Shown here one piece after another: positions 1 through 64,000 of a stretch of 64,000 nt of DNA (position 1 is the stretch's first letter; every line of letters starts with the position of its first letter). The position numbers were made by a program, and so were the translations under genes. The stretch lies in assembly GCA_020348385.1 (NCBI GenBank), contig CP070750.1, forward strand, positions 4,264,520 to 4,328,519. The letters are read 5' to 3'. Below the pieces are notes generated by a model. The model worked only from the letters and a program-made list of their open reading frames with translations. It was not told the DNA's origin and made no database searches. Origin of the DNA: Candidatus Aminicenantes bacterium (GTDB lineage: Bacteria; Acidobacteriota; Aminicenantia; Aminicenantales; Aminicenantaceae).

Positions 1-88
1 CTACCTGGACGAAAAGGCAAGAGGACCGATCGAGAAAAAATACATAAACTCCGTTTTTCACGTTTCCCATGCCGAAAAACAGAATAGC

Positions 89-2356
89 ATGGACGATTAT
101 CGCGAAACAGGATTGACGGTCAAACCTCCTGTTGTTTGGAGGTATTTTGTGCGGGTCAAACCGCAACATCTGGAACAGTTCGCCGAGAAAAATAAAATCA
201 CGGATATCCCAGCGGCAGAGGACGAATTCGTTTTTCAGAACAGTTTTCGTCTGAATACAGAATACTACGAGAACCAGCAGAATCCTCGAGCTTTTGTTCT
301 GTCACACGGCCGTGATCTCATGATCCTGAAAGGTGTCGGATATGCAGAGGAGATCGCACGATATTACCGCCTGGAAGAAACCCGGGCACATCTTTGGATC
401 GGGCACCAGCGATACCCGACCAGAGGCCGTGTCTGGCATCCCGGAGGCGCACATCCCTTTGTCGGCCTGCAGGAAGCGCTTGTTCATAATGGAGATTTTG
501 CCAATTACTATGCTGTTTGTGAATACCTCCGTCAATGGGGACTTATCCCTCAGTTTATTACCGATACGGAGGTCTCTGTGTTGCTTTTTGATCTGTACTC
601 CCGTGTACTTGGGTATCCTCTGGAGTTCGTGATCGAAGCATTAGCCCCGACGCCAGAAGGAGATTTCGAACGTTTGTCCAAGCGGCGACAGCGGATCTAC
701 CGTGCGATCCAGTCAGCCCACCTGCACGGCTCTCCCGATGGACCCTGGTTTTTTATCGTCGCCCGGGCCGAGCCCGGAACCGGAGTCCCTCAACTTATCG
801 GGATCACCGATGTTTCCATGCTCAGGCCACAAGTGTTTTGCTTGTATGAAGGCGAAAAGTGCTTTGGAGCGATCGCCAGTGAAAAACAAGCACTGGACGC
901 TTTTTTCGAAGAAGTCGCTTCCGAAGATTCTTCTGTACCCTCCAGAGCAGACCGATATTGGGCAGCGCGTGGAGGAAGCTGCACGGATGGCGGCGCCTTT
1001 GTTTACACGTTGAAAAAGGAAAATGGCAGGGTTCTCCTCGACGTCCGTGACAAATTCGGCCATCAGATCAACGGAATATCCTCTCCGGGAACAGGAATGG
1101 AAAAACCATCTCCGCCCCTTCGTTTGGAATGCAGGACAAATAACAAGGGAAAGGAATCAAGCAGCAGAAAACCAGAAGATGAGGTTCCTGAACGTTCAAC
1201 GATTATCTCCCACGATCCTTTACTGGTAACGTTGGAAAAGCTAAAAAAAGACCTGCAACAAAACCTGTATAAAAAATTTAAAAGCAGAATAAAAAAGCTT
1301 GTCGAAAAAAAAGGGATAAACGAAACCCTCGAAAAATTGACCCTTCTCCTAGACAGACGATGGGATCCAGGAGAGGGGCAGCAGACATTCCAGATCGCTG
1401 CCATCGAACAATCGATCCGGGACATCCTGGATTCTGTACCGCCTCCCGGAAAAAATAACAAGGCGGGAATGATAAGACTGGATGGGAGCAGCGCCTGGGA
1501 AAGCCCGCTTCCCAAACCCGGCCAATCCATGGATACCATGGTAATCGATGCGGGAATTTTCCCCAATGATGGGCCCAACGCTGTTTCTAGAGCCATCGCC
1601 AGCGCCCATGCACAAGGCTGGAGAAAATTTATCCTTTATCGCTGCCGAGGAGATCGTTTTATCGGATGTGGGTTGGGCTCAAACACTGATGATGTTCGTA
1701 TCGACGTTTACGGATCCAGTGGCGATTACCTGGGCAGCGGTTTGGATGGAGCCCAACTATACGTCCATGGCGATGCCCAGGACCAAGTCGGACAGATCCT
1801 TAAGTCGGGGAAAATCGTGATTTTCGGGAACGTGGGCCAGACGTTTCTGTATGGAGCTAAAGGTGGGGAAGCCTTTGTCATGGGGTCTGCGGCAGGTCGT
1901 CCTCTGATCAATGCTGTGGGTCGTATCCGGGCCATCATCAACGGCACCTGCCTCGATTATTGCGCAGAAAGTTTTATGGCAGGAGAACAGACCGGCGGAG
2001 GGTTCGTGATCATCAATGGTTTGACCTATGACACGCGTGGTGAAGTTATCGGATTGGAAATGAAATATCCCGGGAACAACTTGTTCTCCTTGGCATCGGG
2101 CGGAGCATGCTACCTGAATGATCCTTACCAAACCGTCACAGAAAATCAGCTCAACGGCGCGGAGTTCATCTCTTTCCGTCAAGAAGATTGGAACATGATT
2201 TTACCCTATCTAGAAGAAAACGAACGCCTCTTCGGGATCAACATACGGCACGATCTGCTTATGGTAGACGGGGTTCTCAAATGGCCGGAAGAGGTCTTTC
2301 GAAAAATCATTGCCAGTAGAGAAACACAAGAACTTGACTGGACATCTTTGGATTAA
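89..2356 (+). CDS. Glutamate-synthase-like protein with a C-terminal GXGXG domain (GltB C-terminal / FwdC-like fold) and an N-terminal class-II glutamine-amidotransferase-like region. Possibly 5'-partial.
   Basis: 755-aa ORF. The C-terminal ~250 aa show the G-rich GXGXG pattern typical of the glutamate synthase alpha-subunit C-terminal domain (GSSGDYLGSGLDGAQLYVHGDAQDQVG...LYGAKGGEAFVMGSAAGRPL). The N-terminal part resembles an Ntn/GATase-II fold (HQRYPTRG...), but no Cys follows Met1. The reading frame stays open from position 2 to 89, so the true start may lie upstream of the window. Confidence 0.6.
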   Translation: MDDYRETGLTVKPPVVWRYFVRVKPQHLEQFAEKNKITDIPAAEDEFVFQNSFRLNTEYYENQQNPRAFVLSHGRDLMILKGVGYAEEIARYYRLEETRAHLWIGHQRYPTRGRVWHPGGAHPFVGLQEALVHNGDFANYYAVCEYLRQWGLIPQFITDTEVSVLLFDLYSRVLGYPLEFVIEALAPTPEGDFERLSKRRQRIYRAIQSAHLHGSPDGPWFFIVARAEPGTGVPQLIGITDVSMLRPQVFCLYEGEKCFGAIASEKQALDAFFEEVASEDSSVPSRADRYWAARGGSCTDGGAFVYTLKKENGRVLLDVRDKFGHQINGISSPGTGMEKPSPPLRLECRTNNKGKESSSRKPEDEVPERSTIISHDPLLVTLEKLKKDLQQNLYKKFKSRIKKLVEKKGINETLEKLTLLLDRRWDPGEGQQTFQIAAIEQSIRDILDSVPPPGKNNKAGMIRLDGSSAWESPLPKPGQSMDTMVIDAGIFPNDGPNAVSRAIASAHAQGWRKFILYRCRGDRFIGCGLGSNTDDVRIDVYGSSGDYLGSGLDGAQLYVHGDAQDQVGQILKSGKIVIFGNVGQTFLYGAKGGEAFVMGSAAGRPLINAVGRIRAIINGTCLDYCAESFMAGEQTGGGFVIINGLTYDTRGEVIGLEMKYPGNNLFSLASGGACYLNDPYQTVTENQLNGAEFISFRQEDWNMILPYLEENERLFGINIRHDLLMVDGVLKWPEEVFRKIIASRETQELDWTSLD

Positions 2357-2419
2357 ACGGCCCAAATATTATAGAATAGGTATTTGCTCCATCATATCTC
2401 ATCAAACAAAGGTGATAGA

Positions 2420-3835
2420 ATGATAAAAACATTTGTGATCTTCTCAGTATGTATTCTGTGTGTTTTTCTGATATCTTGTGCTGATACGGCCTCATCAGAA
2501 TCGAACGAAGAAAATCCCGATTCCCAGAAGGCAGCACAGAAGGTCCAGACAGAAAACTGGCCGCAATTCCGTGGGCACAACGCATCAGGAATCGCAACCG
2601 GACAAGACCTGCCTTTGAATTGGGATGTAAAAACAGGAACCAACATCCTCTGGAAAAAGCCGATCCCTGGGCTGGGTCATTCCTCTCCAGTAGTTTGGGG
2701 CGATCGGGTATTTGTAACAACAGCGGTAGGAGAGGGCAAAGAAGCTTATCTCAAAGTCGGCCGCTATGGAGAAAGCCCGGATAATCCCGAGGATTTCGTT
2801 CATCACTACAAAGTCTATTGTCTTGACAGGAAGACCGGAGATATCATCTGGGAAAAAACGGCATACAGCGGAAAGCCCAAGGTAAATCGTCACATCAAAT
2901 CCAGCCACGCCAATTGCACACCTGTCACGGATGGCAAACATCTCCTCGTTTTTTTCGGCTCACAAGGGCTGTATTGTTATGATCTCGATGGAAAACTTCT
3001 TTGGACAAAAGATCTGGGATATCTCGATGCTGGGGCCTTCGATGTTCCTGAAGTTCAATGGGGATTCGGCAGCTCCCCGATCATATACGAGGACAAGGTT
3101 ATTGTGCTCTGCGATGTGAACAACCAGTCTTTCATCACAGCCTTGGAATTGGAAACCGGAAAAGACATCTGGCGCACTTTGCGTGATGAAAACCCGACAT
3201 GGGGAACTCCCACGGTTCACAAATCAGAAAACCGCACGCAGGTGATCGTCAATGGATACAAACACATCGGCAGCTATGAGGTCGAGACGGGCAAAGCAAT
3301 ATGGTGGATGCACGGAGGCGGAGACGTCCCCTGCCCGACTCCTGTGGTGTCCAACAGCCTGGTTTTTATCACCAATGCTCACGGCCGGATGCGTCCTATC
3401 TATGCCATCAAACTGGAGGCAGAAGGGGATATATCCCTTGCCAGGGATGAAACGTCTAATCAATACATCCCCTGGTTTTACCCCAGGCGCGGTGCATACC
3501 AACCGACCCCTGTGGTTTTGGATGACCTATTGTATGTGGCAGACAACGGAGGTATACTGACCTGCTACGTAGCTGAAACCGGCGAGGAAATGTACAGGAA
3601 TCCGATCGGTGGTGACATAAGCTCGTACTCAGCCTCGCCCGTGGTAGCCGATGGAAAACTGTATTTTTCAGACGAATACGGAAACATCCATATCGTCAAA
3701 GCAGGACCGAAATACGAGCATCTGGCAGTCAACAAAATGGACGAAATTTGCATGGCATCACCAGCCATATCCGGAAAAACTCTATTTATCCGCGCACGCA
3801 GAAATCTGTATGCGATCAGCAAAGAAGTGAATTAA
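2420..3835 (+). CDS. PQQ-like beta-propeller repeat lipoprotein (paralog family member A)
   Basis: ATG at 2420 is preceded by GGTGA. The signal peptide has an L-I-S-C lipobox. An N-terminal WPQFRG motif is followed by repeated W/G-rich blades (HSSPVVWGDRVFV...). About 55-60% identical to the ORF at 25158..26519. Confidence 0.8.
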   Translation: MIKTFVIFSVCILCVFLISCADTASSESNEENPDSQKAAQKVQTENWPQFRGHNASGIATGQDLPLNWDVKTGTNILWKKPIPGLGHSSPVVWGDRVFVTTAVGEGKEAYLKVGRYGESPDNPEDFVHHYKVYCLDRKTGDIIWEKTAYSGKPKVNRHIKSSHANCTPVTDGKHLLVFFGSQGLYCYDLDGKLLWTKDLGYLDAGAFDVPEVQWGFGSSPIIYEDKVIVLCDVNNQSFITALELETGKDIWRTLRDENPTWGTPTVHKSENRTQVIVNGYKHIGSYEVETGKAIWWMHGGGDVPCPTPVVSNSLVFITNAHGRMRPIYAIKLEAEGDISLARDETSNQYIPWFYPRRGAYQPTPVVLDDLLYVADNGGILTCYVAETGEEMYRNPIGGDISSYSASPVVADGKLYFSDEYGNIHIVKAGPKYEHLAVNKMDEICMASPAISGKTLFIRARRNLYAISKEVN

Positions 3836-3848
3836 TAAGGAGGTGACA

Positions 3849-4226
3849 ATGGGCGAAGCAAAGGAAAATATCTGCACAGGTGGCCCCACATTGATTTTTG
3901 CTTGTTCAGGAGCCGCCGATGTGGGAGCTCTCTCGGATCTGGCCGCAAGGAAGTTGACAACAGATGGTGTGGGCAAAATGTACTGCCTGGCTGGCATCGG
4001 TGGCCGGGTCAAAGGGATTATGCAGACCACACAAAACGCAGCTCATATTCTGGCCATCGATGGGTGTGCCCTCGATTGCGTGAAGCTTTGCCTAGACGAA
4101 GCCGGGTTTGTGGAATTCGATCATATTCGGGTGACAGACTGCGGTTTGGAAAAGGGGCAATCGCCAGCGACAAATGAAAATATTACATCAGTTGTCAGGG
4201 GAGCCCGAAAAAAACTCGGCGCGTAA
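3849..4226 (+). CDS. DGC-domain (putative zinc-binding) protein
   Basis: AAGGAGG lies 5 nt upstream of the ATG at 3849. A conserved AIDGCALDC motif and several Cys residues (FACSG, CLAG) are present. Length is ~125 aa. Confidence 0.55.
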   Translation: MGEAKENICTGGPTLIFACSGAADVGALSDLAARKLTTDGVGKMYCLAGIGGRVKGIMQTTQNAAHILAIDGCALDCVKLCLDEAGFVEFDHIRVTDCGLEKGQSPATNENITSVVRGARKKLGA

Positions 4227-4244
4227 TACGCTCTCAAATTATTA

Positions 4245-5582
4245 TCATTCCTCTTCTATACAGTACAAATATTTGTACCCACGGAGGAAGAGCTGTTTTC
4301 CCAAAACCACAGGCGATGCGTTAAAATTATCCTCCAGGATGTTTTTAGCCAGAGTGGCAAATTCAGGGCCCTGTTTGACCACATAAAATGTACCCTTTTG
4401 CCCGGTGACATAAATCCGGTCTTTAGCACCGACTAAAGAAGCGAAAATATTCCCCATTCCTTCCAGTTTCTGTGCCGTGTAAAGGGGCGTTCCCGTCTTG
4501 GCATCGAAACAGGAAAGGTTCCCATTGTTTCCCCTGAGGAAATACAGATAATTTCCTTGGATCATAGGAGAAGGGGTGTAGGGCGTGTCCTTGTCGTGTT
4601 TCCAGACAATGGCGTCGGAATCGGTTATGTTACCTTTGGCTTTTGCCAACTGGATGGCCAAAAGGGCATTTCCCCTGAATCCGCTCATGACATACAGGAT
4701 GCCATCGGCGGTAAGCGGCATGGGAATAGCATTCTGTGTCATGCCACCGCACTCCCAGATCTGCTCACCCGTTTCCAGGTCATAACTGCGGATGAGCTTT
4801 GTGGCACTGGCGATGACCTGAGGTTTCCCGTTGACTTCGACGACATATGGAGTGGCCCATGAAGTGCCTTCATCGCGATCGACCTTCCATATATCCTTCC
4901 CGGTTTTTTTATCCAACGCAACAATGAACGACTGTCCTTCGTGATCCCATGTAATGATGATTTTGTCTCCAAACAAAGCAGGAGAACTCCCTTCTCCGAA
5001 ATTCATGCGTTTGGACAACTGGCCAAAATCCCGTTCCCATTTGATTTGGCCTTCAAAATCCAGACAATAGAGCCCTCGGGAACCAAAATAGGCATAGACA
5101 TGTTCGCCATCGGTCACAGGCGAATGGGAAGCCCAGCTGCCGAATTCATGCGTTCCTTCTTGGGGCATTTCTTCTTTAACCGTTTTTTGCCAGAGTATCC
5201 TTCCGTCATCCCGATTGACAGCCATAACGACAAACCTGTGGATTTTTGTCGTTCTCGTCAAGGGCATGCCCCGCCCATGTTGTGGTTCTGAAGATTGATC
5301 TAGTGCTTGGCCCTCTTTATCGGTTTCAACAGCGGTTAAGATAAAGATCTTATCACCCCAGATGATCGGAGTGGAATGACCCTTACCGGGGATGGCTATT
5401 TTCCATTTGACGTTTTTTGTCTCGCCCCATTCGACAGGCGGATCTCCATCGGGCGATACGCCTGTCATAAATGGACCGCGCCATTGGTGCCAGTATTTTT
5501 CGATATCCGACGCACTTTGAGCCTGGAGAAACGAACCCGTAACGACAAACACACAAGCTATCAAAATCACACTTTTTTTCAT
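4245..5582 (-). CDS. PQQ-like beta-propeller repeat protein, secreted (paralog)
   Basis: Probable start is MKKSVILIACVFVVTGSFLQAQSAS (signal peptide) at 5582; the ORF track extends it to 5714. HQWRGP motif and repeated blade motifs (HSTPIIWGDKIFI). Confidence 0.8.
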   Translation of the reverse strand: MKKSVILIACVFVVTGSFLQAQSASDIEKYWHQWRGPFMTGVSPDGDPPVEWGETKNVKWKIAIPGKGHSTPIIWGDKIFILTAVETDKEGQALDQSSEPQHGRGMPLTRTTKIHRFVVMAVNRDDGRILWQKTVKEEMPQEGTHEFGSWASHSPVTDGEHVYAYFGSRGLYCLDFEGQIKWERDFGQLSKRMNFGEGSSPALFGDKIIITWDHEGQSFIVALDKKTGKDIWKVDRDEGTSWATPYVVEVNGKPQVIASATKLIRSYDLETGEQIWECGGMTQNAIPMPLTADGILYVMSGFRGNALLAIQLAKAKGNITDSDAIVWKHDKDTPYTPSPMIQGNYLYFLRGNNGNLSCFDAKTGTPLYTAQKLEGMGNIFASLVGAKDRIYVTGQKGTFYVVKQGPEFATLAKNILEDNFNASPVVLGKQLFLRGYKYLYCIEEE

Positions 5583-5616
5583 CAAATTCCGTTTCCTTTT
5601 TTTAAATAGTATTTTT

Positions 5617-6981
5617 TTATTGTTCGATGCAGTACAAATGAGAGGACGTTCGAATGAAAAGCTGCGAACCCGAGACAGCAGGTGAAGCCAGAGTATAAGA
5701 TCCATCCAATTCATTGGTCGCCAGCAGCTTGAATTCCGGCTCGACCGAAATGATCGAGGTCACAGCATTTTCGTTTATGATGTAGAGTTTGCCATCGGCC
5801 AAAATCGGAGACGCACTGACAATGCCTTCAGTTGTGGTCTCAGGCCCCCAGATCAGGGTTCCGGTTTTGGCATCTAGGCAGGTCACCAGTCCACGATCAT
5901 CCACCATGTAAAAATACTTCCCGTCACTCACAGGTGAGGGGACATCTGGGGCTGCTGAGCCCTCATACTTCCAAACAAGATGGCTTTCCGTGATATCCCC
6001 GGTTCCCCCGACATTTAAAGCCAAGAGGGGTTTTTTCCGGGTCGGCGCATAGATGATACCATCCACGATAATTGGCGTGGGGACGACCCGATAATTGGGC
6101 CGCTTGAGGGGATTCAATCCCCCTGCCCGCCAAATTTCTTTCCCTGTCTCGAAGTCATGCCCAGTGACGTAATCTCCTCCGGAAATAACGATTTGGGTAT
6201 GGCCATCATGCTCGAGTAAAACCGGTGTGGTGTAGGCATCGGGAGATTCCCTTTGGGCATCCGTGGGACGCTCTTGATGCCACAATTCTTTGCCTGTGGC
6301 GGCATCCAATGAGACAAGATAAGATGGATCGTCAGTCTTCATCCCGTGCAGGACTTCGATGATCAAATTCCCATCATGCAACAAAGGCGAAGAACCATAT
6401 CCCCAGTTATGGCCAAAAGGGCCATAATCCTTCTGAAGATCTTTTTTCCAAACGGGCTTGCCGTCCATATCGAAGGCCGCCACTTTACCCGTCCCGGTGA
6501 CCACCCAGACGTGTTTGCCATCGGTGACAGGTGATGGGGTAGCGTCGTTTTGTTTGCGGTGGAGCTGGTTTTTATCGTCCAGCTCTCGCTTCCAGAGGAT
6601 CTTGCCGTCCTTTTTGGATAGGCAAAACAACAGCAGTTTCGGACCCCCAGGATCGAGCGTACTCCTTCGTCTTCTTCTCTGTGTCTGGCTTTGTTCCTCC
6701 GCCGGTTTTTGCTCCGGCTCTGGTTTAGGCTCGGATTTGGAGGGGGAGTTGATGAATACCCTATCTCCCCAGATGATCGGGGTTGCCGCACTCCAGGAAG
6801 GTAATGATGTCTTCCACACGATGTTTTCCGTTGCGCTCCAACTCATCGGGAGATTTTTCGCATCGATTATCCCGTTGTGATGGGGACCTCGCCAATGAGG
6901 CCAGTTATTCTCTGCCTGCAAAAAACTAGAGATGGATAAAAGGGCCAACAATAAAGCATAAGTGATGACGTGTTTTTTCAT
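5617..6981 (-). CDS. PQQ-like beta-propeller repeat protein, secreted, with a Pro/Glu/Lys/Arg-rich low-complexity insert
   Basis: GGAGG RBS before the ATG at 6981. Signal peptide, WPHWRGP motif, and an insert SKSEPKPEPEQKPAEEQSQTQRRRRRS between blades (nt ~6637-6747). Confidence 0.8.
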   Translation of the reverse strand: MKKHVITYALLLALLSISSFLQAENNWPHWRGPHHNGIIDAKNLPMSWSATENIVWKTSLPSWSAATPIIWGDRVFINSPSKSEPKPEPEQKPAEEQSQTQRRRRRSTLDPGGPKLLLFCLSKKDGKILWKRELDDKNQLHRKQNDATPSPVTDGKHVWVVTGTGKVAAFDMDGKPVWKKDLQKDYGPFGHNWGYGSSPLLHDGNLIIEVLHGMKTDDPSYLVSLDAATGKELWHQERPTDAQRESPDAYTTPVLLEHDGHTQIVISGGDYVTGHDFETGKEIWRAGGLNPLKRPNYRVVPTPIIVDGIIYAPTRKKPLLALNVGGTGDITESHLVWKYEGSAAPDVPSPVSDGKYFYMVDDRGLVTCLDAKTGTLIWGPETTTEGIVSASPILADGKLYIINENAVTSIISVEPEFKLLATNELDGSYTLASPAVSGSQLFIRTSSHLYCIEQ

Positions 6982-7044
6982 TCTATTCCTCCATGTCTCG
7001 GCTTGTCCATATATACACTTCTACAATTTAGGTGGAAAAAATCC

Positions 7045-10000
7045 TCATTCCTTCCGTAAGGCTGGAATAAGATCTTCTTTTGTTGCCAACAAAGCGGCAG
7101 AAAACGTCCATATGATTCCATTCAGACTCACTATGACTAAGATGATAAGAATTGTAGGATAAGGGATTCCCGCACCCGGTGTCAAGAAGGTAGGAAGGAC
7201 GGCCAACAACGCAGCAATAATCCCGAACAAGATCCCCACAACCAACAAGGCCACATGTTCGGACAGGAGAATCGCCTGAATAGACTTTTTGTTGTAACCC
7301 ACGGCGCGGAGCAGCGCCAATTCTCCTCGTCGTTCATTGACATTCCGCCACACGACAACTCCCAAACCCACACTCCCCAAAAGCAATCCAAAACTTCCCA
7401 GGATCAGGAAAATGGATAAATACGTATTCTGGACCGTGTTGAACTCGGCGAGGCGAGTGGATGCAAGAGTCAAATCTAGGCCCTGATCCTGTAAGGCCCA
7501 GGATAAACGATCAGCAACGGTTGTCACCTTTTCAGGAGGCGCATCGACAAGGAATATCCGATAGCCGCTGATCGAGGGATATTTTTGGATTAATGTTTTT
7601 TCGGATACGATGATGTTCCCCTGAAACACGGAATTGGCCAATCCCCCCACCAGTTTGACTGGGAAGGTTTTTCCTTTTTCATCGCTGTAGGTCAAAACAT
7701 CTCCCACGGATTTGCCCAATCCCCACACGATGACGGATAAATCGGCAACGGCCGGGATCATGCCATCGGGTAATTTTTTATCCAAGACCATCCAGGGATT
7801 TTCCGGATCGATCTCACCTGACATGTCGGCGAACGTGAAAGACTTTCTTGCGGCAAGTTCCGCGGGCATAACGCCAATCAACTGGGGATGAGTTACACGG
7901 TTGAGGTTCAAGCAGCTGGCATCATCTCCTTCTTTCACACGAAACGGAACATATTTCACATCATCCGAGTTTATGGCATCCAATCCATAAAGCTGAGTTC
8001 CCTTCTGGCTGTCGAGGTCGTACAGGATCGGAATGGAACTCTCACCAAAAAGTGCGAATCCTCCTGTCCCTGAATCCCGCCTCTCGGAATCCTTAAGGGC
8101 ATTGAGCCGATTGGCACCCACCGTAAAAACGATGAACAAACCGCACGCCAATAGCCCTATCAACGTAATGCTGCGCGTGTGCTTTCTCGCGTTATTACGG
8201 ATTCCGATGTTCACATTGCTCAACCGAACCGCGTCCGTGTTTTTCCCTAGCATATACAGCAACACACGGGTAAAAGCCATTCCCCCGATGAGAAAAAGAG
8301 TACCGGCCAAGAAGAAAAAGAGAAAGGCCTGATCTCCTCTGCCGAAATCCGCCACGACCAGAATAATCAACAGAGCAGCCCAACTGACCAAGCCGATGAT
8401 CAAGCTCGTATTTGGCCTTTTTTTTTCGATCGTTTCGACTTTGGCTAGACCTCTCTGAAGGCCGGTGATGGGACGCTTGATCTGCCTCCAGGTCGCAAGC
8501 CATATGGTGAAAAAGGCAACGGCCACACCGATTGATACACCGATCAAAAGGGAAGAAAATCGGAAATGAATGTGGAGCGCTGAGGTTCCCACAGCACCCC
8601 GCCAGACTGTTTTTAAAGCGCTCAGGATAATCCCGTTGTACAGAACTCCCACAACACCTCCCAGCAGACTGCCGAGCACAACGAGCACAGCTCCTTCACG
8701 CAGAACTGCCCATTTGACAGCTTTCCTCGAGAAACCCAATGCCCGTAACAACCCGTTTTCTTCTGACCGGTTTTCTGTGTTAAAAACAAAAAGCAGACTG
8801 GTCAGCAAAAGGGCAGCGACGATGATGAAAAAACTCAATCCGAGGAATAGCTGAGAAAAATTGACAGACTGCGAGCTGGCACGGAGTCCTTCTTTTTTGA
8901 CATCCCGGAAAACAAATCCTAAATCGCTTGGATCCAGTTTGTTTATCAGAAAACTCTCCACTTCGGCCTGGTCAGAGATGGAGAAACGTACAGCTGTTAA
9001 ATCCCCGAACCGGTTGGCCCACAAGGCTCGAGCCTTATCCAAAGTCACAAAGGCCTTGGGAGTCCCCCTGAAATCGTCCCAGTATTCCTCATCTTTATCC
9101 CGGATTTTTTCCAAATCTATAGGTATGCCAGGATCCCAATCCCGGCAGTTTTCCTCACCGGACAAACCGGGAAAATCAGGCAGCAGATCTCTGTCCGCAT
9201 AAATACCCTCCAGAGGGACGACATCAATAATCCGGAATCCCGATTTTTTTTCCTGCAATTCCCGCCCCAAGCCCAAAATATAATAAGTCAGCTCTATCTG
9301 ATCTCCCACATTTGCGTTTAAATCTTGGGCAAGCCACCCATTGATGAGGATCTCATCGTCCTTCATGCCAGGGGGAATCAGCGGCGATCCGGGAGCAGAA
9401 ACAAAGGAGTAGGGTGTCGCTCGATCGCCCCGGCGGAGTTCGTTAACAAAATAGGTCAATACAGGCTGAGCCCCTTTACCGTATTCCTGTGCAGCAGCGG
9501 CTACAGGAGGAGCGAGAAAGATTCGATTCGATCTGAGTTCGACCATGTTTCGACCGGGAATATTTCTCAATTCAAGGCCGGCATCGGACAGGGTCCAAGC
9601 CTTTTTAAGAGCGTCATTCACTCCTTGTAAATCGAGAGATGCTTCGGCTTTCTCGGCGACAAGCAGAACATTGGCTCTGCCCTCAAAGCCCATTTCTTTC
9701 GATAAAAAATGCAGAGAGACAAACACTGTGCTGGGCGTGAGTTGGTCGGAACGGAGATTGAATTTCCCCAGCGCTGAATCCGCAGCGATGCTTTTGACCA
9801 GAAACCTTCGTGCTAATGATGAGTCGGAATCCAAAGAAAGAGGGGCATCTTTCGGCATGACATCCCGTTTCTCCATGCGCAGGAGAATCTCGTCGTTCTC
9901 CCGGATGTTCAGACGCGATGCCAGAGATCGGTTGACGATGGCCTCGTCGGGAGCAAGTTGCCCGAATCTTTCTTTAATCCCACCCATCTCCCCAAAACGG

Positions 10001-10338
10001 GAATCCACTCCGATAACTTGAATGTCGTTTACTCTGCGTTGCCCTCCCTCAGCGATGGCAATCCCTCTTGTTTGCAGGAGAGGGGCAACCGTCGTGTTCA
10101 GGGATTCGGCAAGATCGTCTGCCATCCTGACTTGGAAAAAACGATCTCCCGAAGAAAGGGCAAATTCTGTCGTTCCCAGTCTGTCAAACACGATTTTTCG
10201 AAGGCTATGACGAACCGAATCGCCGATAACAAGGGCACCGACCAGTATGGCTGTGCTCATCATGGTCCCCAAGACAACCCAGAGATGTGTTTTTCGATAA
10301 AAGAAAAGGCTTCGGAACAAAAATCGTCCTTTGTTCAT
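7045..10338 (-). CDS. ABC transporter permease, FtsX/MacB-type, with duplicated FtsX domains (1097 aa)
   Basis: N-terminus MNKGRFLFRSLFFYRKTHLWVV...GALVIGDS is typical of FtsX-family permeases. Two 4-TM FtsX-like hydrophobic blocks are separated by large extracytoplasmic domains. The stop overlaps the start of the ATPase gene. Confidence 0.8.
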   Translation of the reverse strand: MNKGRFLFRSLFFYRKTHLWVVLGTMMSTAILVGALVIGDSVRHSLRKIVFDRLGTTEFALSSGDRFFQVRMADDLAESLNTTVAPLLQTRGIAIAEGGQRRVNDIQVIGVDSRFGEMGGIKERFGQLAPDEAIVNRSLASRLNIRENDEILLRMEKRDVMPKDAPLSLDSDSSLARRFLVKSIAADSALGKFNLRSDQLTPSTVFVSLHFLSKEMGFEGRANVLLVAEKAEASLDLQGVNDALKKAWTLSDAGLELRNIPGRNMVELRSNRIFLAPPVAAAAQEYGKGAQPVLTYFVNELRRGDRATPYSFVSAPGSPLIPPGMKDDEILINGWLAQDLNANVGDQIELTYYILGLGRELQEKKSGFRIIDVVPLEGIYADRDLLPDFPGLSGEENCRDWDPGIPIDLEKIRDKDEEYWDDFRGTPKAFVTLDKARALWANRFGDLTAVRFSISDQAEVESFLINKLDPSDLGFVFRDVKKEGLRASSQSVNFSQLFLGLSFFIIVAALLLTSLLFVFNTENRSEENGLLRALGFSRKAVKWAVLREGAVLVVLGSLLGGVVGVLYNGIILSALKTVWRGAVGTSALHIHFRFSSLLIGVSIGVAVAFFTIWLATWRQIKRPITGLQRGLAKVETIEKKRPNTSLIIGLVSWAALLIILVVADFGRGDQAFLFFFLAGTLFLIGGMAFTRVLLYMLGKNTDAVRLSNVNIGIRNNARKHTRSITLIGLLACGLFIVFTVGANRLNALKDSERRDSGTGGFALFGESSIPILYDLDSQKGTQLYGLDAINSDDVKYVPFRVKEGDDASCLNLNRVTHPQLIGVMPAELAARKSFTFADMSGEIDPENPWMVLDKKLPDGMIPAVADLSVIVWGLGKSVGDVLTYSDEKGKTFPVKLVGGLANSVFQGNIIVSEKTLIQKYPSISGYRIFLVDAPPEKVTTVADRLSWALQDQGLDLTLASTRLAEFNTVQNTYLSIFLILGSFGLLLGSVGLGVVVWRNVNERRGELALLRAVGYNKKSIQAILLSEHVALLVVGILFGIIAALLAVLPTFLTPGAGIPYPTILIILVIVSLNGIIWTFSAALLATKEDLIPALRKE

Positions 10339-11039
10339 CAGATCACATAGCTTTCCAGATTCCCATTCTGGAGTTTGAACGCCTTTTCCATCAGCCGGGC
10401 AAAATCGAAGGAATGGGTCACGGTTATAAAGGCGGTCCCTTCCTCTTTATTCATTCCGACCAAAAGTCGACCGAGATTTTCAGAAGAGTCCTTGTCGAGC
10501 GAACCTGTCGGTTCATCTGCCAGGACCAGCTTGGGCTTGTTTATCAAGGCCCTGACGACAGCCACACGCTGCATCTCTCCGCCGGACAATTGCGCCGGGA
10601 AATATTCCCTGTGATTGCCAAGGCCGACTCTATCTAACAATTTTTTTGCCCTTTCCTGAACCTCACCGTCCCTGTCCCGTTTTTTCAATCCGAGCGGAAT
10701 CGTCGGGATCAACACGTTTTCCAAAACCGTGCACTGCGGGAGCAGATGATGGAGTTGAAAAATAAAACCGATCTCTTGGTTCCGGATGCGCGAGAGTTCG
10801 GTATCATCACATTCAGCAAGATTTTTCCCGAAAAGCGACACCACTCCGGAGCTGGGTTTATCAAGGGCTCCCATGATGTTCAACAGAGTGCTTTTCCCAG
10901 ATCCCGATGGTCCCACGATGGCTATGGATTCACCCGAGCTGACCTGCATCGAAATGTCTTTCAGCACGGTCGTGTAGCCCTGGCCAGACGGAATATCGTA
11001 TTTTTTGGCAATATTTTTTAGTTCAAGTAACATCTTCAT
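10338..11039 (-). CDS. ABC transporter ATP-binding protein (MacB/LolD-like)
   Basis: Walker A GPSGSGKST, signature LSGGEMQRVAVVRAL, Walker B LVLADEPTGSLD. Probable start is MKMLLELKNI at 11039; the ORF track extends it to 11240. Confidence 0.9.
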   Translation of the reverse strand: MKMLLELKNIAKKYDIPSGQGYTTVLKDISMQVSSGESIAIVGPSGSGKSTLLNIMGALDKPSSGVVSLFGKNLAECDDTELSRIRNQEIGFIFQLHHLLPQCTVLENVLIPTIPLGLKKRDRDGEVQERAKKLLDRVGLGNHREYFPAQLSGGEMQRVAVVRALINKPKLVLADEPTGSLDKDSSENLGRLLVGMNKEEGTAFITVTHSFDFARLMEKAFKLQNGNLESYVI

Positions 11040-12309
11040 AAACCCCTGCGATATTTTTTGCCATGTGATCCATGGAAAAATTCTCCAATACAACCCGCCT
11101 CCCCTGATCCCCCAGTTTTCTGATTTTATCCGGATCAGACAGGAGGGAGGCCATGGCAGAAGCGAGTTTCTCGCCTGTGTTCGGCTCATAGATAAGGCCG
11201 CCTTGGGTTTTTTCAACAAATTCTGGATAGCAGCCCACATTCGGCTGAACGACCGGAACCCCGGCCGCCAAAGCCTCCACTTGATAGGCGCCGAAGGCCT
11301 CTCCTGTGGGAACCGGGACAGAGAGCAAGGTCAATGATTTGAGAAAAGCAACCCTGCTGCTTTTGCAAAAATCATCGAATAGGATGACATCATCTTTAAA
11401 ACCGTGTTCTGCGATCTTTTTCATCTGCCCATTCAGAAAAGGCTTGTCATCGCCGGAATAACCGCCAGTCAGATGTAATTTCAGATCCCTGAATCGGTTA
11501 TCTTCTTTAAGCGCCATAAAAGCGTCAACCAGTATATCCAGTCCAAAATATTCCGACAATCGGCATAAATATCCAATGACCGGAGGATCGAACGGAAGCG
11601 TTGATTTTTCATAGCCCTCCAGATCTATCCCGCCGTGTATCACTTTAATCCGATCTCCGGGCAATTTCAGCTGCTCCTGAGTTTTATCTGCATAGTACTG
11701 GCTGGCTGAGACAAAAAAGTCCACATCAACAGCCTTTTCCGCCATCAATTTCCAGACTTTTTTTTGGTAATCTATGCCCATCAGGTCTACCCATTCGTTC
11801 TCATCCTGGAGAGAACACACCACGCCTGCTCCCAGGTCCGCCTTGAGCCTGTGGGCCAGCCCGAGCAGCAGGGCATTCGAGAGATGAACCACATCCGGAC
11901 CAACATTGTCCCGAAGGTGTTGGATGAGATGGTCGAGTTCGGATGCCTGGCGTCCCTTTTCTCCTTCCAGCATGGAGAGGGTCATCTCTTCCAGTCCGGT
12001 GGGACGCGTAGAACCGGATTTTTTGGCTGCCAAGTGAAGCAGTGACGGAGAATCGAGAAGACGTTCAATCCATACGGGAGCGCTCCTGTAAAACGGAAGT
12101 TTTTCTTTGAGATAGATGTTGACAGCACCGTAAAACACCGGGGTGACCGCAACATCGGCAGGTGTCTCCATCCCTGAAGGAAGATACATCGGGACCTTGA
12201 TCACCTTGTGCCCGAGAGATGATAAAGATTGGAGCAATGCTGTGTCGCGAAAACAATTCTGGCAGTAGAATTGCAAACCATGACCGGGGGTTACGTAGGC
12301 AATCTTCAT
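11023..12309 (-). CDS. Glycosyltransferase family 4 (GT-B fold, group 1)
   Basis: C-terminal EAFGAYQVEALAAGVPVV...E motif typical of the GT4 EX7E. N-terminus MKIAYVTPGHG. Overlaps both neighbouring genes, suggesting translational coupling. Confidence 0.75.
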   Translation of the reverse strand: MKIAYVTPGHGLQFYCQNCFRDTALLQSLSSLGHKVIKVPMYLPSGMETPADVAVTPVFYGAVNIYLKEKLPFYRSAPVWIERLLDSPSLLHLAAKKSGSTRPTGLEEMTLSMLEGEKGRQASELDHLIQHLRDNVGPDVVHLSNALLLGLAHRLKADLGAGVVCSLQDENEWVDLMGIDYQKKVWKLMAEKAVDVDFFVSASQYYADKTQEQLKLPGDRIKVIHGGIDLEGYEKSTLPFDPPVIGYLCRLSEYFGLDILVDAFMALKEDNRFRDLKLHLTGGYSGDDKPFLNGQMKKIAEHGFKDDVILFDDFCKSSRVAFLKSLTLLSVPVPTGEAFGAYQVEALAAGVPVVQPNVGCYPEFVEKTQGGLIYEPNTGEKLASAMASLLSDPDKIRKLGDQGRRVVLENFSMDHMAKNIAGVYEDVT

Positions 12310-13466
12310 GTTTTTTCTCCAAAGGCATAAATCCGTCCGTCATCGGAACCGATAACGACAAATCCCGAGTCCACAGCAGGACAGCTGAAAAGGGGGGCTC
12401 CTATCTCGTATGACCAGAGTTCTTTGCCGCTGTTTAAATCCACGATATACAATCTTCCATCCAACGACCCTACAACAACCTTTTCTCCGGCAATGACAGG
12501 CGAACTGTCGATATCATCTCGGGTTTGGAAGATCCAAATCTTTTCGCCTGTTTTGCGGTCCACACAGTGCAGAGAATCATTCCGCGACCCGATTAGAACA
12601 CGATCTTTTCCCACGGCAGGGGAAGAAAAAAAGGCATCGGGATTTTCCTTGTCAAAGTACTCCCAGTTTATCTTTTTTTCCTTCCTATCGATACAAACCA
12701 GTTTGCTGTCATAATGACCGAGATAGGCTTTGTCTCCTGCCAAGGCAGCCGAACCGGGAATGTAAGAACCGGCCCATACTTCGCCGATTTTTCTCCCATC
12801 CAAAACAGACAATATGTGTAGCAATTCGTCACAACCACCGAATAGGACATGTTCACCGTCGGTGGACGGCGCCCCATTGATATAGTTATCGGTTTCATAC
12901 GACCAATTCAGTTCTCCCGTTTCTGCATCGAAGCAGTACAGCCGATTGTCATAGCTACCGACCATAACCCAAGTTCTTTGATTTTGCGGATTTATCACCC
13001 AGTTGGCTGAACCATAAATGGAATTATCACATTTGTATTCCCATCGGACCTGTCCTGTGTTTGCATCCAAACAATAAAACTCTCCGCTCAAATTTCCCAC
13101 ATAAACAGCTTCATTCAACAGGAGAGGGGAGGCTTCGATATCATCCTTGGTATCGAACTCCCAGACTTTTTCCCCATCCGACAGGTTTAGCGCATACACT
13201 TTTCCATCGGATGAACCGCTGTAGACACGTCCCAATCCCATCACGGGGGATCCGATTATCCAGGAATCGGTCTGGAAGGACCACAGCAAACCCAGCTTTT
13301 CGGGAAGCCCATTTTTGGCTACTCCTGACAAGGCGGGATCCCCGCGAAATATGGGCCAACTCACATCTGTGATATCCACCGCTTCCTCTTGGGCTTCTTC
13401 TTTTGCACAGGAGAGGAAAAGAATGGGCAGGATCAGCAGTAAAGCCATAAATTTTCGTTTTCGCAT
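12306..13466 (-). CDS. PQQ-like beta-propeller repeat lipoprotein (paralog)
   Basis: Probable start is MRKRKFMALLLILPILFLSC (lipobox) at 13466; the ORF track gives a long upstream extension. WPIFRGDP motif and repeated blades. Confidence 0.8.
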   Translation of the reverse strand: MRKRKFMALLLILPILFLSCAKEEAQEEAVDITDVSWPIFRGDPALSGVAKNGLPEKLGLLWSFQTDSWIIGSPVMGLGRVYSGSSDGKVYALNLSDGEKVWEFDTKDDIEASPLLLNEAVYVGNLSGEFYCLDANTGQVRWEYKCDNSIYGSANWVINPQNQRTWVMVGSYDNRLYCFDAETGELNWSYETDNYINGAPSTDGEHVLFGGCDELLHILSVLDGRKIGEVWAGSYIPGSAALAGDKAYLGHYDSKLVCIDRKEKKINWEYFDKENPDAFFSSPAVGKDRVLIGSRNDSLHCVDRKTGEKIWIFQTRDDIDSSPVIAGEKVVVGSLDGRLYIVDLNSGKELWSYEIGAPLFSCPAVDSGFVVIGSDDGRIYAFGEKT

Positions 13467-13476
13467 GATAAATTCC

Positions 13477-15081
13477 TCAGCGACCGATATCCTCTCTTGT
13501 CTCCCGATCTCTCCAGGAAAGAGCACCCGTCGGACAGGCCGAGACACATGCGGCGGCTGCTTTTTCCAATCCTTGGTTGAGCGGCACACCCAATGACGGT
13601 TGGACGCGAACATCGAATCCGCGGTTAACAAAAACCAGCCCGAATTTTTCACCTGCTTTTTTCGTGATTTGCACGCATAATCCGCACTTGATACATTTCC
13701 CGGACTCATAAACGACCTTGTCATGCTGGATGTTTTTCTGGAATTTTTTCCTTTCCACGAAGGTGAAACGGCGCTGGCTGGCCTTGTATTCTTCGGCATA
13801 TTGCCGCAATTTGCATGTATCGGGTTTGCGGCAATCACAGCCGAAACAGCGCCTGGATTCGCTGACTGCTTCAGAATCTGTGTAGCCTTGGTTATTAAAA
13901 TTGGCGGGAACAATCCTCTCCTGCTCTGTCGCTTCCTTCAGGAATTCACCCGCTTCATCCTCCCGTGTTTTTCCCAGGATGGATTGAAATCTGGCAAAAG
14001 ATGCTGTAACCTCCTCGCCTTTTAAGAACTGGTTCACAGAAAACGCCAAATTTTTACCATGCGCCACGGCTCGGATGGCCATTTGCGATTCCGAAGCAGA
14101 AATCGCATTCCCACCGGCAAAATATCCCGGCACACTTGTTTGATAGGTCTTTCTGTCAATCATGATACCGCGGCGGGTAAGCTCGATGCCCGAAGATTCA
14201 AATAGATCGGGATCTGTTTTGCCGACAGCCAAGACAACCGCGTCATAAGCATTTTTCAGATCGTCCCAATTTAAATCCGTACCCAGAGATCGCTCCATTA
14301 AAAAGGCAGCCCCCATTTCAGCGATGCGATCGATTTCCTGATCCAGGACAGCCTTGGGCAAATTTTCATCGGAAACGCCATAACGGAGCATCCCACCCGG
14401 CTGCCGATTTTTGTCAAACACATCACAGGTATGCCCGAATTGGAGAATATAATAAGCGGTAGACAGGCCTGTGGGTCCGGCCCCGATGATGGCCACTTTT
14501 TTCCCTGTATTCAGAGTCATAATCGGTCGATAGGGAGACTTCTGCTCCAGATCGATATCCGCCACGTGCCTTTTCAGCAAACAGATCGATACAGGATCGT
14601 CATAAGAACCCCGGTGACAACCTTTTTCACAAGGAGCCGGGCAGATTCGACCCAAAACCGCAGGAAGGGCGATTTCTTTTTTTATGGTCTGGATCGCCTC
14701 CTCCAGCTGCCCTTCCCTGATTTGCCTTATCATAAGCGGGATGTTCATGTGGGCAGGGCAGGCACGTTGGCAGGGAGCATCACAATCGCCCACATGCTCA
14801 CTCAACAAAAAGTCCAAAGCATCCTTCCGTGCTTCCCGCACCAACTCATTTCCGGTCTCAATCCGCATTCCCTCGGAAACGACTGCCGAACATGCTGGAA
14901 GCAATTGTTCTGTGTTGGCTTCGTACACGACACAAATCATACAAGAGGTGAACCGTTCAAAACCATTCAAATAACACAGTGTGGGAATGTTTATATTCAG
15001 CTTTTTGGCCGCGTCCAGGATTGAGCCATCCACCGGAATGGCGATTTCCTGTCCGTCGATAGTTAATTTTACGTTTTTCAT
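13477..15081 (-). CDS. Iron-sulfur flavoprotein: NuoG-N-terminal-like [2Fe-2S]/[4Fe-4S] ferredoxin domain fused to a GltD/NfnB-like FAD/NAD(P)H oxidoreductase (StnA-like)
   Basis: Probable start is MKNVKLTIDGQEIAIPVDG at 15081, overlapping the upstream stop by ATGA. Cys motifs CDAPCQRACP and CPAPCEKGC. Dinucleotide-binding motif VAIIGAGPTGL. C-terminal CxxCxxC...CP clusters. Confidence 0.75.
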   Translation of the reverse strand: MKNVKLTIDGQEIAIPVDGSILDAAKKLNINIPTLCYLNGFERFTSCMICVVYEANTEQLLPACSAVVSEGMRIETGNELVREARKDALDFLLSEHVGDCDAPCQRACPAHMNIPLMIRQIREGQLEEAIQTIKKEIALPAVLGRICPAPCEKGCHRGSYDDPVSICLLKRHVADIDLEQKSPYRPIMTLNTGKKVAIIGAGPTGLSTAYYILQFGHTCDVFDKNRQPGGMLRYGVSDENLPKAVLDQEIDRIAEMGAAFLMERSLGTDLNWDDLKNAYDAVVLAVGKTDPDLFESSGIELTRRGIMIDRKTYQTSVPGYFAGGNAISASESQMAIRAVAHGKNLAFSVNQFLKGEEVTASFARFQSILGKTREDEAGEFLKEATEQERIVPANFNNQGYTDSEAVSESRRCFGCDCRKPDTCKLRQYAEEYKASQRRFTFVERKKFQKNIQHDKVVYESGKCIKCGLCVQITKKAGEKFGLVFVNRGFDVRVQPSLGVPLNQGLEKAAAACVSACPTGALSWRDRETREDIGR

Positions 15082-17438
15082 CTGATGTCCACCGATTCTG
15101 TCGGGCACACCTGCTTGCATGTCCCGCATTTGACACACTTCGTCTGATCGATTAAGTGCCGTTGGTAGGGGACTATGGCGATCGCACCGGCCGGACACTT
15201 TTGGGCACAAACGGTACAACCTATGCAGGTTTCATCGATCGTATACGTGATCAGCTCTTTGCATCGCTTGGCAGGGCAGATTCCTTTTAAATGAGCCTCG
15301 TATTCTTCCTTAAAGTAAGCCAGGGTTGTCAGGACGGGATTTGGGGCGGTTTTCCCCAGTCCACACAGACTGCCTCGTTTGGTTTTCTGGGCAATTTCTT
15401 CCAGCTTGTCAAGGTCTTCCTGTTTTCCTTTTCCGGCACACAGATCCTCCAGAATCTGCAGCATGTGCCGTGTGCCTATCCGACAAAAGGTGCATTTCCC
15501 GCAGGATTGGTTTTGCGTGAACGATAAAAAATACCGGGCGATGTCCACCATGCAGTCGGAATCATCCATCACCAACAAGCCACCCGAACCCATCATGGCA
15601 CCCGCATTGGTCAGGTCTTCGTAATCGACTCTGGTGTGGGCCATTTCGGCAGGAATGCAGCCGCCGGACGGCCCTCCGATTTGGACAGCCTTGAACGGTT
15701 TATCATTTTCGATGCCACCACCGATGTCCTGGACGATCTCTTGTATCGTGATGCCCATCGGAACCTCGATAAGCCCACCACGGGCAATTTTCCCCGCCAA
15801 GGAAAAAACTTTGGTTCCCTTGCTTTGGATTGTTCCCATCCGGGCAAATGCGTCCGCCCCATTCCGGATGATCCAGGGTACCGTGGCAAACGTCTCACAA
15901 TTGCTGACCAAGGTGGAATGGCCCCAGAGTCCTTTTTGGGCCGGATAGGGAGGCCTGAAACGGGGGTTCCCCCGTTTTCCTTCCAGGGAAGCAATCAGGG
16001 CCGTTTCTTCCCCGCAGACAAAGGCACCGGCTCCCTCAAGGATGTGCAACTCAAGCGAATATCCTCCCCCCATGATATTTTCCCTCAAAAGCCCGCATTC
16101 CCTGCATTGCCTCAGCGCATCTTTCACCCGCTGGACGGCGAGGGGATACTCCGCACGAATGTAAAAATATCCCTCACAGGCTCCCACCGTGTAGGCCGAA
16201 ATGATCATGCCCTCGATGACCCGAAACGGGTAGGATTCCAGGATCATCCTGTCCATGAATGCACCCGGGTCCCCTTCATCTCCGTTGCAGATGATGTATT
16301 TCGTATCATCTTGGGATTGCTGGACCACTTCCCACTTCTGCCCCGAGGAGAAACCAGCGCCTCCCCTTCCTCGCAGTCCGCTCGATTTGATTTGGCCGAG
16401 CACTGCTCCTGGAGAAGATTTGGTTAGACATAGTTCTAAGGCTTCAAATCCTCCTTTGGAGCGGTATTCTTCGAGATCGAGGGGATCGATCTGGCCGGAA
16501 TGTTCTGTGGCGATGTGTTTCTGTCTACCCAAAAAAGCTTGGATACTCGGATCCCGCATATGAAGGGGGTGGCGTGTAAATCCGTTGGCACGTGGGTCCT
16601 CGAGAATATTTTCAATAAATTGATATGCCGCAATTTTGATACGCTGGCTCAAGGATTTTGGTTTATAGTGTTTAAGAAGGATGTCCCGTACATCTTCCGG
16701 CTTTACGCTGTCATACAAAACAGGATCTTTTTCTGGAATATTCACTTCCAGAAGCGGTGTCCGGTGGCACATCCCCACACACCCGACCCTCTTGACCTGG
16801 GTGCTAATCCCCGTTTGTGCCAGTGACTTTTCCAGAGCCTGCTGCACACGTTGGCTTCCGCTGGCCACACAGCAGGAGCCCAACCCGATCTTGATTTCCC
16901 CAACTTTTTCAGTAGGGATTTTTAGATCACGAGCAGATTCCTCACTTCCGGCCGAGTGCCGAAGAAAATCCTGGATAATAGGGGCAACGCCATCTGTTTT
17001 CACATGTCCGTATGTCACATTGTCGATTTGAACGACTGGGGCGATGGTGCAGCAGCCAAGACATGCGATTTTTTGAACGGTGAATAAAAAATCTGGGTCT
17101 GTGTCTTGGCCATGTTCGATGTGCAGCTCGCGACAGAAAGCATCGTACACAAGCTCAGATCCTTTGACATGGCAAGCCGTGCCCGTACAAATCCGGATAA
17201 TGTGTTTCCCGATCGGGGTGTGCCGGAACTGAGAAAAAAAGGTCGACACACCTGTTATCGCGGCGGGTGTTATCTCGGTGACTTCACACACCCTCCGGAG
17301 GGCCTCCTCTGGAAGATAGTTATATTTTTTCTGAATGGCATGCAGGATCGGGATGACATCACCGGGTTTTGTGCCGATTTTTTCGACTACATTCTCGACA
17401 AAAGAAAGGATGCTGTCCGTCTCCGTCTCTTGTTTCAT
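15078..17438 (-). CDS. Fused NuoE-like (thioredoxin-like 2Fe-2S) and NuoF-like (FMN/NADH, 4Fe-4S) flavoprotein with C-terminal 2x[4Fe-4S] ferredoxin (HydB/HndC/StnB-like)
   Basis: NuoE-like Cys pattern ICTGTACHVKG...CLGCC. NuoF-like GAGAFVCGEETALIASLEG and glycine-rich FMN/NADH motifs. C-terminal CIGCTVCAQKCP...CVKCGTCKQVCP. Confidence 0.85.
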   Translation of the reverse strand: MKQETETDSILSFVENVVEKIGTKPGDVIPILHAIQKKYNYLPEEALRRVCEVTEITPAAITGVSTFFSQFRHTPIGKHIIRICTGTACHVKGSELVYDAFCRELHIEHGQDTDPDFLFTVQKIACLGCCTIAPVVQIDNVTYGHVKTDGVAPIIQDFLRHSAGSEESARDLKIPTEKVGEIKIGLGSCCVASGSQRVQQALEKSLAQTGISTQVKRVGCVGMCHRTPLLEVNIPEKDPVLYDSVKPEDVRDILLKHYKPKSLSQRIKIAAYQFIENILEDPRANGFTRHPLHMRDPSIQAFLGRQKHIATEHSGQIDPLDLEEYRSKGGFEALELCLTKSSPGAVLGQIKSSGLRGRGGAGFSSGQKWEVVQQSQDDTKYIICNGDEGDPGAFMDRMILESYPFRVIEGMIISAYTVGACEGYFYIRAEYPLAVQRVKDALRQCRECGLLRENIMGGGYSLELHILEGAGAFVCGEETALIASLEGKRGNPRFRPPYPAQKGLWGHSTLVSNCETFATVPWIIRNGADAFARMGTIQSKGTKVFSLAGKIARGGLIEVPMGITIQEIVQDIGGGIENDKPFKAVQIGGPSGGCIPAEMAHTRVDYEDLTNAGAMMGSGGLLVMDDSDCMVDIARYFLSFTQNQSCGKCTFCRIGTRHMLQILEDLCAGKGKQEDLDKLEEIAQKTKRGSLCGLGKTAPNPVLTTLAYFKEEYEAHLKGICPAKRCKELITYTIDETCIGCTVCAQKCPAGAIAIVPYQRHLIDQTKCVKCGTCKQVCPTESVDIR

Positions 17439-17445
17439 GATCGTC

Positions 17446-19161
17446 CTATTTCCCTATGCAGTACAAATTTTTTGTTCCCCGGATGTATATCCGATTATGC
17501 ATGAAGGCAGGGATGCTCACCGCCGTTTCACCCAGTTCGTTCCGGCTTATCAGTTCGTATTTCTTATCCGCTTTAAAAATATACATAGTCCCCGACATAT
17601 CCATCAGATACACCAAGTCTCCGACAAGGATGGGAGAGGAATAGAATCCCTCATCGAACTCCTCGATCCACATCCTCTCTCCGGTCTTGTTGTCAAAACA
17701 TGTCACAGTGCCATAACTGGCAGCCATGAATAATAAGTTTTTGGAAGCCAGAGGACTGGATACTTCAGATAGATCGTCGATGTATTCCCACACCAGCTCC
17801 ACGCTCTCTCCTAATTTTATGCCAGCTAGGCGGGCATAGTCGTTGACCGCAAACACCATGCCGTCGGCATAGGCGGGAGAGGGGGCGATTTCCCCCAGCA
17901 TGCATTTCACCCGCCACAACTCCTGCCCTGTTCGGGGATCGTGAGACATCACGAACGGGTTGGAATTGAGGATGATCTCCTCTCTTTTTCCCGTGTTTAC
18001 CAAAATGGGCGATGCCCACGAAATCTCCACTTCCCTCGGTTGATCATATACGATATCCCCTGATTGGGCTCTCAAGGCGAGCAAACGCCCTCCCGTGTTC
18101 TGGTCGTACTGGACCAGCAGCAGATCTTGATAGGTGATCAACGACGACGAGTGCCCGTAATGATTTTCCGGCACGCCTAGGTTTTTGGCCCAGATGCGAT
18201 TCCCCTCTAAATCGAGACAAGCCATATCTCCCGTGGCAAAAAGAGCAAAAATTCGGGTACCATCGGTTGTCATCGTGGGGGCGGCAAAACCTGTATCCTC
18301 GGTAACCTGGGGGCGTCTTTCGGGAGAGCCTGGAATGTCATTCAATTCCATCTGCCAGAGAATCTCTCCCGAGTCGGCATCGATGCAGTACACAACTTGT
18401 GTCCTTCTGTCCGCACCCGAGAGGAAAATCTTTTTTTCCCATATGATCGGGGAATTATAACCGGGATGAGGAATCGGAATTTTCCAAAGGATGTTCAAAC
18501 CTGAGGGGCCGTCCCATTCGGTAGGTACATCCGTATGATAGGCCCAACCAATTCCCTCCGGGCCGCGGAAACCGGGCCAGTTATTCCTTATTTCCTGAAT
18601 GCTGGTATAGTCTGGAACACCCTGTCTTTTTCCCGGTTGAAAAATGCCTATCTTTTTAAGCTCAGTCTGGGATATCACCCCGAAAACCAAGGCCAGCAGC
18701 ACTATTCCCAGTCCACCGTAAAGGATATATTTTCGGGATAAAAGCCTATTCTCCCGAGTCTTTTCCGGGTCGGGACTTTTGGTTAAATCGGGCAACCTGG
18801 GTTCGAGCGAACTCATGTATTTCAGAGCCAGAAGACAAACGAGCACAAACGCGAACAGAAGGTAACTCCCTGTTCGGATCTGCCATTGATGGGTGAAATA
18901 CGCTTTTCTGGCCAGCAAATCGAGAGCCCGGATCTGCTCTATCAAAACCGTGTCTTCCGGATTCTCTCGGAGCTTTGTCATCAGTTGAGAAATGGCCTGG
19001 CTGTTGAGCGGATCAACCGACTTCGTCTGGATGTAATTGGCGATCATCAGAATACTGAGAATTCCCGCCAACACAGCGCAGACAACGGCGATCCTTTTGG
19101 CGATTTTGTACCAAAGCTCTGTCCTGTTTTTTCTGTTATTTTCGATAGGTTGTTTTTCCAT
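17446..19161 (-). CDS. Membrane-anchored PQQ-like beta-propeller repeat protein (paralog with ~190-aa N-terminal region containing TM segments)
   Basis: Hydrophobic segments IAVVCAVLAGILSILMIANYI, LLFAFVLVCLLAL and ILYGGLGIVLLALVFGVI precede a WPGFRGP motif and the propeller blades. Start is most likely MEKQPIENN at 19161, giving a 4-nt gap to the upstream stop; the alternative at 19194 would overlap. Confidence 0.75.
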   Translation of the reverse strand: MEKQPIENNRKNRTELWYKIAKRIAVVCAVLAGILSILMIANYIQTKSVDPLNSQAISQLMTKLRENPEDTVLIEQIRALDLLARKAYFTHQWQIRTGSYLLFAFVLVCLLALKYMSSLEPRLPDLTKSPDPEKTRENRLLSRKYILYGGLGIVLLALVFGVISQTELKKIGIFQPGKRQGVPDYTSIQEIRNNWPGFRGPEGIGWAYHTDVPTEWDGPSGLNILWKIPIPHPGYNSPIIWEKKIFLSGADRRTQVVYCIDADSGEILWQMELNDIPGSPERRPQVTEDTGFAAPTMTTDGTRIFALFATGDMACLDLEGNRIWAKNLGVPENHYGHSSSLITYQDLLLVQYDQNTGGRLLALRAQSGDIVYDQPREVEISWASPILVNTGKREEIILNSNPFVMSHDPRTGQELWRVKCMLGEIAPSPAYADGMVFAVNDYARLAGIKLGESVELVWEYIDDLSEVSSPLASKNLLFMAASYGTVTCFDNKTGERMWIEEFDEGFYSSPILVGDLVYLMDMSGTMYIFKADKKYELISRNELGETAVSIPAFMHNRIYIRGTKNLYCIGK

Positions 19162-19165
19162 GATA

Positions 19166-20512
19166 CTAAGCCCTGAACTGTTTGATTCGAACATCCCGTC
19201 TATCCAATTCCTTGAGTTCCTCTGGCGTCATCAGTCCCAATCGAACTTGCTCATAGGGACAGTAGGCAAAGCAGCGTCCACAGCTGAGGCATGTCCCTTT
19301 GTCCACATCATACTCCAACTGCCTCCGCCGGATAAAAAGGCCGATAAGTTTCAAGCAAAGGATCAAACCGATAAAACCGCCCAATATCCAGCCTCCCCTA
19401 CGGAATTGGCTTTGGATGACACTCGCTTCTGCAAATAACTCTTCCGATGGTTTTCCCGTAGCACGGAAGGCTTTTGTCGCATCGGTCATCTCCGTTCTTT
19501 TTCCCGCATTTTCCAGAAGCACCTCTTCAGCCAAAGATACGGTGGGATGCAGACGGGACAGAGAAACATCCAATCGTGATCCGATCCAGCCAAAACCGAT
19601 GACAACAACAGGAAGGAGGACAAGTAGGGCCGCCACCTGTTTGACATCTCCCTCTCTTTTCATGGGCTGTGTTTCATCATCCGCCTTTTTTATGGCTCCG
19701 AACGGACAGGATTCCTCGCACAACCGGCAGTTGTTGCACTCATCCGGTGTGATCCTGACGTGACGCCTGGAAAGACGTGACATCCAGTTCAAAAGCACTC
19801 CATACGGGCAAAGATAACGGCAGTAGGGACGAGCGACGACTGTTCCCAGCAAGAGCATGGAGAAACCAAAGATGACCATGTTGAAATCTGCCCCAAAACG
19901 GAAAAATCCGATGAAAGGATCGTACTGGCATATGATAAAACCCGCGCCTGTTGCGGCAAACAAGACAGCAAGGCCCAAATAGACATACGGAAAAACACCC
20001 AAGAGGGCAGCCAACCATTCCGGCACGTTGATCGGATTCAGGACGACAGCATCCTGAATGGCCCCGAGAGGACAAACGGCAGCACAGAATGTGCGGCCGA
20101 AAAACAAGGCAAAAACTAAGGGAAGAATAAAAAATAGGACGACAGACAAAGGAATAATGTAGGCTGGGTTGAAAAAAGCGTAGCTGACATTCTGCACAGC
20201 TCCGACAGAACAGACACATCCCTTCCTGTAAAACCCGAAATAGGCAAGAGCAAACACCATCAAAAGGAAGATGTTCCGACGGGAGCGCTGATTGTGAGCG
20301 AAATACGTCGCTAAAGAAAGGGCCGCAACCAAGACGAATATATCCATGTATTCCCATACAGCAGCTCGCGGTGCCGGTGTGAGCAGATCGGGCCGCACAT
20401 AACCCGATTCAAAATCGGGCTTGGGAAAGCGCTCCTGAACTTGGGAGAAGACAAATACAGGACAGAGGAGCACCAGAGCCACAACAAAAATCTTCAACCG
20501 TTTCAATTTCAC
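19166..20512 (-). CDS. NapH/MauN/NosR-family membrane-bound 4Fe-4S ferredoxin-type protein
   Basis: Multiple TM helices. CAAVCPLGA and CRYLCPYG motifs are typical of the NapH/MauN family. C-terminal ferredoxin motifs CNNCRLCEESCP and CLSCGRCFAYCP. Confidence 0.75.
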   Translation of the reverse strand: MKLKRLKIFVVALVLLCPVFVFSQVQERFPKPDFESGYVRPDLLTPAPRAAVWEYMDIFVLVAALSLATYFAHNQRSRRNIFLLMVFALAYFGFYRKGCVCSVGAVQNVSYAFFNPAYIIPLSVVLFFILPLVFALFFGRTFCAAVCPLGAIQDAVVLNPINVPEWLAALLGVFPYVYLGLAVLFAATGAGFIICQYDPFIGFFRFGADFNMVIFGFSMLLLGTVVARPYCRYLCPYGVLLNWMSRLSRRHVRITPDECNNCRLCEESCPFGAIKKADDETQPMKREGDVKQVAALLVLLPVVVIGFGWIGSRLDVSLSRLHPTVSLAEEVLLENAGKRTEMTDATKAFRATGKPSEELFAEASVIQSQFRRGGWILGGFIGLILCLKLIGLFIRRRQLEYDVDKGTCLSCGRCFAYCPYEQVRLGLMTPEELKELDRRDVRIKQFRA

Positions 20513-21096
20513 CCTTCCCGAAATTTTCCGCTCTCATCTCCCCTGAGGATGTAGGGCTGGCTGGCTGGCACCCGTTTCCAAGCCCGGGAGGGACACCTCC
20601 TGGCGATCGAGCACTGATTGCAATTCAAACATCGGTCATGCCGAGCCTGCAGGTACAAAGACCCGTTCCCGAACGAATTGCAGCCTTTCACGCATTTGCC
20701 GCACCCAACACACAATTTCTCATCGATCGTGTATTCAAAATAAGGATCTTCGATGTATGTCCGCTTGATCGCCCCGGAGGGACAGAGCTGGCTTTCCGCT
20801 CCTGTGTCTCTGGATTTGGCCCCGGGCTGAAGATAACCGCTGCACAGGTCGCAATAACCGCACATCGAATAGGAATGAACACATTTCACAGCCGAGTGGG
20901 GCAAAACACAGTTGACCGCGCATTTTTCACACTGGATACAGATGTTGGGATCCAACTGCCAGACCGTCTCTTCGGCTGAAGACTTACGGGACAGGATTCC
21001 TGCCAATCCTCCGACCGTCAGACCCACAATCACATGGAGACTTTTCCTCACAAAATCTCGGCGTTTAACCGGATTTGTTTTCGTTTTTCCCGTCAT
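20509..21096 (-). CDS. Tat-exported 4Fe-4S ferredoxin-type protein (NapG/MauM-like)
   Basis: Twin-arginine motif RRDFVRKSLHVIVGLTVGGLAG. Four CxxCxxC(xx)CP-type clusters (CIQCEKCAVNC, CGYCDLC, CVGCGKCVKGC, CLNCNQC). Overlaps its neighbours by 4 nt. Confidence 0.75.
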   Translation of the reverse strand: MTGKTKTNPVKRRDFVRKSLHVIVGLTVGGLAGILSRKSSAEETVWQLDPNICIQCEKCAVNCVLPHSAVKCVHSYSMCGYCDLCSGYLQPGAKSRDTGAESQLCPSGAIKRTYIEDPYFEYTIDEKLCVGCGKCVKGCNSFGNGSLYLQARHDRCLNCNQCSIARRCPSRAWKRVPASQPYILRGDESGKFREG

Positions 21097-21344
21097 TTCC
21101 GGCCTCTATATTCCTGCTTTGTTTCCCTGGCTTTGCGCTGCCGACAACCGGGAAGCTTCGAACAAATCCTGCAGGGTAAATCGATGACACAGGACGTTTT
21201 TTTCCCTGAGACCTTCCTCCAAGCAAGAGACAAACCCCCAAACGCCAGCCCGCTCAACAAAACCATCCGCACTCCATCCTTCAAAAACTCTCGCCTGTTT
21301 TTTTTCCTATGCTTCTCCTGCATCGTGAAACTCTCCTGCTTCAT
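21093..21344 (-). CDS. Small Tat-signal protein with a C-terminal Cys cluster (hypothetical)
   Basis: RREFLKDG twin-arginine motif plus a hydrophobic helix, then CVIDLPCRICSKLPGC and a basic tail. ATGA overlap with both flanking genes. 83 aa, so coding status is uncertain. Confidence 0.45.
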   Translation of the reverse strand: MKQESFTMQEKHRKKNRREFLKDGVRMVLLSGLAFGGLSLAWRKVSGKKTSCVIDLPCRICSKLPGCRQRKARETKQEYRGRK

Positions 21345-22330
21345 GATTTTTTCTTTGCAAAGATCCTCACTCGCTTTTGAAGCGGATCTAAAACATAGAT
21401 TTTTTGTGTGGAATCGACAGCCAGATCCAGGCCGACCGTGCCCTCCAGAAATTGTTCTGTCGGGGCAACAACGGAAACAAGATTTCCGAGGCGGTTGTAG
21501 ATCTTGATTCTAGGGAGGCCCTTTTCGCTGGTCACAAAGGAACCGTCCACCAACAGGGTAAAGTGGGATGGATTGCAGCACCCGCTGAATCCCTGGATCT
21601 CCATCCCGAACTCACCCCATGATGTCCGGAAATTTCCATCGACGGTATAATTCTCGAGGGAATGGCGCCCGGTGTTGGCGACCCAGAGAAATCCGTCCGC
21701 ATCGATAGCCACGTCGAAATAGGGGCTAGGGATGATGAATCCCGGAATATCTTTGGTTTCGTTTTTATCTCCGATCCTTTGAAGATTCAATCCGGATTTA
21801 TCGAACTTCCAGACAATTTTATTCCCAGCATCAGCGACAAAAACACTTTTTGCTGAGACCGCAATCGATGTGATGATGGCTTTTTCACCCAGAGATTCCC
21901 AACCAGCTTGTCTTATGCCTTTCTGATCGTAAACCTCGACATGATCTCCCATCCCGAGATACAAATCATGGTTTTTGTCGATAGCCAAACAGCGGATCGG
22001 CCCACTTGATTTAAAAGAAGATCGCGGTGTCCCATCGTTGTCGAAGACAAGTACAGAACCGTTGCCGGACACATAAATCCTATCGTCCGGCCCGACGGCA
22101 ATTCCGGAAACCTTCGGCAAATCGATGGGAATGTGTCCCACCTCGGAGTAATGAACCAAATCGGCGCCGCTCTCTGCATAGCTTTGGATATCGTAGGCAA
22201 AAGGATTCTGTTGATCATTTTTTCCATGGCCTCGAACAGCTCTGTATCCGAAGTAGAAGATGCCCGTCAAAGAAACCGCTAAAATCGCACTGGTTAAAAT
22301 TTTTTCTTTTTTCAAATTAAATATACCCAT
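21341..22330 (-). CDS. NHL-repeat beta-propeller protein, N-terminally membrane-anchored
   Basis: N-terminal TM segment ILTSAILAVSLTGIFYF. Repeated D-x-x-G-x-hydrophobic-Y/W-V-hydrophobic-D blades (DRIYVSGNGSVLVFD, HDLYLGMGDHVEVYD, SVFVADAGNKIVWKFD, FLWVANTG) typical of NHL/six-bladed propellers. Confidence 0.7.
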   Translation of the reverse strand: MGIFNLKKEKILTSAILAVSLTGIFYFGYRAVRGHGKNDQQNPFAYDIQSYAESGADLVHYSEVGHIPIDLPKVSGIAVGPDDRIYVSGNGSVLVFDNDGTPRSSFKSSGPIRCLAIDKNHDLYLGMGDHVEVYDQKGIRQAGWESLGEKAIITSIAVSAKSVFVADAGNKIVWKFDKSGLNLQRIGDKNETKDIPGFIIPSPYFDVAIDADGFLWVANTGRHSLENYTVDGNFRTSWGEFGMEIQGFSGCCNPSHFTLLVDGSFVTSEKGLPRIKIYNRLGNLVSVVAPTEQFLEGTVGLDLAVDSTQKIYVLDPLQKRVRIFAKKKS

Positions 22331-22344
22331 TTCGCAGTCTCCGG

Positions 22345-23778
22345 TTATGGATTGACCCTCAGATCGATACAGACCAATCGGCGCGAATCCCGCGCGAGCA
22401 ACCGGCCCTCAACAAAAGCCAACGGCCCCCAAGCATCCACTCCTTCGAGAATTTTGACCTGAGCCAGTTGAACGTATTCCCTTGCACTGGCTCTGGCTAT
22501 AGTTAAAACTCCATCATCGCTGAGTATGAAAAACTTATCATCTGCCACGATATAAGGGCCCAGCCCGAATCGATTCGTCTTTCCGCTGGACCAGATAAAT
22601 CGACTGATGTCATCCGGATGGCAGCACACGAATTGATTGCGCAGCGGTCCGGCATCCTTGGGCAATATGCAAAAAAGATGACCCGAGAAGAATATCGGTG
22701 TTTGTTGCTCGGACGCCATTCCTTCCTCCGGTTTTATCGTTTGGATGGCTTCCACCGAAAAAACACCGGCTTCCTCCTTAATTCTGACCATCGAGCTGCC
22801 CGACCCGTATCCGGCCGTCAGAAAGATTCTCCTATCTCCCAGATAAACGGGAGATGGCGCGATGACATTGTGGTTCCACAAACGGGATTCAAACAATATC
22901 TTGCCCGCTTCCTCCCCATCTGCGGCAACACCAACAATCCCTCCGATAGCGCAGTACACATACATCTTTATGCCGTTTATGACAAAAGGCATGACGGAAG
23001 AATGGGACATTTTCCAGTTGTTGGGATTGGGCGTTTCCCACACCACCTCACCGGTTTCACAATCGACAGCAATGATCAGCGATTTCCCCCCAACAGCAAA
23101 CACGGCCAGGGTGTCATCGATCAGAGGGCACTGCCCGGTGTACCAAAGGGGCACCTCGGTTCCATAGTCTTTTCCCAAATCGATGCCCCATTTGAGATCT
23201 CCGGTGACTGCATCCACACACATGACATGACATTTAGGCCCGATGGTCACAACATACTTTTCTGTTGCCGCTGGAACAGTCCGAGACATCCCATGATTCC
23301 GTTTCACGAAAAGGTCATACCCCCTCCGCCAAATCTCAGCTCCATTATCCAAAGAAAAACAACGCAAAACATCCGCCCTCTGCTCTTCATCGTAATCCAG
23401 AAGATAGACCCGTCCGTTCGAAACGACTGGACCGGCATGACCCTCCCCTAAATCTATGGACCAGAGAATATCTGGCCCTGCATCGTCCCATCTGTCGATA
23501 AGTTGGATGTTTTCCTTGCTGATGTTATCAAAATCGGCTCCCCGGAATCTCGGCCAGCTCCCACGGATTGCGGAGGGGATTCCCTCGAAACTTTCGAAAT
23601 GGGCACCGATTTCCACAGCATCGCTAGCGCTGACAAATCCAAGAGGTCGGTTGTCCATCCCGGGAAGGCTTTCTGCAAAATCCTTGACCGGATTGTACAG
23701 GAGCCACCAAGTCAGAAAAACCAGCCCGAGAAAGGCTGTTCCGAGAATAGTGACACGGTTTACTAATTTCTCATTCAT
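22345..23778 (-). CDS. Membrane-anchored PQQ-like beta-propeller repeat protein (paralog)
   Basis: Probable start is MNEKLVNRVTILGTAFLGLVFLTWWLL (TM anchor) at 23778, preceded by GGTGA. WPRFRGADF motif and blades. Confidence 0.8.
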   Translation of the reverse strand: MNEKLVNRVTILGTAFLGLVFLTWWLLYNPVKDFAESLPGMDNRPLGFVSASDAVEIGAHFESFEGIPSAIRGSWPRFRGADFDNISKENIQLIDRWDDAGPDILWSIDLGEGHAGPVVSNGRVYLLDYDEEQRADVLRCFSLDNGAEIWRRGYDLFVKRNHGMSRTVPAATEKYVVTIGPKCHVMCVDAVTGDLKWGIDLGKDYGTEVPLWYTGQCPLIDDTLAVFAVGGKSLIIAVDCETGEVVWETPNPNNWKMSHSSVMPFVINGIKMYVYCAIGGIVGVAADGEEAGKILFESRLWNHNVIAPSPVYLGDRRIFLTAGYGSGSSMVRIKEEAGVFSVEAIQTIKPEEGMASEQQTPIFFSGHLFCILPKDAGPLRNQFVCCHPDDISRFIWSSGKTNRFGLGPYIVADDKFFILSDDGVLTIARASAREYVQLAQVKILEGVDAWGPLAFVEGRLLARDSRRLVCIDLRVNP

Positions 23779-24994
23779 CACCGATATGATAGACCATAAG
23801 CGCATCGCCGTGCCGGATGTAAAGACGCCCGTCCTTGATAACGGGATGGGCCCAGTGTTCACCAGAGCCTTTTTTCACCCGAAAAGAACTCACCAGATGA
23901 AACTCCTCAGGATTGGGTTTGACCAAACCTACATACCCGTTTTCACTGTAGCAAAACATCATTCCATCGGCAAAAATGATCGCCCCTTTATTCCCAATTT
24001 TTCTTGCCGTGTACTGGACTTTTCCGGTTTTCCAGTCCAGGCAATGCCATCCTCGATTATTATGGCCCGAGCCGTAAATATAGCCGTCGACTAAAATCGC
24101 GGCTCCCATCTGACTGTCAAGCTTTCTTTGCGACCAGACCCGCTTGACACTCGCTCCGTCTTCGGAGAGCTGGAACATCTGACCGCCGGTACCATATCCG
24201 CTCACCGTATACACAAAACCGTTATGATAGAGGGGTGTGTTCGCATTAACTGTATAATCCGTGACATGGGATTGGCGCCACAGATAGTCTCCTGTATCGG
24301 CATCGATGCCGACGAAGGAGCTGCCCGTCATGGTTAAAAGCAGGCGTCTTTTGCCGTGTTTGACAAGACAGGGAGAACAGTATCCTGATGATTCTCCGTC
24401 TGCTTTAATCTCCCAGATCGTTTTCCCGGAATGCCTGTCCAATGCAACGATCGTGACTTTCCGACCTCCAGGGGTGCAAAAAACCCGATCCCCATCCACA
24501 AGAAGGGACTCCGTCATTCCCCACTGCAAATTCCGTGCTCCGAATTGTGCCATCAGATCGACCGACCATATCTTCTTGCCATCCGTGCTAAAACAGACAG
24601 CTTGTCCCTTGGCGCTCATCAAGTAGATCCTGTCGCCGACAACGGTGGGAGTGGTCCGGGCACCGGGTCGACTTCCATTCCATTCCGGGCCGTAGGAGGC
24701 TTTCCAGACAGTTTTCCCATTTCTATCGAAGGAAAACAAAAACCCTTCGCCGCCGGTCATCCCGGTCAGATAAACACGATCCGCTGTCACGGCCGGAGAA
24801 GAATAGCCCTCCCCAAGACCCTCCACAGACCATATTAGCGCAGGCCCTACCTCCGGCCATGCCTTCAATAGATTCTCGCCGGGATAAACACCATCCCGGT
24901 TGGGCCCCCGCCACTGGGATTCTATCTGCCCTAAGGCTATAGAACATCCCAACCCAATAAACAACAAGGTGGTCACCACAAAGATTTTTTTCAT
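23771..24994 (-). CDS. PQQ-like beta-propeller repeat protein, secreted (paralog)
   Basis: Signal peptide MKKIFVVTTLLFIGLGCSIALGQ. QWRGPNRDGVYPG motif. Blades such as YSSPAVTADRVYL. Confidence 0.8.
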   Translation of the reverse strand: MKKIFVVTTLLFIGLGCSIALGQIESQWRGPNRDGVYPGENLLKAWPEVGPALIWSVEGLGEGYSSPAVTADRVYLTGMTGGEGFLFSFDRNGKTVWKASYGPEWNGSRPGARTTPTVVGDRIYLMSAKGQAVCFSTDGKKIWSVDLMAQFGARNLQWGMTESLLVDGDRVFCTPGGRKVTIVALDRHSGKTIWEIKADGESSGYCSPCLVKHGKRRLLLTMTGSSFVGIDADTGDYLWRQSHVTDYTVNANTPLYHNGFVYTVSGYGTGGQMFQLSEDGASVKRVWSQRKLDSQMGAAILVDGYIYGSGHNNRGWHCLDWKTGKVQYTARKIGNKGAIIFADGMMFCYSENGYVGLVKPNPEEFHLVSSFRVKKGSGEHWAHPVIKDGRLYIRHGDALMVYHIGDE

Positions 24995-25094
24995 CTCACA
25001 CCTCTACTCACTTTCTTCATTTATAACCAGAATAACCGAGAGAATTATATTCTAGGACACTTTGCGTATTCTCAGCAATCAACTTGTAACCAGG

Positions 25095-25140
25095 TCTCAA
25101 TATTATACTAATCCTATGGAATTAATATTATAACAGATTT
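25095..25140 (-). promoter_or_regulatory. Candidate sigma70-type promoter with an extended -10 (TGnTATAAT) for the minus-strand gene run starting at 24994
   Basis: The reverse complement of the AT-rich 25000-25157 spacer contains aaatcTGtTATAATatt and, further downstream, a tagTATAAT element. Match by eye only. Confidence 0.25.
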
Positions 25141-25157
25141 TGGATCAAACGTTAGGG

Positions 25158-26519
25158 CTATTTTTCAGAGATGGCCATGAGATGATGATGGGTTCGGATA
25201 TACAAGGTTCCCTCAGATATGGCAGGTGTCGCCATGCATTTATCCTTCATCGGATTGGTTGCCAAGACTTCGAATTCAGGTCCCGCTTTGATGACAAAAA
25301 CATCTCCCTCTTCACTGGCAAAATAAAGTTTTCCATCTGCTGCCACACCGGAGGCTGAAAAACCTGTCATTTTCCCCAGCTGTTCTTTGTATACCACTTC
25401 ACCTGTTTTTGCGTTGTAGCAAGTCAGGGCTCCGTTCCACTGCAAATTGTAAAGAAAATCGCCGTAAATGAGAGGTGTCAGCATATATGAGCCTCCTCGC
25501 CTGACGCTCCAGACAATGGAATCGTTGGAAGTATTGTCTTCCTTCAAGGATATGTCTCCCTCTGACTCCAGTTTTATTGCATAGATAGGAGACAAGCGTC
25601 CGTGAGCACTGTTGATGAACACCATACCATGGGCAACCACAGGTGTGGGAACCGGGATATCCCCTCCCCCGGATATTTCCCATATTTCTTTTCCCGTTTT
25701 AAAATCATAACCACCCATGTGTTTGAATCCGTTTACGATGATCTGCGTTTGTTTTTCTCCCACATGAACGGTCGGTGTGCTCCAAGTGGGAACATCCTCA
25801 CGGGCAGTCCGCCAAATTTCCTTCCCGGTTTTAATGTCCAAGGCAGCAAGGAAGGCAGTGTTGAGAGCATCGCATTGGACGATGACAACGCCCTGGTGGA
25901 TAACCGGAGAACTGGCAAACTCCCATTGGGCCGACGGCACCATAAAAAAGGCCGCATCGAGAAGACCGAAGTCTTTTTTCCAGATCAATTTGCCGTCCAT
26001 ATTGTAACAATAGAGGCCTTCAGAGCCGAAAAAAGCAACCACGTATTTCCCGTCTGTGGAGGGTGTTGAATTGGCATGGGTTGCCTTGGGATGACGTTTA
26101 ACTTTGGGAACACCCTTGTGCGCTGTTTTTTCCCACATTATTTTTCCGGTTTTTTTATCCAAGCAGTACACTTTCCATTCGTGCACAGAGTCATCATCGA
26201 CGGGTTCGATACTTCCATACAGCCCCACTTTGAGCTCCGCATCAGCTTCGCCAGTTGCCGTTGTGACAAACATGCGATCTCCCCAAATAACAGGACTGGA
26301 ATGAGCCAATCCGGGCAGCTTGATTTTCCAATTAATGTTCTTGGGTGTATCTACATCCCAGGATACAGGTGTAGCATATCTATCGGCAATACCACTGGCG
26401 TTTGGCCCACGGAAACTGGGCCAGTTTTCCCCATCAGTCGTATTCTGGCCTTGCAGTACGATTAACGTTCCGAATAAAATCACCGTACTCAGTAAAATCC
26501 TACTTGAATTTCTTAACAC
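25158..26519 (-). CDS. PQQ-like beta-propeller repeat protein, secreted (paralog of 2420..3835)
   Basis: Signal peptide. WPSFRGPNASGIA motif. Co-linear and ~55-60% identical to the + strand ORF at 2420..3835. Confidence 0.85.
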   Translation of the reverse strand: MLRNSSRILLSTVILFGTLIVLQGQNTTDGENWPSFRGPNASGIADRYATPVSWDVDTPKNINWKIKLPGLAHSSPVIWGDRMFVTTATGEADAELKVGLYGSIEPVDDDSVHEWKVYCLDKKTGKIMWEKTAHKGVPKVKRHPKATHANSTPSTDGKYVVAFFGSEGLYCYNMDGKLIWKKDFGLLDAAFFMVPSAQWEFASSPVIHQGVVIVQCDALNTAFLAALDIKTGKEIWRTAREDVPTWSTPTVHVGEKQTQIIVNGFKHMGGYDFKTGKEIWEISGGGDIPVPTPVVAHGMVFINSAHGRLSPIYAIKLESEGDISLKEDNTSNDSIVWSVRRGGSYMLTPLIYGDFLYNLQWNGALTCYNAKTGEVVYKEQLGKMTGFSASGVAADGKLYFASEEGDVFVIKAGPEFEVLATNPMKDKCMATPAISEGTLYIRTHHHLMAISEK

Positions 26520-26715
26520 AGGAACCCTCCTGATTCATGAATTTGTGAAGGTGTCAATAAAATCATCTCGTTTTAAATCCGAATTCAAATAGTAGCAAAA
26601 TCAGGGATAAAGGACAAATTCCTGTGTATTTCCGATTGACCATGGTACCCCTGTATGCTACATTTATCTATCCAAATACGCGGCAAATATCGGCAGGAAA
26701 CCGGAGGAATACAAC

Positions 26716-27138
26716 ATGGCCAAAATAGAATGGGACGATAGCTTATCTGTGGGCGTAGGACTGATCGATGAACAGCACAAAATGCTCATCCAAAAGTTAA
26801 GAGATCTGTCTGACGCTTTAGATGAAGGACGTGAATTCAATAAAATCATGAAAACTCTCGACTTCATGATCGACTACACAGACTTCCATTTTTCCACAGA
26901 AGAAAAACACATGGCAGAACATGACTATCCTGAACTGGAGGATCAAAAAAATCAGCACGAGCACTTCAAAGTCACATTGAACCACATTTTGGAGGATTTC
27001 AAAGAGGAGGGCCCGACAAAGGCACTGGCCACATCGATCAACGTATTTCTGCTCAACTGGCTCATCAATCACATCAAAGGAACCGACCTCAAACTCGGCA
27101 AGTTTTTTGCAGAAAAAGGCTTGACTGATATCCAATAG
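26716..27138 (+). CDS. Bacteriohemerythrin (hemerythrin-like metal-binding domain protein)
   Basis: MAKIEWDDSLSVGVGLIDEQHKMLI is the canonical hemerythrin N-terminus. His/Glu ligand pattern HF...H...E....H...H..D. Confidence 0.85.
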   Translation: MAKIEWDDSLSVGVGLIDEQHKMLIQKLRDLSDALDEGREFNKIMKTLDFMIDYTDFHFSTEEKHMAEHDYPELEDQKNQHEHFKVTLNHILEDFKEEGPTKALATSINVFLLNWLINHIKGTDLKLGKFFAEKGLTDIQ

Positions 27139-27232
27139 AAATCGTCAAAATCTTCTCTTTCCCCAAATTGACTGCCCTCATGAGTTGTGGCATACGCAGG
27201 GTACCAATCCATAATTGCTGAAGGAGAAGAGG

Positions 27233-27322
27233 GTGAAATTCATCAATCGAAGACAATTTCTCAAACACGGAACATTCGCCATAGCTTCCCCAGGCATGTT
27301 TTCTTTAGAATCTCATATATAA
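27233..27322 (+). pseudogene. Truncated 5' gene fragment encoding only a twin-arginine signal peptide (VKFINRRQFLKHGTFAIASPGMFSLESHI-stop)
   Basis: AAGGAG RBS then a GTG start, a Tat motif RRQFLKHG, and a stop after 29 codons inside an AT-rich region with no long ORFs. Resembles the Tat leader of the nitroreductase at 61279..61911. Confidence 0.3.
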
Positions 27323-28118
27323 TAATATAGATAATACCCCTGTAAAAAGGAAGAAATCTCGATCGAATTTTGTCTAATAAACAATATCTGGAATGAGTGA
27401 GGCCATATGACAAAAGAAAAAAACGGAAAAACTTGCTTATTGCTGGCATAATTTTTGTGATTGGATTCTACTTATTGGCCTCGACCGGTTGTAAGAACAC
27501 AACAAGTCCCGATGATTCAACATCCGGAATTATTATCCCGTTAAAAATGATTGCGGTGTTGCTGTGGATATCTTTCTGCACAAAAATTTCCAATTCACGA
27601 TTGAATATCCGGACAGCAATACCATCTATAACGTTGCCCAAGGATTGCTTGAGTTAGAAGCCAAAAAAAAGGGGATCGAAACTCGTCTTGCTTAATTAAA
27701 AATCGACGTATTCGAAGACATATTTTTCACATGGACAGTCGAAACTGCAGCCAGTTTCCATATAACAAACGATTATGGAGAAACTCTGAGTATTTATGCG
27801 GATGGTGAATTAGTAAGTGATATAAGAGCTCAGGGTACCCAGGGCATTGAAAATGTTCTTTTAGCGGAACACCCGTTCCATGCGACAATAAACGACGGCA
27901 CAGAATTGGCTTCCATCCTTATTGATTTTGCCGAGAATATACCGTATCTCTGGACAATCAGCCCGAGAAATTGCCTAAAGCTCGCCTGTCATGAATCGCT
28001 CTCCAAGGACAAAACAAGGAGAGGGAGGTAGTTAAAATTCCTTAGCTTTGACAGTACAACTTTCCTGTGTTAATTTAGACTGCAAGCATAATAACTCAAA
28101 CAACTAAGGGGAATCCCA

Positions 28119-28598
28119 ATGAGAAAAAAAATCCAATTTAACCTCAACGGGAAAATAGTGAATGTGGCTTCTTTCCCGGACCGGATGCTTTTGTGGGTTC
28201 TGCGTTCTGATCTTGAACTCACAGGGACAAAATACAGTTGCGGAAAAGGTTTCTGCGGAGCCTGCACCGTGCTGGTCAATAACGAGCTGGTCCTGTCTTG
28301 TCAATTTCCTCTCAAGGAAGCGGAGGGAAAAAAAGTCTTGACGATCGAAGGACTGAAAAAAAATGGGAAACTTCATCCTTTGCAGGCGGCATTTATACAG
28401 CATAACGCCCTCCAGTGCGGTCACTGCACGCCAGGAATGATCATGGGAGCTTACGCCTTGCTTTTAGAGAATCCTGAACCCTCTGCCAGGGATATCATCG
28501 ACGGGATGGAAGGCAACCTCTGCCGATGCGGAAGCTACAACCGGATCATTCAAGCTATCCAAACGGTGGCCCGAGCCATCAGAGGAGGGACATCATGA
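28119..28598 (+). CDS. (2Fe-2S)-binding small subunit of a molybdenum hydroxylase (IorA/CoxS-like)
   Basis: CGKGFCGACTV and CGHCTPG...CRCGSY motifs typical of xanthine dehydrogenase / aldehyde oxidase small subunits. Confidence 0.9.
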   Translation: MRKKIQFNLNGKIVNVASFPDRMLLWVLRSDLELTGTKYSCGKGFCGACTVLVNNELVLSCQFPLKEAEGKKVLTIEGLKKNGKLHPLQAAFIQHNALQCGHCTPGMIMGAYALLLENPEPSARDIIDGMEGNLCRCGSYNRIIQAIQTVARAIRGGTS

Positions 28599-30712
28599 GA
28601 GATGACGCATACAGTTTCACACTCGACCGGCGTGAATTCCTCAAGCTTGTGGGTGGTGGGATCGTCGTTTTTTTCACGACAGGTGATCCGTCAGCCCTTC
28701 AACAAAGACGGGGCCGCGGGTATCCAGAGGATTTTAATGCCTATCTCCGGATCGGAGAGGATGGCCGTGTTTCGTGTTTCACGGGCAAAATCGAGATGGG
28801 ACAGGGCGTTCACACATCTTTAGCTCAGATGCTGGCAGAGGAGTTGGATGTTCCCTTGGAATTGGTTGACATGGTCATGGGAGATACAGATCTCTGCATG
28901 TATGACAGCGGAACATTCGGATCCCGAAGCACAAAGTATTTCGGCCCCCCTTTGCGACAGGCCGCAGCCGAAGCACGGGCCATCCTAATCCAACTGGCCT
29001 CTGAAAAACTTGGTGTGCCGAAGGGAAAACTGAGAGTAAAGGATGGGACCATCTTTGTTCCTGATGGATCGGCAAAAAAGGTGTCCTACGCCGAACTGGC
29101 GAACGGGAAAAGGATCGAACAACATTTAGGGAAAAAGCCCCCCATCAAACATTATTCCAAGCACACCATATCGGGGAAACCAACAGATCGTATGGACAGC
29201 AGGCTCAAAGTGACCGGAGAAGCAAAATTTGCAGGTGACATCCTTCCTGCGGGGACGCTTCACGCCAAAATACTGAGACCTCCGGCTCATGGTGCGACAC
29301 TCAAAAGCGCAGACACTTCTGAAGCTAAAAAAATCCCAGATATCCAGGTTATTCAGGATAAGGATGTGATCGCTGTGTTGCATAAACACCCTGATGTAGC
29401 CGAAACAGCATTGGGGTTGATAAAAGCCAAATTCGAGCCTTCTGGATCCAAATTGGATAATACAACCATATTCCAACATCTCAAGGACTCCGCCCCAGAA
29501 GGAAATGTCGTGACCGAAGAAGGAAACATACAGGAGGGGAAGCGCTTTTCTACAAAAACATTCGAAAAGGCTTATTACAACCATTATGTCGCTCATGCCC
29601 CCTCCGAACCCCATACAGCTGTGGTCAATATCCAAGGAGACCAAGCAACGGTTTGGGCTTCCACCCAATCCCCTTTTCGGGCTCAAAGAGAAGTCGCGCA
29701 GGTCTTGGGTTTCCCCCAGGAAAAAGTGCGGGTGATCACGCCTTTTGTGGGGTGCGGATTTGGTGGAAAAAACCAGGGGAATCAGATTACAGAAGCTGCC
29801 CGATTGGCCAAACTAACCGGAAAACCGGTCCAGGTTGCCTGGACTAGAAAAGAGGAATTCCTTTACGATACATTCCGGCCCGCCGCTGTTATCGACATCC
29901 AATCGGGCCTAAACAACGCGAATCAAATCGTCTTTTGGGAATATCACAATTATTTCGCTGGCGATAGAAGTTCTCAGCCTTTTTACAAGATCCCTCACTA
30001 CAAAGTCCTTTCCATGGGGGGCTGGGGCGGCAGGAGTGGAGGGAGAAGCGTCCATCCTTTTGGCGTCGGTGCATGGCGTGGGCCCGGGAGCAACACCAAC
30101 GTGTTCGCCATCGAATCCCACATCGATATTATGGCTGAAGGGGCGGGGATGGATCCCTTGGAGTTCCGATTGCACAATCTAACGGATGAAAGAATGAAAC
30201 GGGTTTTACGGGTAGCTGCAGATAAGTTTGGGCAATCATTTTCAAAGGCGCCCAGCGGGAATGGATATGGGCTCGCCTGCACGGATTATCTCGGCACCTA
30301 TCTGGCCACTATGGCCGAAGTCAACGTGAATCAGAAAAGTGGAGAAGTCCGGGTTGAACGTGTGGTTTGTGCCCAAGACACAGGGGAAGTTATCAATCCG
30401 GAAGGTGTAAGAATGCAGATCGAAGGGTGTATCACAATGGGTCTCGGCTATTGTCTCACAGAAGAAATCCGGTTTTCAAACGGCAGGATTTTGGATGAAA
30501 ATTTCGATACCTATGAGATTCCCCGCTTTTCCTGGACCCCTAAGATAGAAACAGTGCTCGTCGACAATCCCGAGATGCCACCCCAGGGGTGTGGAGAACC
30601 GGCAATAACATCAATGGGGGCGGTTATCGCTAACGCGGTCTACGATGCCATCGGCAATAGAATGTTCACGCTCCCGATGACACCGGCTCGTATCAAAAAA
30701 ACTCTGAGCTAA
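28595..30712 (+). CDS. Molybdopterin-dependent hydroxylase large subunit (isoquinoline 1-oxidoreductase beta / aldehyde dehydrogenase-like) with Tat signal
   Basis: AGAGGAGGG RBS, ATG at 28595 overlapping the upstream stop (ATGA). Tat motif RREFLKLVGGGIVVFF. Aldehyde-oxidase/xanthine-dehydrogenase MoCo-binding domain-like sequence. No FAD-subunit gene is present in the window. Confidence 0.85.
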   Translation: MRDDAYSFTLDRREFLKLVGGGIVVFFTTGDPSALQQRRGRGYPEDFNAYLRIGEDGRVSCFTGKIEMGQGVHTSLAQMLAEELDVPLELVDMVMGDTDLCMYDSGTFGSRSTKYFGPPLRQAAAEARAILIQLASEKLGVPKGKLRVKDGTIFVPDGSAKKVSYAELANGKRIEQHLGKKPPIKHYSKHTISGKPTDRMDSRLKVTGEAKFAGDILPAGTLHAKILRPPAHGATLKSADTSEAKKIPDIQVIQDKDVIAVLHKHPDVAETALGLIKAKFEPSGSKLDNTTIFQHLKDSAPEGNVVTEEGNIQEGKRFSTKTFEKAYYNHYVAHAPSEPHTAVVNIQGDQATVWASTQSPFRAQREVAQVLGFPQEKVRVITPFVGCGFGGKNQGNQITEAARLAKLTGKPVQVAWTRKEEFLYDTFRPAAVIDIQSGLNNANQIVFWEYHNYFAGDRSSQPFYKIPHYKVLSMGGWGGRSGGRSVHPFGVGAWRGPGSNTNVFAIESHIDIMAEGAGMDPLEFRLHNLTDERMKRVLRVAADKFGQSFSKAPSGNGYGLACTDYLGTYLATMAEVNVNQKSGEVRVERVVCAQDTGEVINPEGVRMQIEGCITMGLGYCLTEEIRFSNGRILDENFDTYEIPRFSWTPKIETVLVDNPEMPPQGCGEPAITSMGAVIANAVYDAIGNRMFTLPMTPARIKKTLS

Positions 30713-33124
30713 CTACTCATATCTAAGAGAATCGACGGGATTCGTGCGTGCCGCCTTGAACGATTGGAGCCCAACTGTAAACAATGCAATAACAAAGGCA
30801 AACACTGCCGTTAAAATAAATGTGCTGATTCCGATTTTAACCGGATAGGGGAAATTCTGCAGCCATTTGTTCATCGTGAAGTAAGCCATAGGCCAGGCCA
30901 GCACATTCGCTATCCCTACTAATAAAATAAATTTCCGGCAAATTAAAATCACAATGGAACTTACCGAAGAGCCGAGCACCTTTCGGATACCAATTTCCTT
31001 GGTCCTTTTCTCGGTTGTGAATGAGGCGAGTCCAAATAAGCCGAGGGATCCAATGATAATAGCCAAAACAGAAAATGTCCGGAAAAGGCCGCCCAATTTT
31101 TCTTCGGCTTGATGCTGACCATCAAAGAATTCGTCGAGGAAAAAAGAATAATAGGGATGAGTGGGGAAGATGTTTTTCCACTTTTGTTCGATTTTTTTCA
31201 TGATCCCCGGGATGTCGTCTGTTTTCAGCCGTATTGTCAGCCTCCTCGCTCTGTTCTCGATAGGCCCTTCTGTGCCGATGTATTGGATTATCGTTGGAGC
31301 CACCTCAGAGTATAAAGATCTCTGGTGGATGTCCTTGAAAACTCCGATGACGGTTTTCCTGACTAGGGAATCATCCGCAGGAATCTCTATCGTTTTCCCT
31401 ATAGGATTATTCCAGCCAAGGTTTTTAGCAGCCATCTCATTGATCATCACAGCATCTGTAAAATCCGTCGTCATCTCTTTGGAAAATCCCCGCCCTCGGG
31501 TCACTTCGATCTCAAAGGTGTCAAGGAAGCCATAATCCACGAGAAAATTGTCCATCCTGATCATCTGATCGCGGGCATATCCTTCGGGGTAGGTCCCGAT
31601 GTTGAACAAATACATTTCTCCCGGCACCATGGATGAAAGCCCAGCACTTTCGATTCCGCTTATATTCAGCAAGTCCTGTTTGAAAGATTCCAATCCGTTT
31701 CTCACCTCATCATTCTGGACCGCGACAACCAGTAAATCCTGCTTGTTAAAACCGAGGTTTTTGTTTTGCATGTAATTGTGCTGATTAAACACGATTATCG
31801 TGCAGATGATCAGGACGATGGAGAGAGCAAATTGAAAGACGACTAGGATGGAACGAAACCAAGAGCTTTTCATACCTTCTGGGGCATGTCCTCTAAGAGA
31901 CGATATAGGTTTGAAGGCAGAAAGAAAAAACGCAGGATAGCTGCCGGCAACAAACCCAACAAATAACACGATCGCGGCCAGAACAGCATACACATACGAT
32001 ATTTCAAGAGTATTCAAGGAGATATCTTTCCCTGCTAGTCCGGAAAAATAGGGTAAAAAAAGTCGGGCCACAAGGATACCGAGGCCCAAAGACAATAGCG
32101 CATATACAAAAGATTCCCCGAGAAATTGAACGACGAGCTTTGTCCTATGGGCTCCAAGGACTTTGCGCATTCCCACTTCTTTAGCCCGGCCTGCTGAGCG
32201 GGCTGTCGCAAGGTTCATGAAGTTGATACATGCGATCAAAAGAATAATAACAGCAATAGCCCAAAAAGCATAAATCAATCGGATATCGCCATTATCCCCC
32301 AACTCATACTGAACATGGGAGTGCAGGTGAATGCTTTTTAAAGGTTGAAGATAGGTCTCCAGTTCGATTCCTCTTTCCTTCAGCGCAGGCCCTAGATATT
32401 TTTCATGGAATCCTCTCATCTTTTGCTCAAATTTCTTGAGATCGATGTTTTCCTGCAACAACAAATAAGTCTGGAAGCTTCCTCCATTCCAGGACCCGAT
32501 ACGGCGATCATATTTGATAAATGTCGCAAAAGATGCCAGAGCATTAAAGGTGAAGTGGGAATTGGGAGGAGGATCTTTCACAACTCCTGTAACTCGGTAG
32601 TCGAATTTATTATCCCAATTGATAATTTTTCCAACCGGGCTTTCGTCCCCGAAGTATTTTTGAGCTGTTTTTTCGGTAAAAACCATGGTAAACGGGATTT
32701 CCAGAGCTGCTTTAGGATCGCCTTCGACCATCTCAAACGAAAAGACGTCGAAAATGGATTGATCAACATAAAGCACACCCTCTTCGAAAAAAGTCTTGTC
32801 TTTATAGGCAAACACCCTTTTGACTGTTGGGCTAAATCTCACAGCATTTATAACTTCTGGCAGCTCTTCCACCATTGTGGGGCCTACAGGTGCTGGCGAA
32901 ATGGCACGTTCACTTGTCTGTCCCGATACGGTTCTTTTAGAAATGACCCGATAGATATTGCTGGCGTTCTTGTGATAGCCATCATAGGAAAGTTCATACC
33001 CGATGTAAGCAAAGATTAAAATGCAGCTGGCTATTCCGAGGGAGAGCCCAAAAATATTGATCAAGGAATAAAACTTGTGTTTGTGTAAGTTACGATATGC
33101 GATCTTCAAATAGTTTATAAACAT
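30713..33124 (-). CDS. ABC transporter permease, FtsX/MacB family (803 aa, stand-alone)
   Basis: MFINYLKIAYRNLHKHKFYSLINIFGLSLGIASCILI is the canonical FtsX-family N-terminus. Two 4-TM blocks. Ends immediately adjacent to the convergent gene at 30712. Confidence 0.8.
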   Translation of the reverse strand: MFINYLKIAYRNLHKHKFYSLINIFGLSLGIASCILIFAYIGYELSYDGYHKNASNIYRVISKRTVSGQTSERAISPAPVGPTMVEELPEVINAVRFSPTVKRVFAYKDKTFFEEGVLYVDQSIFDVFSFEMVEGDPKAALEIPFTMVFTEKTAQKYFGDESPVGKIINWDNKFDYRVTGVVKDPPPNSHFTFNALASFATFIKYDRRIGSWNGGSFQTYLLLQENIDLKKFEQKMRGFHEKYLGPALKERGIELETYLQPLKSIHLHSHVQYELGDNGDIRLIYAFWAIAVIILLIACINFMNLATARSAGRAKEVGMRKVLGAHRTKLVVQFLGESFVYALLSLGLGILVARLFLPYFSGLAGKDISLNTLEISYVYAVLAAIVLFVGFVAGSYPAFFLSAFKPISSLRGHAPEGMKSSWFRSILVVFQFALSIVLIICTIIVFNQHNYMQNKNLGFNKQDLLVVAVQNDEVRNGLESFKQDLLNISGIESAGLSSMVPGEMYLFNIGTYPEGYARDQMIRMDNFLVDYGFLDTFEIEVTRGRGFSKEMTTDFTDAVMINEMAAKNLGWNNPIGKTIEIPADDSLVRKTVIGVFKDIHQRSLYSEVAPTIIQYIGTEGPIENRARRLTIRLKTDDIPGIMKKIEQKWKNIFPTHPYYSFFLDEFFDGQHQAEEKLGGLFRTFSVLAIIIGSLGLFGLASFTTEKRTKEIGIRKVLGSSVSSIVILICRKFILLVGIANVLAWPMAYFTMNKWLQNFPYPVKIGISTFILTAVFAFVIALFTVGLQSFKAARTNPVDSLRYE

Positions 33125-33269
33125 TCCAAAACTTTTAGGTGTGTTATAAACCAGAAGCAGATTTTATGCAAAAAAACAGATTTAAAAAATTCAAGAAGAA
33201 CGGACTACTCATTTGACTTTCTCATCATGCGACATTAACATTAATCTGTCAGTAATGACGGGTAAAAAA

Positions 33270-34451
33270 ATGGAAAACGCAAGATTAAGAGCCCTGCTAT
33301 CATCCACACTGATATTGCTCCTCCTCGGTACAGCAGTTCCCCAACAAAAAAGGCCTATCGGCGAAATCCCTGAAGATATCAAGAATGAACTCACAGGATA
33401 CCTCAAGACGCACTGGATGACCCCAGAAGACTTTGTCCTGAACAAATTTAAAAAATACGATATCGTTCTCATCGGAGAACACCACTATATCAAACATAAT
33501 GTCGAGTTTATACAGGACTTAATCCCCCTCCTTTATGAGATCGGAGTCACACATCTTGGGATCGAATTTGGCTGCTACGAGCTTCAAGACCAAGTGGATT
33601 CACTGCTGATGGCGGATACATATGACGAAGACCTCGCACGCCGCATCATGTTCCAATGGGCAAGCTACTGGCCCTATATCGAATATTTAGACTTGTACAG
33701 GAAAGCATGGGAGCTGAATAAAATTCTTCCCAAAGACGCGACAAAATTTCGGATTATTGGCCTGGATTACAGGGCTCAATGGAATCTACTCAAGGAAAAC
33801 ATGCCATCAAGATATTGGAAATACATCCTGTTCAGGGGCCCGCGGAATGAGCATATGGCGGCAGTCATCAAAAATGAATTCATCAAGAAACATCGCAAGG
33901 CCCTTGTCTACACAGGACAACATCACGCATTCACCCGCTATCATGAACCGAACTACGATTTTAAGAGAAAAAAGCTGATCGGAGTGAACAAGAAAGGAAT
34001 GGGCAACATCATATACCGCAAGATTCCTGAAAGGGTTTTCAACATTTGTCTCCATTATCCCTGGGAAACGTCCGCATACAAGGGAATTCATGATTATCCG
34101 GTCGATGGGGCCGTCGACAGAGTCATGAAGGAGTTCGAAAAAAAGAAGGTGGGATTCGATGTCAAAGGATCGCCGTTCGGCAATCTAAGTGACCGCAATT
34201 CGGTTTACTCCTGTGGACGCAAGAATTTCACCTTCAGCGATTTCTGCGATGGGTACATATTCCAGAAACATTTTAGCCGATACGAAGGATGCACGGTGGA
34301 TCCTCTTTTCATTACCGAGGAAAATTTAAAGGAGGCAATTGCATACCTGCCGAGCGCATCAATCAAGAAAAAAATCAAAACACGTGCCCAATTCCTCCAT
34401 AAAATGGAATGGGATGCCAATTTTAGGAGATTATACCCCTACCTCGAGTAG
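33270..34451 (+). CDS. ChaN/Tiki-superfamily (haem-binding-uptake-like) secreted protein
   Basis: Signal peptide MENARLRALLSSTLILLLLGTAVP. DIVLIGEHHY motif characteristic of the ChaN family (GExH). Alternative starts at 33213 or 33255. Confidence 0.5.
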   Translation: MENARLRALLSSTLILLLLGTAVPQQKRPIGEIPEDIKNELTGYLKTHWMTPEDFVLNKFKKYDIVLIGEHHYIKHNVEFIQDLIPLLYEIGVTHLGIEFGCYELQDQVDSLLMADTYDEDLARRIMFQWASYWPYIEYLDLYRKAWELNKILPKDATKFRIIGLDYRAQWNLLKENMPSRYWKYILFRGPRNEHMAAVIKNEFIKKHRKALVYTGQHHAFTRYHEPNYDFKRKKLIGVNKKGMGNIIYRKIPERVFNICLHYPWETSAYKGIHDYPVDGAVDRVMKEFEKKKVGFDVKGSPFGNLSDRNSVYSCGRKNFTFSDFCDGYIFQKHFSRYEGCTVDPLFITEENLKEAIAYLPSASIKKKIKTRAQFLHKMEWDANFRRLYPYLE

Positions 34452-34602
34452 GACCTGACGATCAGCAGACACACAGGATTTGTCACCACTCACTTCGTTC
34501 TCCTATCCAAAAGGGACTCATGCATGGATAGACTTTTATGGCGACGAGATCCAGGTTGAATTAATAATTAGGCTGTTTTTCTTTGGCTTCTTGGGTAATC
34601 CC

Positions 34603-35250
34603 CTATTCAAAAACGAGGATGACTACCCGTCGATTCTGTGCCCTTCCCTCGCGGGTGGAGTTGTCACCCACAGGCGCATCACTTCCGTAGCTTATCACTT
34701 CCATCCTATGGAGAGGGATATTGTATTTTTTGTGCAGGTATTCCATCACAGCTTCCGCTCTTCTCTTTCCTAAAATCAAATTCCACTCTTCTTCCCCTGT
34801 GGTATCCGTGTGTCCTTGAATCTCTAAATACACGCCTTTATCCTGGGCGATCAGGACTTCGACAAACTTATCCAATGCGACTTTTGCTTCATCACTCAGA
34901 TCCCATTTGTCAAACTGGAATTTAGCTTCATCATTCTTGAGAACCTCTTCAAATATCAGCTTTCCCTCTGCCATTTTTTTCACTTCGCTCAGTTTGCCGT
35001 CGAATTCAGTCCTCTGCTTGCTCATTTCGGATTCTTGCTCTTTGATTAACGAACCCAAGGTGACCAACCGTTCATCATGCTCCTTGATCCTCTTCTGATT
35101 CTCCTCGACCGAAGTTTCCACACCTTCGACCTTTTGGTCCAGTGTGGCCACTTCACCCAACACAAATTTTTTGGTCGCGCAGCCTGTACTCGCAATCAGA
35201 CCGATGATAAGGATCGTTCCGACTAGAAAGGTTATTTTGTTTTTTTTCAT
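34603..35250 (-). CDS. OmpA-family lipoprotein with coiled-coil N-terminal region
   Basis: Lipobox LIASTGC. C-terminal OmpA-like domain LEIQGHTDTTGEEEWNLILGKRRAEAV...GRAQNRRVVI. Probable start is MKKNKITFLVG at 35250, preceded by GGAGG. Confidence 0.8.
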   Translation of the reverse strand: MKKNKITFLVGTILIIGLIASTGCATKKFVLGEVATLDQKVEGVETSVEENQKRIKEHDERLVTLGSLIKEQESEMSKQRTEFDGKLSEVKKMAEGKLIFEEVLKNDEAKFQFDKWDLSDEAKVALDKFVEVLIAQDKGVYLEIQGHTDTTGEEEWNLILGKRRAEAVMEYLHKKYNIPLHRMEVISYGSDAPVGDNSTREGRAQNRRVVILVFE

Positions 35251-35324
35251 AATTGCCTCCCTTGCTTTTTTTTCGTAAAAAGTATCATAACACATGATTT
35301 CTTTATTTTAAATAAAAAATATTA

Positions 35325-36323
35325 TCAGGAATCTTTCTTCTCTCCGCTGTAATATCCTTCTCTTGTCCGCACCATATAGCTCTTTTTTTTCGTGCTGACC
35401 TTTATTTTCCGGTACTCGTTGTTGGGATCTGTATAGGATGTGTATCCAAGAATGTACTGATGACTCAGTTCCTGTTTGATCAATCTCAAAGCGTTTTTCA
35501 AATCCAAAGTCTTATTGACAAAAAAGGCTTTTCCGCCAGTCGCTTCTGAAAATCTTTCCAGGGATTCAGCGATACCCGAAACGGTCAATCCCTTTGAACG
35601 TTTGTATTTTTTTAAAAACTGTTCATCCAGAGGGATTTTATATCCGATGGTGTATATCGGGATGTCCACCCTCCGCGCAACCTCGATAGCCTGTTCGGGG
35701 GAATATTCGCTATCATTTTCGATTCCGTCTGTGATCAAAAGAAGAGCCCGCTTTTCATTATTCCCCCTGTTTGCAAAATCCGGGGATACACCCACGGCAT
35801 CGTTCAAGGCTGTCTGACCGTATGCTTCTGTCCTTTCCAAAACAGACAAAAAATCTGTTTTGTCTCTGGAAAAACTTGAGGCAACCTCCACATCCCCATC
35901 AGCAAATATCAATAATGAAACTTCATCTCGGTCAGCAAGCAGGTGATTCATCAGATAATCGAGGGCCTCCTTGCTTTCGCTCAGCTTATCCTGAAGGGCC
36001 ATGCTGCCGCTCACATCGAGGAGGACGGTTAAACTCAGCGGCGCTTCAAAATTGTGGCTGAAATAGGTGATCTCTTTTCTTTTGTTATTCTCGTATACAG
36101 AAAAATCTTCCTCCGTGAGGTCGGTAATATGCCTCCCTTTCCTGTTTTGAACGCTCACTGAGATGGATATGGCAGTAACGGCCACGTCATAGGCTATTTC
36201 CTGTTTCTTTTTTTCCTGGGTACAGGACAAGGAAGAATTCCCATCCGATAAAATTGATAATATGAAGACAAGGAATAGGAACATTGACAGACTCTTTTTT
36301 TTGCCAAGGATGATTTTTGCCAT
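35325..36323 (-). CDS. von Willebrand factor type A (VWA) domain protein, secreted
   Basis: MIDAS-like LLDVSGSM ... TALNDAV ... LLLITDGIEN motifs. N-terminal hydrophobic leader. Confidence 0.75.
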   Translation of the reverse strand: MAKIILGKKKSLSMFLFLVFILSILSDGNSSLSCTQEKKKQEIAYDVAVTAISISVSVQNRKGRHITDLTEEDFSVYENNKRKEITYFSHNFEAPLSLTVLLDVSGSMALQDKLSESKEALDYLMNHLLADRDEVSLLIFADGDVEVASSFSRDKTDFLSVLERTEAYGQTALNDAVGVSPDFANRGNNEKRALLLITDGIENDSEYSPEQAIEVARRVDIPIYTIGYKIPLDEQFLKKYKRSKGLTVSGIAESLERFSEATGGKAFFVNKTLDLKNALRLIKQELSHQYILGYTSYTDPNNEYRKIKVSTKKKSYMVRTREGYYSGEKKDS

Positions 36324-36618
36324 CTTCGTTTCTATTATTCAGACCTGTTTCTAGTTTTGTCACACAACCCGCATTAAATCCGGAAACAATTTATCACCAT
36401 AGCACAATTGACCATTTCAGTCACGTCATGACTATCTCTTTGATGGCAAGTCGCGCAATTTTATTGGCATCTCATTCAATTTCAACCTTTTTTGGAAGCC
36501 ACGCAAGGAATTAATTGATTTTATCATCCATTTATATTATGTAATATCTTTCCATGTGTTCACTTCAAACCATCCAATCTTTTTTCTATAAAAACCTTAC
36601 CAATGGAGGGACTCTGTC

Positions 36619-38745
36619 ATGAAGCTTAAATCAAGTTTTTTCCTCAGGATGGCCGTCATGTTTACCATGTTTGGTCTGATTATTCACGTTCCCCTGAACG
36701 CCGCACAAAAAGTGCCGATCAGCTTTGACAAATACCATGGCTTCTATGGCACGGTGGACTATCTCAAAGCCGTGGCCAAAGCCTATCCCGACATCACAAA
36801 ACTCCTGGATATCGGGAAAAGCACGATGGGCAGATCGATCTATGTCCTTGTGATTTCCAATATGGGAACAGGGACGACGATCGACGCCCATGTGGGCCTA
36901 CGAAACATGCGAAAAGAAGGGGTGAAAAATGTAATCCCGATGAAACCCTATCAAGGAAAACCAGCCCTATGGATCTCCGGAGCCACGCATGGGAACGAGT
37001 TCACCGGAACCGAGGTCTGCCTGTATACCATCGACAAACTGGTCTCAGGATATGGATCTGACGAGCAGGTCACAGCAATTATCGATAATAAAACCTTTTA
37101 CATCTGCCCGATTGTCAATCCGGATGGCGTGTACAACAGCGTGGAAAGGGGCATTCCGCAGAGAGCCAACAGCATGAATAAAGACGACGATAAAGATGGC
37201 AAAGTGAACGAGGATGGTCCAGACGACCTCGACAGTGACGGTCGGATCCTCCAGTTCCGTTACAAGAATCCCAAAGGGAACTATGTCGTGGACGACCAAG
37301 ACCCCCGCTTGATGATACGACTCCGGGGAAACCAGAAAACCGACAAGCCCCGTTATTCCGTTATCACAGAGGATAAAGATAACGATGGCGACAACAAGCA
37401 CGGGGAGGATTCAGAGTCAGGGATCGATCTCAACCGCAATTACCCCGAGGGCTGGTGGCGCACCGACGGTTTTGCCGGCGGAAAGGGGGACTACCCCATT
37501 TCAGCGCCTGAAACCCACGCCATGGCCGAATTTGTAACCAACCACACCAATATTCTGATGGCGCAAAATTACCATACATCGGGAGGATTCACCTTCCGGC
37601 CGATGGGGACAGCTCCACACACCAACCTTCACCCCAAGGATGTGGCGGTGATGGATTTCATCATGGGGAAAAAATACCTGGAGATCATCGGAGAAGATGT
37701 GCCGGAAGCATGGAAAAATCCCGAGGATCTGGATAAATATAAAGAAGAGCTCAAAAAAACATCGAAAAACAAATACGCCATCATGCGCGGATACGAGCTG
37801 CCAAGAGGTTGGAGAGTCAGCTACAACGAAGAACGGGACCAACGTTATGGATACGGCATGGCAGCTGACTGGATGTACATGCAATACGGCATGTTCGCCC
37901 TATGCACTGAACTCTGGAATCCGATGAATGACATCCGGGATTTCCCCAAACCCGAAGGGGATGTGAACTACACACAGATTCAACGGGAAGCGCTGAAATA
38001 CCAGGACGAAAAATACGACGGTAAACTTTTTATCGATTGGAAACCATACAATCACCCCGAGCTGGGTGAGGGTGAGATCGGCGGCTGGCTTCCCAACTTG
38101 CGTAACAATGCATGGCCCGGGGATCCGCTCCGTAAAGTCTGCCAAGACCATTGGCAGTTCACGCTCTTCCGCGCTGGGCTTTTACCGGAGGTCGTGATCA
38201 CCGATGTTAAGGCCGAGGTGTTGTACACAGCCAACAGCGCCAAAGAGGCAAAAGCTATTCAGAGTGGTGATCAGGTCACGATCAAAAAAGGGCAGTCAAA
38301 GGGAAAATTCAAGGTAATCAAGATCACAGCTCAAGTCAAAAACGAGGGGAAACTAGCCACCCATGTCGCCCGAGGAGCCCAACTTGCCGGAAATCGGGAG
38401 GATGTGATCTGGTTGGTAGGCGATCCCGCCAAAACAACTTATCTGTTGGGAACGCCATTCCAAAAGCTGGGAGTGATGGAAGGAACCATGAAAATTCCCG
38501 GGTACTCAGGACAAAGGATGCCGGCAGCCCCTGCCCAGCAGCGATCCCAGCGGCGGTTCTTCTATCCTCCGGGCTACCCGATGCCCTTCATGCGGCAACA
38601 ACGGAGGCAGCCGACCCGAGTTGACCAGAAGGGCCCTTCACGGACAGCCAAATGGCTGGTGGCGGTGGAAGGAAACACGCCGCTCAAAGTGGTTGTCAGT
38701 TCGCAGAAGGGCGGCACCAAAGCGAAACCTGTCTCTATCGATTAA
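36619..38745 (+). CDS. M14-family zinc carboxypeptidase with Asp-rich calcium-binding-like inserts and a C-terminal beta-rich domain
   Basis: Signal peptide. WISGATHGNEFTG (HxxE zinc-ligand motif) and later H. Inserts NKDDDKDGKVNEDGPDDLDSDGRI and DKDNDGDNKHGEDSESGIDLNRN. Confidence 0.8.
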   Translation: MKLKSSFFLRMAVMFTMFGLIIHVPLNAAQKVPISFDKYHGFYGTVDYLKAVAKAYPDITKLLDIGKSTMGRSIYVLVISNMGTGTTIDAHVGLRNMRKEGVKNVIPMKPYQGKPALWISGATHGNEFTGTEVCLYTIDKLVSGYGSDEQVTAIIDNKTFYICPIVNPDGVYNSVERGIPQRANSMNKDDDKDGKVNEDGPDDLDSDGRILQFRYKNPKGNYVVDDQDPRLMIRLRGNQKTDKPRYSVITEDKDNDGDNKHGEDSESGIDLNRNYPEGWWRTDGFAGGKGDYPISAPETHAMAEFVTNHTNILMAQNYHTSGGFTFRPMGTAPHTNLHPKDVAVMDFIMGKKYLEIIGEDVPEAWKNPEDLDKYKEELKKTSKNKYAIMRGYELPRGWRVSYNEERDQRYGYGMAADWMYMQYGMFALCTELWNPMNDIRDFPKPEGDVNYTQIQREALKYQDEKYDGKLFIDWKPYNHPELGEGEIGGWLPNLRNNAWPGDPLRKVCQDHWQFTLFRAGLLPEVVITDVKAEVLYTANSAKEAKAIQSGDQVTIKKGQSKGKFKVIKITAQVKNEGKLATHVARGAQLAGNREDVIWLVGDPAKTTYLLGTPFQKLGVMEGTMKIPGYSGQRMPAAPAQQRSQRRFFYPPGYPMPFMRQQRRQPTRVDQKGPSRTAKWLVAVEGNTPLKVVVSSQKGGTKAKPVSID

Positions 38746-38752
38746 ACGGAGG

Positions 38753-40228
38753 ATGAAGATGAAAATCAAAAGATTGATTAGATACACAGCCACTTTCCTA
38801 TTAGCCATGGTCTTGGTCCTGACTCCCCCAGGTTTTTCTCAGAAAAAACAACAAAAAAGCCCGGGCGGCTATCACGGGGAATTGGACTTTCCGATCAGCT
38901 GGAGCCGGTATTACAGCTATGCGGAGTGGACCAAGATCATGCACGACATCCAGAAAAAGTATCCTCAACTCGCGGATATCCAGTCCATCGGAAAAAGCCG
39001 GATGGGCCGAGACCAGTATTTGATCACCATCACAGCCAAGGAAACCGGAAATCATACTGAAAAAACAGCCATGTGGGTGGACGGGGCTATCCACGGTAAC
39101 GAGGTCAACGGGATCACCTGTTCTTTGTATTTGATGTGGTACCTGCTAACACGGTATGACTATGATCCCTATGTGCACGATCTGGTGGACAACTGCACTT
39201 TCTACATCCTGCCGGGACTGCATGTCGATGCCAACGAATCCTTTGTTATGCATCCCAACACCCCGAATAATCCGCGCGAGCCCTACCGGCCGGAAGATAA
39301 CGATGGCGATGGGCTTTATGATGAGGACCGAACCGAGGATGTGGACGGGGATGGGGAGCTCTCCACCATGTACATCGAGGATCCCAAAGGGACCTATAAG
39401 TTATCTGCTGATAAACGGCTGTTCGTACGGACGGATGATCCCGAAGAGGGAGTGCAACTATTCACGCGCATCGGAGGAGAAGGATACGACAACGATAGCG
39501 ATGGATTGATCAATGAGGACGATATCGGGGGACCTGATCCCAATCGGAATTTTCCGTACGGATGGAACCTTAATGCGGGTAATCCCTATCCGATGTCAGA
39601 GCCCGAATGCCGAAACGTGTTCGAGTTTCAACTCAAGCACCCGAACATCTTCGCCAGTTTTCATTATCACAACACGGGCCGTTTGATCATGTTCCAGGCT
39701 CCTCCAGCAGTTCGTGAGCCCGGGATGTCACCTGAACAAACCCAGCGCATGCGGGAAATGCAGGAACAGCGTCTGGCCTTGATGCGGGAAACCAACAAGT
39801 ATGCTCAACTTTTCGACCGCCAGGTAGCACCGGTCAATCAACACGATATGGATACCCAAACAGCCATCGTTACCGCAGGAGCACGGATTCTACAAAACTA
39901 CCGCCCGACCATCGCCGGGCTAAGCGGCCAGGCCCACGCCGCCACTTACTATATGCTCGGTGCCTACAGTTATCTGATCGAACTCTGGGGCTCGAATACA
40001 GAATATGCGGATATGGACGATGACGGCCGTGTTTCCGATGAAGAGATGCTCCAATGGATCGACATCGAGCTCATGGGTGAGGGTTGGATCGATCCCCACA
40101 AAGTCGACCATCCGGACCTGGGTGAGATCTGGATCGGCGGGACACCAAAAAAACACATTCGCAGAACCCCTCCTGCGCGGTATATCGAACAGGAAGCCTA
40201 TAAAAATGCCCAGTTCGTGATGTATTGA
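38753..40228 (+). CDS. M14-family zinc carboxypeptidase (paralog), terminated by an in-frame TGA that separates it from its C-terminal domain
   Basis: ACGGAGG RBS, ATG at 38753. WVDGAIHGNEVNG HxxE motif. Inserts EDNDGDGLYDEDRTEDVDGDGELS and YDNDSDGLINEDDIGGPDPNRN. The TGA at 40226-40228 aligns with an Arg codon of the paralog at 36619..38745. Confidence 0.75.
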   Translation: MKMKIKRLIRYTATFLLAMVLVLTPPGFSQKKQQKSPGGYHGELDFPISWSRYYSYAEWTKIMHDIQKKYPQLADIQSIGKSRMGRDQYLITITAKETGNHTEKTAMWVDGAIHGNEVNGITCSLYLMWYLLTRYDYDPYVHDLVDNCTFYILPGLHVDANESFVMHPNTPNNPREPYRPEDNDGDGLYDEDRTEDVDGDGELSTMYIEDPKGTYKLSADKRLFVRTDDPEEGVQLFTRIGGEGYDNDSDGLINEDDIGGPDPNRNFPYGWNLNAGNPYPMSEPECRNVFEFQLKHPNIFASFHYHNTGRLIMFQAPPAVREPGMSPEQTQRMREMQEQRLALMRETNKYAQLFDRQVAPVNQHDMDTQTAIVTAGARILQNYRPTIAGLSGQAHAATYYMLGAYSYLIELWGSNTEYADMDDDGRVSDEEMLQWIDIELMGEGWIDPHKVDHPDLGEIWIGGTPKKHIRRTPPARYIEQEAYKNAQFVMY

Positions 40229-40636
40229 GTCAGCGAGTTCACCAAAGTTGAAATATCAGATGTCGCTGTGAGGCCTGCCGCAGACAGCCTTTACTGGATC
40301 GAAACAACAGTCAAAAACGACAGGGTTTACCCAACTGCCTCGGATAGAGCTAAACAATTTAAACTGGTTGAACAGGATAGGATCATGCTCAAGGCATCGA
40401 ACAATATTGCGATGATCGAGGTTCCCAAAGGTTCAGCCGCCACCAACCCAACAAATCCCAATGCTCAGGTGGAAGTGATCACAAAAAAGGGAACAGAGTT
40501 TTGGCTCAAAGGAAAGGAGACTCTTCGTTTCGGCGCTTTGGTGAAAATGGACGGAAGTCAGGGTTGGATCGAAGTTCAAGTGAAGTCACAAAACGGAGGC
40601 ACAGACACGAAACGGATCAATCTCAAAATTCAGTAG
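40229..40636 (+). pseudogene. Same-frame continuation after the TGA. It encodes a C-terminal domain homologous to the C-terminal domain of the first M14 carboxypeptidase, so this is either a split/pseudogenised tail or a sequencing error.
   Basis: Translation VSEFTKVEISDVAVRP...VKSQNGG is in the same frame as 38753..40228. It aligns without gaps to ...LLPEVVITDVKAEVLY...VKNEG of the upstream paralog. The ORF track lists it only from a GTG at 40268. Confidence 0.5.
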
Positions 40637-40680
40637 ACTCGTATCGTTTTTAGCATAAATTTTAATTTTGCGAGGTTTTT

Positions 40681-42030
40681 ATGAAAACAAAAAAGTCTTT
40701 GTTTATCTTAACAGTCGTCCTTTTATCCATGGTTGTGGGAACGACACATCCTCAGGATATCGGAACCGCAGCAGTTCGTGACATCGACAACATTCTTCAG
40801 GAAAAAGATAGAGCAAAAGTCATGAACGAAATTCTGGAATGGAGGTTGGAACACATTATTCCCGAGCTGATGCGGAGGGAAAGGATCGATATGTGGCTCA
40901 TCATCTGCAGGGAGTATAACGAGGACCCGGTTTATCTGACTTTGGTACCAGAACCGACCATGGCCGCCCGCCGAACGTCTATCCTCATCTTCCATGATAA
41001 AGGAGAAGAAGAGGGCGTGGCCCGATTGACAGGCAGTTTCTATGGGATGGGAAAATGGTACAAATCCATCTTCACCGACCAAAGCAAAGACCAATTTGAA
41101 GTCCTGGCTGAATATATCAAAGAAAGCGCTCCGAAAAAAATAGGGATCAACGAATCGGAAACTTGGGCCTTCGGAGATGGGTTGTCCGCTTCATTCAAAG
41201 CCAGTTTAATCAAGGCCCTTGGACCTGAATTGTCAGCCCGTCTGGTTTCGGCGGAAAACCTGTGTGTGGGATGGCTGGAAACGCGGAGCCCTCGTGAACT
41301 GAGCCTGTATCGTCACATCTGCGGGATCGCTCATGACATCATTGCCGAATTCTTTTCTAATCAGGTGATCGTTCCCGATGCAACCACCACGGAGGACGTT
41401 GTCTGGTGGATCCGACAAAGGATCACGGGACTCGGGCTAGAACCATGGTTTCAGCCTTCTGTCTCGATTCAACGATCCAAGAAGGACTCGGAGTTGTATA
41501 AAGACAACCCTCGTGTGATCCGGCGGGGAGACCTGTTGCATTGTGATGTCGGCATCGTCTATTTGGGACTATGCACGGACACTCAAGAGAACGCTTACGT
41601 GTGCCGAATCGGCGAAACCGATGCCCCGGAGGGATTGAAAGAAGCGCTGCGGAGGGGAAACCGGTTGCAGGATATCGTGATGGCAGAACACCGTTTCGGC
41701 CGAACCGGCAACGAAGTTCTCAGTACTTCTCTCGAAAAGGCCAAGGCCGAAGGCCTGACTCCTGCCGTTTACTGTCATCCCCTCGGTGTTCATGGCCACG
41801 CAGCCGGATTTGTGGTTGGTCTCTGGAATCGACAGGACGGCGTCCCGGTTAGAGGTGACTATCCTTTGTATTACAACACATGCTACGCGATCGAAATGAA
41901 CAATAAGTATGAAGTTCCGGAGTGGAACAATCAGGAGATCCGGATGGGCCTGGAAGAGGGCGGTGTGTTTACCAAAGGTGGCTGCCATTTCATCGACGGG
42001 CGTCAAACAAAGCTTTTTCTTATTAAATAA
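40681..42030 (+). CDS. M24-family metallopeptidase (Xaa-Pro aminopeptidase / creatinase-like), secreted
   Basis: Signal peptide. Creatinase-like N-domain and a pita-bread-fold C-domain with metal-ligand-like residues (HCDVGIVY, H...HGHAAGF, E). Confidence 0.7.
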   Translation: MKTKKSLFILTVVLLSMVVGTTHPQDIGTAAVRDIDNILQEKDRAKVMNEILEWRLEHIIPELMRRERIDMWLIICREYNEDPVYLTLVPEPTMAARRTSILIFHDKGEEEGVARLTGSFYGMGKWYKSIFTDQSKDQFEVLAEYIKESAPKKIGINESETWAFGDGLSASFKASLIKALGPELSARLVSAENLCVGWLETRSPRELSLYRHICGIAHDIIAEFFSNQVIVPDATTTEDVVWWIRQRITGLGLEPWFQPSVSIQRSKKDSELYKDNPRVIRRGDLLHCDVGIVYLGLCTDTQENAYVCRIGETDAPEGLKEALRRGNRLQDIVMAEHRFGRTGNEVLSTSLEKAKAEGLTPAVYCHPLGVHGHAAGFVVGLWNRQDGVPVRGDYPLYYNTCYAIEMNNKYEVPEWNNQEIRMGLEEGGVFTKGGCHFIDGRQTKLFLIK

Positions 42031-42287
42031 CCCAAAAGATATTTTTGCTATCGAAGCATCCCCCACCAGGAGTGCTTAGAACATCCATTTGACCCCAAAA
42101 AATCGTTTGTAAGCCCTTATTTTCGCACTAAAATGAATGTAACATATTTTTTTTCAACCAGTTAAGTCGGTCTGACCCCCATAAAAAGATTAAAACTTTT
42201 TAATGTTATATTCATATTCTTTTAACATTCATTTGTTATCCTAAGTAATCGTGAAGGAGTGAATTTCGAAAGAAATAGGAGAGCTGA

Positions 42288-43580
42288 ATGAAGCGATCGC
42301 GAATAATCTTTTTTCTACTCGTGTGGATCTTTTGTGCCTTGACCACAACTCAACTTTCGGCTGACGATCTTAAGGTCAACGTGGATGAACTGAAGGAGGC
42401 CGCCCCCAAAGTCTTCCTCGACTGCCGCCGTTGCGACAGGGATTATTTCCGGGAGGAGATCACCTATATCAATTATGTCAGGGATAGGAAGGATGCGGAC
42501 ATCCATGTCCTGGTGACAGAACAAAGCACAGGAAGCGGAGGTCGAGAATACACCTTCGCTTTTATCGGATTGAATCAATTCGCAGGCCTGGACAACACTC
42601 TCACCTACTCATCTGGACCGAATGACACGAGGGATGAAATAAGGAAAGGTCAAGTAGAAGTGATGAAAAGAGGAATCTTCCCGTATGTGCTCAATACACC
42701 GATTGCCGAGCACATATACCTGAGCTTCCGGCAAAAGCTCGAGCCAACCGCTGTGAAGGACCCCTGGAATTTTTGGGTTTTCAGCATAAGCGGAGACGCC
42801 CGTATTTCTGGAGAATCCAGCAGGACGTCCCGCTCTTTGGATGTGAATATCTCGGCCAACAGGGTTACACCCGACTGGAAGATCCGGTTAGGGCTGTCTG
42901 GCGAATTTGACAAACGCACTTACGACTATGAAGACGAATACATCGAAAGTATATCAGAGGAAAAAAACGCAACGAGCATGGTCGTTAAAAGCATCAACGA
43001 CCACTGGTCTGTGGGAGGCTGGGTTGAAGCTGAGTCGAACACGTACAGCAACCTGGATCTCCTTTTCACGATTGCCCCAGCTTTGGAATATAATATTTGG
43101 CCTTATGACGAATCCACCAGGCGTCAACTCCGAATCATGTACAGAATCGGATTCAATCACGCCAATTACATGGAAGAAACGATTTACGAAAAAATGTCCG
43201 AAATCCTGTTCAACCAGTCCCTTACCGTAACCCTAGCGATCAGGGAACCCTGGGGGAGCATATCTACATCGCTGGAAGGCTCTCATTATTTCCATGATTT
43301 CAAAATGAATCGTCTGGAGTGGAACGGATTTCTGGACATCCGTCTTTTCAAAGGGCTTTCGTTGGATATATATGGACGATATGACCTCGTTCATGACCAA
43401 TTGTCCCTGCCAATAGGAGATGCTTCTCTGGATGAGGTCCTCCTGGCAAGAAAAGAGCTGCTCACATCTTATGATTATTCCATATCCGTGGGATTGCGGT
43501 ATACATTCGGATCTGTGTATAGCAACGTGGTCAATCCCCGGTTCGGAAGAACACGATATCGAGGAAGAGGCAGGTTTTAG
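42288..43580 (+). CDS. Putative outer-membrane beta-barrel protein (hypothetical)
   Basis: Signal peptide MKRSRIIFFLLVWIFCALTT. Alternating amphipathic beta-strand-like segments. C-terminal ...RYRGRGRF ends in an aromatic residue, as in OMP C-termini. Confidence 0.45.
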   Translation: MKRSRIIFFLLVWIFCALTTTQLSADDLKVNVDELKEAAPKVFLDCRRCDRDYFREEITYINYVRDRKDADIHVLVTEQSTGSGGREYTFAFIGLNQFAGLDNTLTYSSGPNDTRDEIRKGQVEVMKRGIFPYVLNTPIAEHIYLSFRQKLEPTAVKDPWNFWVFSISGDARISGESSRTSRSLDVNISANRVTPDWKIRLGLSGEFDKRTYDYEDEYIESISEEKNATSMVVKSINDHWSVGGWVEAESNTYSNLDLLFTIAPALEYNIWPYDESTRRQLRIMYRIGFNHANYMEETIYEKMSEILFNQSLTVTLAIREPWGSISTSLEGSHYFHDFKMNRLEWNGFLDIRLFKGLSLDIYGRYDLVHDQLSLPIGDASLDEVLLARKELLTSYDYSISVGLRYTFGSVYSNVVNPRFGRTRYRGRGRF

Positions 43581-43611
43581 CCCCGAAAAACCAGCCTTAA
43601 AGGATACAAAA

Positions 43612-44280
43612 ATGGGAATCAACTTCCATCGTCGTTTTTTCTGTTTTTTCTTAGCCGCCCTTCTCTTCCTTCCGCTTGTTTCAACCAGCCATTCAAAAAC
43701 ACAAAAGGATAACCCAAATCTCGATCAAAGAGTCAGAAATTTTCTCGACAGCCACCGCCGTTCGTGGAGAGACATGAACGTATCGGAAATGGACGGAAAG
43801 ATACTGTACGATCTCATCATCAAGAACAATTACAAAAGAGCCCTGGAAATCGGAACATCCACCGGGCATTCGGGAATCTGGATCGCCTGGGCCCTAAGCA
43901 AAACCGGCGGTAAACTCATCACCATCGAAATAAACGAATGGCGCCACCGAGAAGCCCTGTCGAATTTTGAGGAGGCCGGGCTTTCCGATTACATCGATGC
44001 CAGGCTCGGGGATGCCCACGAACTTGTCCCCAAACTCCAAGGTCCCCTCGATTTTGTTTTCAGCGATGCAGATAAGGGATGGTACAAGAATTATCTCATT
44101 GCCGTTTTACCCAAACTCGAAGTGGGAGGGTGTTTCACAGCCCATAATGTGTCTGGAAGAAGACAGTATGGGATCGGAGAGTTTCTCGATTATCTGGAAA
44201 GTCTCCCCAACATGGAAACCACGATCGACCGATCCAGTTGGTCGGGCATTTCGATCAGCTACAAAAAATCGGAGAAATAA
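43612..44280 (+). CDS. Class I SAM-dependent O-methyltransferase (family 3, caffeoyl-CoA OMT-like) with N-terminal hydrophobic leader
   Basis: ALEIGTSTGHSGIWIAWAL (SAM motif I), GKLITIE, and DFVFSDADKGWY are typical of O-methyltransferase family 3. Leader MGINFHRRFFCFFLAALLFLPLVSTS. Confidence 0.75.
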   Translation: MGINFHRRFFCFFLAALLFLPLVSTSHSKTQKDNPNLDQRVRNFLDSHRRSWRDMNVSEMDGKILYDLIIKNNYKRALEIGTSTGHSGIWIAWALSKTGGKLITIEINEWRHREALSNFEEAGLSDYIDARLGDAHELVPKLQGPLDFVFSDADKGWYKNYLIAVLPKLEVGGCFTAHNVSGRRQYGIGEFLDYLESLPNMETTIDRSSWSGISISYKKSEK

Positions 44281-44332
44281 GCGCATGCCCAATTCCATTT
44301 CCTTTTCCGACGACGTGAATTATAATAAATCC

Positions 44333-45004
44333 ATGCGGATCCTGATCGTGGAAGACGACAAAAAAGTCGGGGGATTCTTGAAGAGGGGGCTTCAGGAAGA
44401 ACAATATGCTGTTGATGTGTGCCGCAACGGTGCCGATGCTCTGTACATGGCCCAGCTCAACCCGTACGATGTGATCATTTTGGATATCATGCTGCCAGGG
44501 ATGGACGGCTTCTCTGTTTGTCGGGAAATAAGACAAAAAGCTATCCTCACGCCGATCCTCATGTTGACAGCCAAAGACGAAATCGAGGATAAGGTGGCCG
44601 GGCTTTCCGAAGGCGCCGATGACTACCTGACCAAACCCTTCTCCTTCGATGAACTATTGGCCCGGATTCGCGCACTCCTCAGGAGAAGTCAGGATTACAA
44701 GACCAAAGTGTTGAAAGCGGGAGACCTGGAATTGGATCCTACGAGGCGGATGGTAACCAGATCAGGCAAAAAGATCGAGCTCACAGGCAAAGAATACGCT
44801 TTGTTGGAGTATTTGCTGCGAAGCCGAGGCAGAACCGTGACCCCATCCATGATCCTGGAACATGTCTGGGATATGGATTATATGGGATCCAGCAATATCG
44901 TGAATGTTTACATCAATCATCTCCGCAACAAGATCGATAAAGATTTTGATAACAAACTCATTCAAACCGTACGCGGCCATGGATTCAGGATCGATGAAGA
45001 TTAA
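44333..45004 (+). CDS. OmpR-family two-component response regulator
   Basis: MRILIVEDD...D...LMLTAKD receiver followed by a winged-helix trans_reg_C (LTGKEYALLEYLLRSRGRTVT...VRGHGFRI). Alternative upstream ATG at 44285. Confidence 0.9.
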   Translation: MRILIVEDDKKVGGFLKRGLQEEQYAVDVCRNGADALYMAQLNPYDVIILDIMLPGMDGFSVCREIRQKAILTPILMLTAKDEIEDKVAGLSEGADDYLTKPFSFDELLARIRALLRRSQDYKTKVLKAGDLELDPTRRMVTRSGKKIELTGKEYALLEYLLRSRGRTVTPSMILEHVWDMDYMGSSNIVNVYINHLRNKIDKDFDNKLIQTVRGHGFRIDED

Positions 45005-46421
45005 AAAATTCCGGTCACTCAGCTTCAAACTTACGCTCTGGTATGTCGTCATCCTGGGAGGAATCATCATCCTGGCGGGGATTTTTCAATATCAAGGATT
45101 CAAAGACGGCCTCCTGCATGACTTGGATGTCAAGCTCCTCGAGATCGCCGACGAAACATATGAATCCTGGTACCGTGAGCGAGGTGTGTCCTGGGAAGAT
45201 GCCATCCAGAAGTCAAAAATCAGGTTCCAATCTTACCAACCGCTGATCCAACTGGTCCAACTGGGTGAAAAAGACAAAAAAAAGATCGAAAAGGTTATTC
45301 GCGATCCACAAATTCCAGAGAAAAGTTTTCTGTTTGATAATAAAACATATTACCAGGCCGATCGCTCTGATATCGATAGTCTGATCTACGAGACTTTAAT
45401 AGAAAAAAAACTGGGCGCCTATCCCGTTCGCACCCTTCTATTTCCCATAAGAGGACCTAATATCATGCAGGTGGGGATTTCGCTGGAAAAAACCGAGCTC
45501 GATCTGAGAAGACTGATGATCGTCATGTTTCTCGCAGGAGGCGGGTTGATGCTGCTGGCTTCTTTGGGAGGTAACTTCATCATCCGGAAGGCCCTAAAAC
45601 CGGTCAAGAGTGTCGTGCGAACAGCAAAGGATATCACAGCCGATGACCTGTCCCTGCGGATCGAGGCTGGAAAACGGAAAGATGAGATCGGAGAACTGGT
45701 TGATACCATTAATGATATGATCTCCCGGTTGGAAAAATCGGTCAAAAAAATCAAACAATTCAGCGGCGATGTCTCCCACGAGTTGAGAACGCCGCTGACC
45801 ATCATTCGTGGTGAGATCGAAGTGCTTCTCCGGAAAGAGCGCAGCAAAGAAGAGTATCAAAAAACATTGAAGAGCAATCTCGAAGAGGCTGCCTATCTGG
45901 AGCGGATAATCGATGACCTGCTTTTCCTGTCCCGAATCGAAGCTCTGGAAAAAAAAGAGTTCGACAAGTCGGTCCCGTTGGATGAGATCCTGCTCAAAGT
46001 CCTGGAAAGCCAGGAGCTTGCTGCAAAAAAGGAAAGCATAACACTGGATATCAAAAAGGTAGAACCCGCCCAAATCAAAGGTGAAGAAATCTTGTTGGAA
46101 AGGATGATCGCCAACATCGTCGACAATGCCATCCGGTACACACATCCGGGAGGAAAAGTGGAAGTCAGCCTGGATAAAAAGAACGGGATATACACCCTCC
46201 AAGTACAAGACACGGGCTCCGGGATACCGGAGGAATCACTCCCCCTGATCTTCGACCGTTTTTACGTCGTGGATAAATCCCGCTTCAAGGAAACGGGCGG
46301 TTTGGGACTGGGCCTCTCCATCGTCAAACAGGTGGCCGATTGCCACGGGGGAAAAATCGAAGTGGAGAGCGAACTGAACGAAGGGACCAAGTTCCTCATC
46401 CGCTTCCCGGAAACACAATAA
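44994..46421 (+). CDS. Sensor histidine kinase (two TM, HAMP, HisKA, HATPase_c)
   Basis: Start overlaps the response-regulator stop. H-box SHELRTPLT. N/G1/G2 boxes (IVDNAIRYT, DTGSGIP, GGLGLGLSIV). Confidence 0.9.
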   Translation: MKIKKFRSLSFKLTLWYVVILGGIIILAGIFQYQGFKDGLLHDLDVKLLEIADETYESWYRERGVSWEDAIQKSKIRFQSYQPLIQLVQLGEKDKKKIEKVIRDPQIPEKSFLFDNKTYYQADRSDIDSLIYETLIEKKLGAYPVRTLLFPIRGPNIMQVGISLEKTELDLRRLMIVMFLAGGGLMLLASLGGNFIIRKALKPVKSVVRTAKDITADDLSLRIEAGKRKDEIGELVDTINDMISRLEKSVKKIKQFSGDVSHELRTPLTIIRGEIEVLLRKERSKEEYQKTLKSNLEEAAYLERIIDDLLFLSRIEALEKKEFDKSVPLDEILLKVLESQELAAKKESITLDIKKVEPAQIKGEEILLERMIANIVDNAIRYTHPGGKVEVSLDKKNGIYTLQVQDTGSGIPEESLPLIFDRFYVVDKSRFKETGGLGLGLSIVKQVADCHGGKIEVESELNEGTKFLIRFPETQ

Positions 46422-46429
46422 ACTGGAAA

Positions 46430-47695
46430 CTAGCGCTTTATCTTTCTGGCTTTACGCGGAACCCACTGCTCGATAAAACGCGTTCGTCCCTCGTATTCGT
46501 CCACCAGATCTTGGAATATGGACCGCATGTGCTCGTAAGGCAGGGTTCCGATGATCATCCGGCCATTGATGATCATGGTTGGTGTTGAACGGATGCCGTA
46601 AGTGAATTCATCGGAAGTCTTTTCGTATTCCATACCTGTATCGGCGATAGACTTCACGATATCGTGCGTGATGGGATCGTTTAGCGCTTGCTCCACACCG
46701 TATCTCATGGCTAATTCCTGGCGCCATTCCGATCTTCGAGCTTCGTTAAAGTTGGCAAAAATCTCATCATGGATGGCGACGAACTGGGCCGGGTCGTAGG
46801 CCGCAATGAAAGCCAGTTCACAGGCTCCCGGATGAATATCCTTTTCCTGAGCAGCCGGGTTGCAACGTCCTTCGAGTGGAAAGAACTGGAAGGCGATGTT
46901 GATCTGCCCGGGGAACTCTTCTTTCAGTTTGTCGAACTCCTGGGTAAGAAATAAACAGTCTGGGCAGAGAAAATCGGAAAACGCGATAATCTGGATCGGG
47001 GCGTCCTCAAAGAACTCGGTGGACCGGATCGTCCAGTAGGGAGAGATGATGCTGGGAGAGTCCACAAAAGGCAGATCGCGGAATTGCTTGATAATCCGAA
47101 GTGTGACTGCCGCCTGCGCATCCTTTTTTGCATCATGATACTGGATCATTCCGTAGGCTCCGAGGGCCGTGATGCACGCAAAGGTCACGAGCATCTTGAG
47201 GGAAGGTTGGAAAAAACGGATAAAAGAAATCCGTTTGTCCCTGCCAACTCCGTATTTCCAGAAAAGAAAAAAGCTCAGGAGAGAAAAGACATAAAAACCA
47301 GTGCAAAGCAGACACAGGCTTCCCATGAAAAAAACGGAATAAGCTAAAAGTGCCAAAACTCCGAAGATATTGAGGAAGGCAATAAATGAATTGGTGCGTT
47401 CGAAGCTTTCCGATGGAAACAGGGCGCCAAGAGCCACGAGGGCACCAACGATAATTCCGAAAAAACCGAGAGGAACTCCCATCACCTGGGAAATGACGGA
47501 AAAGGCAGAGCTGTCACAGTTGAAAAAAGCGCTGATGTCGCAAAAGGATCCCTCGAAAATGCTTTCAGGATAGTTGGCAAGAAAATAATGACGTATGGTC
47601 AGAATCGAGGCTATCATCATCCCGATCCCGGAGAAAAAGCTAAGAATTCTGGGCCACCGAACACCATCCAGAGTCAATGTTTTGGCCATCTGCAC
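46430..47695 (-). CDS. Vitamin K epoxide reductase (VKOR) family membrane protein fused to a DsbA/thioredoxin-like domain
   Basis: Five TM helices with a loop Cys pair (CDISAFFNCDSS) and an in-membrane LCLLCTG CxxC. C-terminal thioredoxin-like domain with FSDFLCPDC. Confidence 0.8.
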   Translation of the reverse strand: MQMAKTLTLDGVRWPRILSFFSGIGMMIASILTIRHYFLANYPESIFEGSFCDISAFFNCDSSAFSVISQVMGVPLGFFGIIVGALVALGALFPSESFERTNSFIAFLNIFGVLALLAYSVFFMGSLCLLCTGFYVFSLLSFFLFWKYGVGRDKRISFIRFFQPSLKMLVTFACITALGAYGMIQYHDAKKDAQAAVTLRIIKQFRDLPFVDSPSIISPYWTIRSTEFFEDAPIQIIAFSDFLCPDCLFLTQEFDKLKEEFPGQINIAFQFFPLEGRCNPAAQEKDIHPGACELAFIAAYDPAQFVAIHDEIFANFNEARRSEWRQELAMRYGVEQALNDPITHDIVKSIADTGMEYEKTSDEFTYGIRSTPTMIINGRMIIGTLPYEHMRSIFQDLVDEYEGRTRFIEQWVPRKARKIKR

Positions 47696-47796
47696 CCTCT
47701 CCGAAAAGTTTTATCAAATATACCAATCTAGGGTACTGATTTTCCTGCATCAAATCAAGGGTTATCCTGCGGGCGTGCAGGCAGACTTATAAGTGA

Positions 47797-47851
47797 TTCT
47801 TAGAATGAAAGAAAAGTAGGAGGCCGACTATGGTTTTGAAGCCGACCTCCT
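47797..47851 (-). terminator. Possible intrinsic terminator for the minus-strand gene 47860..48399
   Basis: An imperfect hairpin (aggaggccgac...gccgacctcct, 47818-47851) is followed on the minus strand by ACTTTTCTTTCATTCT. Confidence 0.3.
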
Positions 47852-47859
47852 CCGGAAGA

Positions 47860-48399
47860 TTATTTCGCTGGTTTGTAGACGATGGTTATGGCTGTTTTTG
47901 CGCCGGGCAGAAAATCGGTTTGGGCAGAAAAAGCCTCCATGATGACCAGATTCGGCGTTGTGGCACTCTCGGTTACATCCATGTTATTGAATGTCTCTTT
48001 GCCTGTCCAGAATATGTCGAACATGTTCATCTGATTTTTGTGCTTCCAGTCAGCAAGCTTTTCCTTGTAGAAGGCCGTAACCTTTGCCGGCTCGTCCTTG
48101 GTTGCCAGCGTTAAGGAAGGCAAAGTATCCATTTTCTCGCCGTTGGCTTCCATCCAGCTTTTTCCTTGTAATGCTACTATGACTGAGCCCGGATAAGCGG
48201 GAATACCGACTTCTTCCTTGCTGGGAACGACCCAATTCTTAATCATGTTGACCCACATGCCCCGGTTCTCCAGCTTTTCAGGAAGCTTGACAACAGGAGC
48301 GAATTCTTCTCCTGCTGATGCTGACAAAACAGTCAATCCCATGGTCATAATCATGCTCATCCCGATCAAAAAGGCATTTTTTTTGTTGATTCTTTTCAT
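47860..48399 (-). CDS. Hypothetical secreted protein
   Basis: N-terminal signal-like segment FLIGMSMIMTMGLTVLSASA. No recognisable motifs. Confidence 0.5.
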   Translation of the reverse strand: MKRINKKNAFLIGMSMIMTMGLTVLSASAGEEFAPVVKLPEKLENRGMWVNMIKNWVVPSKEEVGIPAYPGSVIVALQGKSWMEANGEKMDTLPSLTLATKDEPAKVTAFYKEKLADWKHKNQMNMFDIFWTGKETFNNMDVTESATTPNLVIMEAFSAQTDFLPGAKTAITIVYKPAK

Positions 48400-48405
48400 G
48401 ATTTA

Positions 48406-49428
48406 TTATCCTTTCTTTTTATAATTGGCCGGCACCTGGAAGACATCATCGCCCACATCGAACGGGCTGAATTCTATGAGCTCCGTGTAATAGGTGAAGG
48501 CTGGTTCATTCTCGTTTTTGGAGCCCTTTTTTAGGGCCTTTTTAGCTAAACCGCCCAACATTCCTTTCACGCCTCCGCCTGAATCTTCGTCCGCTTCTTC
48601 CTCTTCTGCTCCGCCCTCACGTTTGGCGAAGTACTTTCCATCGATGATGACAGGATAGCCCTCGATCTTATTCATTTCGTCCGCGAAATTCGATCCTTTG
48701 TGTCGTCGACTCTGGCCCTCCTCACTCATGCTGCCGAGCAATGCTAGCCAATTGGTCCCCAAGATCGTCTGTTGGAGAGAGTCTGCATCGATTCCGATGC
48801 TCTTCATATAAGCCTTGGTGAACGTTTGTTCTTCGTCCCTGGCCTTCTGCAAATCGCCGGTGAGGGGAGTCGTCCAAACATCCGTGACCAAATGATCGGT
48901 TCCCTTTTCTCCGGTCCGGACATTTTCCCATTCCGTTAACCAGTTGACGATGTATTTACTTGAGGAAAAATTATTGATAGTTTTAGATTCTCCGGTGTCA
49001 TCGACCGTGAATTCAGAACGGATGATCTTTATTTCGCTTTCCTCATCCTCTTCGACGTCAACTTCCCCACCATATCCCGCTTCGGTAGCATCTTCTTCGG
49101 ATGTGATTTTTTCGATTGGTTCAATCCTGTATTCCTTTTTCTTATGGTTCATCCTGTAGATCATCATTTCCGGAAGGACGATCATTTCTCCGGTTTCCCC
49201 AGACTTCAAGAAAAACTTGCCGGAGAGATTCCCCACGATCCCTTTCCCTTTGAACTTGTTTTTAGAATCGGTAAGCTTTTTCTCGGAGGTAAGCTTCTCA
49301 CTTTGTTCAGATGTAAACTTGCCGAAATCTTTAAAGGACACCTCGATTTTAGTCTTTTTAACCACGTCGGCAAAAACTGAGCCTGTAATCAAAATACCGA
49401 TAACAACCAAGACAACGAATCTCTTCAT
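48406..49428 (-). CDS. Hypothetical secreted protein with acidic low-complexity stretches
   Basis: Signal peptide MKRFVVLVVIGILITGSVFA. Acidic runs EEDEESE and AEEEEADEDSGGG. Confidence 0.5.
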   Translation of the reverse strand: MKRFVVLVVIGILITGSVFADVVKKTKIEVSFKDFGKFTSEQSEKLTSEKKLTDSKNKFKGKGIVGNLSGKFFLKSGETGEMIVLPEMMIYRMNHKKKEYRIEPIEKITSEEDATEAGYGGEVDVEEDEESEIKIIRSEFTVDDTGESKTINNFSSSKYIVNWLTEWENVRTGEKGTDHLVTDVWTTPLTGDLQKARDEEQTFTKAYMKSIGIDADSLQQTILGTNWLALLGSMSEEGQSRRHKGSNFADEMNKIEGYPVIIDGKYFAKREGGAEEEEADEDSGGGVKGMLGGLAKKALKKGSKNENEPAFTYYTELIEFSPFDVGDDVFQVPANYKKKG

Positions 49429-49633
49429 CTTAACACTCCTCTCAATTTTATTTTGTATATTATTTCTATATTATATATAGAAATTCTAAACATTGTAAGG
49501 TTTCACCCTAAATTTGTCAACTATTTTCAACGGAAGAAACATGCTTTTTTTTGCGAGATGATATTGAGTTATTCTCCTCTTCTTTGATAATGTATCCATA
49601 AGAAAAATAAGGAATCAGAAGGAGAACTGACGA

Positions 49634-50221
49634 ATGAAACATTTATCACGGTTATTTCTGATCATAATTCTTGGAAGCATGCTGATCCCAGCTGCGGGAG
49701 CGGAAAATCCTGAAGTTTTGATCAAGACAGAACTGGGGGATATCACGATCGAAATTTATGAAAAGGAGGCACCGATCACGGCATCCAACTTTCTGAAGTA
49801 TGTGGATGAGGGCCGCTACAAGGACGGATGTTTTTACCGAGTGGTGACGATGGAGAACCAGCCCAACAATGACATCAAGATCGAAGTCATCCAAGGCGGA
49901 TTGAGTGCAGAAACCCGCGGGAATATGCTTGCTCCTATCGAACACGAAACGACGGATAGAACCGGCATCCTCCACAAAAACGGTGTGATATCCATGGCCA
50001 GATCAAAACCAGGCACTGCCTCTTCGGAGTTTTTCATCTGTGTGGGCGATCAGCCCGAACTGGATGGGGGGGGTAAACGCAACCCGGATGGACAAGGCTT
50101 TTCTGCCTTCGGAAAAGTTATTAAAGGTATGGATGTGGTGAAAAAAATTCACCAACAGCCGGTAGATGGACAGATACTCAACCCAAGAATCAAAATTTTT
50201 AGTATCACCAGAGTTGAGTGA
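49634..50221 (+). CDS. ppiA: Peptidyl-prolyl cis-trans isomerase, cyclophilin type, periplasmic
   Basis: Signal peptide. Cyclophilin motifs FYRVV..., GVISMARS..., SEFFICVGDQPELDG. I am confident of the family; the gene name is by analogy. Confidence 0.85.
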   Translation: MKHLSRLFLIIILGSMLIPAAGAENPEVLIKTELGDITIEIYEKEAPITASNFLKYVDEGRYKDGCFYRVVTMENQPNNDIKIEVIQGGLSAETRGNMLAPIEHETTDRTGILHKNGVISMARSKPGTASSEFFICVGDQPELDGGGKRNPDGQGFSAFGKVIKGMDVVKKIHQQPVDGQILNPRIKIFSITRVE

Positions 50222-50252
50222 AGATAGCGTTCTTTAACGAAGCAGTCCAATC

Positions 50253-52685
50253 ATGAAAATGCAACTACACATCCGAATTCTATTTTTAGGAATACTTTTA
50301 GTACAGTCTTTCTCCATTTTCGCATGCAAACCGGGCAAGTTTCTTCCTGAGAGGATCCTTTGGTACGAAAAACCAGCCTCTTATTTTGAAGAGGCGATGC
50401 CTTTGGGGAACGGCCGGATCGGAGCCATGGTTTACGGGGGTGTCCCTTCCGAACGCATCCTTTTGAATGAGGAGACGTTGTGGGCGGGAGGGCCTGTGGA
50501 TCCCGACATGAATCCGGAAGCTGTCGAATATCTCCCCCGAGTCCGTGAAGCATTATTCAACGGAGATTACCCATTAGCAGATAAAACGATCCGGAACATG
50601 CAGGGTAAATTCTCTGAATCTTTTTTGCCGTTGGGGGATATGTATATCGACTTTCAACACGATGGAGAAACAGAAGAATACCAGAGGGATCTGAACATAA
50701 GAGACGCCATCGCGACAACGCAATACAGGATAGGAGCCACCACATACATAAGGGAGATATTCGTCTCCCATCCCGACCAATTGTTGATCCTCAAACTCAC
50801 AGCCAGTGAGCCGGAAGCGCTGAGCTTTACTCTACAGTGCTCCAGCCAACTTCGTCATATCACCCGGACAACTCCGGACAACCGGTTGATCCTCGAAGGA
50901 CGTGCGCCTGTGCACGCTGAACCCAATTACAGAGGAGATGTCCCGAACGCCATCGTGTATGACGACGACCCAGAGGGGAAAGGCATGAAGTTTCAAGTCG
51001 AAGCGCGCATCCTGGAAACAGACGGGTATCTGGCGCATTCGGACGCGGCAATAACAGTCGAACAGGCAAAAAACGCTGTTATTGCCGTGGCCATTGCCAC
51101 AAGCTACAATGGTTTCGACAAAGAGCCGGGGACAGAAGGGAAAAATCCGGGGAAGCAAATAAACACCTGGTTTGAAAAGGCAGAAGGCCGATCCTACACA
51201 CAACTCAGAAAAGCGCATGTCCAGGATTTCCGGAGATTTTTCGACAGGGTTGCTATGTTTGTCGGGGAAACAGAACAAACAGACCTGCCCACAGATCTTC
51301 GTCTCAAACAATATTTGGAGGGGGAGGAAGATCCGGACCTGGAAGCCCTGTATTTTCAGTTCGGCCGCTATCTATTGATAAGCTGTTCCCGGCCGGGGGG
51401 AATCCCAGCCAACCTCCAAGGAGTGTGGAATCCCCACATGCGTCCGCCTTGGAGCAGCAACTACACCACCAACATCAACGTGGAAATGAACTACTGGCCG
51501 GCCGAAGTATGCAACCTGACAGAGATGCACGAGCCACTTCTACGATTTATCGGGAAACTGGCCACCACAGGCAAAGTGACTGCCAGAACATTTTTCGGAT
51601 GCCGGGGCTGGTGTTGCAATCACAACACCGATATCTGGGCCATGACCAATCCAGTGGGAGATTTCGGGCAGGGGCATCCGGTATGGGCCAATTGGCCGAT
51701 GGCCGGGACCTGGTTCAGCCTGCATCTTTGGGAAAACTATGCTTTTAATCGCAATGATGAATGGTTGAAGGACTATGCCTATCCTCTGATGAAAGGAGCA
51801 GCCCGGTTTTGTCTCGACTGGTTGGTGGAAGGACCTGATGGTTATCTGGTAACGGCTCCGGCTACCTCGCCGGAGAATCTGTACAAAAATCCGGAAGGCT
51901 ACGCAGGGGCTGTTTCCATCGGAACCACAGCCGATATGGCTTTAATCAAAGGACTTTTCCAGAAAATCATCATAGCCGGAGAGGTATTGCAAACAGACCT
52001 TGACTTCCAGAATGAGATAAAAGGCGCTCTCGATCGGTTATATCCCTATCAGATCGGCCACAAAGGGAACCTTCAAGAATGGTACTATGACTGGGAGGAC
52101 CAGCACCCCCAGCACCGGCACATGTCCCATCTGATCGGGCTCCATCCGGACAATCAGATCTCGCCCCTCACAACGCCCAACCTGTCTGAAGCTTGCCGTC
52201 GATCGCTGGAGCTCCGGGGAGACAGCGGCACAGGCTGGAGCAAAGCGTGGAAGATCAACATGTGGGCCCGGTTGCTGGACGGGAATCACGCTCACAAGAT
52301 GCTCCGAACCCACCTCAGGTATGTGGACCCATCCCCCAAGACCCAATACTCCGGCGGCGGAACCTATCCCAATTTATTCGATGCTCATCCTCCCTTCCAG
52401 ATCGACGGGAACTTCGGCGGCACGGCCGGGATCGCCGAAATGCTCCTGCAAAGCCACAACGGCGAAATCCATTTGCTACCGGCGCTCCCCGACGCCTGGG
52501 CATCGGGATACGTTACAGGATTGAGAGCCCGGGGCGGTTACACCGTAGATCAGGAATGGGAGGACGGCAAACTTGTCGAAGCTCTGATCCATCCGGACTT
52601 CGACGGCGAGGTAAAAATCCGCTACAGGAATCAAGTCAAAACGCTATACTTGAAATCCGGAACAAAACAAAAAACCAGCTTTTAG
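50253..52685 (+). CDS. Glycoside hydrolase family 95 (alpha-L-fucosidase-like), secreted/lipoprotein
   Basis: [28 protein letters not shown]...ETLWAGGP is the characteristic GH95 N-terminal domain. Length ~810 aa. Leader ends FACK. Confidence 0.85.
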
Positions 52686-52949
52686 CCTCACATTCCATCA
52701 CGTATATCCACAGTGACATTGAAGATTTAGCCTTCACTAACCGCTATTAGAGGGTATCCGGCAAAGCCGGACGGCGAAGATGTATTGAGCACGACTATTA
52801 ATCATGGGATGGGGTTGGGATTAACATAAGATATGACATTGGTGGATTCGAGTGAGAATGCGGAGTTCCGCAGCCGCCGAGAATAGAGGTGAGTGAATGG
52901 CGTTAAAAATCTGAACTAAAGCGGAGGATATGTGTGATGGGATGAGGGC

Positions 52950-55223
52950 TTACTCAATGTTCCACTTTCCATTTTTCAAGTACTGATCGATGGATTGAGC
53001 CGCATTTTTTCCCGCACCCATCGCAAGGATAACGGTGGCCGCACCCGAAACGATATCGCCACCGGCAAAAACACCCTTTTTCGATGTCCGGCCCGTTTCT
53101 TCATCAGCCACGATGTTTCCCCATTTTGTCAGTTTTAGGTCGGGTGTTGTCGAAGTCAACAAAGGATTGGGCCCCTGGCCGATGGCCACGACCACCATAT
53201 CCACATCGATGACATGCTCAGAGCCCTCAATAGCAACGGGACGCCTCCGGCCAGAATCATCCGGCTCTGTCAGTTCCATCTGGACACATTCCAATCCTTT
53301 GACCCACCCTCTATCATCGCCCAAGATCCGTACAGGATTGGTTAACAAACGGGATTCGATGCCTTCTTCAAATGCATTTTCGATCTCCTCTTCCCGAGCA
53401 GGCATTTCCTCGCGGGATCTCCGGTAAACCAGGTAGACCTTTTCTGCACCCAAGCGAAGGGAAGTTCGAGCTGAATCCATGGCCACGTTCCCTCCGCCGA
53501 TGACCGCGATCCTTTGGCCAAGACGGATGGGCGTGTTGTATTCGGGAAAAAGATAAGCTTTCATCAGATTGACTCGTGTCAAAAACTCATTCGCCGAATA
53601 AACGCCGTTCAGGTTCTCTCCCGGAATATTCAGAAAATAGGGCAATCCTGCCCCAGTCCCTATAAACACCGCATCGTATCCATCCTCGAGAAGCTGGTCC
53701 ACTGTTTTGGCTTTGCCCACGATATAACTGACTTTGATATCCGCTCCCAACTTCCCGATGTAATCGCTCTCCCTCTGGACAATCCATTTAGGGAGACGAA
53801 ACTCGGGAATGCCGTAAACAAGAACCCCTCCCGGTGCATGAAGAGCCTCGAAAACCGTGACTCCGTGACCGATCTTGCACAATTCCCCGGCAACAGTGAG
53901 CCCAGCAGGGCCGGCCCCGATAACGGCAATCCTTTTCCCGGTGGATTCGGGAAGCTTCGGGACGCGTGTTTCGCCCTGGTTGAATTCATAATCCGCCACA
54001 AACCGTTCCAACCGCCCTATGGCGACGGGATCTTTTTTCTTCCCTAGGATACATTCCACCTCACACTGCTCCTCTTGAGGGCATACTCTGCCGCACACGG
54101 CAGGCAGGCTGTTTTTTTCCTTGATCTTGTGGATGGCGCCCATGAAATCGCCTTCTTTAATTTTGGCGACAAACGCCGGAATATCGATATCCACCGGGCA
54201 TCCGGCCACACAAAAGGCTTTTTTACACTGGAGACAGCGTGAGGCCTCGCGCATGGCTTGCTCCCGGGTGTATCCCAGTGCCACCTCGTCAAAATTCTGG
54301 ATCCGCATTTTGGGATCCTGTTTGGGCATGGGCTCCCGTTTGTTTGCTCTTTTGAGGTTATCTTCGGCTTGCTGCAGCCGGCATTCATAATCCCACATGG
54401 CGCGGTGTTCTTCCCGGATATACATCTCTGAGCGTTGCATGAGCTCGTCAAAATCGACCTGATGGCCGTCAAACTCCGGCCCATCCACACAAACGAATTT
54501 TGTTTCTCCTCCGACTGTGATCCGACATCCGCCGCACATGCCTGTCCCATCCACCATCAAGGAGTTGAGGCTCACGATGGTTTTGATGCCCGGCTCCTTT
54601 GTGATATCGGCCACGGCCTTCATCATTATCCCTGGGCCTACGGCCACGACTTTATTGATCTCTGTTCCATCTGAAAGAAGCTTTTTCAGCACATCCGTTA
54701 CAAATCCACGATGCCCTGCGGAGCCATCATCTGTAGCGATATCCAGCTCGTCACTTATCGCCCGCATCTCGTCTTCCAGGATGAGCATTTCCTTGGATCT
54801 TGCCCCGATGATGGAAATGATGCGGTTTCCCGCTTGTTTAAGCGCTTTGGTTATCGGGTACACAGGAGCGACACCGACGCCCCCTCCGATACACACCACG
54901 GTTCCCTCGCTCTCTATTTCTGTCGCCTCACCCAAGGGACCGACAACATCGAGAAAAGAATCTCCCACATTCAAGGAATCCATTTTTCGTGTTGCTGTCC
55001 CCACAACCTGTGCGATTAGCGTGATGGTCTCTTCTTTTATGTCTTTATCCGCCACCGTTAAGGGGACTCGCTCGGCATAATCATCTGTCCGGATGACGAC
55101 GAACTGCCCCGCTTTCACAGCATTGGCAACCACCGGTGTGTGTATTTTGAACAATGTGATGGAGGGAGCTATGCTCTCTTTATGGATAATCTCATTCAAC
55201 TTGTATCTTTCATTAATGCTCAT
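52950..55223 (-). CDS. Fused NfnA/SudB-like (FAD/[2Fe-2S] ferredoxin-NADP reductase-type) and NfnB/GltD-like (2x[4Fe-4S], FAD, NADPH) oxidoreductase
   Basis: N-terminal PyrK/SudB-like domain (GTVVCIGGGVGVAPV...CGGC). C-terminal GltD-like domain with CLQCKKAFCVAGCP, VCPQEEQCEVEC, and Rossmann motifs IAVIGAGPAGL and IAVIGGGNVAMD. Probable start is MSINERYKL at 55223, preceded by AAGAGG. Confidence 0.8.
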   Translation of the reverse strand: MSINERYKLNEIIHKESIAPSITLFKIHTPVVANAVKAGQFVVIRTDDYAERVPLTVADKDIKEETITLIAQVVGTATRKMDSLNVGDSFLDVVGPLGEATEIESEGTVVCIGGGVGVAPVYPITKALKQAGNRIISIIGARSKEMLILEDEMRAISDELDIATDDGSAGHRGFVTDVLKKLLSDGTEINKVVAVGPGIMMKAVADITKEPGIKTIVSLNSLMVDGTGMCGGCRITVGGETKFVCVDGPEFDGHQVDFDELMQRSEMYIREEHRAMWDYECRLQQAEDNLKRANKREPMPKQDPKMRIQNFDEVALGYTREQAMREASRCLQCKKAFCVAGCPVDIDIPAFVAKIKEGDFMGAIHKIKEKNSLPAVCGRVCPQEEQCEVECILGKKKDPVAIGRLERFVADYEFNQGETRVPKLPESTGKRIAVIGAGPAGLTVAGELCKIGHGVTVFEALHAPGGVLVYGIPEFRLPKWIVQRESDYIGKLGADIKVSYIVGKAKTVDQLLEDGYDAVFIGTGAGLPYFLNIPGENLNGVYSANEFLTRVNLMKAYLFPEYNTPIRLGQRIAVIGGGNVAMDSARTSLRLGAEKVYLVYRRSREEMPAREEEIENAFEEGIESRLLTNPVRILGDDRGWVKGLECVQMELTEPDDSGRRRPVAIEGSEHVIDVDMVVVAIGQGPNPLLTSTTPDLKLTKWGNIVADEETGRTSKKGVFAGGDIVSGAATVILAMGAGKNAAQSIDQYLKNGKWNIE

Positions 55224-55233
55224 TTTTGACCTC

Positions 55234-56721
55234 TTAGTCTTTGCGATGCTCAAGCGGAAGGAACACAGAAAAGATGCTTCCTTTATCGGGTTCGCTCGTC
55301 ACCTCGATGCGTCCAAAATGGGAATTCACGATTTTGCTGGCTATCGTGAGGCCGAGTCCCGTACCGGGTATTTTTTTTGTCCTTTCATCATCGGCTCTGT
55401 AGAAATCATCGAAAATACAGGAAAGGTGTTCGGCTGAAATACCGATGCCCGTGTCCTTTATCCTATAGCAGACAAAGTTGCCTTCAACCTTGCCTTCAAG
55501 GAAGACCGATCCGTTTTTCCTGTTGTATTTGATCGCATTGCTTATCAAATTGGTGAAAAGCTTTTCCATGTCTCTCACATCAGCCTGGATCGAGGGAAGG
55601 TCTTCTGCCAATTCGGCCGCGATGGACACCTTGTGTTTTTCGGCATCCGGTCCAAGCAAATCCACGATTTTGAGGATGATATCATTAATTTTAACAGGGC
55701 CCATCTTTTGTGCGACCTTGCCTGTTTCCATCCGGTTGATCACAAGGAGATCATCGACAAGAGCCAACAAAGAGTCAGAACGGTCCATGGCCCGCTGAAG
55801 CCACTGCTTATTCTGCTCAGCATCCCCCCCAGCCTCTCCTGAAACAACCACCTCCAGCCAACCTTTGATCGCAGCCATCGGCGCCCTGAGCTCATGGGCG
55901 ACCATCGATACAAACTGTGACTTGATCTTGTTGATTTCCTTGAGTGCTGTGATGTCTCTAAGAACCGTCACTGCCCCAAGGATTTTGCCATCCTCGTCCC
56001 TGACAGGCGCAATATTGGCCATCAAAATGACCTTTTCATCCTGAGCGGGAATCTCGTGACTTATCATCGAAAAATCCTGATCGTCCGAATTCAAGATCTC
56101 TTTGATGGCTACGATAAGCGGTTCATTCGAAATGTAATACTCGAGGGGTTCTCCGGCTATATCAAAACCCTTGGACTTAAGCATCTTGACACTGGAAGCA
56201 TTCCATAGCACCAACCGACCTTCCAGATTGGCCACCAAAACGCCATCGGCCATACATCCGATAATCGTGCGCAACCGGCTTCTCTCGTTCACAAGCTCCA
56301 GCATTTTTTGCGTCCTCTCAGCATAGAGTTTTTTCGCTTCTAGACGGAGCATCCGCTTTTCCAATCCGCGCTTAACCACTACGGAAAGTGCCTCGGGTGA
56401 GAAGGGTTTGGGCAGATAATCGTATGCGCCAAGCTTTGTCGCTTCCACGGCTGTTTCTATCGTTGCATTCCCTGTTATCACGACCGTTATGATCTCGGGA
56501 TCACAATGATGAACTTTTTTGATCAGTTCCATGCCTCCTATCCCCGGCATCATCAAGTCCACCAAGATGAGGTCATAATTTTTCTCTTTCACCTTCTGGA
56601 GGCCCGTCTTGCCATCCTCTGCAGCATCTACGGCATAACCTTCTTCGGAGAGAGCTCGCTTGCAGCCCTCCCGGATTCCCATCTCATCATCCACGATCAG
56701 GATGTTCGCTTCTGTGTTCAA
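55234..56721 (-). CDS. Hybrid two-component protein: N-terminal receiver (REC), PAS-like region, HisKA, HATPase_c
   Basis: ILIVDDE...DLILVDLMMPG...ITGNA receiver. H-box VAHELRAPMAAI. N/G boxes LISNAIKYN, DTGIGI, GTGLGLTIA. Confidence 0.85.
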   Translation of the reverse strand: MNTEANILIVDDEMGIREGCKRALSEEGYAVDAAEDGKTGLQKVKEKNYDLILVDLMMPGIGGMELIKKVHHCDPEIITVVITGNATIETAVEATKLGAYDYLPKPFSPEALSVVVKRGLEKRMLRLEAKKLYAERTQKMLELVNERSRLRTIIGCMADGVLVANLEGRLVLWNASSVKMLKSKGFDIAGEPLEYYISNEPLIVAIKEILNSDDQDFSMISHEIPAQDEKVILMANIAPVRDEDGKILGAVTVLRDITALKEINKIKSQFVSMVAHELRAPMAAIKGWLEVVVSGEAGGDAEQNKQWLQRAMDRSDSLLALVDDLLVINRMETGKVAQKMGPVKINDIILKIVDLLGPDAEKHKVSIAAELAEDLPSIQADVRDMEKLFTNLISNAIKYNRKNGSVFLEGKVEGNFVCYRIKDTGIGISAEHLSCIFDDFYRADDERTKKIPGTGLGLTIASKIVNSHFGRIEVTSEPDKGSIFSVFLPLEHRKD

Positions 56722-56722
56722 T

Positions 56723-57124
56723 TTAATCCTCTTTTTCTCCGATTAATTTTTCGACTTTGCTGATGAGAACCGCAGGTTCGACGGGTTTGTCGAGAAACTC
56801 ATCTGTTTTCATCCAGTAGCCGTCCTTCTCTAACGAAAACTTGAAGCCTGTTGCATCGGCCACGGCTGTCACCATCAGGATGGGGATTTTTTTAAATAAC
56901 GGATCGCTTTTGATCTGTTTGCTGAAGGAAAATCCAGCATCATGTTTTTCCATCATCAAATCCAAGACGATCAGATCTGGCATTTCTGCTCGCACTTTTT
57001 CCAATCCCTCTTGAGCACTGGTGGCAGTTATCACCTCGTATCCGTGATTCACCAACACAACTTTATGCATTTCGAGAAAATCCAGATCATCATCCACCAA
57101 TAAGATTCGTTTTTTTAGAGTCAT
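56723..57124 (-). CDS. Single-domain response regulator (CheY-like receiver only)
   Basis: RILLVDDDLDFLEM...DLIVLDLMME...ILMVTA...K. 133 aa with no output domain. Confidence 0.85.
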   Translation of the reverse strand: MTLKKRILLVDDDLDFLEMHKVVLVNHGYEVITATSAQEGLEKVRAEMPDLIVLDLMMEKHDAGFSFSKQIKSDPLFKKIPILMVTAVADATGFKFSLEKDGYWMKTDEFLDKPVEPAVLISKVEKLIGEKED

Positions 57125-59180
57125 CTTCCCCTCCTTTCTGCACTTTATTCAAATTAACAATCTTACTCTCGCCCTTCATCCACTCTTTTTGATCCAAAAC
57201 AGGAAGCTGAATGAAAAATTCTGCTCCTTTTCCCAACTCGCTTTTCACATCGATCGTCCCCTTGTGTTTGGACACAATCCCGTAGACTAGAGCCAACCCT
57301 AGCCCTGTCCCTTTTCTCTTTGTCGTGAAAAAAGGATCAAAAAGACGGGAAAGGTGTTCCTCTGCAATTCCTTTCCCCGTATCTTGAATCTGGATTTCGA
57401 TCGCGCTCCTCCCGTTTTTAGATTGACTTCTGATTGTCAAAACACCACTCCCTTCCATGGCTTGAGCCCCGTTCAGGATGATGTTGAAAAAGACCTGCTT
57501 GAGCAGATCAGGGACGGCAAACGTGGTCGGGATCGAGGCCTCCAGTTCTTGTTTCACCTCAATATTCCGGAATAAGGATCGTTTGATGAGAAGAGAGACC
57601 GCCTCTTCGATAATACTGTTGATGTTCACAAGCCCGGGTTTCCATTGGGTCTCCCGAGAAAAACCCAACAGGTCCTTGACTATCTTGGCAGCTCTTTCTG
57701 CCTCTTTGATGACAAGGTCGATGTCCTTTTCCCACTTAGGATTGTGAGCCAAATCTTTCTTCAGCATGCTGCTGAAAAGGGTGATCGTTCCCAAGGGATT
57801 GTTCAATTCGTGGGCCACGCCGGCTGCCAACTGACCGATCGAAGCCAGCTTTTCCGACTGGATGAGCTGTCTCTGGGCCTTTTCCAATTCCTCATGTGAA
57901 ATTTTAAGCTCCTGATGAGATTTCTCCAGACGGGAGTACAGGCGTCGTGATTGGGTGAGAAGATAATGCATGCACATTTCTTTATCCGCCAGACCCTGCA
58001 TGACGGCGATGGCCTTCTCGCGGCAGGTGTTGAAACCACATGCTCCGCAATCCAGATTCCGATTGGGATAGGTCTTGCCCAATTCAGCCAAAACAGCCCG
58101 GATCTCTTCTTCCTTCGGCTCTGGCAGAGATATATCTTGAACAGAAAAGGCGCGTTCAAGGTCCATTGAGGTCAATTTTATAGCAACGTCTTTATCTCCT
58201 TCCCAAACCTCCTCGCTTTGAGACTCAAAAAAATCCACGACAATCTGCTTTCGGCCCGGTCCCGAAATATTCTTGTCCACGATAGGCCCATCGATGCAGC
58301 CTTGACAAAAAAGCACATCGAGAAACTTGGGTCGGATGGCCCCATCCTGCAATTGTTGGAGAGCCCTTATGGCACTCTTCGGACCCGCCGTAATCACGTT
58401 ATCCAAATTCACCAAGTCCTGTTCGAACCCAACGCATTTGGACATTCCGCCAGAGACGCTGAGCACTCTGCCAAGACCCGGCTGAGGTCCATCAAACGCG
58501 GATTCCTTCTGCTTTTCTCGCCTGCTGCCTTTGGCGTTGAGTATATCTCTGTTATCGTGGTAGGTCAGAACACAATCAACGATCCCAGCCAGATGGGGGA
58601 TACGGCACTCATGAATCCGGGAGATACAGGAGCCGAAAAACACCACTTTGGTCTCATCTCCCCGAAGCTTCTTGATGGCTTTACCTGTCGCCACCATCGG
58701 CGAAACCACAGGCAAGAGATGATCGACCAACTGTGGTGCAAATTTTTCGATGTAAAGCACGACCGAGGGACAGAATGAAGAGATATAGGACGTCTTGGCG
58801 TCTTTCCACAGCCATTTTCGATACTCCCGGCTGATCAGGTCTCCGCCGAGAGCAGATTCCCATACTTCCTGGAATACTAGCTTTTTCAGGGCCGTCACCA
58901 ACTGACCCGGCGTTCCCACATCCAGAACAGCCGGGAAAGTGGGATCGAGGCACGCGATCATCTTTTCCCCCGCGTCCAGGCCATCCAAAACCAAGTTCAC
59001 GCCTGTTTGTGTCTGGACAGCCCCATGCGGGCAGTACTTGTAACAGGATCCGCATAATATACAGCGGTTCTCGATCCGAACCACTTTCCTCTGCTCAAGC
59101 ATCAAGGCATTGGTGGGGCAATCCCGCACACACCGGCCGCACAACCGACACTTCTGCCTTGAAATGCTTAAATATTCCAT
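57090..59180 (-). CDS. Sensory [FeFe]-hydrogenase-like (HydS-type H-domain) histidine kinase with N-terminal 2x[4Fe-4S] ferredoxin domain
   Basis: N-terminal CRLCGRCVRDCP + CILCGSCYKYCP. H-domain-like motifs SSFCPSV (cf. TSCCP, first Cys replaced by Phe), FFGSCISRIHE (cf. MPCxxKxxE, Met replaced by Gly), FCQGCIDGP (cf. CxxGCxxG). CGACGFNTC-x16-C matches Cx2Cx4Cx16C. These are followed by a coiled coil, H-box AAGVAHELNNPLG, and N/G boxes ILNGAQAM, DTGKGI, GTGLGLALV. Confidence 0.75.
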   Translation of the reverse strand: MEYLSISRQKCRLCGRCVRDCPTNALMLEQRKVVRIENRCILCGSCYKYCPHGAVQTQTGVNLVLDGLDAGEKMIACLDPTFPAVLDVGTPGQLVTALKKLVFQEVWESALGGDLISREYRKWLWKDAKTSYISSFCPSVVLYIEKFAPQLVDHLLPVVSPMVATGKAIKKLRGDETKVVFFGSCISRIHECRIPHLAGIVDCVLTYHDNRDILNAKGSRREKQKESAFDGPQPGLGRVLSVSGGMSKCVGFEQDLVNLDNVITAGPKSAIRALQQLQDGAIRPKFLDVLFCQGCIDGPIVDKNISGPGRKQIVVDFFESQSEEVWEGDKDVAIKLTSMDLERAFSVQDISLPEPKEEEIRAVLAELGKTYPNRNLDCGACGFNTCREKAIAVMQGLADKEMCMHYLLTQSRRLYSRLEKSHQELKISHEELEKAQRQLIQSEKLASIGQLAAGVAHELNNPLGTITLFSSMLKKDLAHNPKWEKDIDLVIKEAERAAKIVKDLLGFSRETQWKPGLVNINSIIEEAVSLLIKRSLFRNIEVKQELEASIPTTFAVPDLLKQVFFNIILNGAQAMEGSGVLTIRSQSKNGRSAIEIQIQDTGKGIAEEHLSRLFDPFFTTKRKGTGLGLALVYGIVSKHKGTIDVKSELGKGAEFFIQLPVLDQKEWMKGESKIVNLNKVQKGGEDDSKKTNLIGG

Positions 59181-59204
59181 GGGACTCGAAGGATTATTTG
59201 CCTT

Positions 59205-59885
59205 CTAGCTTGTCAGCCTTTCGATCTCATCGATCAAGACTTTGGGGCTCACGGGTTTATCCAGGAGAACATCCGCCCCGCTGATTTTCAGGACATCATC
59301 GCTGGATGAAAAATCCAAGTTCGTCTGCGCACTGATCGAGGTCAATAACATGACGGGGAGATCTTTGTGCTTTTGCTTGATCTTCTCGCTGGCTTTGAAA
59401 CCCGAATCGAACTGCTCCATCATGACATCGAGAATAACGATGTCAGGTTTAGCCTCATCTAAGACAGCCATGCATTCCTTCGAGCTCCGGGCTGTAACGA
59501 CCGCATAACCCCTATGCTCCAACACAGCAGTATGCATTTCTAAAAAATCTCTATCATCATCCACAAGAAGGACCTTTTTAGGCGTTCCCTCCACCTGCTT
59601 GCTGTCTTTTTTCGTCACCAATGAGAGGATACGGCGAAGACTCTCAGGATCTTCGATCGCTTCCTCGACTTTTGTGACCAATTGATCACCCTCGTAATAA
59701 GAGTACTCGATCTTGCAATCGCACTGGACGTGGCAGCGGAAGATTTGTTTCATCGCATCTTCCGTGTCCGCAATATCCAGCTTTTCGCCTTCAAAATAAG
59801 GACAGGCCGTCCACTCCCCCGGACTTATCATTTCCTGACATTCCGGACAATACACTTGAATGAAAGGTTTCGTCTTATTTTCCAT
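59205..59885 (-). CDS. Response-regulator receiver protein with N-terminal Cys-rich (zinc-ribbon-like) domain
   Basis: N-terminal CPECQEMISPGEWTACPYFEG...CHVQCDC (7 Cys + His). C-terminal receiver VLLVDDDRDFLEM...DIVILDVMME...VMLLTS...K. No DNA-binding domain. Confidence 0.75.
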   Translation of the reverse strand: MENKTKPFIQVYCPECQEMISPGEWTACPYFEGEKLDIADTEDAMKQIFRCHVQCDCKIEYSYYEGDQLVTKVEEAIEDPESLRRILSLVTKKDSKQVEGTPKKVLLVDDDRDFLEMHTAVLEHRGYAVVTARSSKECMAVLDEAKPDIVILDVMMEQFDSGFKASEKIKQKHKDLPVMLLTSISAQTNLDFSSSDDVLKISGADVLLDKPVSPKVLIDEIERLTS

Positions 59886-60040
59886 TATTCCCTGCTCCTG
59901 TTATAAAAAGCCTATTATTATAGATTATGATTTAAACACAGATTTTGTTAGGTTAATGCCAAATGATGGCTATTTATCTTATCAAATACCTCAGAAATTC
60001 AGTAATTTATATTTTAAACGAAACAGGGTGATATTTCAAT

Positions 60041-60097
60041 AAAAAAGGGGACGGTTCTATTTTTTTTGTTAAAAAAAATAGAACCGTCCCCTTTTTT
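60041..60097. repeat. Perfect 27-bp inverted repeat with a 3-nt loop (A-run/GC-core/T-run on both arms). Candidate bidirectional intrinsic terminator or operator.
   Basis: aaaaaaggggacggttctatttttttt-gtt-aaaaaaaatagaaccgtcccctttttt read directly at 60041-60097. It lies in the divergent spacer between genes ending/starting at 59885 and 60150. Confidence 0.5.
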
Positions 60098-60149
60098 TCT
60101 TTTGAAGTTAGTCCCGTATTAACTTATTATAACTTGGGAGGAAAGGGAA

Positions 60150-61229
60150 ATGGCTGAACGACTCAAAGACATGTTTTTCACCCGAGAATCGATCGATAAA
60201 TTTGCAGATACGATAAAACTGCATTATTCGGACTTCGAAAAGTCAGAATTTCTAAAGCACATGTTCGATGAATCTTTCGAAGCAAAAGAACTGCTGGACA
60301 AGATGAAACACACGACAAAATGTTTGTTTGACACACTGCCTAAACCATACAAAAAAGCTCTCGATATCTTGATAAAAGCGGCGCCAGATGTCAAAGGATT
60401 CGAAGCGATGGCCCTTCCAGACTTTGTGGCCACCTACGGAATGGATGATTGGGATCTGTCTTTGCCTGCCTTGAGACACTTCACACAGTACTATTCATCC
60501 GAGCTGGCCATCCGACCTTTCCTGGCCAAAGATCCTGAAAAAGGCATGACCACCATGGCCGCCTGGGCAGAAGATAAAAATCCAAAGGTCCGCCGACTGG
60601 CCAGCGAGGGCTGCCGCCCGAGGCTCCCTTGGGCCATGGCACTGCCCAAATTTAAAAAAGACCCAAGCCTCGTGTTGCCCATCTTGGAAAAACTGAAAGA
60701 CGATGTGTCGGAAGATGTACGGCGAAGCGTTGCCAACAACTTGAACGACATCTCCAAAGACAATCCCAAATTGGCCTTGGGAATCTGCGAGAACTGGTAC
60801 GGGCAGTCAGAAAAAGTGGATAAAATCGTGAAACATGCCTGCCGCACCCTGCTCAAGGCAGGAGACAAACGGGCTCTTGCGATTTTTGGGTACAGCGATC
60901 CGGATTTGATCAGTGTAGAAAATCTAAGCCTCGATAAAGAAGCTTTGAATATCGGAGATGTTTTAACCTTTTCATTTGATATCATCGTCACAAAAAAAAG
61001 CAAAGTCCGTCTGGAGTATGCGGTTTATTTTGTCAAAGCCAAGGATAAACTTTCAAAAAAAGTGTTTAAGATCACGGAAAAAGATTATGAATCAGGAAGC
61101 TTTTCTATCGCGAGGAAACAGTCCTTCATAGAGCAGACAACCCGAAAACATTATCCCGGCATACACCAGATTTCCATCATCGTGAATGGGGAAGAAAAGG
61201 CTAAAGCTTCGTTTGAACTGACAAAGTAG
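60150..61229 (+). CDS. DNA alkylation repair protein (HEAT-like repeat AlkC/AlkD family) with C-terminal extension
   Basis: GGGAGG RBS. PKVRRLASEGCRPRLPWA and VRRSVANNLNDISK are typical of the DNA-alkylation-repair-enzyme (AlkC/AlkD) HEAT-like fold. A ~110-aa C-terminal beta-rich tail resembles the extra domain of AlkC. Confidence 0.6.
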   Translation: MAERLKDMFFTRESIDKFADTIKLHYSDFEKSEFLKHMFDESFEAKELLDKMKHTTKCLFDTLPKPYKKALDILIKAAPDVKGFEAMALPDFVATYGMDDWDLSLPALRHFTQYYSSELAIRPFLAKDPEKGMTTMAAWAEDKNPKVRRLASEGCRPRLPWAMALPKFKKDPSLVLPILEKLKDDVSEDVRRSVANNLNDISKDNPKLALGICENWYGQSEKVDKIVKHACRTLLKAGDKRALAIFGYSDPDLISVENLSLDKEALNIGDVLTFSFDIIVTKKSKVRLEYAVYFVKAKDKLSKKVFKITEKDYESGSFSIARKQSFIEQTTRKHYPGIHQISIIVNGEEKAKASFELTK

Positions 61230-61278
61230 CAAACCACGTCTCACATATCGACTTGTGAATAATCCAGTGAAAATATCC

Positions 61279-61911
61279 CTAAAATCGGTCATAAACGATG
61301 GCCTCCTTGAGATCCTTTTTCGGAGGCGTTTCGGGCCATTTATCCGGAATACCTATAGGAGTTATGCAGACCCTTTTGTAATTATCGGGTATATTGAGTA
61401 TTTTATTAGTTACATCCTCGGGAATAGAATTCACACAAAAAACAGAGCCATATCCTAAAGCTCGCGCGGCAAGCATAAGGTTTTCTGCAGCCAGAGCACC
61501 AGCAGTTGCATCGTTCACCGGATTCCTCGTTTGGGTATCGGCCAACACGACCACATAAACAGGCGCCGACATATAGTCGGTGAAATACTGTTTACTCTGC
61601 TCTCCTCCCCTTTTTATGCACTCATCTCTTATCTGATCCAAAATATCCCGGTTTTTGATGACCACAAATTTCCAAGCCTGTCTGTTTCTAGGGCAGGGAG
61701 CATAGTGGGCTGCTTCCAGGATTTGGAGAATGTGTTCATCCGGCACGGGTGTGGGCTTGAATTTCCGAACCGAGCGGCGCGTTTTGAAAGTTATGAACAG
61801 ATCCGTTTGGGACTGCGAATCCTCTGTCACTGCGGCAAACGGAGAACAGAAAAATCCTGCAGACCCCACAAATCCGGTTTTTAGAAATTGTCGTCTTTTT
61901 GTAGTTTTCAT
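61279..61911 (-). CDS. Nitroreductase-family flavoprotein with twin-arginine (Tat) signal peptide
   Basis: MKTTKRRQFLKTGFVGSAGFF Tat leader. Nitroreductase-family motifs (RRSVRKF, ...AAENLMLAARALGYGS). Confidence 0.75.
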   Translation of the reverse strand: MKTTKRRQFLKTGFVGSAGFFCSPFAAVTEDSQSQTDLFITFKTRRSVRKFKPTPVPDEHILQILEAAHYAPCPRNRQAWKFVVIKNRDILDQIRDECIKRGGEQSKQYFTDYMSAPVYVVVLADTQTRNPVNDATAGALAAENLMLAARALGYGSVFCVNSIPEDVTNKILNIPDNYKRVCITPIGIPDKWPETPPKKDLKEAIVYDRF

Positions 61912-62063
61912 GTCTTCTCCCTCTATGACACTATGTTTGTTTATAATTCTAATTACGAACTTTCAAAAAAATGGTTCAATTGCCCGGTCCTACCTGTAAC
62001 ATTATCCCAGTTGCAGCGTATAAAAGGGTGAAAAAACAAATTCTGGCAGAAAAGGAGAAAAAA

Positions 62064-63008
62064 ATGAAAAAAGCTGTCATCGTTTTGGTAACTGTCATTC
62101 TCGCCATGTTTTTCTGTTGCGAACTTTTGGCAACCAACCTCCAAAAATCCATCATCCCTGCCGAGGCAAGCTGGGTGATCCACTTTGATTTGGAAAAATT
62201 CGCTGCAACCCAGATCGGGAACCACTTGCTCACCGAGCAAGACGCATTGGGGTTGGGGAAAAAGAACGCCGAATTCAAGAAGAAGTACCAGATCGATCTT
62301 CTTGAAGATATTGATGGCATCACCGTTTTCGGATTTGGAAATGGAGAGGAGAACTTGGTGGCCTGTCTCCATGGAAATTTGAATCGGGATTATCTTCTGG
62401 AGCTTCTGGGAGCAGAAGAATCCCACAAAGAAATCCCGCACGGCAAATTCACCATTCACAATTGGGATGGGGATGAATACGGGGTTTTTGCCAGTGATAC
62501 TCTCGCATTAATGGGACCAAACCAGGATGCCATCAAGCTGGCGCTGGATGTCATCGCTGGAAAAAAGGCGAATATCGGAAGCTCCCCGATGAATGACTAC
62601 ATCAAAGAGATCCCCTCCAACGCCTTTATGGCCGCTTTGGCTAAAGACATCTCGTCATTGGCAAAAGGTGGATCCAAAGTTTTTATCATCAAAAAAACAG
62701 AATCGGTCATGTTCTCTCTTTCGGAAATCAAAGAAAATTTCAATATCCGCTTGAATTTTACGGTCAAAACTTTGGAAGATGCCGAGAATATGGAAAACGT
62801 TTTGAGGGGTCTTATTTCTTTGGCAAACATGCAGCTGGAAGAAATGAAAACCGGATTCAAGGTTCCTGAGGACATTGTGATTGCGACAAAGGGGAAAAAA
62901 GTCTACGTGGAAATGAACTATCCCAGTAAAGCTTTGCTCGATATCGCGATGGGTAAAACAAAATTCTCCCCCTTCCATCTTATAAGCGATTTCAATCTCC
63001 TTCCATAA
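62064..63008 (+). CDS. Hypothetical secreted protein
   Basis: AAGGAG RBS. Signal peptide MKKAVIVLVTVILAMFFCCELLA. No recognisable motifs. The ORF track start at 61971 is an upstream extension. Confidence 0.5.
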   Translation: MKKAVIVLVTVILAMFFCCELLATNLQKSIIPAEASWVIHFDLEKFAATQIGNHLLTEQDALGLGKKNAEFKKKYQIDLLEDIDGITVFGFGNGEENLVACLHGNLNRDYLLELLGAEESHKEIPHGKFTIHNWDGDEYGVFASDTLALMGPNQDAIKLALDVIAGKKANIGSSPMNDYIKEIPSNAFMAALAKDISSLAKGGSKVFIIKKTESVMFSLSEIKENFNIRLNFTVKTLEDAENMENVLRGLISLANMQLEEMKTGFKVPEDIVIATKGKKVYVEMNYPSKALLDIAMGKTKFSPFHLISDFNLLP

Positions 63009-63059
63009 ACTCTAGGAATTAGGTGAACTAAGGATTATAATAAGGGAGCCAGTAAGCGG

Positions 63060-63662
63060 ATGGAAAACATCTCAGCGGTCAAACAGCTCTCCGATGAAGA
63101 ACTGGCCTCTAAGGTGGCTACTGGTTCTCGTGCGTCTTTCGAGGAACTGGTCTTACGCTACAGTTCCCGGTTATTTTATTTTCTGCGGCACCGTTTCAAA
63201 ACAGACCAGGATATCGAAGACCTAATCCAGGATACATTTCTCAAAGCCTTCAGGAATATCGATCGATTCAACCCCGAACGGAAATTCTCGACATGGCTGT
63301 ACACGATTGCCATCCGGCAGGCCATCAGCCGCTTCCGTTCGGAGAAAAAAAGATCGACCTCTCTCGATCCCTCTCCCTCCCCTCCAGATCCACAGGAAAT
63401 CGTCATCCAGAAGGAAGAGTCACAAAATATCTGGTATTTGGCCAGTAAGCTGGGAGAGAGACAATACGAGGCCCTCTGGCTGCATTATGGTGAGGATATG
63501 CCGATCAAAGAGATGGCAAAAATCCTGAATAAAAAACCGATCACAGTCCGGGTCCTCCTCCACAGGGCCCGGTTGAATCTCGGAAAGAGGATGGATCAAC
63601 CGATCACATCTGGAAAACTTGCAGGAACAACTTCTGCAGCCCATAAATTTTCATTCTTATGA
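63060..63662 (+). CDS. ECF-type RNA polymerase sigma-70 family factor
   Basis: Region 2 (DLIQDTFLKAFRNIDRFNPERKFSTWLYTIA) and region 4 (PIKEMAKILNKKPITVRVLLHRAR) signatures. Confidence 0.85.
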   Translation: MENISAVKQLSDEELASKVATGSRASFEELVLRYSSRLFYFLRHRFKTDQDIEDLIQDTFLKAFRNIDRFNPERKFSTWLYTIAIRQAISRFRSEKKRSTSLDPSPSPPDPQEIVIQKEESQNIWYLASKLGERQYEALWLHYGEDMPIKEMAKILNKKPITVRVLLHRARLNLGKRMDQPITSGKLAGTTSAAHKFSFL

Positions 63663-63682
63663 TTGCGATGAGGAGAAGCAAA

Positions 63683-64000
63683 ATGTTTTGCTCAATATAT
63701 AAATGGAAGATATCCCAGGCCATGGATTCGGGAAAACCCACATCCAGCAAGGTGCATAGGCATATGAACAAGTGTGATTCATGCCGTAAATATGCCGAAC
63801 TCTGCACATCCCTCAAGCCGAAGTTTACCCAGGATAAGCACCTGATTCTCCAAAATTTCCATGCGGGTTTGAACAAAAAGATAATGGCTGGGATTCCTGA
63901 AAAACCAGAACTCTTGCCTGAATCGGGGCGCAAGGTTCGTGATCACAATTGGCCGTTCCGAAGGCTTGCCTTGATGCCTTCTCTGGCTGCGGCCGTATCG
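63683..64000 (+). CDS. Putative anti-sigma factor (zinc-finger anti-sigma-like H-x3-C-x2-C), 3'-partial at window end
   Basis: Begins 20-25 nt after the sigma-factor stop. An alternative in-frame ATG lies at ~63658. Translation MFCSIYKWKISQAMDSGKPTSSKVHRHMNKCDSCRKY... contains HRHMNKCDSC. The frame is open to the window end. Confidence 0.5.
   Translation, partial: MFCSIYKWKISQAMDSGKPTSSKVHRHMNKCDSCRKYAELCTSLKPKFTQDKHLILQNFHAGLNKKIMAGIPEKPELLPESGRKVRDHNWPFRRLALMPSLAAAVS

Follow-up and report, generated by a model that had tools for sequence, protein, structure and literature searches.

Bacterial selenoprotein genes carry an in-frame TGA opposite the cysteine of their homologs, within conserved flanking sequence, and the pairing of cysteine and selenocysteine homologs is a criterion in selenoprotein searches, for which TGA-bearing homologs are listed as a filter against false positives (PMC13188914). 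The bSECIS model comprises a stem of at least 4 bp, a loop of 3-9 nt with G in the first two loop positions, a spacing of 16-37 nt from the UGA, and an MFE of -7.5 kcal/mol or lower (PMC13188914 Fig. 2), and some bacterial SECIS elements fall outside this consensus model (PMC13188914). The gene described here, encoding a secreted M14 metallocarboxypeptidase, shares with selenoprotein genes the TGA opposite a conserved cysteine and the conserved flanks, but it has neither a bSECIS element nor a second homolog with TGA, and its cysteine is non-catalytic and replaceable. In the 2026 selenoproteome review (PMC13188914), the word "peptidase" has no occurrence, and the M14 zinc carboxypeptidase class is absent under that word. 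Likewise, a literature search returned nothing relevant that links Aminicenantes with selenocysteine or selenoproteins.

The locus also resembles young bacterial pseudogenes or truncated alleles generated by nonsense substitution, with which it shares a single premature stop that differs by one base from the ancestral sense codon, no recoding signal, and a downstream frame that is open and undecayed. A premature stop of this sort is an already known kind of event. Two features nonetheless set the present case apart, as its stop sits among three other substitutions and falls exactly at a domain boundary, so that the truncated product may keep catalytic activity. We assign a probability of roughly 0.55 to the reading that the TGA is an ordinary and recent stop, generated by a single change of TGC (Cys492) to TGA in an otherwise intact and strongly conserved gene of an Aminicenantes-like bacterium.

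With respect to protein architecture, the nearest described enzymes are those in which an M14 domain is followed by an all-beta domain, namely carboxypeptidases D, M, and N with their transthyretin-like domain. The M14 catalytic domain is shared (PF00246; PDB matches 1h8l/1qmu, 1uwy, and 2nsm), whereas here it contains large acidic insertions and spans ~490 instead of ~300 residues. Furthermore, the C-terminal domain lacks a Pfam match and displays only generic Ig-like or beta-sandwich similarity.

The interrupted gene and its surroundings

The features of the locus within the window (the whole 64-kb stretch of DNA analysed here) are as follows:

36619..38745, + strand: upstream paralog, a contiguous M14 carboxypeptidase of 708 aa (Pfam PF00246, E 7e-45)
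38748..38752, + strand: GGAGG ribosome-binding site of the interrupted gene, abutting 38753
38753..40225, + strand: ORF of 491 codons with signal peptide and complete M14 catalytic domain (Pfam PF00246, E 1.8e-33)
40226..40228, + strand: in-frame TGA
40228..40241, + strand: four derived changes, each replacing C, from the alignment with the nearest orthologs
40229..40636, + strand: linker and beta-sandwich (Ig-like) accessory domain predicted by AlphaFold, 135 codons, listed as an ORF from GTG 40268
40681..42030, + strand: M24 metallopeptidase gene (Pfam PF00557), directly 3' of the interrupted gene

The TGA stands in the context …CAG TTC GTG ATG TAT TGA GTC AGC GAG TTC ACC… and shares its frame with the ATG at 38753 and with the 3' ORF at GTG 40268..40636 (122 aa). 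Read-through translation yields 627 codons with a single stop at codon 492 (residue numbering throughout counts from ATG 38753), which reproduces the original prediction of an in-frame TGA between the M14 ORF and the 122-aa ORF. In the mechanical ORF list the two parts appear as 38621..40228 and GTG 40268..40636, in one frame. After the TGA the frame continues for 135 codons to a TAG at 40634-40636, with neither a second stop nor a frameshift. The original ORF limits of 38753..40228 are confirmed at the TGA end but probably not at the start: the real start is likely ATG 38759, because GGAGG directly abuts 38753, the orthologous locus L083 has a stop codon directly 5' of the ATG equivalent to 38759, and an ATG equivalent to 38753 is missing from L006. 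The GGAGG motif itself is kept in about 8/9 of the closest orthologs, with AGAGG in L004 and L082.

The N-terminus (within residues 1-491) is signal-peptide-like, and the PF00246 score of 116.9 bits, compared to the curated threshold of 21.6, places the protein in the M14 family; PDB matches of the catalytic domain found by Foldseek and phmmer were carboxypeptidases A4, B, T, and D. In the full-length AlphaFold model the catalytic domain is poorly predicted (mean pLDDT 48), and the model was used for the helix/linker boundary and the confident C-terminal domain only. In this model, helix 474-493 ends the catalytic domain, residue 492 lies in its last turn before the linker, and the C-terminal domain (residues ~500-627) is all-beta with a mean pLDDT of 82. 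A Pfam scan found no family for the latter, and its PDB matches were generic beta-sandwich or Ig-like folds only (TM about 0.5). The stop is thereby predicted to cut off an accessory domain of ~130 residues while the catalytic domain stays whole.

The upstream paralog, 25% identical overall to the interrupted gene by BLASTP, lies directly 5' of it in 9/9 closest relatives, and the M24 gene directly downstream in 8/9 (synteny alignment). Positions 36619-42030 form a three-gene peptidase cassette, M14 paralog (708 aa), M14 (627 aa), and M24, whose order is kept in 8/9 closest relatives (L001-L006, L081-L083), the L005 locus stopping before M24. Only a few bases separate the stop of the paralog from the GGAGG of the interrupted gene, and this near adjoining suggests that the secreted peptidases of the cassette may be co-transcribed. 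The spacer between M14 and M24 (window ~40637) carries an insertion of ~300 nt in L002 and a shorter one in L006, both missing from the window and the remaining relatives. At the end of the VWA gene (window ~35325-35345), L002 has a run of nine A where the window and L003 read GAAGAAA; this run shifts the frame so that the gene overruns its conserved TGA stop, and either a homopolymer error or a frameshift in the public contig may lie behind it.

Elsewhere in the window, at least eight paralogous PQQ/BamB-like beta-propeller genes (2384-3835, 4245-6981, 12306-13470, 17446-19194, 22345-26519) alternate with Fe-S and flavoprotein genes (NuoF-like, GltD-like, ferredoxins) in an unusually dense repeated layout. 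Furthermore, a single ORF on the minus strand (57090-59180) combines 4Fe-4S ferredoxin domains, an [FeFe]-hydrogenase large-subunit domain, and a HisKA/HATPase histidine kinase; it adjoins response-regulator genes (55234-57124) and, judged by its domains, looks like a hydrogenase-like sensor kinase.

Ancestral codon and the patch of substitutions at the stop

The read-through product has more than 120 contiguous protein matches of 625-628 aa, with 100% coverage and up to 90% identity, and the named ones belong mostly to Candidatus Aminicenantes. Since it matches contiguous orthologs over its full length, the M14 ORF and the following 135 codons are not a chance juxtaposition. About 275 contiguous orthologs were found in Candidatus Aminicenantes and relatives, none of them with TGA at the site. 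In a MAFFT alignment the TGA column is Cys in 120/120 ortholog proteins. Among 157 DNA loci, drawn from 80 metagenome loci and 80 species-representative genomes (77 of the latter scored), the site encodes Cys in about 132 (TGC or TGT), Ala in 19, Ser in 4, and Val in 2, and is TGA in none:

Metagenome loci (80): TGC 38, TGT 30, Ala 10, Ser 2, Val 0, TGA 0
Species-representative genomes (77 scored): TGC 33, TGT 32, Ala 9, Ser 2, Val 2, TGA 0

The nine nearest relatives, at 80-86% nucleotide identity, have TGC in 8/9 and TGT in L081. The ancestral codon was thus most simply TGC (Cys492), altered at its third position. The original prediction had instead derived a change of CGA to TGA from the arginine of the paralog, and its ungapped match of QFTLFRAGLLPEVVITDV to QFVMY*VSEFTKVEISDV, with the stop opposite Arg, is indeed reproduced by BLASTP. 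An ancestral Arg codon is, however, refuted by the cysteine of the orthologs and by the TGC or TGT of the nearest DNA relatives, the paralog being only 25% identical. The comparison of orthologs that it had also called for revealed no truncated copy, so that a genuine truncation shared by orthologs was not seen.

The closest relative in the searched collections shares 90% amino-acid and 86% nucleotide identity, the lineage with the TGA allele being represented there by the window alone, and the degenerate pattern K-N-A-Q-F-V-M-Y-TGA matched nothing in either the metagenome or the genome collections. The closest genome records (L081-L083, L087, L089, and others; 86-90% amino-acid identity) are TPA metagenome-assembled genomes titled "uncultured Eubacteriales" or "Rikenellaceae". 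These titles look like unreliable automatic taxonomy, as the same gene family is elsewhere labelled Candidatus Aminicenantes.

The stop does not stand alone. Four derived changes, 40228 C>A (Cys to stop), 40230 C>T (Ala to Val), 40235 C>G (Gln to Glu), and 40241 C>A (Pro to Thr), span 14 bases, three of them within the 13 bases after the stop, and they constitute the densest cluster of window-only changes across the 9.5 kb syntenic alignment. Gln495 and Pro497 are invariant in 120/120 ortholog proteins, and of the five deviations of the window from 241 near-invariant columns, three fall in this six-residue stretch. The anomaly is softened by the natural occurrence of both Val493 and Glu495 in other orthologs (Glu495 solely in two loci with Ser at 492, L048 and L114), and by a comparable patch in the M24 gene. 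There, at 41904-41911, four window-only changes in 8 bases turn NRYK, identical in the 8 relatives covering that position, into NKYE. This second patch is harmless and shows that dense clusters of substitutions are also present at other places along this long branch. Short-patch gene conversion from a donor within the window was rejected as a source of the changes at the stop, since TGAGTCAGCGAGTTCACC recurs nowhere else in it even when up to 3 mismatches are allowed. A recent stop leaves neutral decay too little time to yield the patch around it, and two readings remain: one multi-base event, either mutational or artefactual, or a motif that was remodelled earlier and acquired the stop later.

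Decoding of the UGA

TGA terminates 13/43 of the other long ORFs in the 64-kb window; the VWA gene ends with TGA at the same position in the window and L003, and the upstream paralog does so in L005 and L006. TGA is therefore a normal stop in this clade, without the features of a genome-wide UGA reassignment (genetic codes 4 or 25), in agreement with the original prediction, which had considered genome-wide recoding unlikely. No other split or frameshifted gene and no other in-frame TGA within a gene was found in the 64-kb window. A second candidate, an in-frame TGA at 13479, was rejected, its apparent extension being an alternative frame of the next PQQ-repeat gene.

Judged by cysteine pairing, the site resembles one of selenocysteine insertion, with Cys in all 120 proteins and dN/dS below 0.09 on both sides of the UGA. 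The search for a SECIS-like hairpin 3' of the TGA, which the original prediction had proposed, was negative by folding, Rfam, and the bSECIS model. Four windows of 47-111 nt around or after the UGA folded no better than shuffled sequence (z -0.57 to +0.99). The 63-nt MFE of -10.5 kcal/mol was weaker than that of 12/15 Cys-encoding orthologs folded, and also weaker than that of the window sequence with the four derived changes reverted (-11.2 kcal/mol). The best single hairpin 3' of the UGA has a 6-bp stem and a 26-nt loop. Rfam returned nothing relevant, the permissive scan giving one match only, a trypanosomatid snoRNA at E 0.95. Finally, an explicit bSECIS-model scan yielded 0 candidates in the window, though 60/157 control Cys/Ala orthologs (38%) passed by chance. 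A SECIS element was rejected on the strength of window folding, the comparison with 15 orthologs and the reverted sequence, the permissive Rfam scan, and the bSECIS scan with its 157 controls.

The residue itself also differs from a typical selenocysteine site. Since Ala, Ser, or Val replaces it in 25/157 sequences and no covarying Cys column was found as a disulfide partner among these, Cys492 is not a catalytic redox residue. Its location in the last turn of the modelled helix, before the linker, indicates a structural rather than a catalytic position, and an essential redox or metal-binding residue was accordingly not recognised at 492. Furthermore, the 64-kb window contains no tRNA, and no sel gene (selA, selB, selD) was present among the 38 window ORFs scanned with Pfam. 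Three defining features of selenoprotein genes, a bSECIS element, TGA-bearing homologs, and an essential residue at the site, were hence tested and found absent.

Age of the stop, competing explanations, and meaning

After the stop (codons 506-627), dN/dS is 0.064-0.085 at dS of at least 0.85 relative to the six nearest orthologs, compared to 0.05-0.17 between pairs of intact orthologs and 0.04-0.07 for the catalytic ORF versus its nearest orthologs. Window-specific nonsynonymous and synonymous changes after the stop number 4:3, similar to orthologs. Neither relaxed selection nor further lesions after the stop were thus detected by dN/dS, this count, or the reading frame. The undecayed downstream domain (dN/dS about 0.07) implies that the stop is either very recent or an artefact. 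As the terminal branch measures roughly 0.3 synonymous substitutions per site, neutral evolution of this domain over its whole length would add tens of replacements. If the stop is real and the region beyond it untranslated, it would therefore be confined, by our rough estimate, to at most about 5-10% of that branch; the alternatives are continued translation of the region and an artefactual stop.

Continued translation would explain the downstream conservation equally well, which counts against truncation. One way to achieve it is to decode the UGA, either as selenocysteine, after a newborn Cys-to-Sec change served by an atypical SECIS, or through leaky read-through, in which case one short and one long isoform would be made. 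Besides the conserved cysteine pairing, which is the very criterion used in selenoprotein searches (PMC13188914), this would account for the amino-acid changes just 3' of the UGA, as expected where a SECIS overlies coding sequence, and bacterial elements that deviate from the consensus model are on record (PMC13188914). We nevertheless consider decoding very improbable: no bSECIS-model hairpin is present, the four derived changes lower rather than raise fold stability, no other organism searched has a TGA homolog, the cysteine is replaceable and without a covarying partner, the enzyme is a secreted zinc hydrolase and not an oxidoreductase, and neither tRNA-Sec nor a sel gene lies within the 64-kb window. 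Spelled out as a young Cys-to-Sec replacement in a secreted M14 carboxypeptidase with a non-canonical SECIS, or as leaky read-through generating catalytic-only and full-length isoforms, decoding would make the remodelled residues 493-497 part of the recoding signal, a scenario that we regard as extremely unlikely. Gene fission, in which a second polypeptide would be initiated at GTG 40268 by re-initiation after the TGA, fits the stop at the domain boundary (helix 474-493, linker, beta-sandwich from ~500), the fully conserved downstream domain, and the in-frame GTG 39 nt past the stop. A functional split gene seems improbable, however, because this GTG has no ribosome-binding site: the 13 nt 5' of it (positions -16 to -4) contain no SD-like motif, which precedes a start candidate for 34/43 window ORFs versus 14% of internal start-like codons, and the GAGG present here in 7/9 closest orthologs is lost in the window. 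Moreover, the GTG is the ancestral Val506 codon found in 9/9 closest orthologs, and the predicted domain starts before residue 506. Codons 498-505, 5' of the GTG, keep the conserved residues of the family (K, V, E, I, D, V), which shows that translation covered them until a short time ago.

A sequencing or assembly artefact, with TGC GCC AGC CAG TTC CCC as the true sequence and the gene intact, is possible, though we do not favour it. A faulty local consensus, caused by low coverage, by read ends of poor quality, or by a path through mixed strains, may have introduced the stop together with the mismatches, and it would explain why four changes, all replacing C, crowd into 14 bases, two of them at residues otherwise invariant, in the densest window-only patch of the alignment. 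It likewise fits the normal purifying selection on both sides of the stop and the occurrence of the TGA allele nowhere else in the collections searched. On the other hand, the remaining genes of the window are intact, none being split or frameshifted, the comparable patch in M24 is undamaging and part of the normal divergence of the lineage, and Val493 and Glu495 are natural in other orthologs. Of the options listed in the original prediction, a recent nonsense mutation and an error thus both find support, whereas the evidence, with no SECIS and no TGA homologs, speaks against read-through or selenocysteine insertion.

We therefore return to the ordinary recent stop. A single substitution separates the TGA from its ancestral sense codon, and the orthologs are contiguous at 625-628 aa; the three extra changes beside the stop are not predicted by a simple nonsense mutation and count against it. 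We infer that the allele is real rather than artefactual and that the downstream part is unexpressed. The one-base change of TGC to TGA at codon 492 would create an ordinary termination codon, at which translation would stop (40228), releasing a product in which the signal peptide and the complete catalytic domain are present and the C-terminal beta-sandwich domain of ~130 residues is missing. The 135 codons after the TGA would then be an untranslated remnant that has not yet decayed.

Annotation should describe this M14 carboxypeptidase gene as truncated or interrupted, or mark a possible base-call error, and should present neither a selenoprotein nor two genes. The case also calls for caution in screens based on Cys/Sec pairs, as a TGA opposite a widely conserved cysteine, with conserved flanks, arose here at a replaceable residue, with neither a SECIS nor TGA homologs. 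Beyond annotation the meaning is small. If the allele is real, however, a natural population would show that the catalytic domain can exist apart from the accessory beta-sandwich domain, and the allele could be used to ask what role the latter plays.

Follow-up and report, generated by a model that had tools for sequence, protein, structure and literature searches.

What would a gene cluster that joins two histidine kinases and three receiver proteins to a fused NfnA-NfnB oxidoreductase sense, and what would it control? The cluster lies in a 64-kb window (the whole stretch analysed, 64,000 nucleotides of contig CP070750.1 from a Candidatus Aminicenantes bacterium) and had been described, in the original prediction from the DNA alone, as a five-gene minus-strand signalling operon with a redox enzyme as its terminal gene. 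All five ORFs were recovered, positions included, with a candidate promoter ahead of them:

60011..60039, minus strand: sigma-70-like promoter TTGAAA-17-TAAAAT, 5' of gene 1, matching 10 of 12 consensus positions
59885-59205, minus strand: gene 1, ORF of 226 aa, Cys-rich domain plus receiver (REC)
59180-57090, minus strand: gene 2, ORF of 696 aa, HydS-type sensor histidine kinase (HK1)
57124-56723, minus strand: gene 3, ORF of 133 aa, stand-alone REC (Pfam Response_reg, E 4e-18)
56721-55234, minus strand: gene 4, ORF of 495 aa with a TTG start, REC-PAS-HisKA-HATPase_c hybrid kinase (HK2; Pfam)
55223-52950, minus strand: gene 5, ORF of 757 aa from an ATG, fused NfnA-NfnB (NF009414)

Transcription unit

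Domains were assigned by a Pfam/NCBIfam profile search of all five proteins, and the E-values reported were all far beyond chance. Gene 5 is present as a 767-aa TTG version in the mechanical ORF list. The predicted spacing of 24, -35, 1 and 10 nt was reproduced exactly. Shine-Dalgarno motifs are clear for four genes and weak for gene 2; gene 3 has a strong AGGAGG within the end of gene 2, and gene 5, which starts 10 nt past the gene 4 stop, has AAGAGG. No other site in the region fits the promoter consensus as well as the one upstream of gene 1, which would yield a 5' UTR of ~120 nt. Together with parts of the downstream leader, TTGAAA-N17-TAAAAT is kept in an 85%-identical locus (L081) despite a different upstream neighbour gene, and two other loci (L083 and L085) have another conserved promoter in common, TTGACC-N17-TATACT. 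We found no strong terminator between the five genes. The 35-nt overlap of genes 2 and 3 is kept at 32-35 nt in L081, L083, L085, L086 and L088.

Alternatively, the five genes might not form one operon, with nfn or HK2 having its own promoter and their adjacency being a historical accident. A consensus scan did return several weak promoter-like matches inside genes, and in some relatives a gap of ~100-200 nt precedes nfn (L086; L164, as judged from tblastn match ends). However, the internal matches are in line with the shuffle expectation (10 found vs 8.6 expected), the gaps here are only those given above, and order and orientation are kept in dozens of loci, making separate promoters highly improbable. 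The five genes are predicted to behave as a single operon, as had been proposed: gene order, the overlap and the gene 1 promoter recur in related lineages with different flanks.

A HydS-type sensor kinase

Gene 2 had been read as a HydS-like histidine kinase, and the profile search agrees with this, giving two Fer4 domains, Fe_hyd_lg_C (whole profile), the PF04060 FeS domain (E 7.5e-8), HisKA and HATPase_c:

59013..59168, minus strand: two ferredoxin-type [4Fe-4S] motifs, C11, C14, C17, C21 and C40, C43, C46, C50 (Fer4)
58284..58958, minus strand: H-cluster domain (Fe_hyd_lg_C, Pfam E 1.8e-38)
57969..58055, minus strand: Cx2Cx4Cx16C Fe-S motif, C378, C381, C386, C403 (PF04060)
57198..57836, minus strand: HK1 kinase core, HisKA (H457 in AHELNNPL) followed by HATPase_c (Pfam)

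To assign equivalent residues in the H-domain, gene 2 was aligned with HydA of T. maritima and a further solved HydA1. The L1 motif reads SSFCP, with F136 in the place of the proton-relay Cys and C137 following; L2 is GSCISRxxE (G183, C185, R188, E191) and L3 is LFCQGC (L290, C292, C295) with Cx2C spacing. All 16 cluster Cys are invariant among orthologues, including the eight of the ferredoxin motifs (14 orthologues) and those of the Cx2Cx4Cx16C motif, which stands directly before the helix leading to the H-box and is present in 143 of 151 aligned sequences (150 family representatives and the window protein). The same motif has been described for TmHydS and TamHydS (PMC8163306). The kinase core is closest to AtoS (238 bits) and ZraS (197 bits) in NCBIfam, and among solved chains ZraS (9jfj_A, E 9e-42) matches it best.

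Like HydS from Thermotoga maritima (TmHydS, group C/M2f) and Thermoanaerobacter mathranii (TamHydS, group D/M2e), gene 2 combines two N-terminal [4Fe-4S] motifs, a four-Cys H-domain and the Cx2Cx4Cx16C motif. It has lost the proton-relay Cys, as have the characterised HydS proteins, and carries Gly at M353, as does TmHydS. By these sequence features, gene 2 is a member of the HydS-type family of putative sensory [FeFe] hydrogenases. Unlike in those proteins, a complete HisKA/HATPase_c kinase comes straight after the C-terminal cluster (TmHydS has a PAS domain there, TamHydS nothing), L3 has Cx2C spacing, Arg stands in for the L2 Lys, and the gene sits with nfn and not beside a catalytic hydrogenase. 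The same H-domain-kinase fusion, of the same family, is found in histidine kinase-linked group C [FeFe] hydrogenases, a HydDB class (C1) labelled 'putative'; kinase-fused group C proteins have been noted in Elusimicrobia, Ignavibacterium and Caldithrix beside trimeric group A hydrogenases. Identity of gene 2 to the members we fetched from Bacteroidota, Ignavibacteriota, Elusimicrobiota and Planctomycetota is 33-39%.

In Bacteroidota, Ignavibacteriota, Myxococcota and Planctomycetota, a triad of sensor kinase, REC and REC-kinase follows hydA in hydrogenase operons, at several loci between hydCBA and the hydG/hydF/hydE maturases. The order in a Bacteroidota locus (L006) is hydC-hydB-hydA(A6)-sensor kinase-REC-REC-kinase-hydG-hydF-hydE, and a Planctomycetota locus (L001) is similar. 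In contrast, the kinases here are partnered with fused nfnAB, the operon opens with an additional gene for a REC with a Cys-rich domain, and the L2 Lys is lost. The cassette resembles a regulatory module of hydrogenase operons that may have been re-deployed onto nfn, and this comparative context of hydABC operons in other phyla backs the earlier suggestion of a link to the H2/reductant balance.

Receivers, hybrid kinase and fused Nfn

Three receiver proteins without an HTH had been predicted, and we recovered exactly these; at E <= 0.01, the Pfam/NCBIfam search gave no match to an HTH or other DNA-binding family in any of the five proteins. The DD/D/T/K residues are intact in all three receivers. 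The remaining domains are as follows:

59592..59885, minus strand: gene 1 N-terminal domain, ~98 aa, candidate metal or Fe-S site
59223..59573, minus strand: gene 1 receiver domain, phospho-acceptor residues all present
56377-56703, minus strand: gene 4 REC (Pfam)
55939-56277, minus strand: gene 4 PAS (Pfam)
55720-55923, minus strand: gene 4 HisKA (Pfam)
55249-55581, minus strand: gene 4 HATPase (Pfam)
54369-55199, minus strand: gene 5 NfnA part
52959-54344, minus strand: gene 5 NfnB part

In gene 1, Pfam Response_reg (E 7e-19) covers residues 105-221, and the N-terminal 98 aa are without annotation. The label of Zn-ribbon given to this N-terminus had to be dropped, as no classical one is present: only C13, C28, C51, H52 and C55 are invariant across orthologues, many of them carry Leu in place of C16, the second Cys of CPEC, and C57 varies too. 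Alignment of the gene 1 receiver with CheY places equivalents of DD, D57, T87 and K109, and its model is closest to RR468 and to YycF/PhoP-type receivers. It is 42.9% identical to the gene 3 receiver and 25% identical to that of the hybrid. The best NCBIfam matches of gene 3 are PleD, PhoB and DivK-like receivers; taken together, the two small receivers match PhoB, RpaB, MtrA, PleD and DivK-like families at similar scores, with the NtrC-family PgtA on top for gene 1. The HK2 kinase core is closest to PnpS, WalK and PhoR (NCBIfam).

Gene 5 scores 1110 bits against NF009414, the fused NfnA/NfnB type (cutoff 1103), 400 bits against PRK06222 (NfnA type) and 621 bits against TIGR01316 (NfnB type). 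Identity to the crystallised T. maritima and P. furiosus Nfn is high: among solved structures, gene 5 matches T. maritima NfnB (4ylf_B) with 627 bits, the P. furiosus NfnI small subunit with 324 bits and T. maritima NfnA with 272 bits. The fusion had been called uncommon, which proved incorrect: it has its own NCBIfam model and is published as 'Pattern B', with Clostridium autoethanogenum CAETHG_RS07665 and members in Bacteroidaceae, Prevotellaceae and Fusobacteriaceae (PMC6405883). As in Pattern B, NfnA precedes NfnB in a single chain, and the gene length of 2,274 bp is the same as in C. autoethanogenum. The term Aminicenantes does not occur in this survey, and, in contrast to the present cluster, none of the published nfn operons, which are under the NADH sensor Rex, is reported with a two-component cassette (PMC6405883).

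Conservation of the linkage to nfn

Linkage of the kinases to nfn, gene content and tight packing are evolutionarily conserved. In the core Aminicenantes clade, the sensor is followed by REC, hybrid kinase and in-frame NfnA+NfnB in 30/30 metagenome loci with enough flank, and in a sister clade (42-49% identical) this applies to 11/13. Orthologous kinases are thus still linked to the Nfn-like gene in 41 of 43 testable loci over two clades, with all flanks changing, in keeping with the original prediction and pointing to a direct functional tie. Five divergent Aminicenantes lineages, with sensor-kinase identities of 59-85% and differing neighbours, share all five genes, and L090, a locus of 41% identity, keeps this order but lacks gene 1. 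Gene 1 has 377 homologues, nearly all of 226-232 aa, the named ones being from Aminicenantes; it precedes the sensor kinase in all 52 core-clade loci whose flank is long enough and in none of the 13 from the sister clade. In the literature searched, we found no description of the kinase-nfn linkage or of the REC/REC-kinase companions.

Proposed mechanism and alternatives

We propose that an H2/redox-sensing HydS-type kinase is coupled to the fused NfnAB via a two-tier relay, a reading to which we give an even chance as a whole. Autophosphorylation of HK1 would be set by redox changes or H2 binding at the H-cluster-like site and the accessory clusters (the two N-terminal [4Fe-4S] clusters and the Cx2Cx4Cx16C cluster just before the HK1 signalling helix). 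HK1, with its AtoS/ZraS-like core, would then phosphorylate the hybrid at its N-terminal, NtrC-like receiver, and this would switch the PhoR/WalK-like core of HK2. HK2 in turn would phosphorylate the two paralogous small receivers, those of gene 3 (133 aa) and gene 1 (Cys-rich domain). These may act by protein-protein contact or via the Cys-rich domain, a presumed route to Nfn or any other target, and would adjust Nfn production or activity and probably unlinked redox genes as well. If so, NADPH/NADH/ferredoxin interconversion would follow the H2/reductant load of the cell.

A branched phosphorelay had been predicted. This is one option only, and the receiver types favour a two-tier kinase cascade that would branch at its last step. 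The hybrid's receiver is most similar to NtrX, AtoC and NtrC receivers (95-104 bits). In one other clade, the gene next downstream of the sister sensor kinases encodes an NtrC-type sigma-54 regulator; to the receivers of these regulators, the hybrid's REC is 36-43% identical and scores 92-110 bits vs 38-49 bits for the small receivers. The overlap of genes 2 and 3 favours a different wiring, since it suggests the translational coupling typical of cognate pairs: HK1 would act on the small REC, with the hybrid's receiver serving as a sink or for feedback. The phosphorylated small REC might then pass its phosphate to the DHp His of HK2 in a His-Asp-His-Asp relay of the Spo0F/Spo0B kind, with the Cys-rich-domain REC as its end point, or bind HK2 allosterically in the manner of DivK/DivL. 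Conservation of the overlap across the clade (4-32 nt in some other phyla), the kinase-REC-(REC-kinase) order kept across phyla and the presence of three receivers for two kinases, which leaves room for a relay, are in its favour. However, the receivers of the NtrC-type partners resemble the hybrid's REC and not the small REC, and an Elusimicrobiota locus has sensor kinase and REC-kinase with the small REC absent altogether. Further, the H, N, G1, F and G2 motifs of HK2 are complete, which makes it a genuine kinase rather than a transferase like Spo0B, and Pfam detected no Hpt domain in the five proteins. We judge this wiring rather unlikely.

As to the signal, H2 sensing is less certain than general Fe-S redox sensing because the Nfn-linked sensors have all lost the L2 Lys. 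All 67 Nfn-linked or Nfn-clade sensors have it replaced (by Arg in core-clade and by Gln/His in sister-clade members) vs 0 of 21 relatives, it being kept in 13/13 hydABC-linked and 8/8 NtrC-linked ones. This Lys positions the distal CN ligand, and variants disturbing it fail [2Fe] cofactor uptake (PMC9516953). The sensor might accordingly lack the [2Fe] subcluster and any H2 sensing, using [4Fe-4S] clusters only with the downstream relay unchanged; it would then report the redox poise of the ferredoxin/low-potential electron pool, or O2/oxidants. Such a signal would be apt for controlling a transhydrogenase that depends on ferredoxin. Phe at the proton-relay position is likewise limited to the Nfn-linked clades, whereas Cx2C in place of the canonical Cx3C of L3 is a property of the whole kinase-linked branch. 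No hydEFG or hydABC genes were found within the window, and none of the 80 metagenome loci shows hydA immediately upstream or any of hydE/F/G in its flank. In a Hydrogenedentota survey, H-cluster motifs were hardly found in HATPase-bearing group C1 proteins (PMC11406978). The four conserved H-domain Cys are needed for a bare [4Fe-4S] cluster too and therefore do not discriminate. On the other hand, Arg, Gln and His are all able to hydrogen-bond a CN ligand, E191 (the Glu partner) does not vary, the remaining H-domain is strongly conserved, and characterised HydS proteins bind an H-cluster despite deviating strongly from catalytic enzymes. At L088, moreover, the Nfn cassette abuts a hydrogenase-type gene cluster encoding a second HydS and NuoE/NuoF-type subunits, so a maturation system should be available in that lineage. 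Overall, a sensor without the [2Fe] subcluster seems possible, if on the unlikely side.

The absence of an HTH had been taken to indicate a likely post-transcriptional or protein-protein output. The absence is real, but it does not establish a post-transcriptional output because an unlinked DNA-binding regulator is possible beyond the window, which covers only 64 kb of the genome. Through such a regulator, the relay could control genes elsewhere, e.g. hydrogenase or fermentation operons, with nfn as cargo, co-transcribed only as a member of the same redox regulon. Related Bacteroidota cassettes with a NarL-type regulator or Rex nearby, the clade using an NtrC-type regulator and the published regulation of nfn, which is transcriptional via Rex (PMC6405883), are consistent with this. 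The retention of nfn in nearly all testable loci of two clades amid changing flanks speaks against it, as does the finding that no annotated Nfn-linked locus has an adjacent DNA-binding regulator; we hold a mere cargo role of Nfn to be possible, if less likely than the proposed coupling.

The proposed relay resembles known circuits in outline. In HoxBC-HoxJ-HoxA of Ralstonia eutropha (HydDB group 2b), a catalytically poor hydrogenase serves as H2 sensor, with a histidine kinase and an NtrC-type receiver under its control. Its metal centre is an unrelated [NiFe] site, however, sensor and kinase are separate proteins, and its output is a DNA-binding sigma-54 activator, whereas here the NtrC-like receiver forms one protein with a second kinase. 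Myxococcus xanthus RedCDEF and Caulobacter DivJ/PleC-DivK-DivL-CckA are multi-kinase, output-less two-component circuits with receiver-kinase contacts. By general description, the present operon is similar in having two kinases and stand-alone receivers without a DNA-binding domain, and differs from both in sensory input, domain orders and cargo gene.

Gene layout and conservation of the cassette

Five minus-strand open reading frames of 226, 696, 133, 495 and 757 aa were identified between positions 52950 and 59885, and the spacing given in the original prediction (24 nt, a 35-nt overlap, 1 nt and 10 nt) was reproduced exactly. Every named homologue was labelled Candidatus Aminicenantes. Pfam and NCBIfam searches yielded the following domain architectures:

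Gene 1, minus strand: receiver domain (REC) after a 98-aa N-terminus without annotation
Gene 2 (HK1, HydS-type sensor kinase), minus strand: two ferredoxin-type [4Fe-4S] motifs, PF02906, PF04060, HisKA, HATPase_c
Gene 3 (small stand-alone receiver), minus strand: REC alone
Gene 4 (HK2, hybrid kinase), minus strand: REC-PAS-HisKA-HATPase_c
Gene 5 (fused NfnAB), minus strand: NfnA-NfnB fusion

Clear Shine-Dalgarno motifs precede four of the genes and a weak one precedes gene 2. Upstream of gene 1, at 60039-60011, is the top promoter-like site of the region, TTGAAA-17-TAAAAT, which is kept together with parts of the leader in L081, an 85% identical Aminicenantes locus with a different upstream neighbour. 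Two more distant loci have a different conserved site in common (TTGACC-17-TATACT). Promoter-like matches within the genes were not enriched over shuffled sequence, and strong terminators were absent between the five genes. Co-transcription is very likely. An Rfam search of the whole window returned zero known RNA families and the ca. 120-nt leader therefore contains no known riboswitch, while reading the leader by eye revealed nothing convincing in the way of a sigma-54 (-24/-12) promoter or Rex box. The 32-35 nt overlap between the sensor kinase and small REC genes is kept in every Aminicenantes locus examined.

The same five genes were found in the same order in five divergent Aminicenantes lineages (sensor kinase identity 59-85%) with entirely different neighbours, including glycoside hydrolases, PPDK with glutamate dehydrogenase and a [NiFe] Hox/Hyp cluster. 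Other neighbours of the cassette were a NuoEF-formate-dehydrogenase-like cluster and a HydS/NuoE/NuoF hydrogenase-type gene cluster. Metagenomes were scanned with an alignment of the sensor domain only, yielding 80 loci onto which the window proteins were mapped by tblastn. The original prediction had named orthologous loci with kinase genes unlinked from nfn as evidence against it; the linkage held in the core clade (30/30) as well as in a sister clade (11/13). It is clearly not accidental, and the locus is a real, coherent and conserved unit. Its gene content gives no hint of a defence system or mobile element. A further locus (L090, 41% identical) shows the Nfn arrangement with gene 1 missing.

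Table. Gene arrangement around sensor relatives in the metagenome scan. Counts are not fully independent as some contigs were seen twice.
Sensor identity; REC, hybrid kinase and in-frame NfnA+NfnB downstream; gene-1 Cys-rich domain upstream
At least 57% (core clade); 30/30 loci with at least 5.3 kb downstream; 52/52 loci with at least 0.8 kb upstream
42-49% (sister clade); 11/13, one more with NfnA farther off; 0/13
About 40%; 0/3, kinase then NtrC-type sigma-54 regulator; found in 0/8 loci

At the overlap (57090-57124 and the same junction in L081, L083, L085, L086 and L088, all Aminicenantes loci with the cassette), the last ca. 11 codons of the sensor kinase lie on the first ca. 11 codons of the small REC in a different frame. 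The C-terminal 'LIG(G)' tail of the sensor kinase is nearly invariant, which may result from dual coding with the MTLKKRILLVDD start of the REC.

Additional redox genes were observed next to some cassettes. Two distant lineages, L085 (1965-8941) and L090 (2682-9557), with sensor identities of 61% and 41%, share a set of five genes ahead of the cassette, encoding NuoE-like, NuoF-like, molybdopterin formate-dehydrogenase/NuoG-like, NfnA-like (284-287 aa) and NfnB-like (473-498 aa) proteins. Given this separate NfnA-like/NfnB-like pair, two Nfn-type modules flank the signalling genes. In L088 (14504-20370, contig shared with L132), the fused nfn is directly followed by DRTGG, HATPase_c, HydS-like, DRTGG, PHP, HATPase_c, NuoE-like and NuoF-like genes. 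This second HydS-like protein has 417 aa and no kinase, thus two different hydrogenase-like sensors occur side by side in one organism. A similar second HydS cluster is found in L083 on the opposite strand, ending ca. 5 kb upstream of gene 1, and in this locus a [NiFe] HoxH/HypA/HypB set comes shortly after nfn. Within a few kb of the cassette, glutamate dehydrogenase genes recur in three lineages, in L085 and L086 along with a pair of PPDK_N-domain genes (L083, 5452-6804; L085, 1-1169 and 16576-17862; L086, 1612-2868). Their recurrence is a hint that the Nfn cassette is connected to amino-acid oxidation (NADPH).

The fused NfnAB

Gene 5 scored above the respective cutoffs for NF009414 (1110.1 vs 1103), PRK06222 (400 vs 220) and TIGR01316 (621 vs 472). 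Against solved structures, 627 bits were obtained for T. maritima NfnB (4ylf_B), 324 for P. furiosus 5jca_S and 272 for the T. maritima NfnA type. Judged by the family cutoffs, gene 5 is probably an NfnAB, with the qualification that paralogues of other specificity exist. An NfnA-type part (FAD/NAD, [2Fe-2S]) is followed by an NfnB-type part (2x[4Fe-4S], FAD/NADP) in one chain. Such a fusion had been considered uncommon in the original prediction, but it corresponds to the published 'Pattern B' of C. autoethanogenum, Bacteroidaceae, Prevotellaceae and Fusobacteriaceae and is not a novelty; the C. autoethanogenum gene even has the same length as gene 5 (2,274 bp) (PMC6405883). Published regulation of nfn proceeds via the NADH sensor Rex (PMC6405883).

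The sensor domain of gene 2

The PF02906 match in gene 2 (E 1.8e-38) spans profile positions 4-245 of 245. When the protein was aligned with solved HydA chains and with orthologues, the following equivalences were obtained (CpI numbering on the left):

L1, SSFCP: C299 (proton-relay Cys) = F136; ligand C300 = C137
L2, GSCISRxxE: M353 = G183; C355 = C185; K358 = R188; E361 = E191
L3, LFCQGC: M497 = L290; C499 = C292; C503 = C295; inter-Cys stretch one residue shorter
C-terminal motif, Cx2Cx4Cx16C: C378, C381, C386, C403

All four H-cluster cysteines (CpI C300, C355, C499 and C503) have counterparts in gene 2, where C137, C185, C292 and C295 align with the L1/L2/L3 cysteines of the solved chains and are invariant in orthologues. 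The same is true for the 8 + 4 cysteines of the two N-terminal [4Fe-4S] motifs (Fer4) and the C-terminal Cx2Cx4Cx16C (PF04060), with the motif defined as in PMC8163306. The proton-transfer residue C299 and Met353/Met497 are not conserved, as expected of HydS, the hallmarks of characterised members being the loss of C299 and the exchange of M353 for Gly (PMC8163306). Cysteine at the C299 position was absent in all aligned family representatives with a readable L1, and phenylalanine occurred there in Nfn-linked clades only. At L3, gene 2 shows Cx2C (FCQGC) and not the canonical CxxxC spacing. Cx2C was found in 72 and Cx3C in 74 of 151 sequences (150 family representatives and the window protein), with Cx2C in 13/13 hydABC-linked kinase-fused relatives among the matches listed. 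The PAS domain that follows the C-terminal cluster in the M2f/group C definition is absent from gene 2, where HisKA and HATPase_c come directly next.

In catalytic enzymes, the L2 lysine (CpI K358, CrHydA1 K228) fixes the distal CN ligand and variants disturbing it are defective in cofactor insertion (PMC9516953). In gene 2 it is replaced by R188. Arginine occupies this position in 50/50 core-clade sensors and glutamine or histidine in 17/17 sister-clade sensors, while the lysine is present, within GPC(I/V)AKKxE, in 13/13 hydABC-linked (among the matches listed) and 8/8 NtrC-linked sensors. As the Glu partner is invariant and a hydrogen bond to the CN ligand could also come from Arg, Gln or His, the site of Nfn-linked sensors may be re-tuned rather than dead. 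Both a complete H-cluster and an H2 response of gene 2 are putative; what speaks for them is gene context, in that relatives follow hydA and the triad is followed by hydG/F/E in L006 and by hydE/hydG in L001. The Nfn-clade sensor might still be a [2Fe]-binding H2 sensor, or it might be a redox reader operating via its [4Fe-4S] clusters only.

Relatives in other phyla

A scan of the genome collection with a full-length alignment, which also matched generic kinase peptides, returned 13 true sensor relatives among the 80 loci listed, with no Aminicenantes among these matches. The 13 relatives among the matches listed (33-39% identity) belong to Planctomycetota, Ignavibacteriota, Myxococcota, Bacteroidota and Elusimicrobiota, and in all of them the sensor kinase is followed by a REC-kinase hybrid, with a small REC in between except in the Elusimicrobiota locus. 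In the Bacteroidota locus L006, NuoE-like and NuoF-like genes and a group A6 [FeFe] hydrogenase (788 bits) lie upstream and HydG, HydF and HydE downstream (NCBIfam). In the Planctomycetota locus L001, a NuoF-GltD fusion and HydA lie on the upstream side, and HydE and HydG on the downstream side. Extra regulators are found in some Bacteroidota loci (NarL-type, or Rex plus RibF), and in another relative an NtrC-type regulator and, next to it, a NuoE-like gene come after the sensor kinase. From these hydA/NuoE/NuoF contexts it follows that the kinase-fused sensor, as a family, is a companion of bifurcating [FeFe] hydrogenases. This is in agreement with group C1, listed in HydDB as 'histidine kinase-linked (putative)'. 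Kinase-fused group C proteins adjoining trimeric group A hydrogenases were previously noted in Elusimicrobia, Ignavibacterium and Caldithrix. For Hydrogenedentota, group C proteins bearing a kinase were noted as well (PMC11406978). Our literature search found nothing on REC or REC-kinase companions of kinase-fused sensors or on a link to Nfn.

A stand-alone REC opens the hydrogenase operons of three Bacteroidota loci (L005, 5124-5642; L006, 5091-5705; L012, 5237-5731), preceded by a NarL-type regulator in L005 and L006. These receivers belong to the subfamily of the window's small RECs (DVMM...GF motif) and carry a ca. 35-aa insertion after beta-4.

Kinases, receivers and proposed signal flow

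Complete H, N, G1, F and G2 boxes were found in HK1 (AHELNNPL, NIILNGAQAM, DTGKGI, FDPFFTTK, GTGLGLA) and HK2 (AHELRAPM, NLISNAIKY, DTGIGI, FDDFYRAD, GTGLGLT), with HisKA and HATPase_c above the gathering score in both. Alignment with E. coli CheY located equivalents of D12, D13, D57, T87 and K109 in all three receivers. The RECs of genes 1 and 3 are paralogues with 43% identity, and the hybrid REC is only 25-28% identical to either.

The original prediction had proposed a branched phosphorelay. A Pfam search found no Hpt domain in the cassette proteins, and the locus departs from a classical His-Asp-His-Asp phosphorelay in that an Hpt/Spo0B-like component is absent and HK2 possesses a full ATP-binding domain. 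We favor a two-tier cascade where HK1 would signal to the receiver of the gene-4 hybrid and HK2 in turn to the two small receivers. This is based on several comparisons. The HK1 core matched AtoS and ZraS best, both partnered by NtrC-family regulators, and NtrC-type regulators are physically paired with sister sensor kinases. The receivers of these sister regulators scored 92-110 bits against the hybrid REC (36-43% identity) and 38-49 bits against the small RECs, and the hybrid REC searched alone gave NtrX, AtoC and NtrC models on top. The HK2 core in turn matched PnpS, WalK and PhoR, while the small RECs matched the PhoB, RpaB, MtrA, PleD and DivK-like models of NCBIfam at similar scores, the top match of gene 1 being the NtrC-family PgtA; in structure, the gene-1 REC model was nearest to RR468 and YycF/PhoP-type receivers. 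Finally, the Elusimicrobiota locus has both kinases but not the small REC. A Spo0F-like or DivK-like role of the small REC is a serious rival, and the conserved gene overlap between HK1 and this REC argues against the two-tier cascade. With moderate confidence, the predicted branched phosphorelay is better described as a kinase cascade whose branching occurs at the last step.

The gene-1 N-terminal domain and possible outputs

All core-clade loci (at least 57%) with sufficient flanking sequence carry the gene-1 N-terminal domain, and it was not detected in any of the scanned loci that are more distant. The domain contains five invariant potential metal ligands (C13, C28, C51, H52 and C55). The earlier label 'Zn-ribbon' had to be given up: many orthologues have Leu in place of the second Cys of the first 'knuckle', so that this is not a classical zinc ribbon, and the two conserved CxxC/CxxH knuckles and beta-hairpin fold of such ribbons were not recovered. 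The domain should better be named a Cys-rich domain of unknown fold. Its AlphaFold2 model was of moderate confidence (pLDDT 75) and had no significant structural neighbours.

As predicted, no DNA-binding output (Trans_reg_C, GerE, HTH_8, LytTR and similar) was detected in the five proteins by Pfam/NCBIfam at E <= 0.01. In contrast, regulators near the relatives carry GerE or Sigma54_activat+HTH_8. The receivers could act on Nfn itself, on transcription via an unlinked partner, or via the gene-1 Cys-rich domain. A more specific proposal, which we regard as rather improbable, is that the phosphorylated stand-alone receivers, one of them equipped with a new clade-specific Cys4-His metal/Fe-S domain, would bind the fused NfnAB directly and switch its activity or direction, and that the Lys to Arg/Gln/His exchange would have re-tuned the sensor of Nfn-linked clades, which would now read the ferredoxin pool in place of H2. 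If true, this would represent a two-component system with Fe-S/H2 sensor input and post-translational control of an electron-bifurcating enzyme.

Elsewhere in the window, two overlapping plus-strand ORFs were found at 43967-46421. One encodes an ordinary OmpR-type response regulator (REC + Trans_reg_C), the other a HAMP-HisKA-HATPase_c kinase. Among the large window ORFs scanned, no other DNA-binding response regulator was seen, and this one does not lie beside the cassette.

Discussion

The locus belongs to the histidine-kinase-linked sensory [FeFe] hydrogenases, a class that is known and experimentally untouched. Compared with this class, the new features are nfn as the cargo gene instead of a hydrogenase, the addition of a clade-specific Cys-rich receiver protein and the systematic loss of the H-cluster lysine. 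Putative sensory [FeFe] hydrogenases have seen years of spectroscopy. Characterised members end in a PAS domain or nothing, whereas in the family of this cassette a canonical histidine kinase forms the C-terminal part and its partners can be identified, and its output should therefore be readable by standard phosphorylation assays using H2, reduced ferredoxin or an oxidant. The main value of the locus is that the signalling target of sensory [FeFe] hydrogenases becomes a question for ordinary kinase assays. Further, the near-universal nfn linkage in two clades suggests that some anaerobes put the NADH/NADPH/ferredoxin transhydrogenase under an Fe-S/H2 sensor. It would also offer a way into the redox homeostasis of Aminicenantes, a lineage that is widespread in sediments and uncultured. 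As for the H-cluster lysine, its clade-specific loss represents a natural experiment on the role of this residue.

Other features of the window

A perfect inverted repeat of 27 nt with a 3-nt loop (AAAAAAGGGGACGGTTCTATTTTTTTT and its complement) is located at 60041-60097 between divergent genes (59885, minus strand; 60150, plus strand), abutting the -35 elements of both predicted promoters. No longer inverted repeat is present in the window, where this one occurs once and has the appearance of a bidirectional intrinsic terminator. We considered it as an operator of the operon and rejected it, as it is a single copy in the window and is missing from L081, whose promoter is kept.

A second NAD(P)H/ferredoxin module was observed at 13477-17438 on the minus strand, inside a long minus-strand cluster (4245-26519). 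It consists of a 786-aa NuoE+NuoF fusion ([2Fe-2S] thioredoxin-like, Complex1_51K, NADH_4Fe-4S, Fer4) and, as the next gene, a 580-aa Fer2_4 + Fer4_20 + Pyr_redox_2 protein (GltD/NfnB-like), a pair resembling Bfu-type NfnABC enzymes. Many PQQ_2/beta-propeller repeat proteins, Fer4 proteins, an ABC/FtsX transporter and a glycosyltransferase surround it. Lastly, a 755-aa protein encoded at 89-2356 on the plus strand has as its sole Pfam match a GXGXG motif domain, the kind that glutamate synthase large subunits carry at their C-terminus.

Follow-up and report, generated by a model that had tools for sequence, protein, structure and literature searches.

A histidine kinase fused to an [FeFe]-hydrogenase-type H-domain in an Aminicenantes genome: a possible redox-poise sensor derived from H2 sensors

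Results

Kinase gene and domain organization

The window, that is, the whole 64-kb stretch of DNA analyzed, carries on its minus strand an ORF with an ATG start (57090..59180), which encodes a sensor histidine kinase of 696 aa. The assignment is based on the ORF list, on Pfam and NCBIfam and on >120 full-length homologue clusters with 59–91% identity. From the N- to the C-terminus, the protein consists of a 2x[4Fe-4S] ferredoxin-like domain, an H-domain, a Cx2Cx4Cx16C motif, a helical linker, HisKA and HATPase_c. The fusion of ferredoxin and H-domain to a histidine kinase, which had been proposed in an earlier note on this DNA, is borne out by Pfam, where Fer4, Fe_hyd_lg_C, HisKA and HATPase_c all match.

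The ferredoxin-like domain (residues 6–55, 59016..59165, minus strand) is matched by Fer4, Fer4_6, Fer4_7 and Fer4_10 of Pfam. Its eight Cys (11, 14, 17, 21, 40, 43, 46, and 50) are all at least 90% conserved in distant representatives. The H-domain of the [FeFe]-hydrogenase type follows (residues 75–299, 58284..58958, minus strand). It matches PF02906 (Fe_hyd_lg_C) with E = 1.8e-38 and 133 bits against a cutoff of 22.1, over positions 4–245 of the 245 of the model. The top PDB match is HydA of Thermotoga maritima (7p5h_A, E = 1.7e-22), and CpI and DdH are among the other [FeFe] hydrogenases that come next; judged by sequence, this similarity is far above chance. The homology of the H-domain is genuine, as the note had it, rather than spurious or of the Nar1 type, given the PF02906 and the HydA/CpI matches, and residue tables are in agreement. 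A Nar1/NARFL-type identity was considered and rejected, as such proteins are not among the close matches and the nearest PDB and NCBIfam entries are bacterial hydrogenases.

The C-terminal accessory cluster motif (57969..58055, minus strand) is formed by C378-x2-C381-x4-C386-x16-C403, exactly with the spacing previously described. It falls in PF04060 ("FeS", residues 376–404, E = 7.5e-8), a domain present in 72/72 nearest representatives, and the motif itself is invariant in 124/124 and 72/72 representatives. This motif is a hallmark of HydS groups C/D (PMC8163306).

The helical linker (approximately residues 404–448, i.e., ~45 residues; 57837..57971, minus strand) contains no Pfam domain and stands where HydS has a PAS domain. 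It starts right at the last cluster ligand, C403, and leads into the HisKA helix. The secondary structure of an AF2 model, which is of low confidence (pLDDT 51), suggests one unbroken helix (404–459) from C403 into HisKA. The HisKA dimerization/phospho-acceptor domain (residues 449–511, 57648..57836, minus strand; Pfam E = 1.6e-13) has its H-box at H457 (AHELNNPLG). The HATPase_c catalytic domain (residues 556–661, 57198..57515, minus strand; Pfam E = 2.3e-23) retains intact boxes in a motif scan, that is, N566, G1 (DTGKGI at 600), F (FDPFF at 614) and G2 (GTGLGL at 624). With H, N, G1, F and G2 boxes and both Pfam cutoffs passed, the protein belongs to class I HisKA-type kinases (NtrB/AtoS-like); the AtoS and ZraS models of NCBIfam match it partially, under their equivalog cutoffs. 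No transmembrane segment was found in the kinase by sequence scan, and no PAS domain by Pfam. The direct passage into HisKA/HATPase_c is as formerly claimed, and judged by its motifs the kinase is catalytically intact. Among 72 sampled representatives of the sensor module, 27 carry HisKA and HATPase_c.

The cassette around the kinase gene

The kinase gene lies in a cassette of minus-strand genes. The first gene (59205..59885) encodes a receiver-domain protein of 226 aa, with Response_reg at residues 105–221 (Pfam) and a Cys-rich N-terminal extension of ~100 aa without Pfam assignment. A 230-aa REC gene is found at the equivalent position in four related loci (L001–L003 and L005). Upstream of this first gene, the best match of a consensus scan is a sigma-70-like promoter, TTGAAA-17-TAAAAT (60011..60039, minus strand, 10/12), which is weak evidence, as the number of such sites is not above shuffled expectation.

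The kinase gene is followed by a gene for a single-domain receiver protein of 133 aa (56723..57124; Pfam); the first 35 nt of this gene are shared with the end of the kinase gene. Its position and a similar overlap recur in homologous loci. Next to it lies a hybrid REC-PAS-HisKA-HATPase_c kinase of 495 aa (55234..56721; Pfam), which is likely the second step of a phosphorelay. The last gene (52950..55253) encodes a fused NfnA/NfnB-like iron-sulfur flavoprotein of 767 aa, composed of a DHOD-B-type FAD/NAD subunit and a GltD-type NADPH subunit (Pfam; PRK12778 of NCBIfam, 1110 bits, cutoff 1103). It is likely the enzyme regulated by the sensor kinase, or its partner. Elsewhere in the window, a NuoE-NuoF fusion and a 2Fe-2S/GltD-like gene are located at 13477-17438, and a nitroreductase gene (Pfam) lies near the cassette at 61279-61911.

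Kinase-fused relatives in hydrogenase operons

Full-length relatives with the same kinase-fused architecture occur in many phyla. The 75 closest ones outside the branch of the window kinase, hereafter the mainstream family, show 31–40% identity to it over the sensor part (residues 1–420). Their operons have the order hydC-hydB-hydA-[sensor HK]-REC-REC_HK, and the sensor gene directly follows hydC-hydB-hydA in 68 of 74 loci. Within ±10 kb of the sensors in these 74 loci, Rex is found in 36, hydG in 30, hydE in 16 and hydF in 14. One example is locus L028, from an Elusimicrobium, with the order Rex-HydC-HydB-HydA(A6)-sensor-REC-REC_HK-HydG-HydE-HydF, where the matches of HydA and of HydG/E/F exceed the curated NCBIfam cutoffs. 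Similarly to the window kinase, the mainstream kinases precede a REC gene of 128–135 aa; at the position of the hybrid kinase, their operons have a REC-HK without PAS.

Gene context therefore supports well that the members of the mainstream family are one-polypeptide H2-sensor kinases. To our knowledge, none of them has been characterized biochemically. The fusion of H-domain and kinase is a known and catalogued design, widespread beside hydrogenase operons. Since 2016, HydDB has contained an "[FeFe] group C1, histidine kinase-linked (putative)" (Sondergaard 2016, PMC5037454), and a kinase fusion of a group C hydrogenase was noted in Elusimicrobia (Méheust 2020, bioRxiv 10.1101/765248). The fusion is not a new kind of sensor, and a C1 call has already been published for an Aminicenantes MAG.

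An Aminicenantes-type branch without nearby hydrogenase genes

The window kinase is a member of a divergent Aminicenantes-type branch that has lost the hydrogenase link. Neither hydA, hydE, hydF, hydG nor Rex was found in any of its 10 loci, that is, in the 64-kb window and within ±10 kb in nine related loci. For hydA, this is 0/10 loci of the branch versus 68/74 of the others (p = 2.9e-9). Conversely, the fused Nfn-like gene is present in 9/10 loci of the branch and in 4/74 of the others (Fisher p = 1.8e-8). The hybrid kinase is also a conserved downstream partner, both in the branch and in its nearest outgroup (P0121).

In P0121 and in L001 of the branch, the genes upstream of the sensor are NuoE-NuoF-[HydA-type N-terminus + NuoG-like]-NfnA-NfnB. 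The HydA-like subunit of these operons has its N-terminus fused to a NuoG-like molybdopterin fold and carries no H-domain, so that the loss of the hydrogenase domain extends to the partner enzyme. The sensor gene is located immediately 3′ of NuoE-NuoF-NuoG-like-NfnA-NfnB in L001 and L084, whereas in the window and in L002–L005 the fused Nfn-like gene alone adjoins and the NuoEFG-like operon does not.

With regard to group C1, the protein has the trait "linked to histidine kinase", here fused in one polypeptide, whereas the co-location with hydrogenase genes is missing, as no hydrogenase structural or maturation gene was found in the 64-kb window. Its nearest relatives are the kinase-fused sensors of hyd operons. 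In the published HydDB typing of seven Aminicenantes MAGs, which are incomplete, there are no [FeFe] hydrogenases of groups A/B, one "C1" call, and [NiFe] hydrogenases of groups 3b/3c.

H-cluster ligands and the diiron pocket

The four Cys that ligate [4Fe-4S]H are all retained, as had been noticed before. They are located in the motifs SSFCP (134–138), GSC (183–185) and CQGC (292–295), where C137, C185, C292 and C295 align with C300, C355, C499 and C503 of CpI, and they are invariant in the branch. Two features were added to those of the earlier note. One is the spacing of the last Cys pair, Cx2C versus Cx3C in CpI, HydA-like proteins and T. maritima HydS (TmHydS; FIEASACYGSC, taken from mutagenesis primer sequences). 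The other is a set of pocket substitutions past C299 and M353, which are replaced by F136 and G183, respectively. From CpI to the window kinase, these are K358 to R188, K359 to I189, P354 to S184, A230 to D79, S232 to T81, F417 to L240 and M497 to L290. K358 contacts the distal CN-, and A230, S232, P354 and F417 are residues of the cavity (PMC10147833).

The pocket separates the branch from its relatives. All mainstream sensors (75/75) have A-P-S, G-P-C-x-x-K-K and F or Y at these positions, and of the 150 nearest representatives at 50% identity, 130 have K358 and 140 have P354. All members of the branch (10/10) have D-P-T, G-(S/P)-C-I-S-R-I and L or M, with Phe at the C299 position. The sensor of P0121 has DPA/SSFCP/TPCLAHI. 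Within the branch, the altered residues are invariant across 58–100% identity, which is an indication that the site is under selection and not decaying. Arg or His at position 188 co-varies with D79 (5/6 vs. 8/124, p = 2.6e-5); this fits a role of the Asp-Arg pair (D79/R188) as a stand-in for the Lys-cyanide contact. The same pair (D230/R358) is found in two divergent HydA-like catalytic-type subunits of hydABC operons (L069 and L082), and for this reason it may be compatible with an H-cluster.

Where catalytic groups A/B have TSCCP, MPCxxKK and ExMxCxxxC, the window kinase has SSFCP, GSCISRI and DVLFCQGC, and it scores 172 bits with TIGR04105 against a cutoff of 450 (NCBIfam). Features of HydS groups C/D are found in the 2x[4Fe-4S] and H-domain with the C-terminal Cx2Cx4Cx16C, and in the loss of the proton-relay Cys299 and of Met353. 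On the other hand, K358 and the A230-P231-S232 loop, which hold [2Fe] by hydrogen bonding, are replaced, and the PAS domain that follows the C-terminal cluster in group C (M2f) was not found by Pfam. The residues hydrogen-bonding the [2Fe] subsite are conserved in HydS (PMC10055695). The substitution pattern formerly equated with that of HydS is therefore shared at C299 and M353, but not at the residues that anchor [2Fe].

Comparison with known systems

The kinase fusions of HydDB group C1 and of Elusimicrobia, Ignavibacteria and Caldithrix have the same full-length architecture as the window kinase. The mainstream C1-type fusions also share with it the Cx2C pair, M353 to G, M497 to L, and the downstream REC and REC-HK genes. 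They differ in keeping A230-P-S232, P354, K358-K359 and F/Y417, mostly with Asp at C299; these positions read D-P-T, S, R-I, L and Phe in the branch of the window kinase. Moreover, they follow hydCBA with Rex and hydGEF, whereas the window branch is Nfn-linked with no hyd genes nearby.

TmHydS (group C, M2f), a putative sensory hydrogenase that has been characterized biochemically and shown to bind [2Fe], shares the N-terminal 2x[4Fe-4S] and the C-terminal Cx2Cx4Cx16C. The spacing of the H-domain Cys is also alike (132/179/269/273 in TmHydS, 137/185/292/295 in the window kinase), both domains being compact, and both proteins have lost the proton-relay Cys and have Gly at M353 (A131 and G177 in TmHydS). 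However, TmHydS carries a PAS domain instead of a kinase, and it keeps GPCIAKK (P354, K358), Cx3C and Ala at 299, where the window kinase has GSCISRI, Cx2C and Phe. HydS of Thermoanaerobacter mathranii (group D, M2e) resembles the window kinase in its Fer4x2, H-domain and C-terminal [4Fe-4S] and in having no PAS, but its kinase is encoded by a separate gene; M353 is Ser and M497 is Leu. Binding of [2Fe] and turnover of H2 are documented for this protein (PMC8163306). H2 does not reduce its C-terminal cluster, which calls for caution with a simple model in which cluster reduction is the signal.

The regulatory [NiFe] hydrogenase with HoxJ (HydDB [NiFe] group 2b, "histidine kinase-linked") is also a crippled hydrogenase that serves as H2 sensor, with a histidine kinase as its output and hydrogenase genes as its targets. 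Its metal site and fold are unrelated, and sensor and kinase are made as two polypeptides. Among eukaryotes, Nar1/NARFL (IOP1), a protein of cytosolic Fe-S assembly, is homologous to the H-domain, retains the Cys that ligate [4Fe-4S] and functions without the [2Fe] subsite; it has no kinase and no Cx2Cx4Cx16C. By analogy, it may serve as a precedent for a [2Fe]-free mechanism in the window kinase.

Discussion

The window kinase may be an Fe-S redox sensor kinase, reporting the ferredoxin/NAD(P)H poise and derived from an H2 sensor, a reading to which we give an even chance. This soluble cytoplasmic kinase would descend from HydS-type (C1) sensors, which normally reside inside hydABC operons, and would have been repurposed in the branch. 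It would keep a wire of four clusters, that is, the two N-terminal [4Fe-4S], the former H-cluster [4Fe-4S] and the C-terminal Cx2Cx4Cx16C cluster, whereas the remodeled diiron pocket would most likely be without [2Fe]H. The clusters would be in equilibrium with ferredoxin, and indirectly with NAD(P)H, as the low-potential pool of electrons, either directly or via a partner enzyme. Their redox state could then pass through the helix from C403 to the DHp helix with H457 and set autokinase or phosphatase activity. The phosphoryl group would be accepted by the single-domain REC encoded next to the kinase, by the REC domain of the hybrid REC-PAS-HK kinase, or by both. This relay would control the Nfn-like NAD(P)H/ferredoxin oxidoreductase of the same transcript, probably along with further genes of redox balance. 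The wider scenario, to which we give slightly less than an even chance, is that the H-domain was stripped of its diiron subsite as the H2 sensor became a redox-poise sensor kinase, alongside a partner HydABC that became a hydrogenase-less Bfu-type/Nfn transhydrogenase, with a NuoG-like fold replacing the H-domain of HydA.

Some observations speak against the loss of [2Fe]: the four H-cluster Cys are retained, including the one aligned with the bridging C503, and the change of K to R keeps the positive charge. C299 to F might be compensated by F417 to L, and A230 to D by K358 to R, in which case the [2Fe] pocket would still work. Similarly, Aminicenantes metabolize H2 via [NiFe] enzymes, so that an H2 signal would be physiologically sensible, which speaks against a purely redox reading.

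The kinase could accordingly be a genuine H2 sensor, with a complete H-cluster whose distal cyanide is anchored by Arg188/Asp79 in place of Lys358. The cluster chain would then be reduced by H2, and the kinase would report H2 partial pressure and tune the Nfn-type NADPH/ferredoxin balance to the H2 that [NiFe] 3b/3c hydrogenases produce or consume. The conserved H-cluster Cys and HydS-type C-terminal cluster agree with this, as do the loss of C299 and M353 as in characterized HydS that still bind [2Fe], the mainstream relatives embedded in hyd operons with maturases, and the D/R pair of the HydA-like subunits. The NADP-linked [NiFe] 3b hydrogenases of Aminicenantes MAGs would make H2 relevant to NADPH balance, and one MAG has a HydDB "C1" call. 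We nevertheless consider an H2 sensor doubtful. Genes hydE/F/G and hydA are in 0/10 loci of the branch and frequently linked elsewhere, and in the seven MAGs lacking group A/B [FeFe] hydrogenases, three maturases would have to be retained for the sensor alone. In addition, the branch has other residues at A230, S232, P354, K358, F417 and K359, where the 75 mainstream sensors show no variation, a bulky Phe adjoins the expected position of the adt bridge, and the partner operon has exchanged HydA for a NuoG-like subunit. The one-polypeptide conversion of H2 into a phosphoryl signal, which had been proposed for this gene, is consequently well supported for the mainstream family by its context (68/74 loci) and doubtful as the function of the window kinase, whose branch has no hydA/E/F/G nearby and is tied to Nfn-type hydrogenase-less enzymes.

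Two further explanations were considered. The sensor might dock on the hydrogenase-less HydABC/Bfu-type plus Nfn complex, in the place of HydA/HydS, so that its signal would reflect turnover or redox state of this enzyme and not the free ferredoxin pool. In L001 and L084 the sensor genes do directly follow NuoE-NuoF-NuoG-like-NfnA-NfnB, the mainstream sensors hold the equivalent position after hydA, and the window has its own NuoE-NuoF fusion and 2Fe-2S/GltD-like gene (13477-17438). This is improbable in our judgment, as only the fused Nfn-like gene, and not the NuoEFG-like operon, adjoins the sensor in the window and in L002–L005, and operon position alone is no demonstration of physical interaction. 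The destruction or conversion of clusters by oxidants is an established principle in the Fe-S sensors NreB and FNR. A cytoplasmic kinase with four Cys-ligated clusters in a strict anaerobe, with a nitroreductase gene nearby (61279-61911), might likewise be switched by O2, NO or ROS acting on an exposed [4Fe-4S]. Here, the conserved partners are Bfu-type operons and an NAD(P)H/ferredoxin oxidoreductase rather than genes of oxidative stress, and the family of origin is associated with H2 and with redox control of the Rex type, so that an oxidant sensor appears very improbable.

How putative sensory [FeFe] hydrogenases transmit their signal is an unsolved problem. In the kinase-fused family, autophosphorylation is an easily assayed output, which makes the question of whether H2 switches a HydS directly testable, mainly with the mainstream members of hyd operons and not with the window gene. 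HydDB "C1" and other homology-based tools may score proteins such as the window kinase as [FeFe]-based H2 sensing in genomes without [FeFe] hydrogenase. If the redox-poise reading is true, the window kinase would be a prokaryotic signaling counterpart of Nar1/NARFL and a natural experiment on the pocket residues that decide [2Fe] binding. Its branch is a natural contrast set, in which the [2Fe]-anchoring residues are replaced and the partner is swapped for hydrogenase-less NuoEFG-like/Nfn complexes. Its comparison with the mainstream family could reveal the residues required to insert [2Fe], and the way in which Aminicenantes and similar anaerobes monitor their ferredoxin/NAD(P)H balance.

Domain Organization and Homology of the Sensor Kinase

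The gene at 57090-59180 belongs by descent to a family of sensor kinases derived from HydS, the sensory [FeFe] hydrogenase, and lacks two defining features of a sensory hydrogenase, i.e., the conserved [2Fe]-anchoring residues and the linkage to hyd genes. It is a single minus-strand ORF (59180 to 57090) of 696 aa with an ATG start, exactly as delimited in the earlier note. In detail, Pfam placed a two-cluster ferredoxin domain at residues 6-55, Fe_hyd_lg_C at residues 75-299 (E=1.8e-38, whole model covered), a small PF04060 "FeS" motif at residues 376-404, HisKA at residues 449-511, and HATPase_c at residues 556-661, and detected no PAS domain in the protein. The motifs previously quoted for the protein are all present, that is, SSFCP (134-138), GSC (183-185), CQGC (292-295), the cluster motif C378-x2-C381-x4-C386-x16-C403, and AHELNNPLG with H457. 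A motif scan showed the N, G1, F, and G2 kinase boxes to be intact. A membrane sensor was ruled out, as the Kyte-Doolittle 19-mer maximum is 1.18 and no segment is hydrophobic enough for a membrane helix.

The similarity of the H-domain to [FeFe] hydrogenases is genuine, since these are its top matches in the PDB sequence search, led by T. maritima HydA (E=1.7e-22) and followed by T. kivui HydA, CpI, and DdH. A spurious similarity of the Nar1/NARF type was rejected on the presence of the cluster ligands and of the HydS-specific C-terminal motif, and is also countered by the nearest relatives, which are bacterial sensors in hyd operons. AlphaFold2 modeling of the full-length protein, based on a 12-sequence alignment of close homologues only (>=59% identity), gave a mean pLDDT of 50.9, with the H-domain mostly below 50. 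The protein is 87% similar to one encoded in CAYPGQ010000009.1 and 59-63% similar to proteins named Candidatus Aminicenantes.

Distribution of the Sensor Module

The same full-length architecture occurs in >120 protein clusters (59-91% identity), the named ones being from Candidatus Aminicenantes MAGs. In a scan with one genome per species, full-length relatives were found across many phyla. The scan was seeded with kinase H-box patterns, and kinase-fused relatives were thus sampled preferentially. Its best 80 loci, mostly spanning query residues ~8 to ~660, are from Bacteroidales and other Bacteroidota, Hydrogenedentota, Myxococcota, Ignavibacteria/Melioribacteraceae, Nitrospirota, Omnitrophota, Elusimicrobia, Syntrophales, Bacillota, Spirochaetes, Melainabacteria, Fibrobacteres, and Planctomycetota.

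When the sensor part (residues 60-420) was used by itself in an exhaustive HMMER search, E<=1e-3 was reached by 2442 representatives (50% identity level) and E<=1e-30 by 307 of them. The outputs were examined by Pfam in a sample of 72 of the best representatives of the sensor module, which is made up of Fer4x2, the H-domain, and the Cx2Cx4Cx16C motif. Fe_hyd_lg_C and PF04060 were found in 72/72, and the fused outputs were HisKA/HATPase_c (27), PAS (~19), sigma-54 activator AAA+ (11), and GGDEF (4). This variety indicates a modular input domain, of which the kinase is the commonest output. HTH_8 is also carried by 9 of the 11 sigma-54 activator fusions (sampled representatives in the range P0121-P0269), and such a one-polypeptide "HydS-to-sigma54 activator" may match the kinase fusion in interest.

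The idea of the fusion already exists in the literature and is not novel as a concept; Dong et al. (2019) reported a "group C1" call, in the definition of HydDB, in one Aminicenantes MAG. No biochemical study of any kinase-fused member was found in the literature.

Kinase-Fused Sensors in hyd Operons

The mainstream of the family is represented by 75 aligned kinase fusions and by 74 loci outside the branch of the window protein. The neighboring genes in these loci were scored by targeted tblastn with the annotated proteins of the Elusimicrobium locus L028, in place of single-linkage clustering of neighboring ORFs, which had put all kinases, REC proteins, and HydA in a single family. Within +-10 kb, and with Aminicenantes-clade matches subtracted, HydA was found in 68/74 loci, in most cases with its end immediately before the sensor kinase gene, along with HydB (65/74), HydC (61/74), Rex (36/74), HydG (30/74), HydE (16/74), and HydF (14/74). 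One example is L028, in which the order is Rex, HydC (NuoE-like), HydB (NuoF-like), HydA, sensor kinase, REC, REC-HisKA-HATPase_c, HydG, HydE, and HydF. HydA of this locus matches the NCBIfam model "NADH-dependent [FeFe] hydrogenase, group A6" with 806 bits (cutoff 765), and its three maturases exceed the equivalog cutoffs. In this context, the mainstream kinase-fused protein is most naturally read as an H2 sensor that uses an H-cluster and is coupled directly to a kinase.

Many hyd loci of Bacteroidota and Omnitrophota contain, as a second copy, a sensor-like paralogue of ~620 aa without a kinase (n=22; L020:3480-5342 on the minus strand, L026, L053, L077, L083, and 17 more). It adjoins a SpoIIE/PP2C phosphatase gene and a short gene for a 2Fe-2S thioredoxin-like protein. 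K358 (CpI numbering) is replaced by Ala, Ser, or Thr in 19/22 of these paralogues and the Cys aligned with C499 by Asn, Asp, or Thr in 9/22. Judged by these residues, H-cluster decay seems more clear-cut in the paralogue.

The [2Fe] Pocket of the Window Branch

The pocket was compared in alignments of the window protein with 84 kinase-fused homologues, the 22 kinase-less paralogues, 73 neighboring HydA proteins, and the 150 nearest representatives. CpI numbering was carried over by alignment and motif identity, not by structure. Local sequences of the T. maritima sensor TmHydS (ITT-A131-C-PVVV, VFV-G177-P-C-IAKK, F-Y223-P, and FIEA-S267-A-C-YGS-C) were taken from mutagenesis primers.

Two sets of changes were recognized. 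Those common to the window protein and all sensors are M353 to Gly, M497 to Leu, Q325 to Met, and the loss of Cys299; as in the kinase-fused group, the last two cluster Cys of the window protein form Cx2C and not Cx3C. The second set is limited to the window branch, i.e., the window protein and loci L001-L009 (n=10), which share 58-89% identity over the sensor part. At A230-P231-S232, the mainstream sequences have A-P-S (A-P-A in 2/75) and the branch D-P-T. P354 is kept in 75/75 mainstream sequences and is Ser in 9/10 of the branch. K358 and K359 (Lys in 75/75 and 74/75, respectively) are Arg-Ile in 10/10, and F417 (Phe or Tyr in 74/75) is Leu or Met. Position 299 is variable in the mainstream (Asp 50, Thr 9, Ala 6, Pro 5, and 5 others) and is Phe in all ten branch members (F136 in the window protein). 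In CpI, K358 contacts the distal cyanide, and A230, P231, S232, P354, and F417 line the [2Fe] cavity (PMC10147833); according to the HydS literature, sensory enzymes keep the residues that stabilize [2Fe] through hydrogen bonds. The HydS-like substitution pattern which the earlier note had described thus holds for the loss of Cys299 and M353, but not for the [2Fe]-anchoring residues, which are replaced.

Of the 150 nearest representatives, 130 retain K358 and 140 retain P354. Asp at position 79 of the window protein accompanies Arg or His at position 188 in 5/6 cases, versus 8/124 with Lys (Fisher p=2.6e-5), and this co-occurrence suggests that the side chains interact. From the alignment we infer that the Asp-Arg pair may replace the Lys-cyanide contact. 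Within the branch, the altered residues do not vary, and the site is thus maintained by selection.

The D79/R188 pair was also considered as proof of [2Fe] loss, which was dropped as too strong because the pair is also found in two HydA-like subunits. These are encoded in hydABC operons (L069:6590-8314 and L082:5875-7599), with the pocket DPG / SSDCP / T- or A-PCTARK / TA, and score 657-680 bits on the A6 model, under the cutoff of 765. Judged by sequence, they form a divergent catalytic-type subgroup with the D230/R358 pair in common with the window sensor.

Genomic Context of the Window Branch

In the window, the sensor kinase is the second gene of a minus-strand cassette at 52950-59885, which is conserved in related contigs. 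It is preceded by a REC protein with a Cys-rich N-terminal extension (59205-59885) and followed by a single-domain REC (56723-57124), a REC-PAS-HisKA-HATPase_c protein (55234-56721), and a fused NfnA/NfnB-like (PRK12778) iron-sulfur flavoprotein of 767 aa (52950-55253).

The kinase gene shares its last 35 nt (57090-57124) with the beginning of the following REC gene, which is read in another frame, and similar overlaps occur in L001, L002, and L084 (17 nt in the last). This arrangement suggests translational coupling. The extension of the first REC protein, ~100 aa with six Cys (CPEC...C...C...C.C), has no Pfam match and may be an input or output domain that is zinc-ribbon-like or binds metal; related loci have a REC gene of 230 aa at the equivalent position. 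An inverted repeat with a perfect 20-bp stem (GGGGACGGTTCTATTTTTTTT...AAAAAAAATAGAACCGTCCCC; 60046-60092), terminator-like on both strands, lies in the gap between the cassette and the divergently oriented gene at 60150-61229 and directly precedes the best promoter-like site.

Neither hydA, hydE, hydF, hydG, nor Rex was found in the window and the fetched flanks of the nine related loci, and the remaining 57 kb of the window contain no hydrogenase or maturase gene. An Nfn-like gene is present in 9/10 branch loci, the tenth contig being truncated. Compared with the other 74 loci, the differences are significant for hydA (p=2.9e-9), the Nfn-like gene (p=1.8e-8), and hydG (p=0.012). Labels of some MAGs, e.g., "uncultured Eubacteriales" for L004, are probably wrong, and the Aminicenantes-type branch was therefore defined by sequence.

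In L001, a 1.95-Mb Aminicenantes-type contig, and in L084, the sensor is preceded by a five-gene operon (L001:1965-8941 and L084:2682-9557) encoding NuoE-like, NuoF-like, a 755-761-aa subunit, NfnA-like, and NfnB-like proteins. Over its first ~110 residues, the subunit of 755-761 aa matches the N-terminal part of HydA of group A6, and the remainder has a NuoG-like molybdopterin fold in place of the H-domain. The sensor is therefore positioned as in the hydCBA-sensor loci, but with a partner that has lost its hydrogenase domain. The operon looks like a HydABC-type complex whose H-domain would have been exchanged and to which Nfn subunits would have been added. L084 carries P0121, the nearest outgroup of the branch (42% identity), with the pocket DPA/SSFCP/TPCLAHI and His at position 188.

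Published HydDB typing of seven incomplete Aminicenantes MAGs gave no group A or B [FeFe] hydrogenase and one "C1" call, with [NiFe] group 3b in 7/7 and 3c in 3/7. For an Aminicenantes bin from a hot spring, too, only [NiFe] enzymes were described.

Other Genes of the Window

A NuoE-NuoF fusion (786 aa; 49% identity to HydB of Elusimicrobium) and, after it, a protein with 2Fe-2S, Fer4_20, and Pyr_redox_2 domains (GltD-like) are encoded at 13477-17438 on the minus strand, with Fer4 proteins nearby at 19166-21096. The two make up a hydrogenase-less HydBC/Nfn-type module, possibly electron-bifurcating, at a distance of ~40 kb from the sensor.

The interval 2384-26519 encodes at least nine PQQ_2/BamB-like beta-propeller paralogues (2384-3835, 4245-5714, 5617-6981, 12306-13913, 17446-19194, 22345-23862, 23771-24994, and 25158-26519, plus an NHL-repeat protein at 21341-22330), interspersed with an ABC/FtsX transporter gene and a glycosyltransferase gene. 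Redox and amino-acid metabolism genes are located on the plus strand at 89-2356, 28526-30712, and 36619-42030. They encode a protein of 755 aa that has a GXGXG domain of the glutamate-synthase type, a molybdopterin-binding subunit (MoCoBD, xanthine-dehydrogenase family), two M14 carboxypeptidases, and an M24 peptidase, a gene content that fits a peptide-fermenting lifestyle.

Proposed Mechanism and Significance of the Window Sensor

The earlier note had proposed a one-polypeptide H2-sensor kinase. This fits the family, given its hyd-operon context, but is doubtful for the window branch with its altered pocket and missing hyd linkage. The best-supported mechanism for the window protein, to which we give about an even chance, is an Fe-S redox sensor, and we infer all of its steps beyond the domain anatomy. 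Its four [4Fe-4S] clusters would be in redox equilibrium with the ferredoxin/NAD(P)H pool or the partner complex, the cluster state would pass through the helix starting at ligand C403 to the DHp helix with H457, and a relay via REC133 and the REC-PAS-HK would control the Nfn-like enzyme.

In the main rival reading, rather unlikely in our view, the pocket changes compensate one another and the protein still binds an H-cluster, made by maturases whose genes lie at other loci. Candidates for such compensation are A230D with K358R and C299F with F417L, and the Asp/Arg pair also occurs in the divergent HydA-like proteins of L069 and L082; on the other side stand the replacement of residues conserved in sensory enzymes and the lack of hyd genes around the branch sensors. 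An enzyme-docked sensor and an oxidant sensor are minor alternatives to the Fe-S redox sensor. H2 does not reduce the C-terminal cluster of TamHydS from Thermoanaerobacter mathranii, which cautions against equating cluster reduction with the signal in any version of the mechanism.

With its altered pocket and its link to Nfn, the window gene is a counterpart to the sensor kinases of hyd operons, and the pair of branches would make the signaling mechanism of sensory [FeFe] hydrogenases experimentally accessible.
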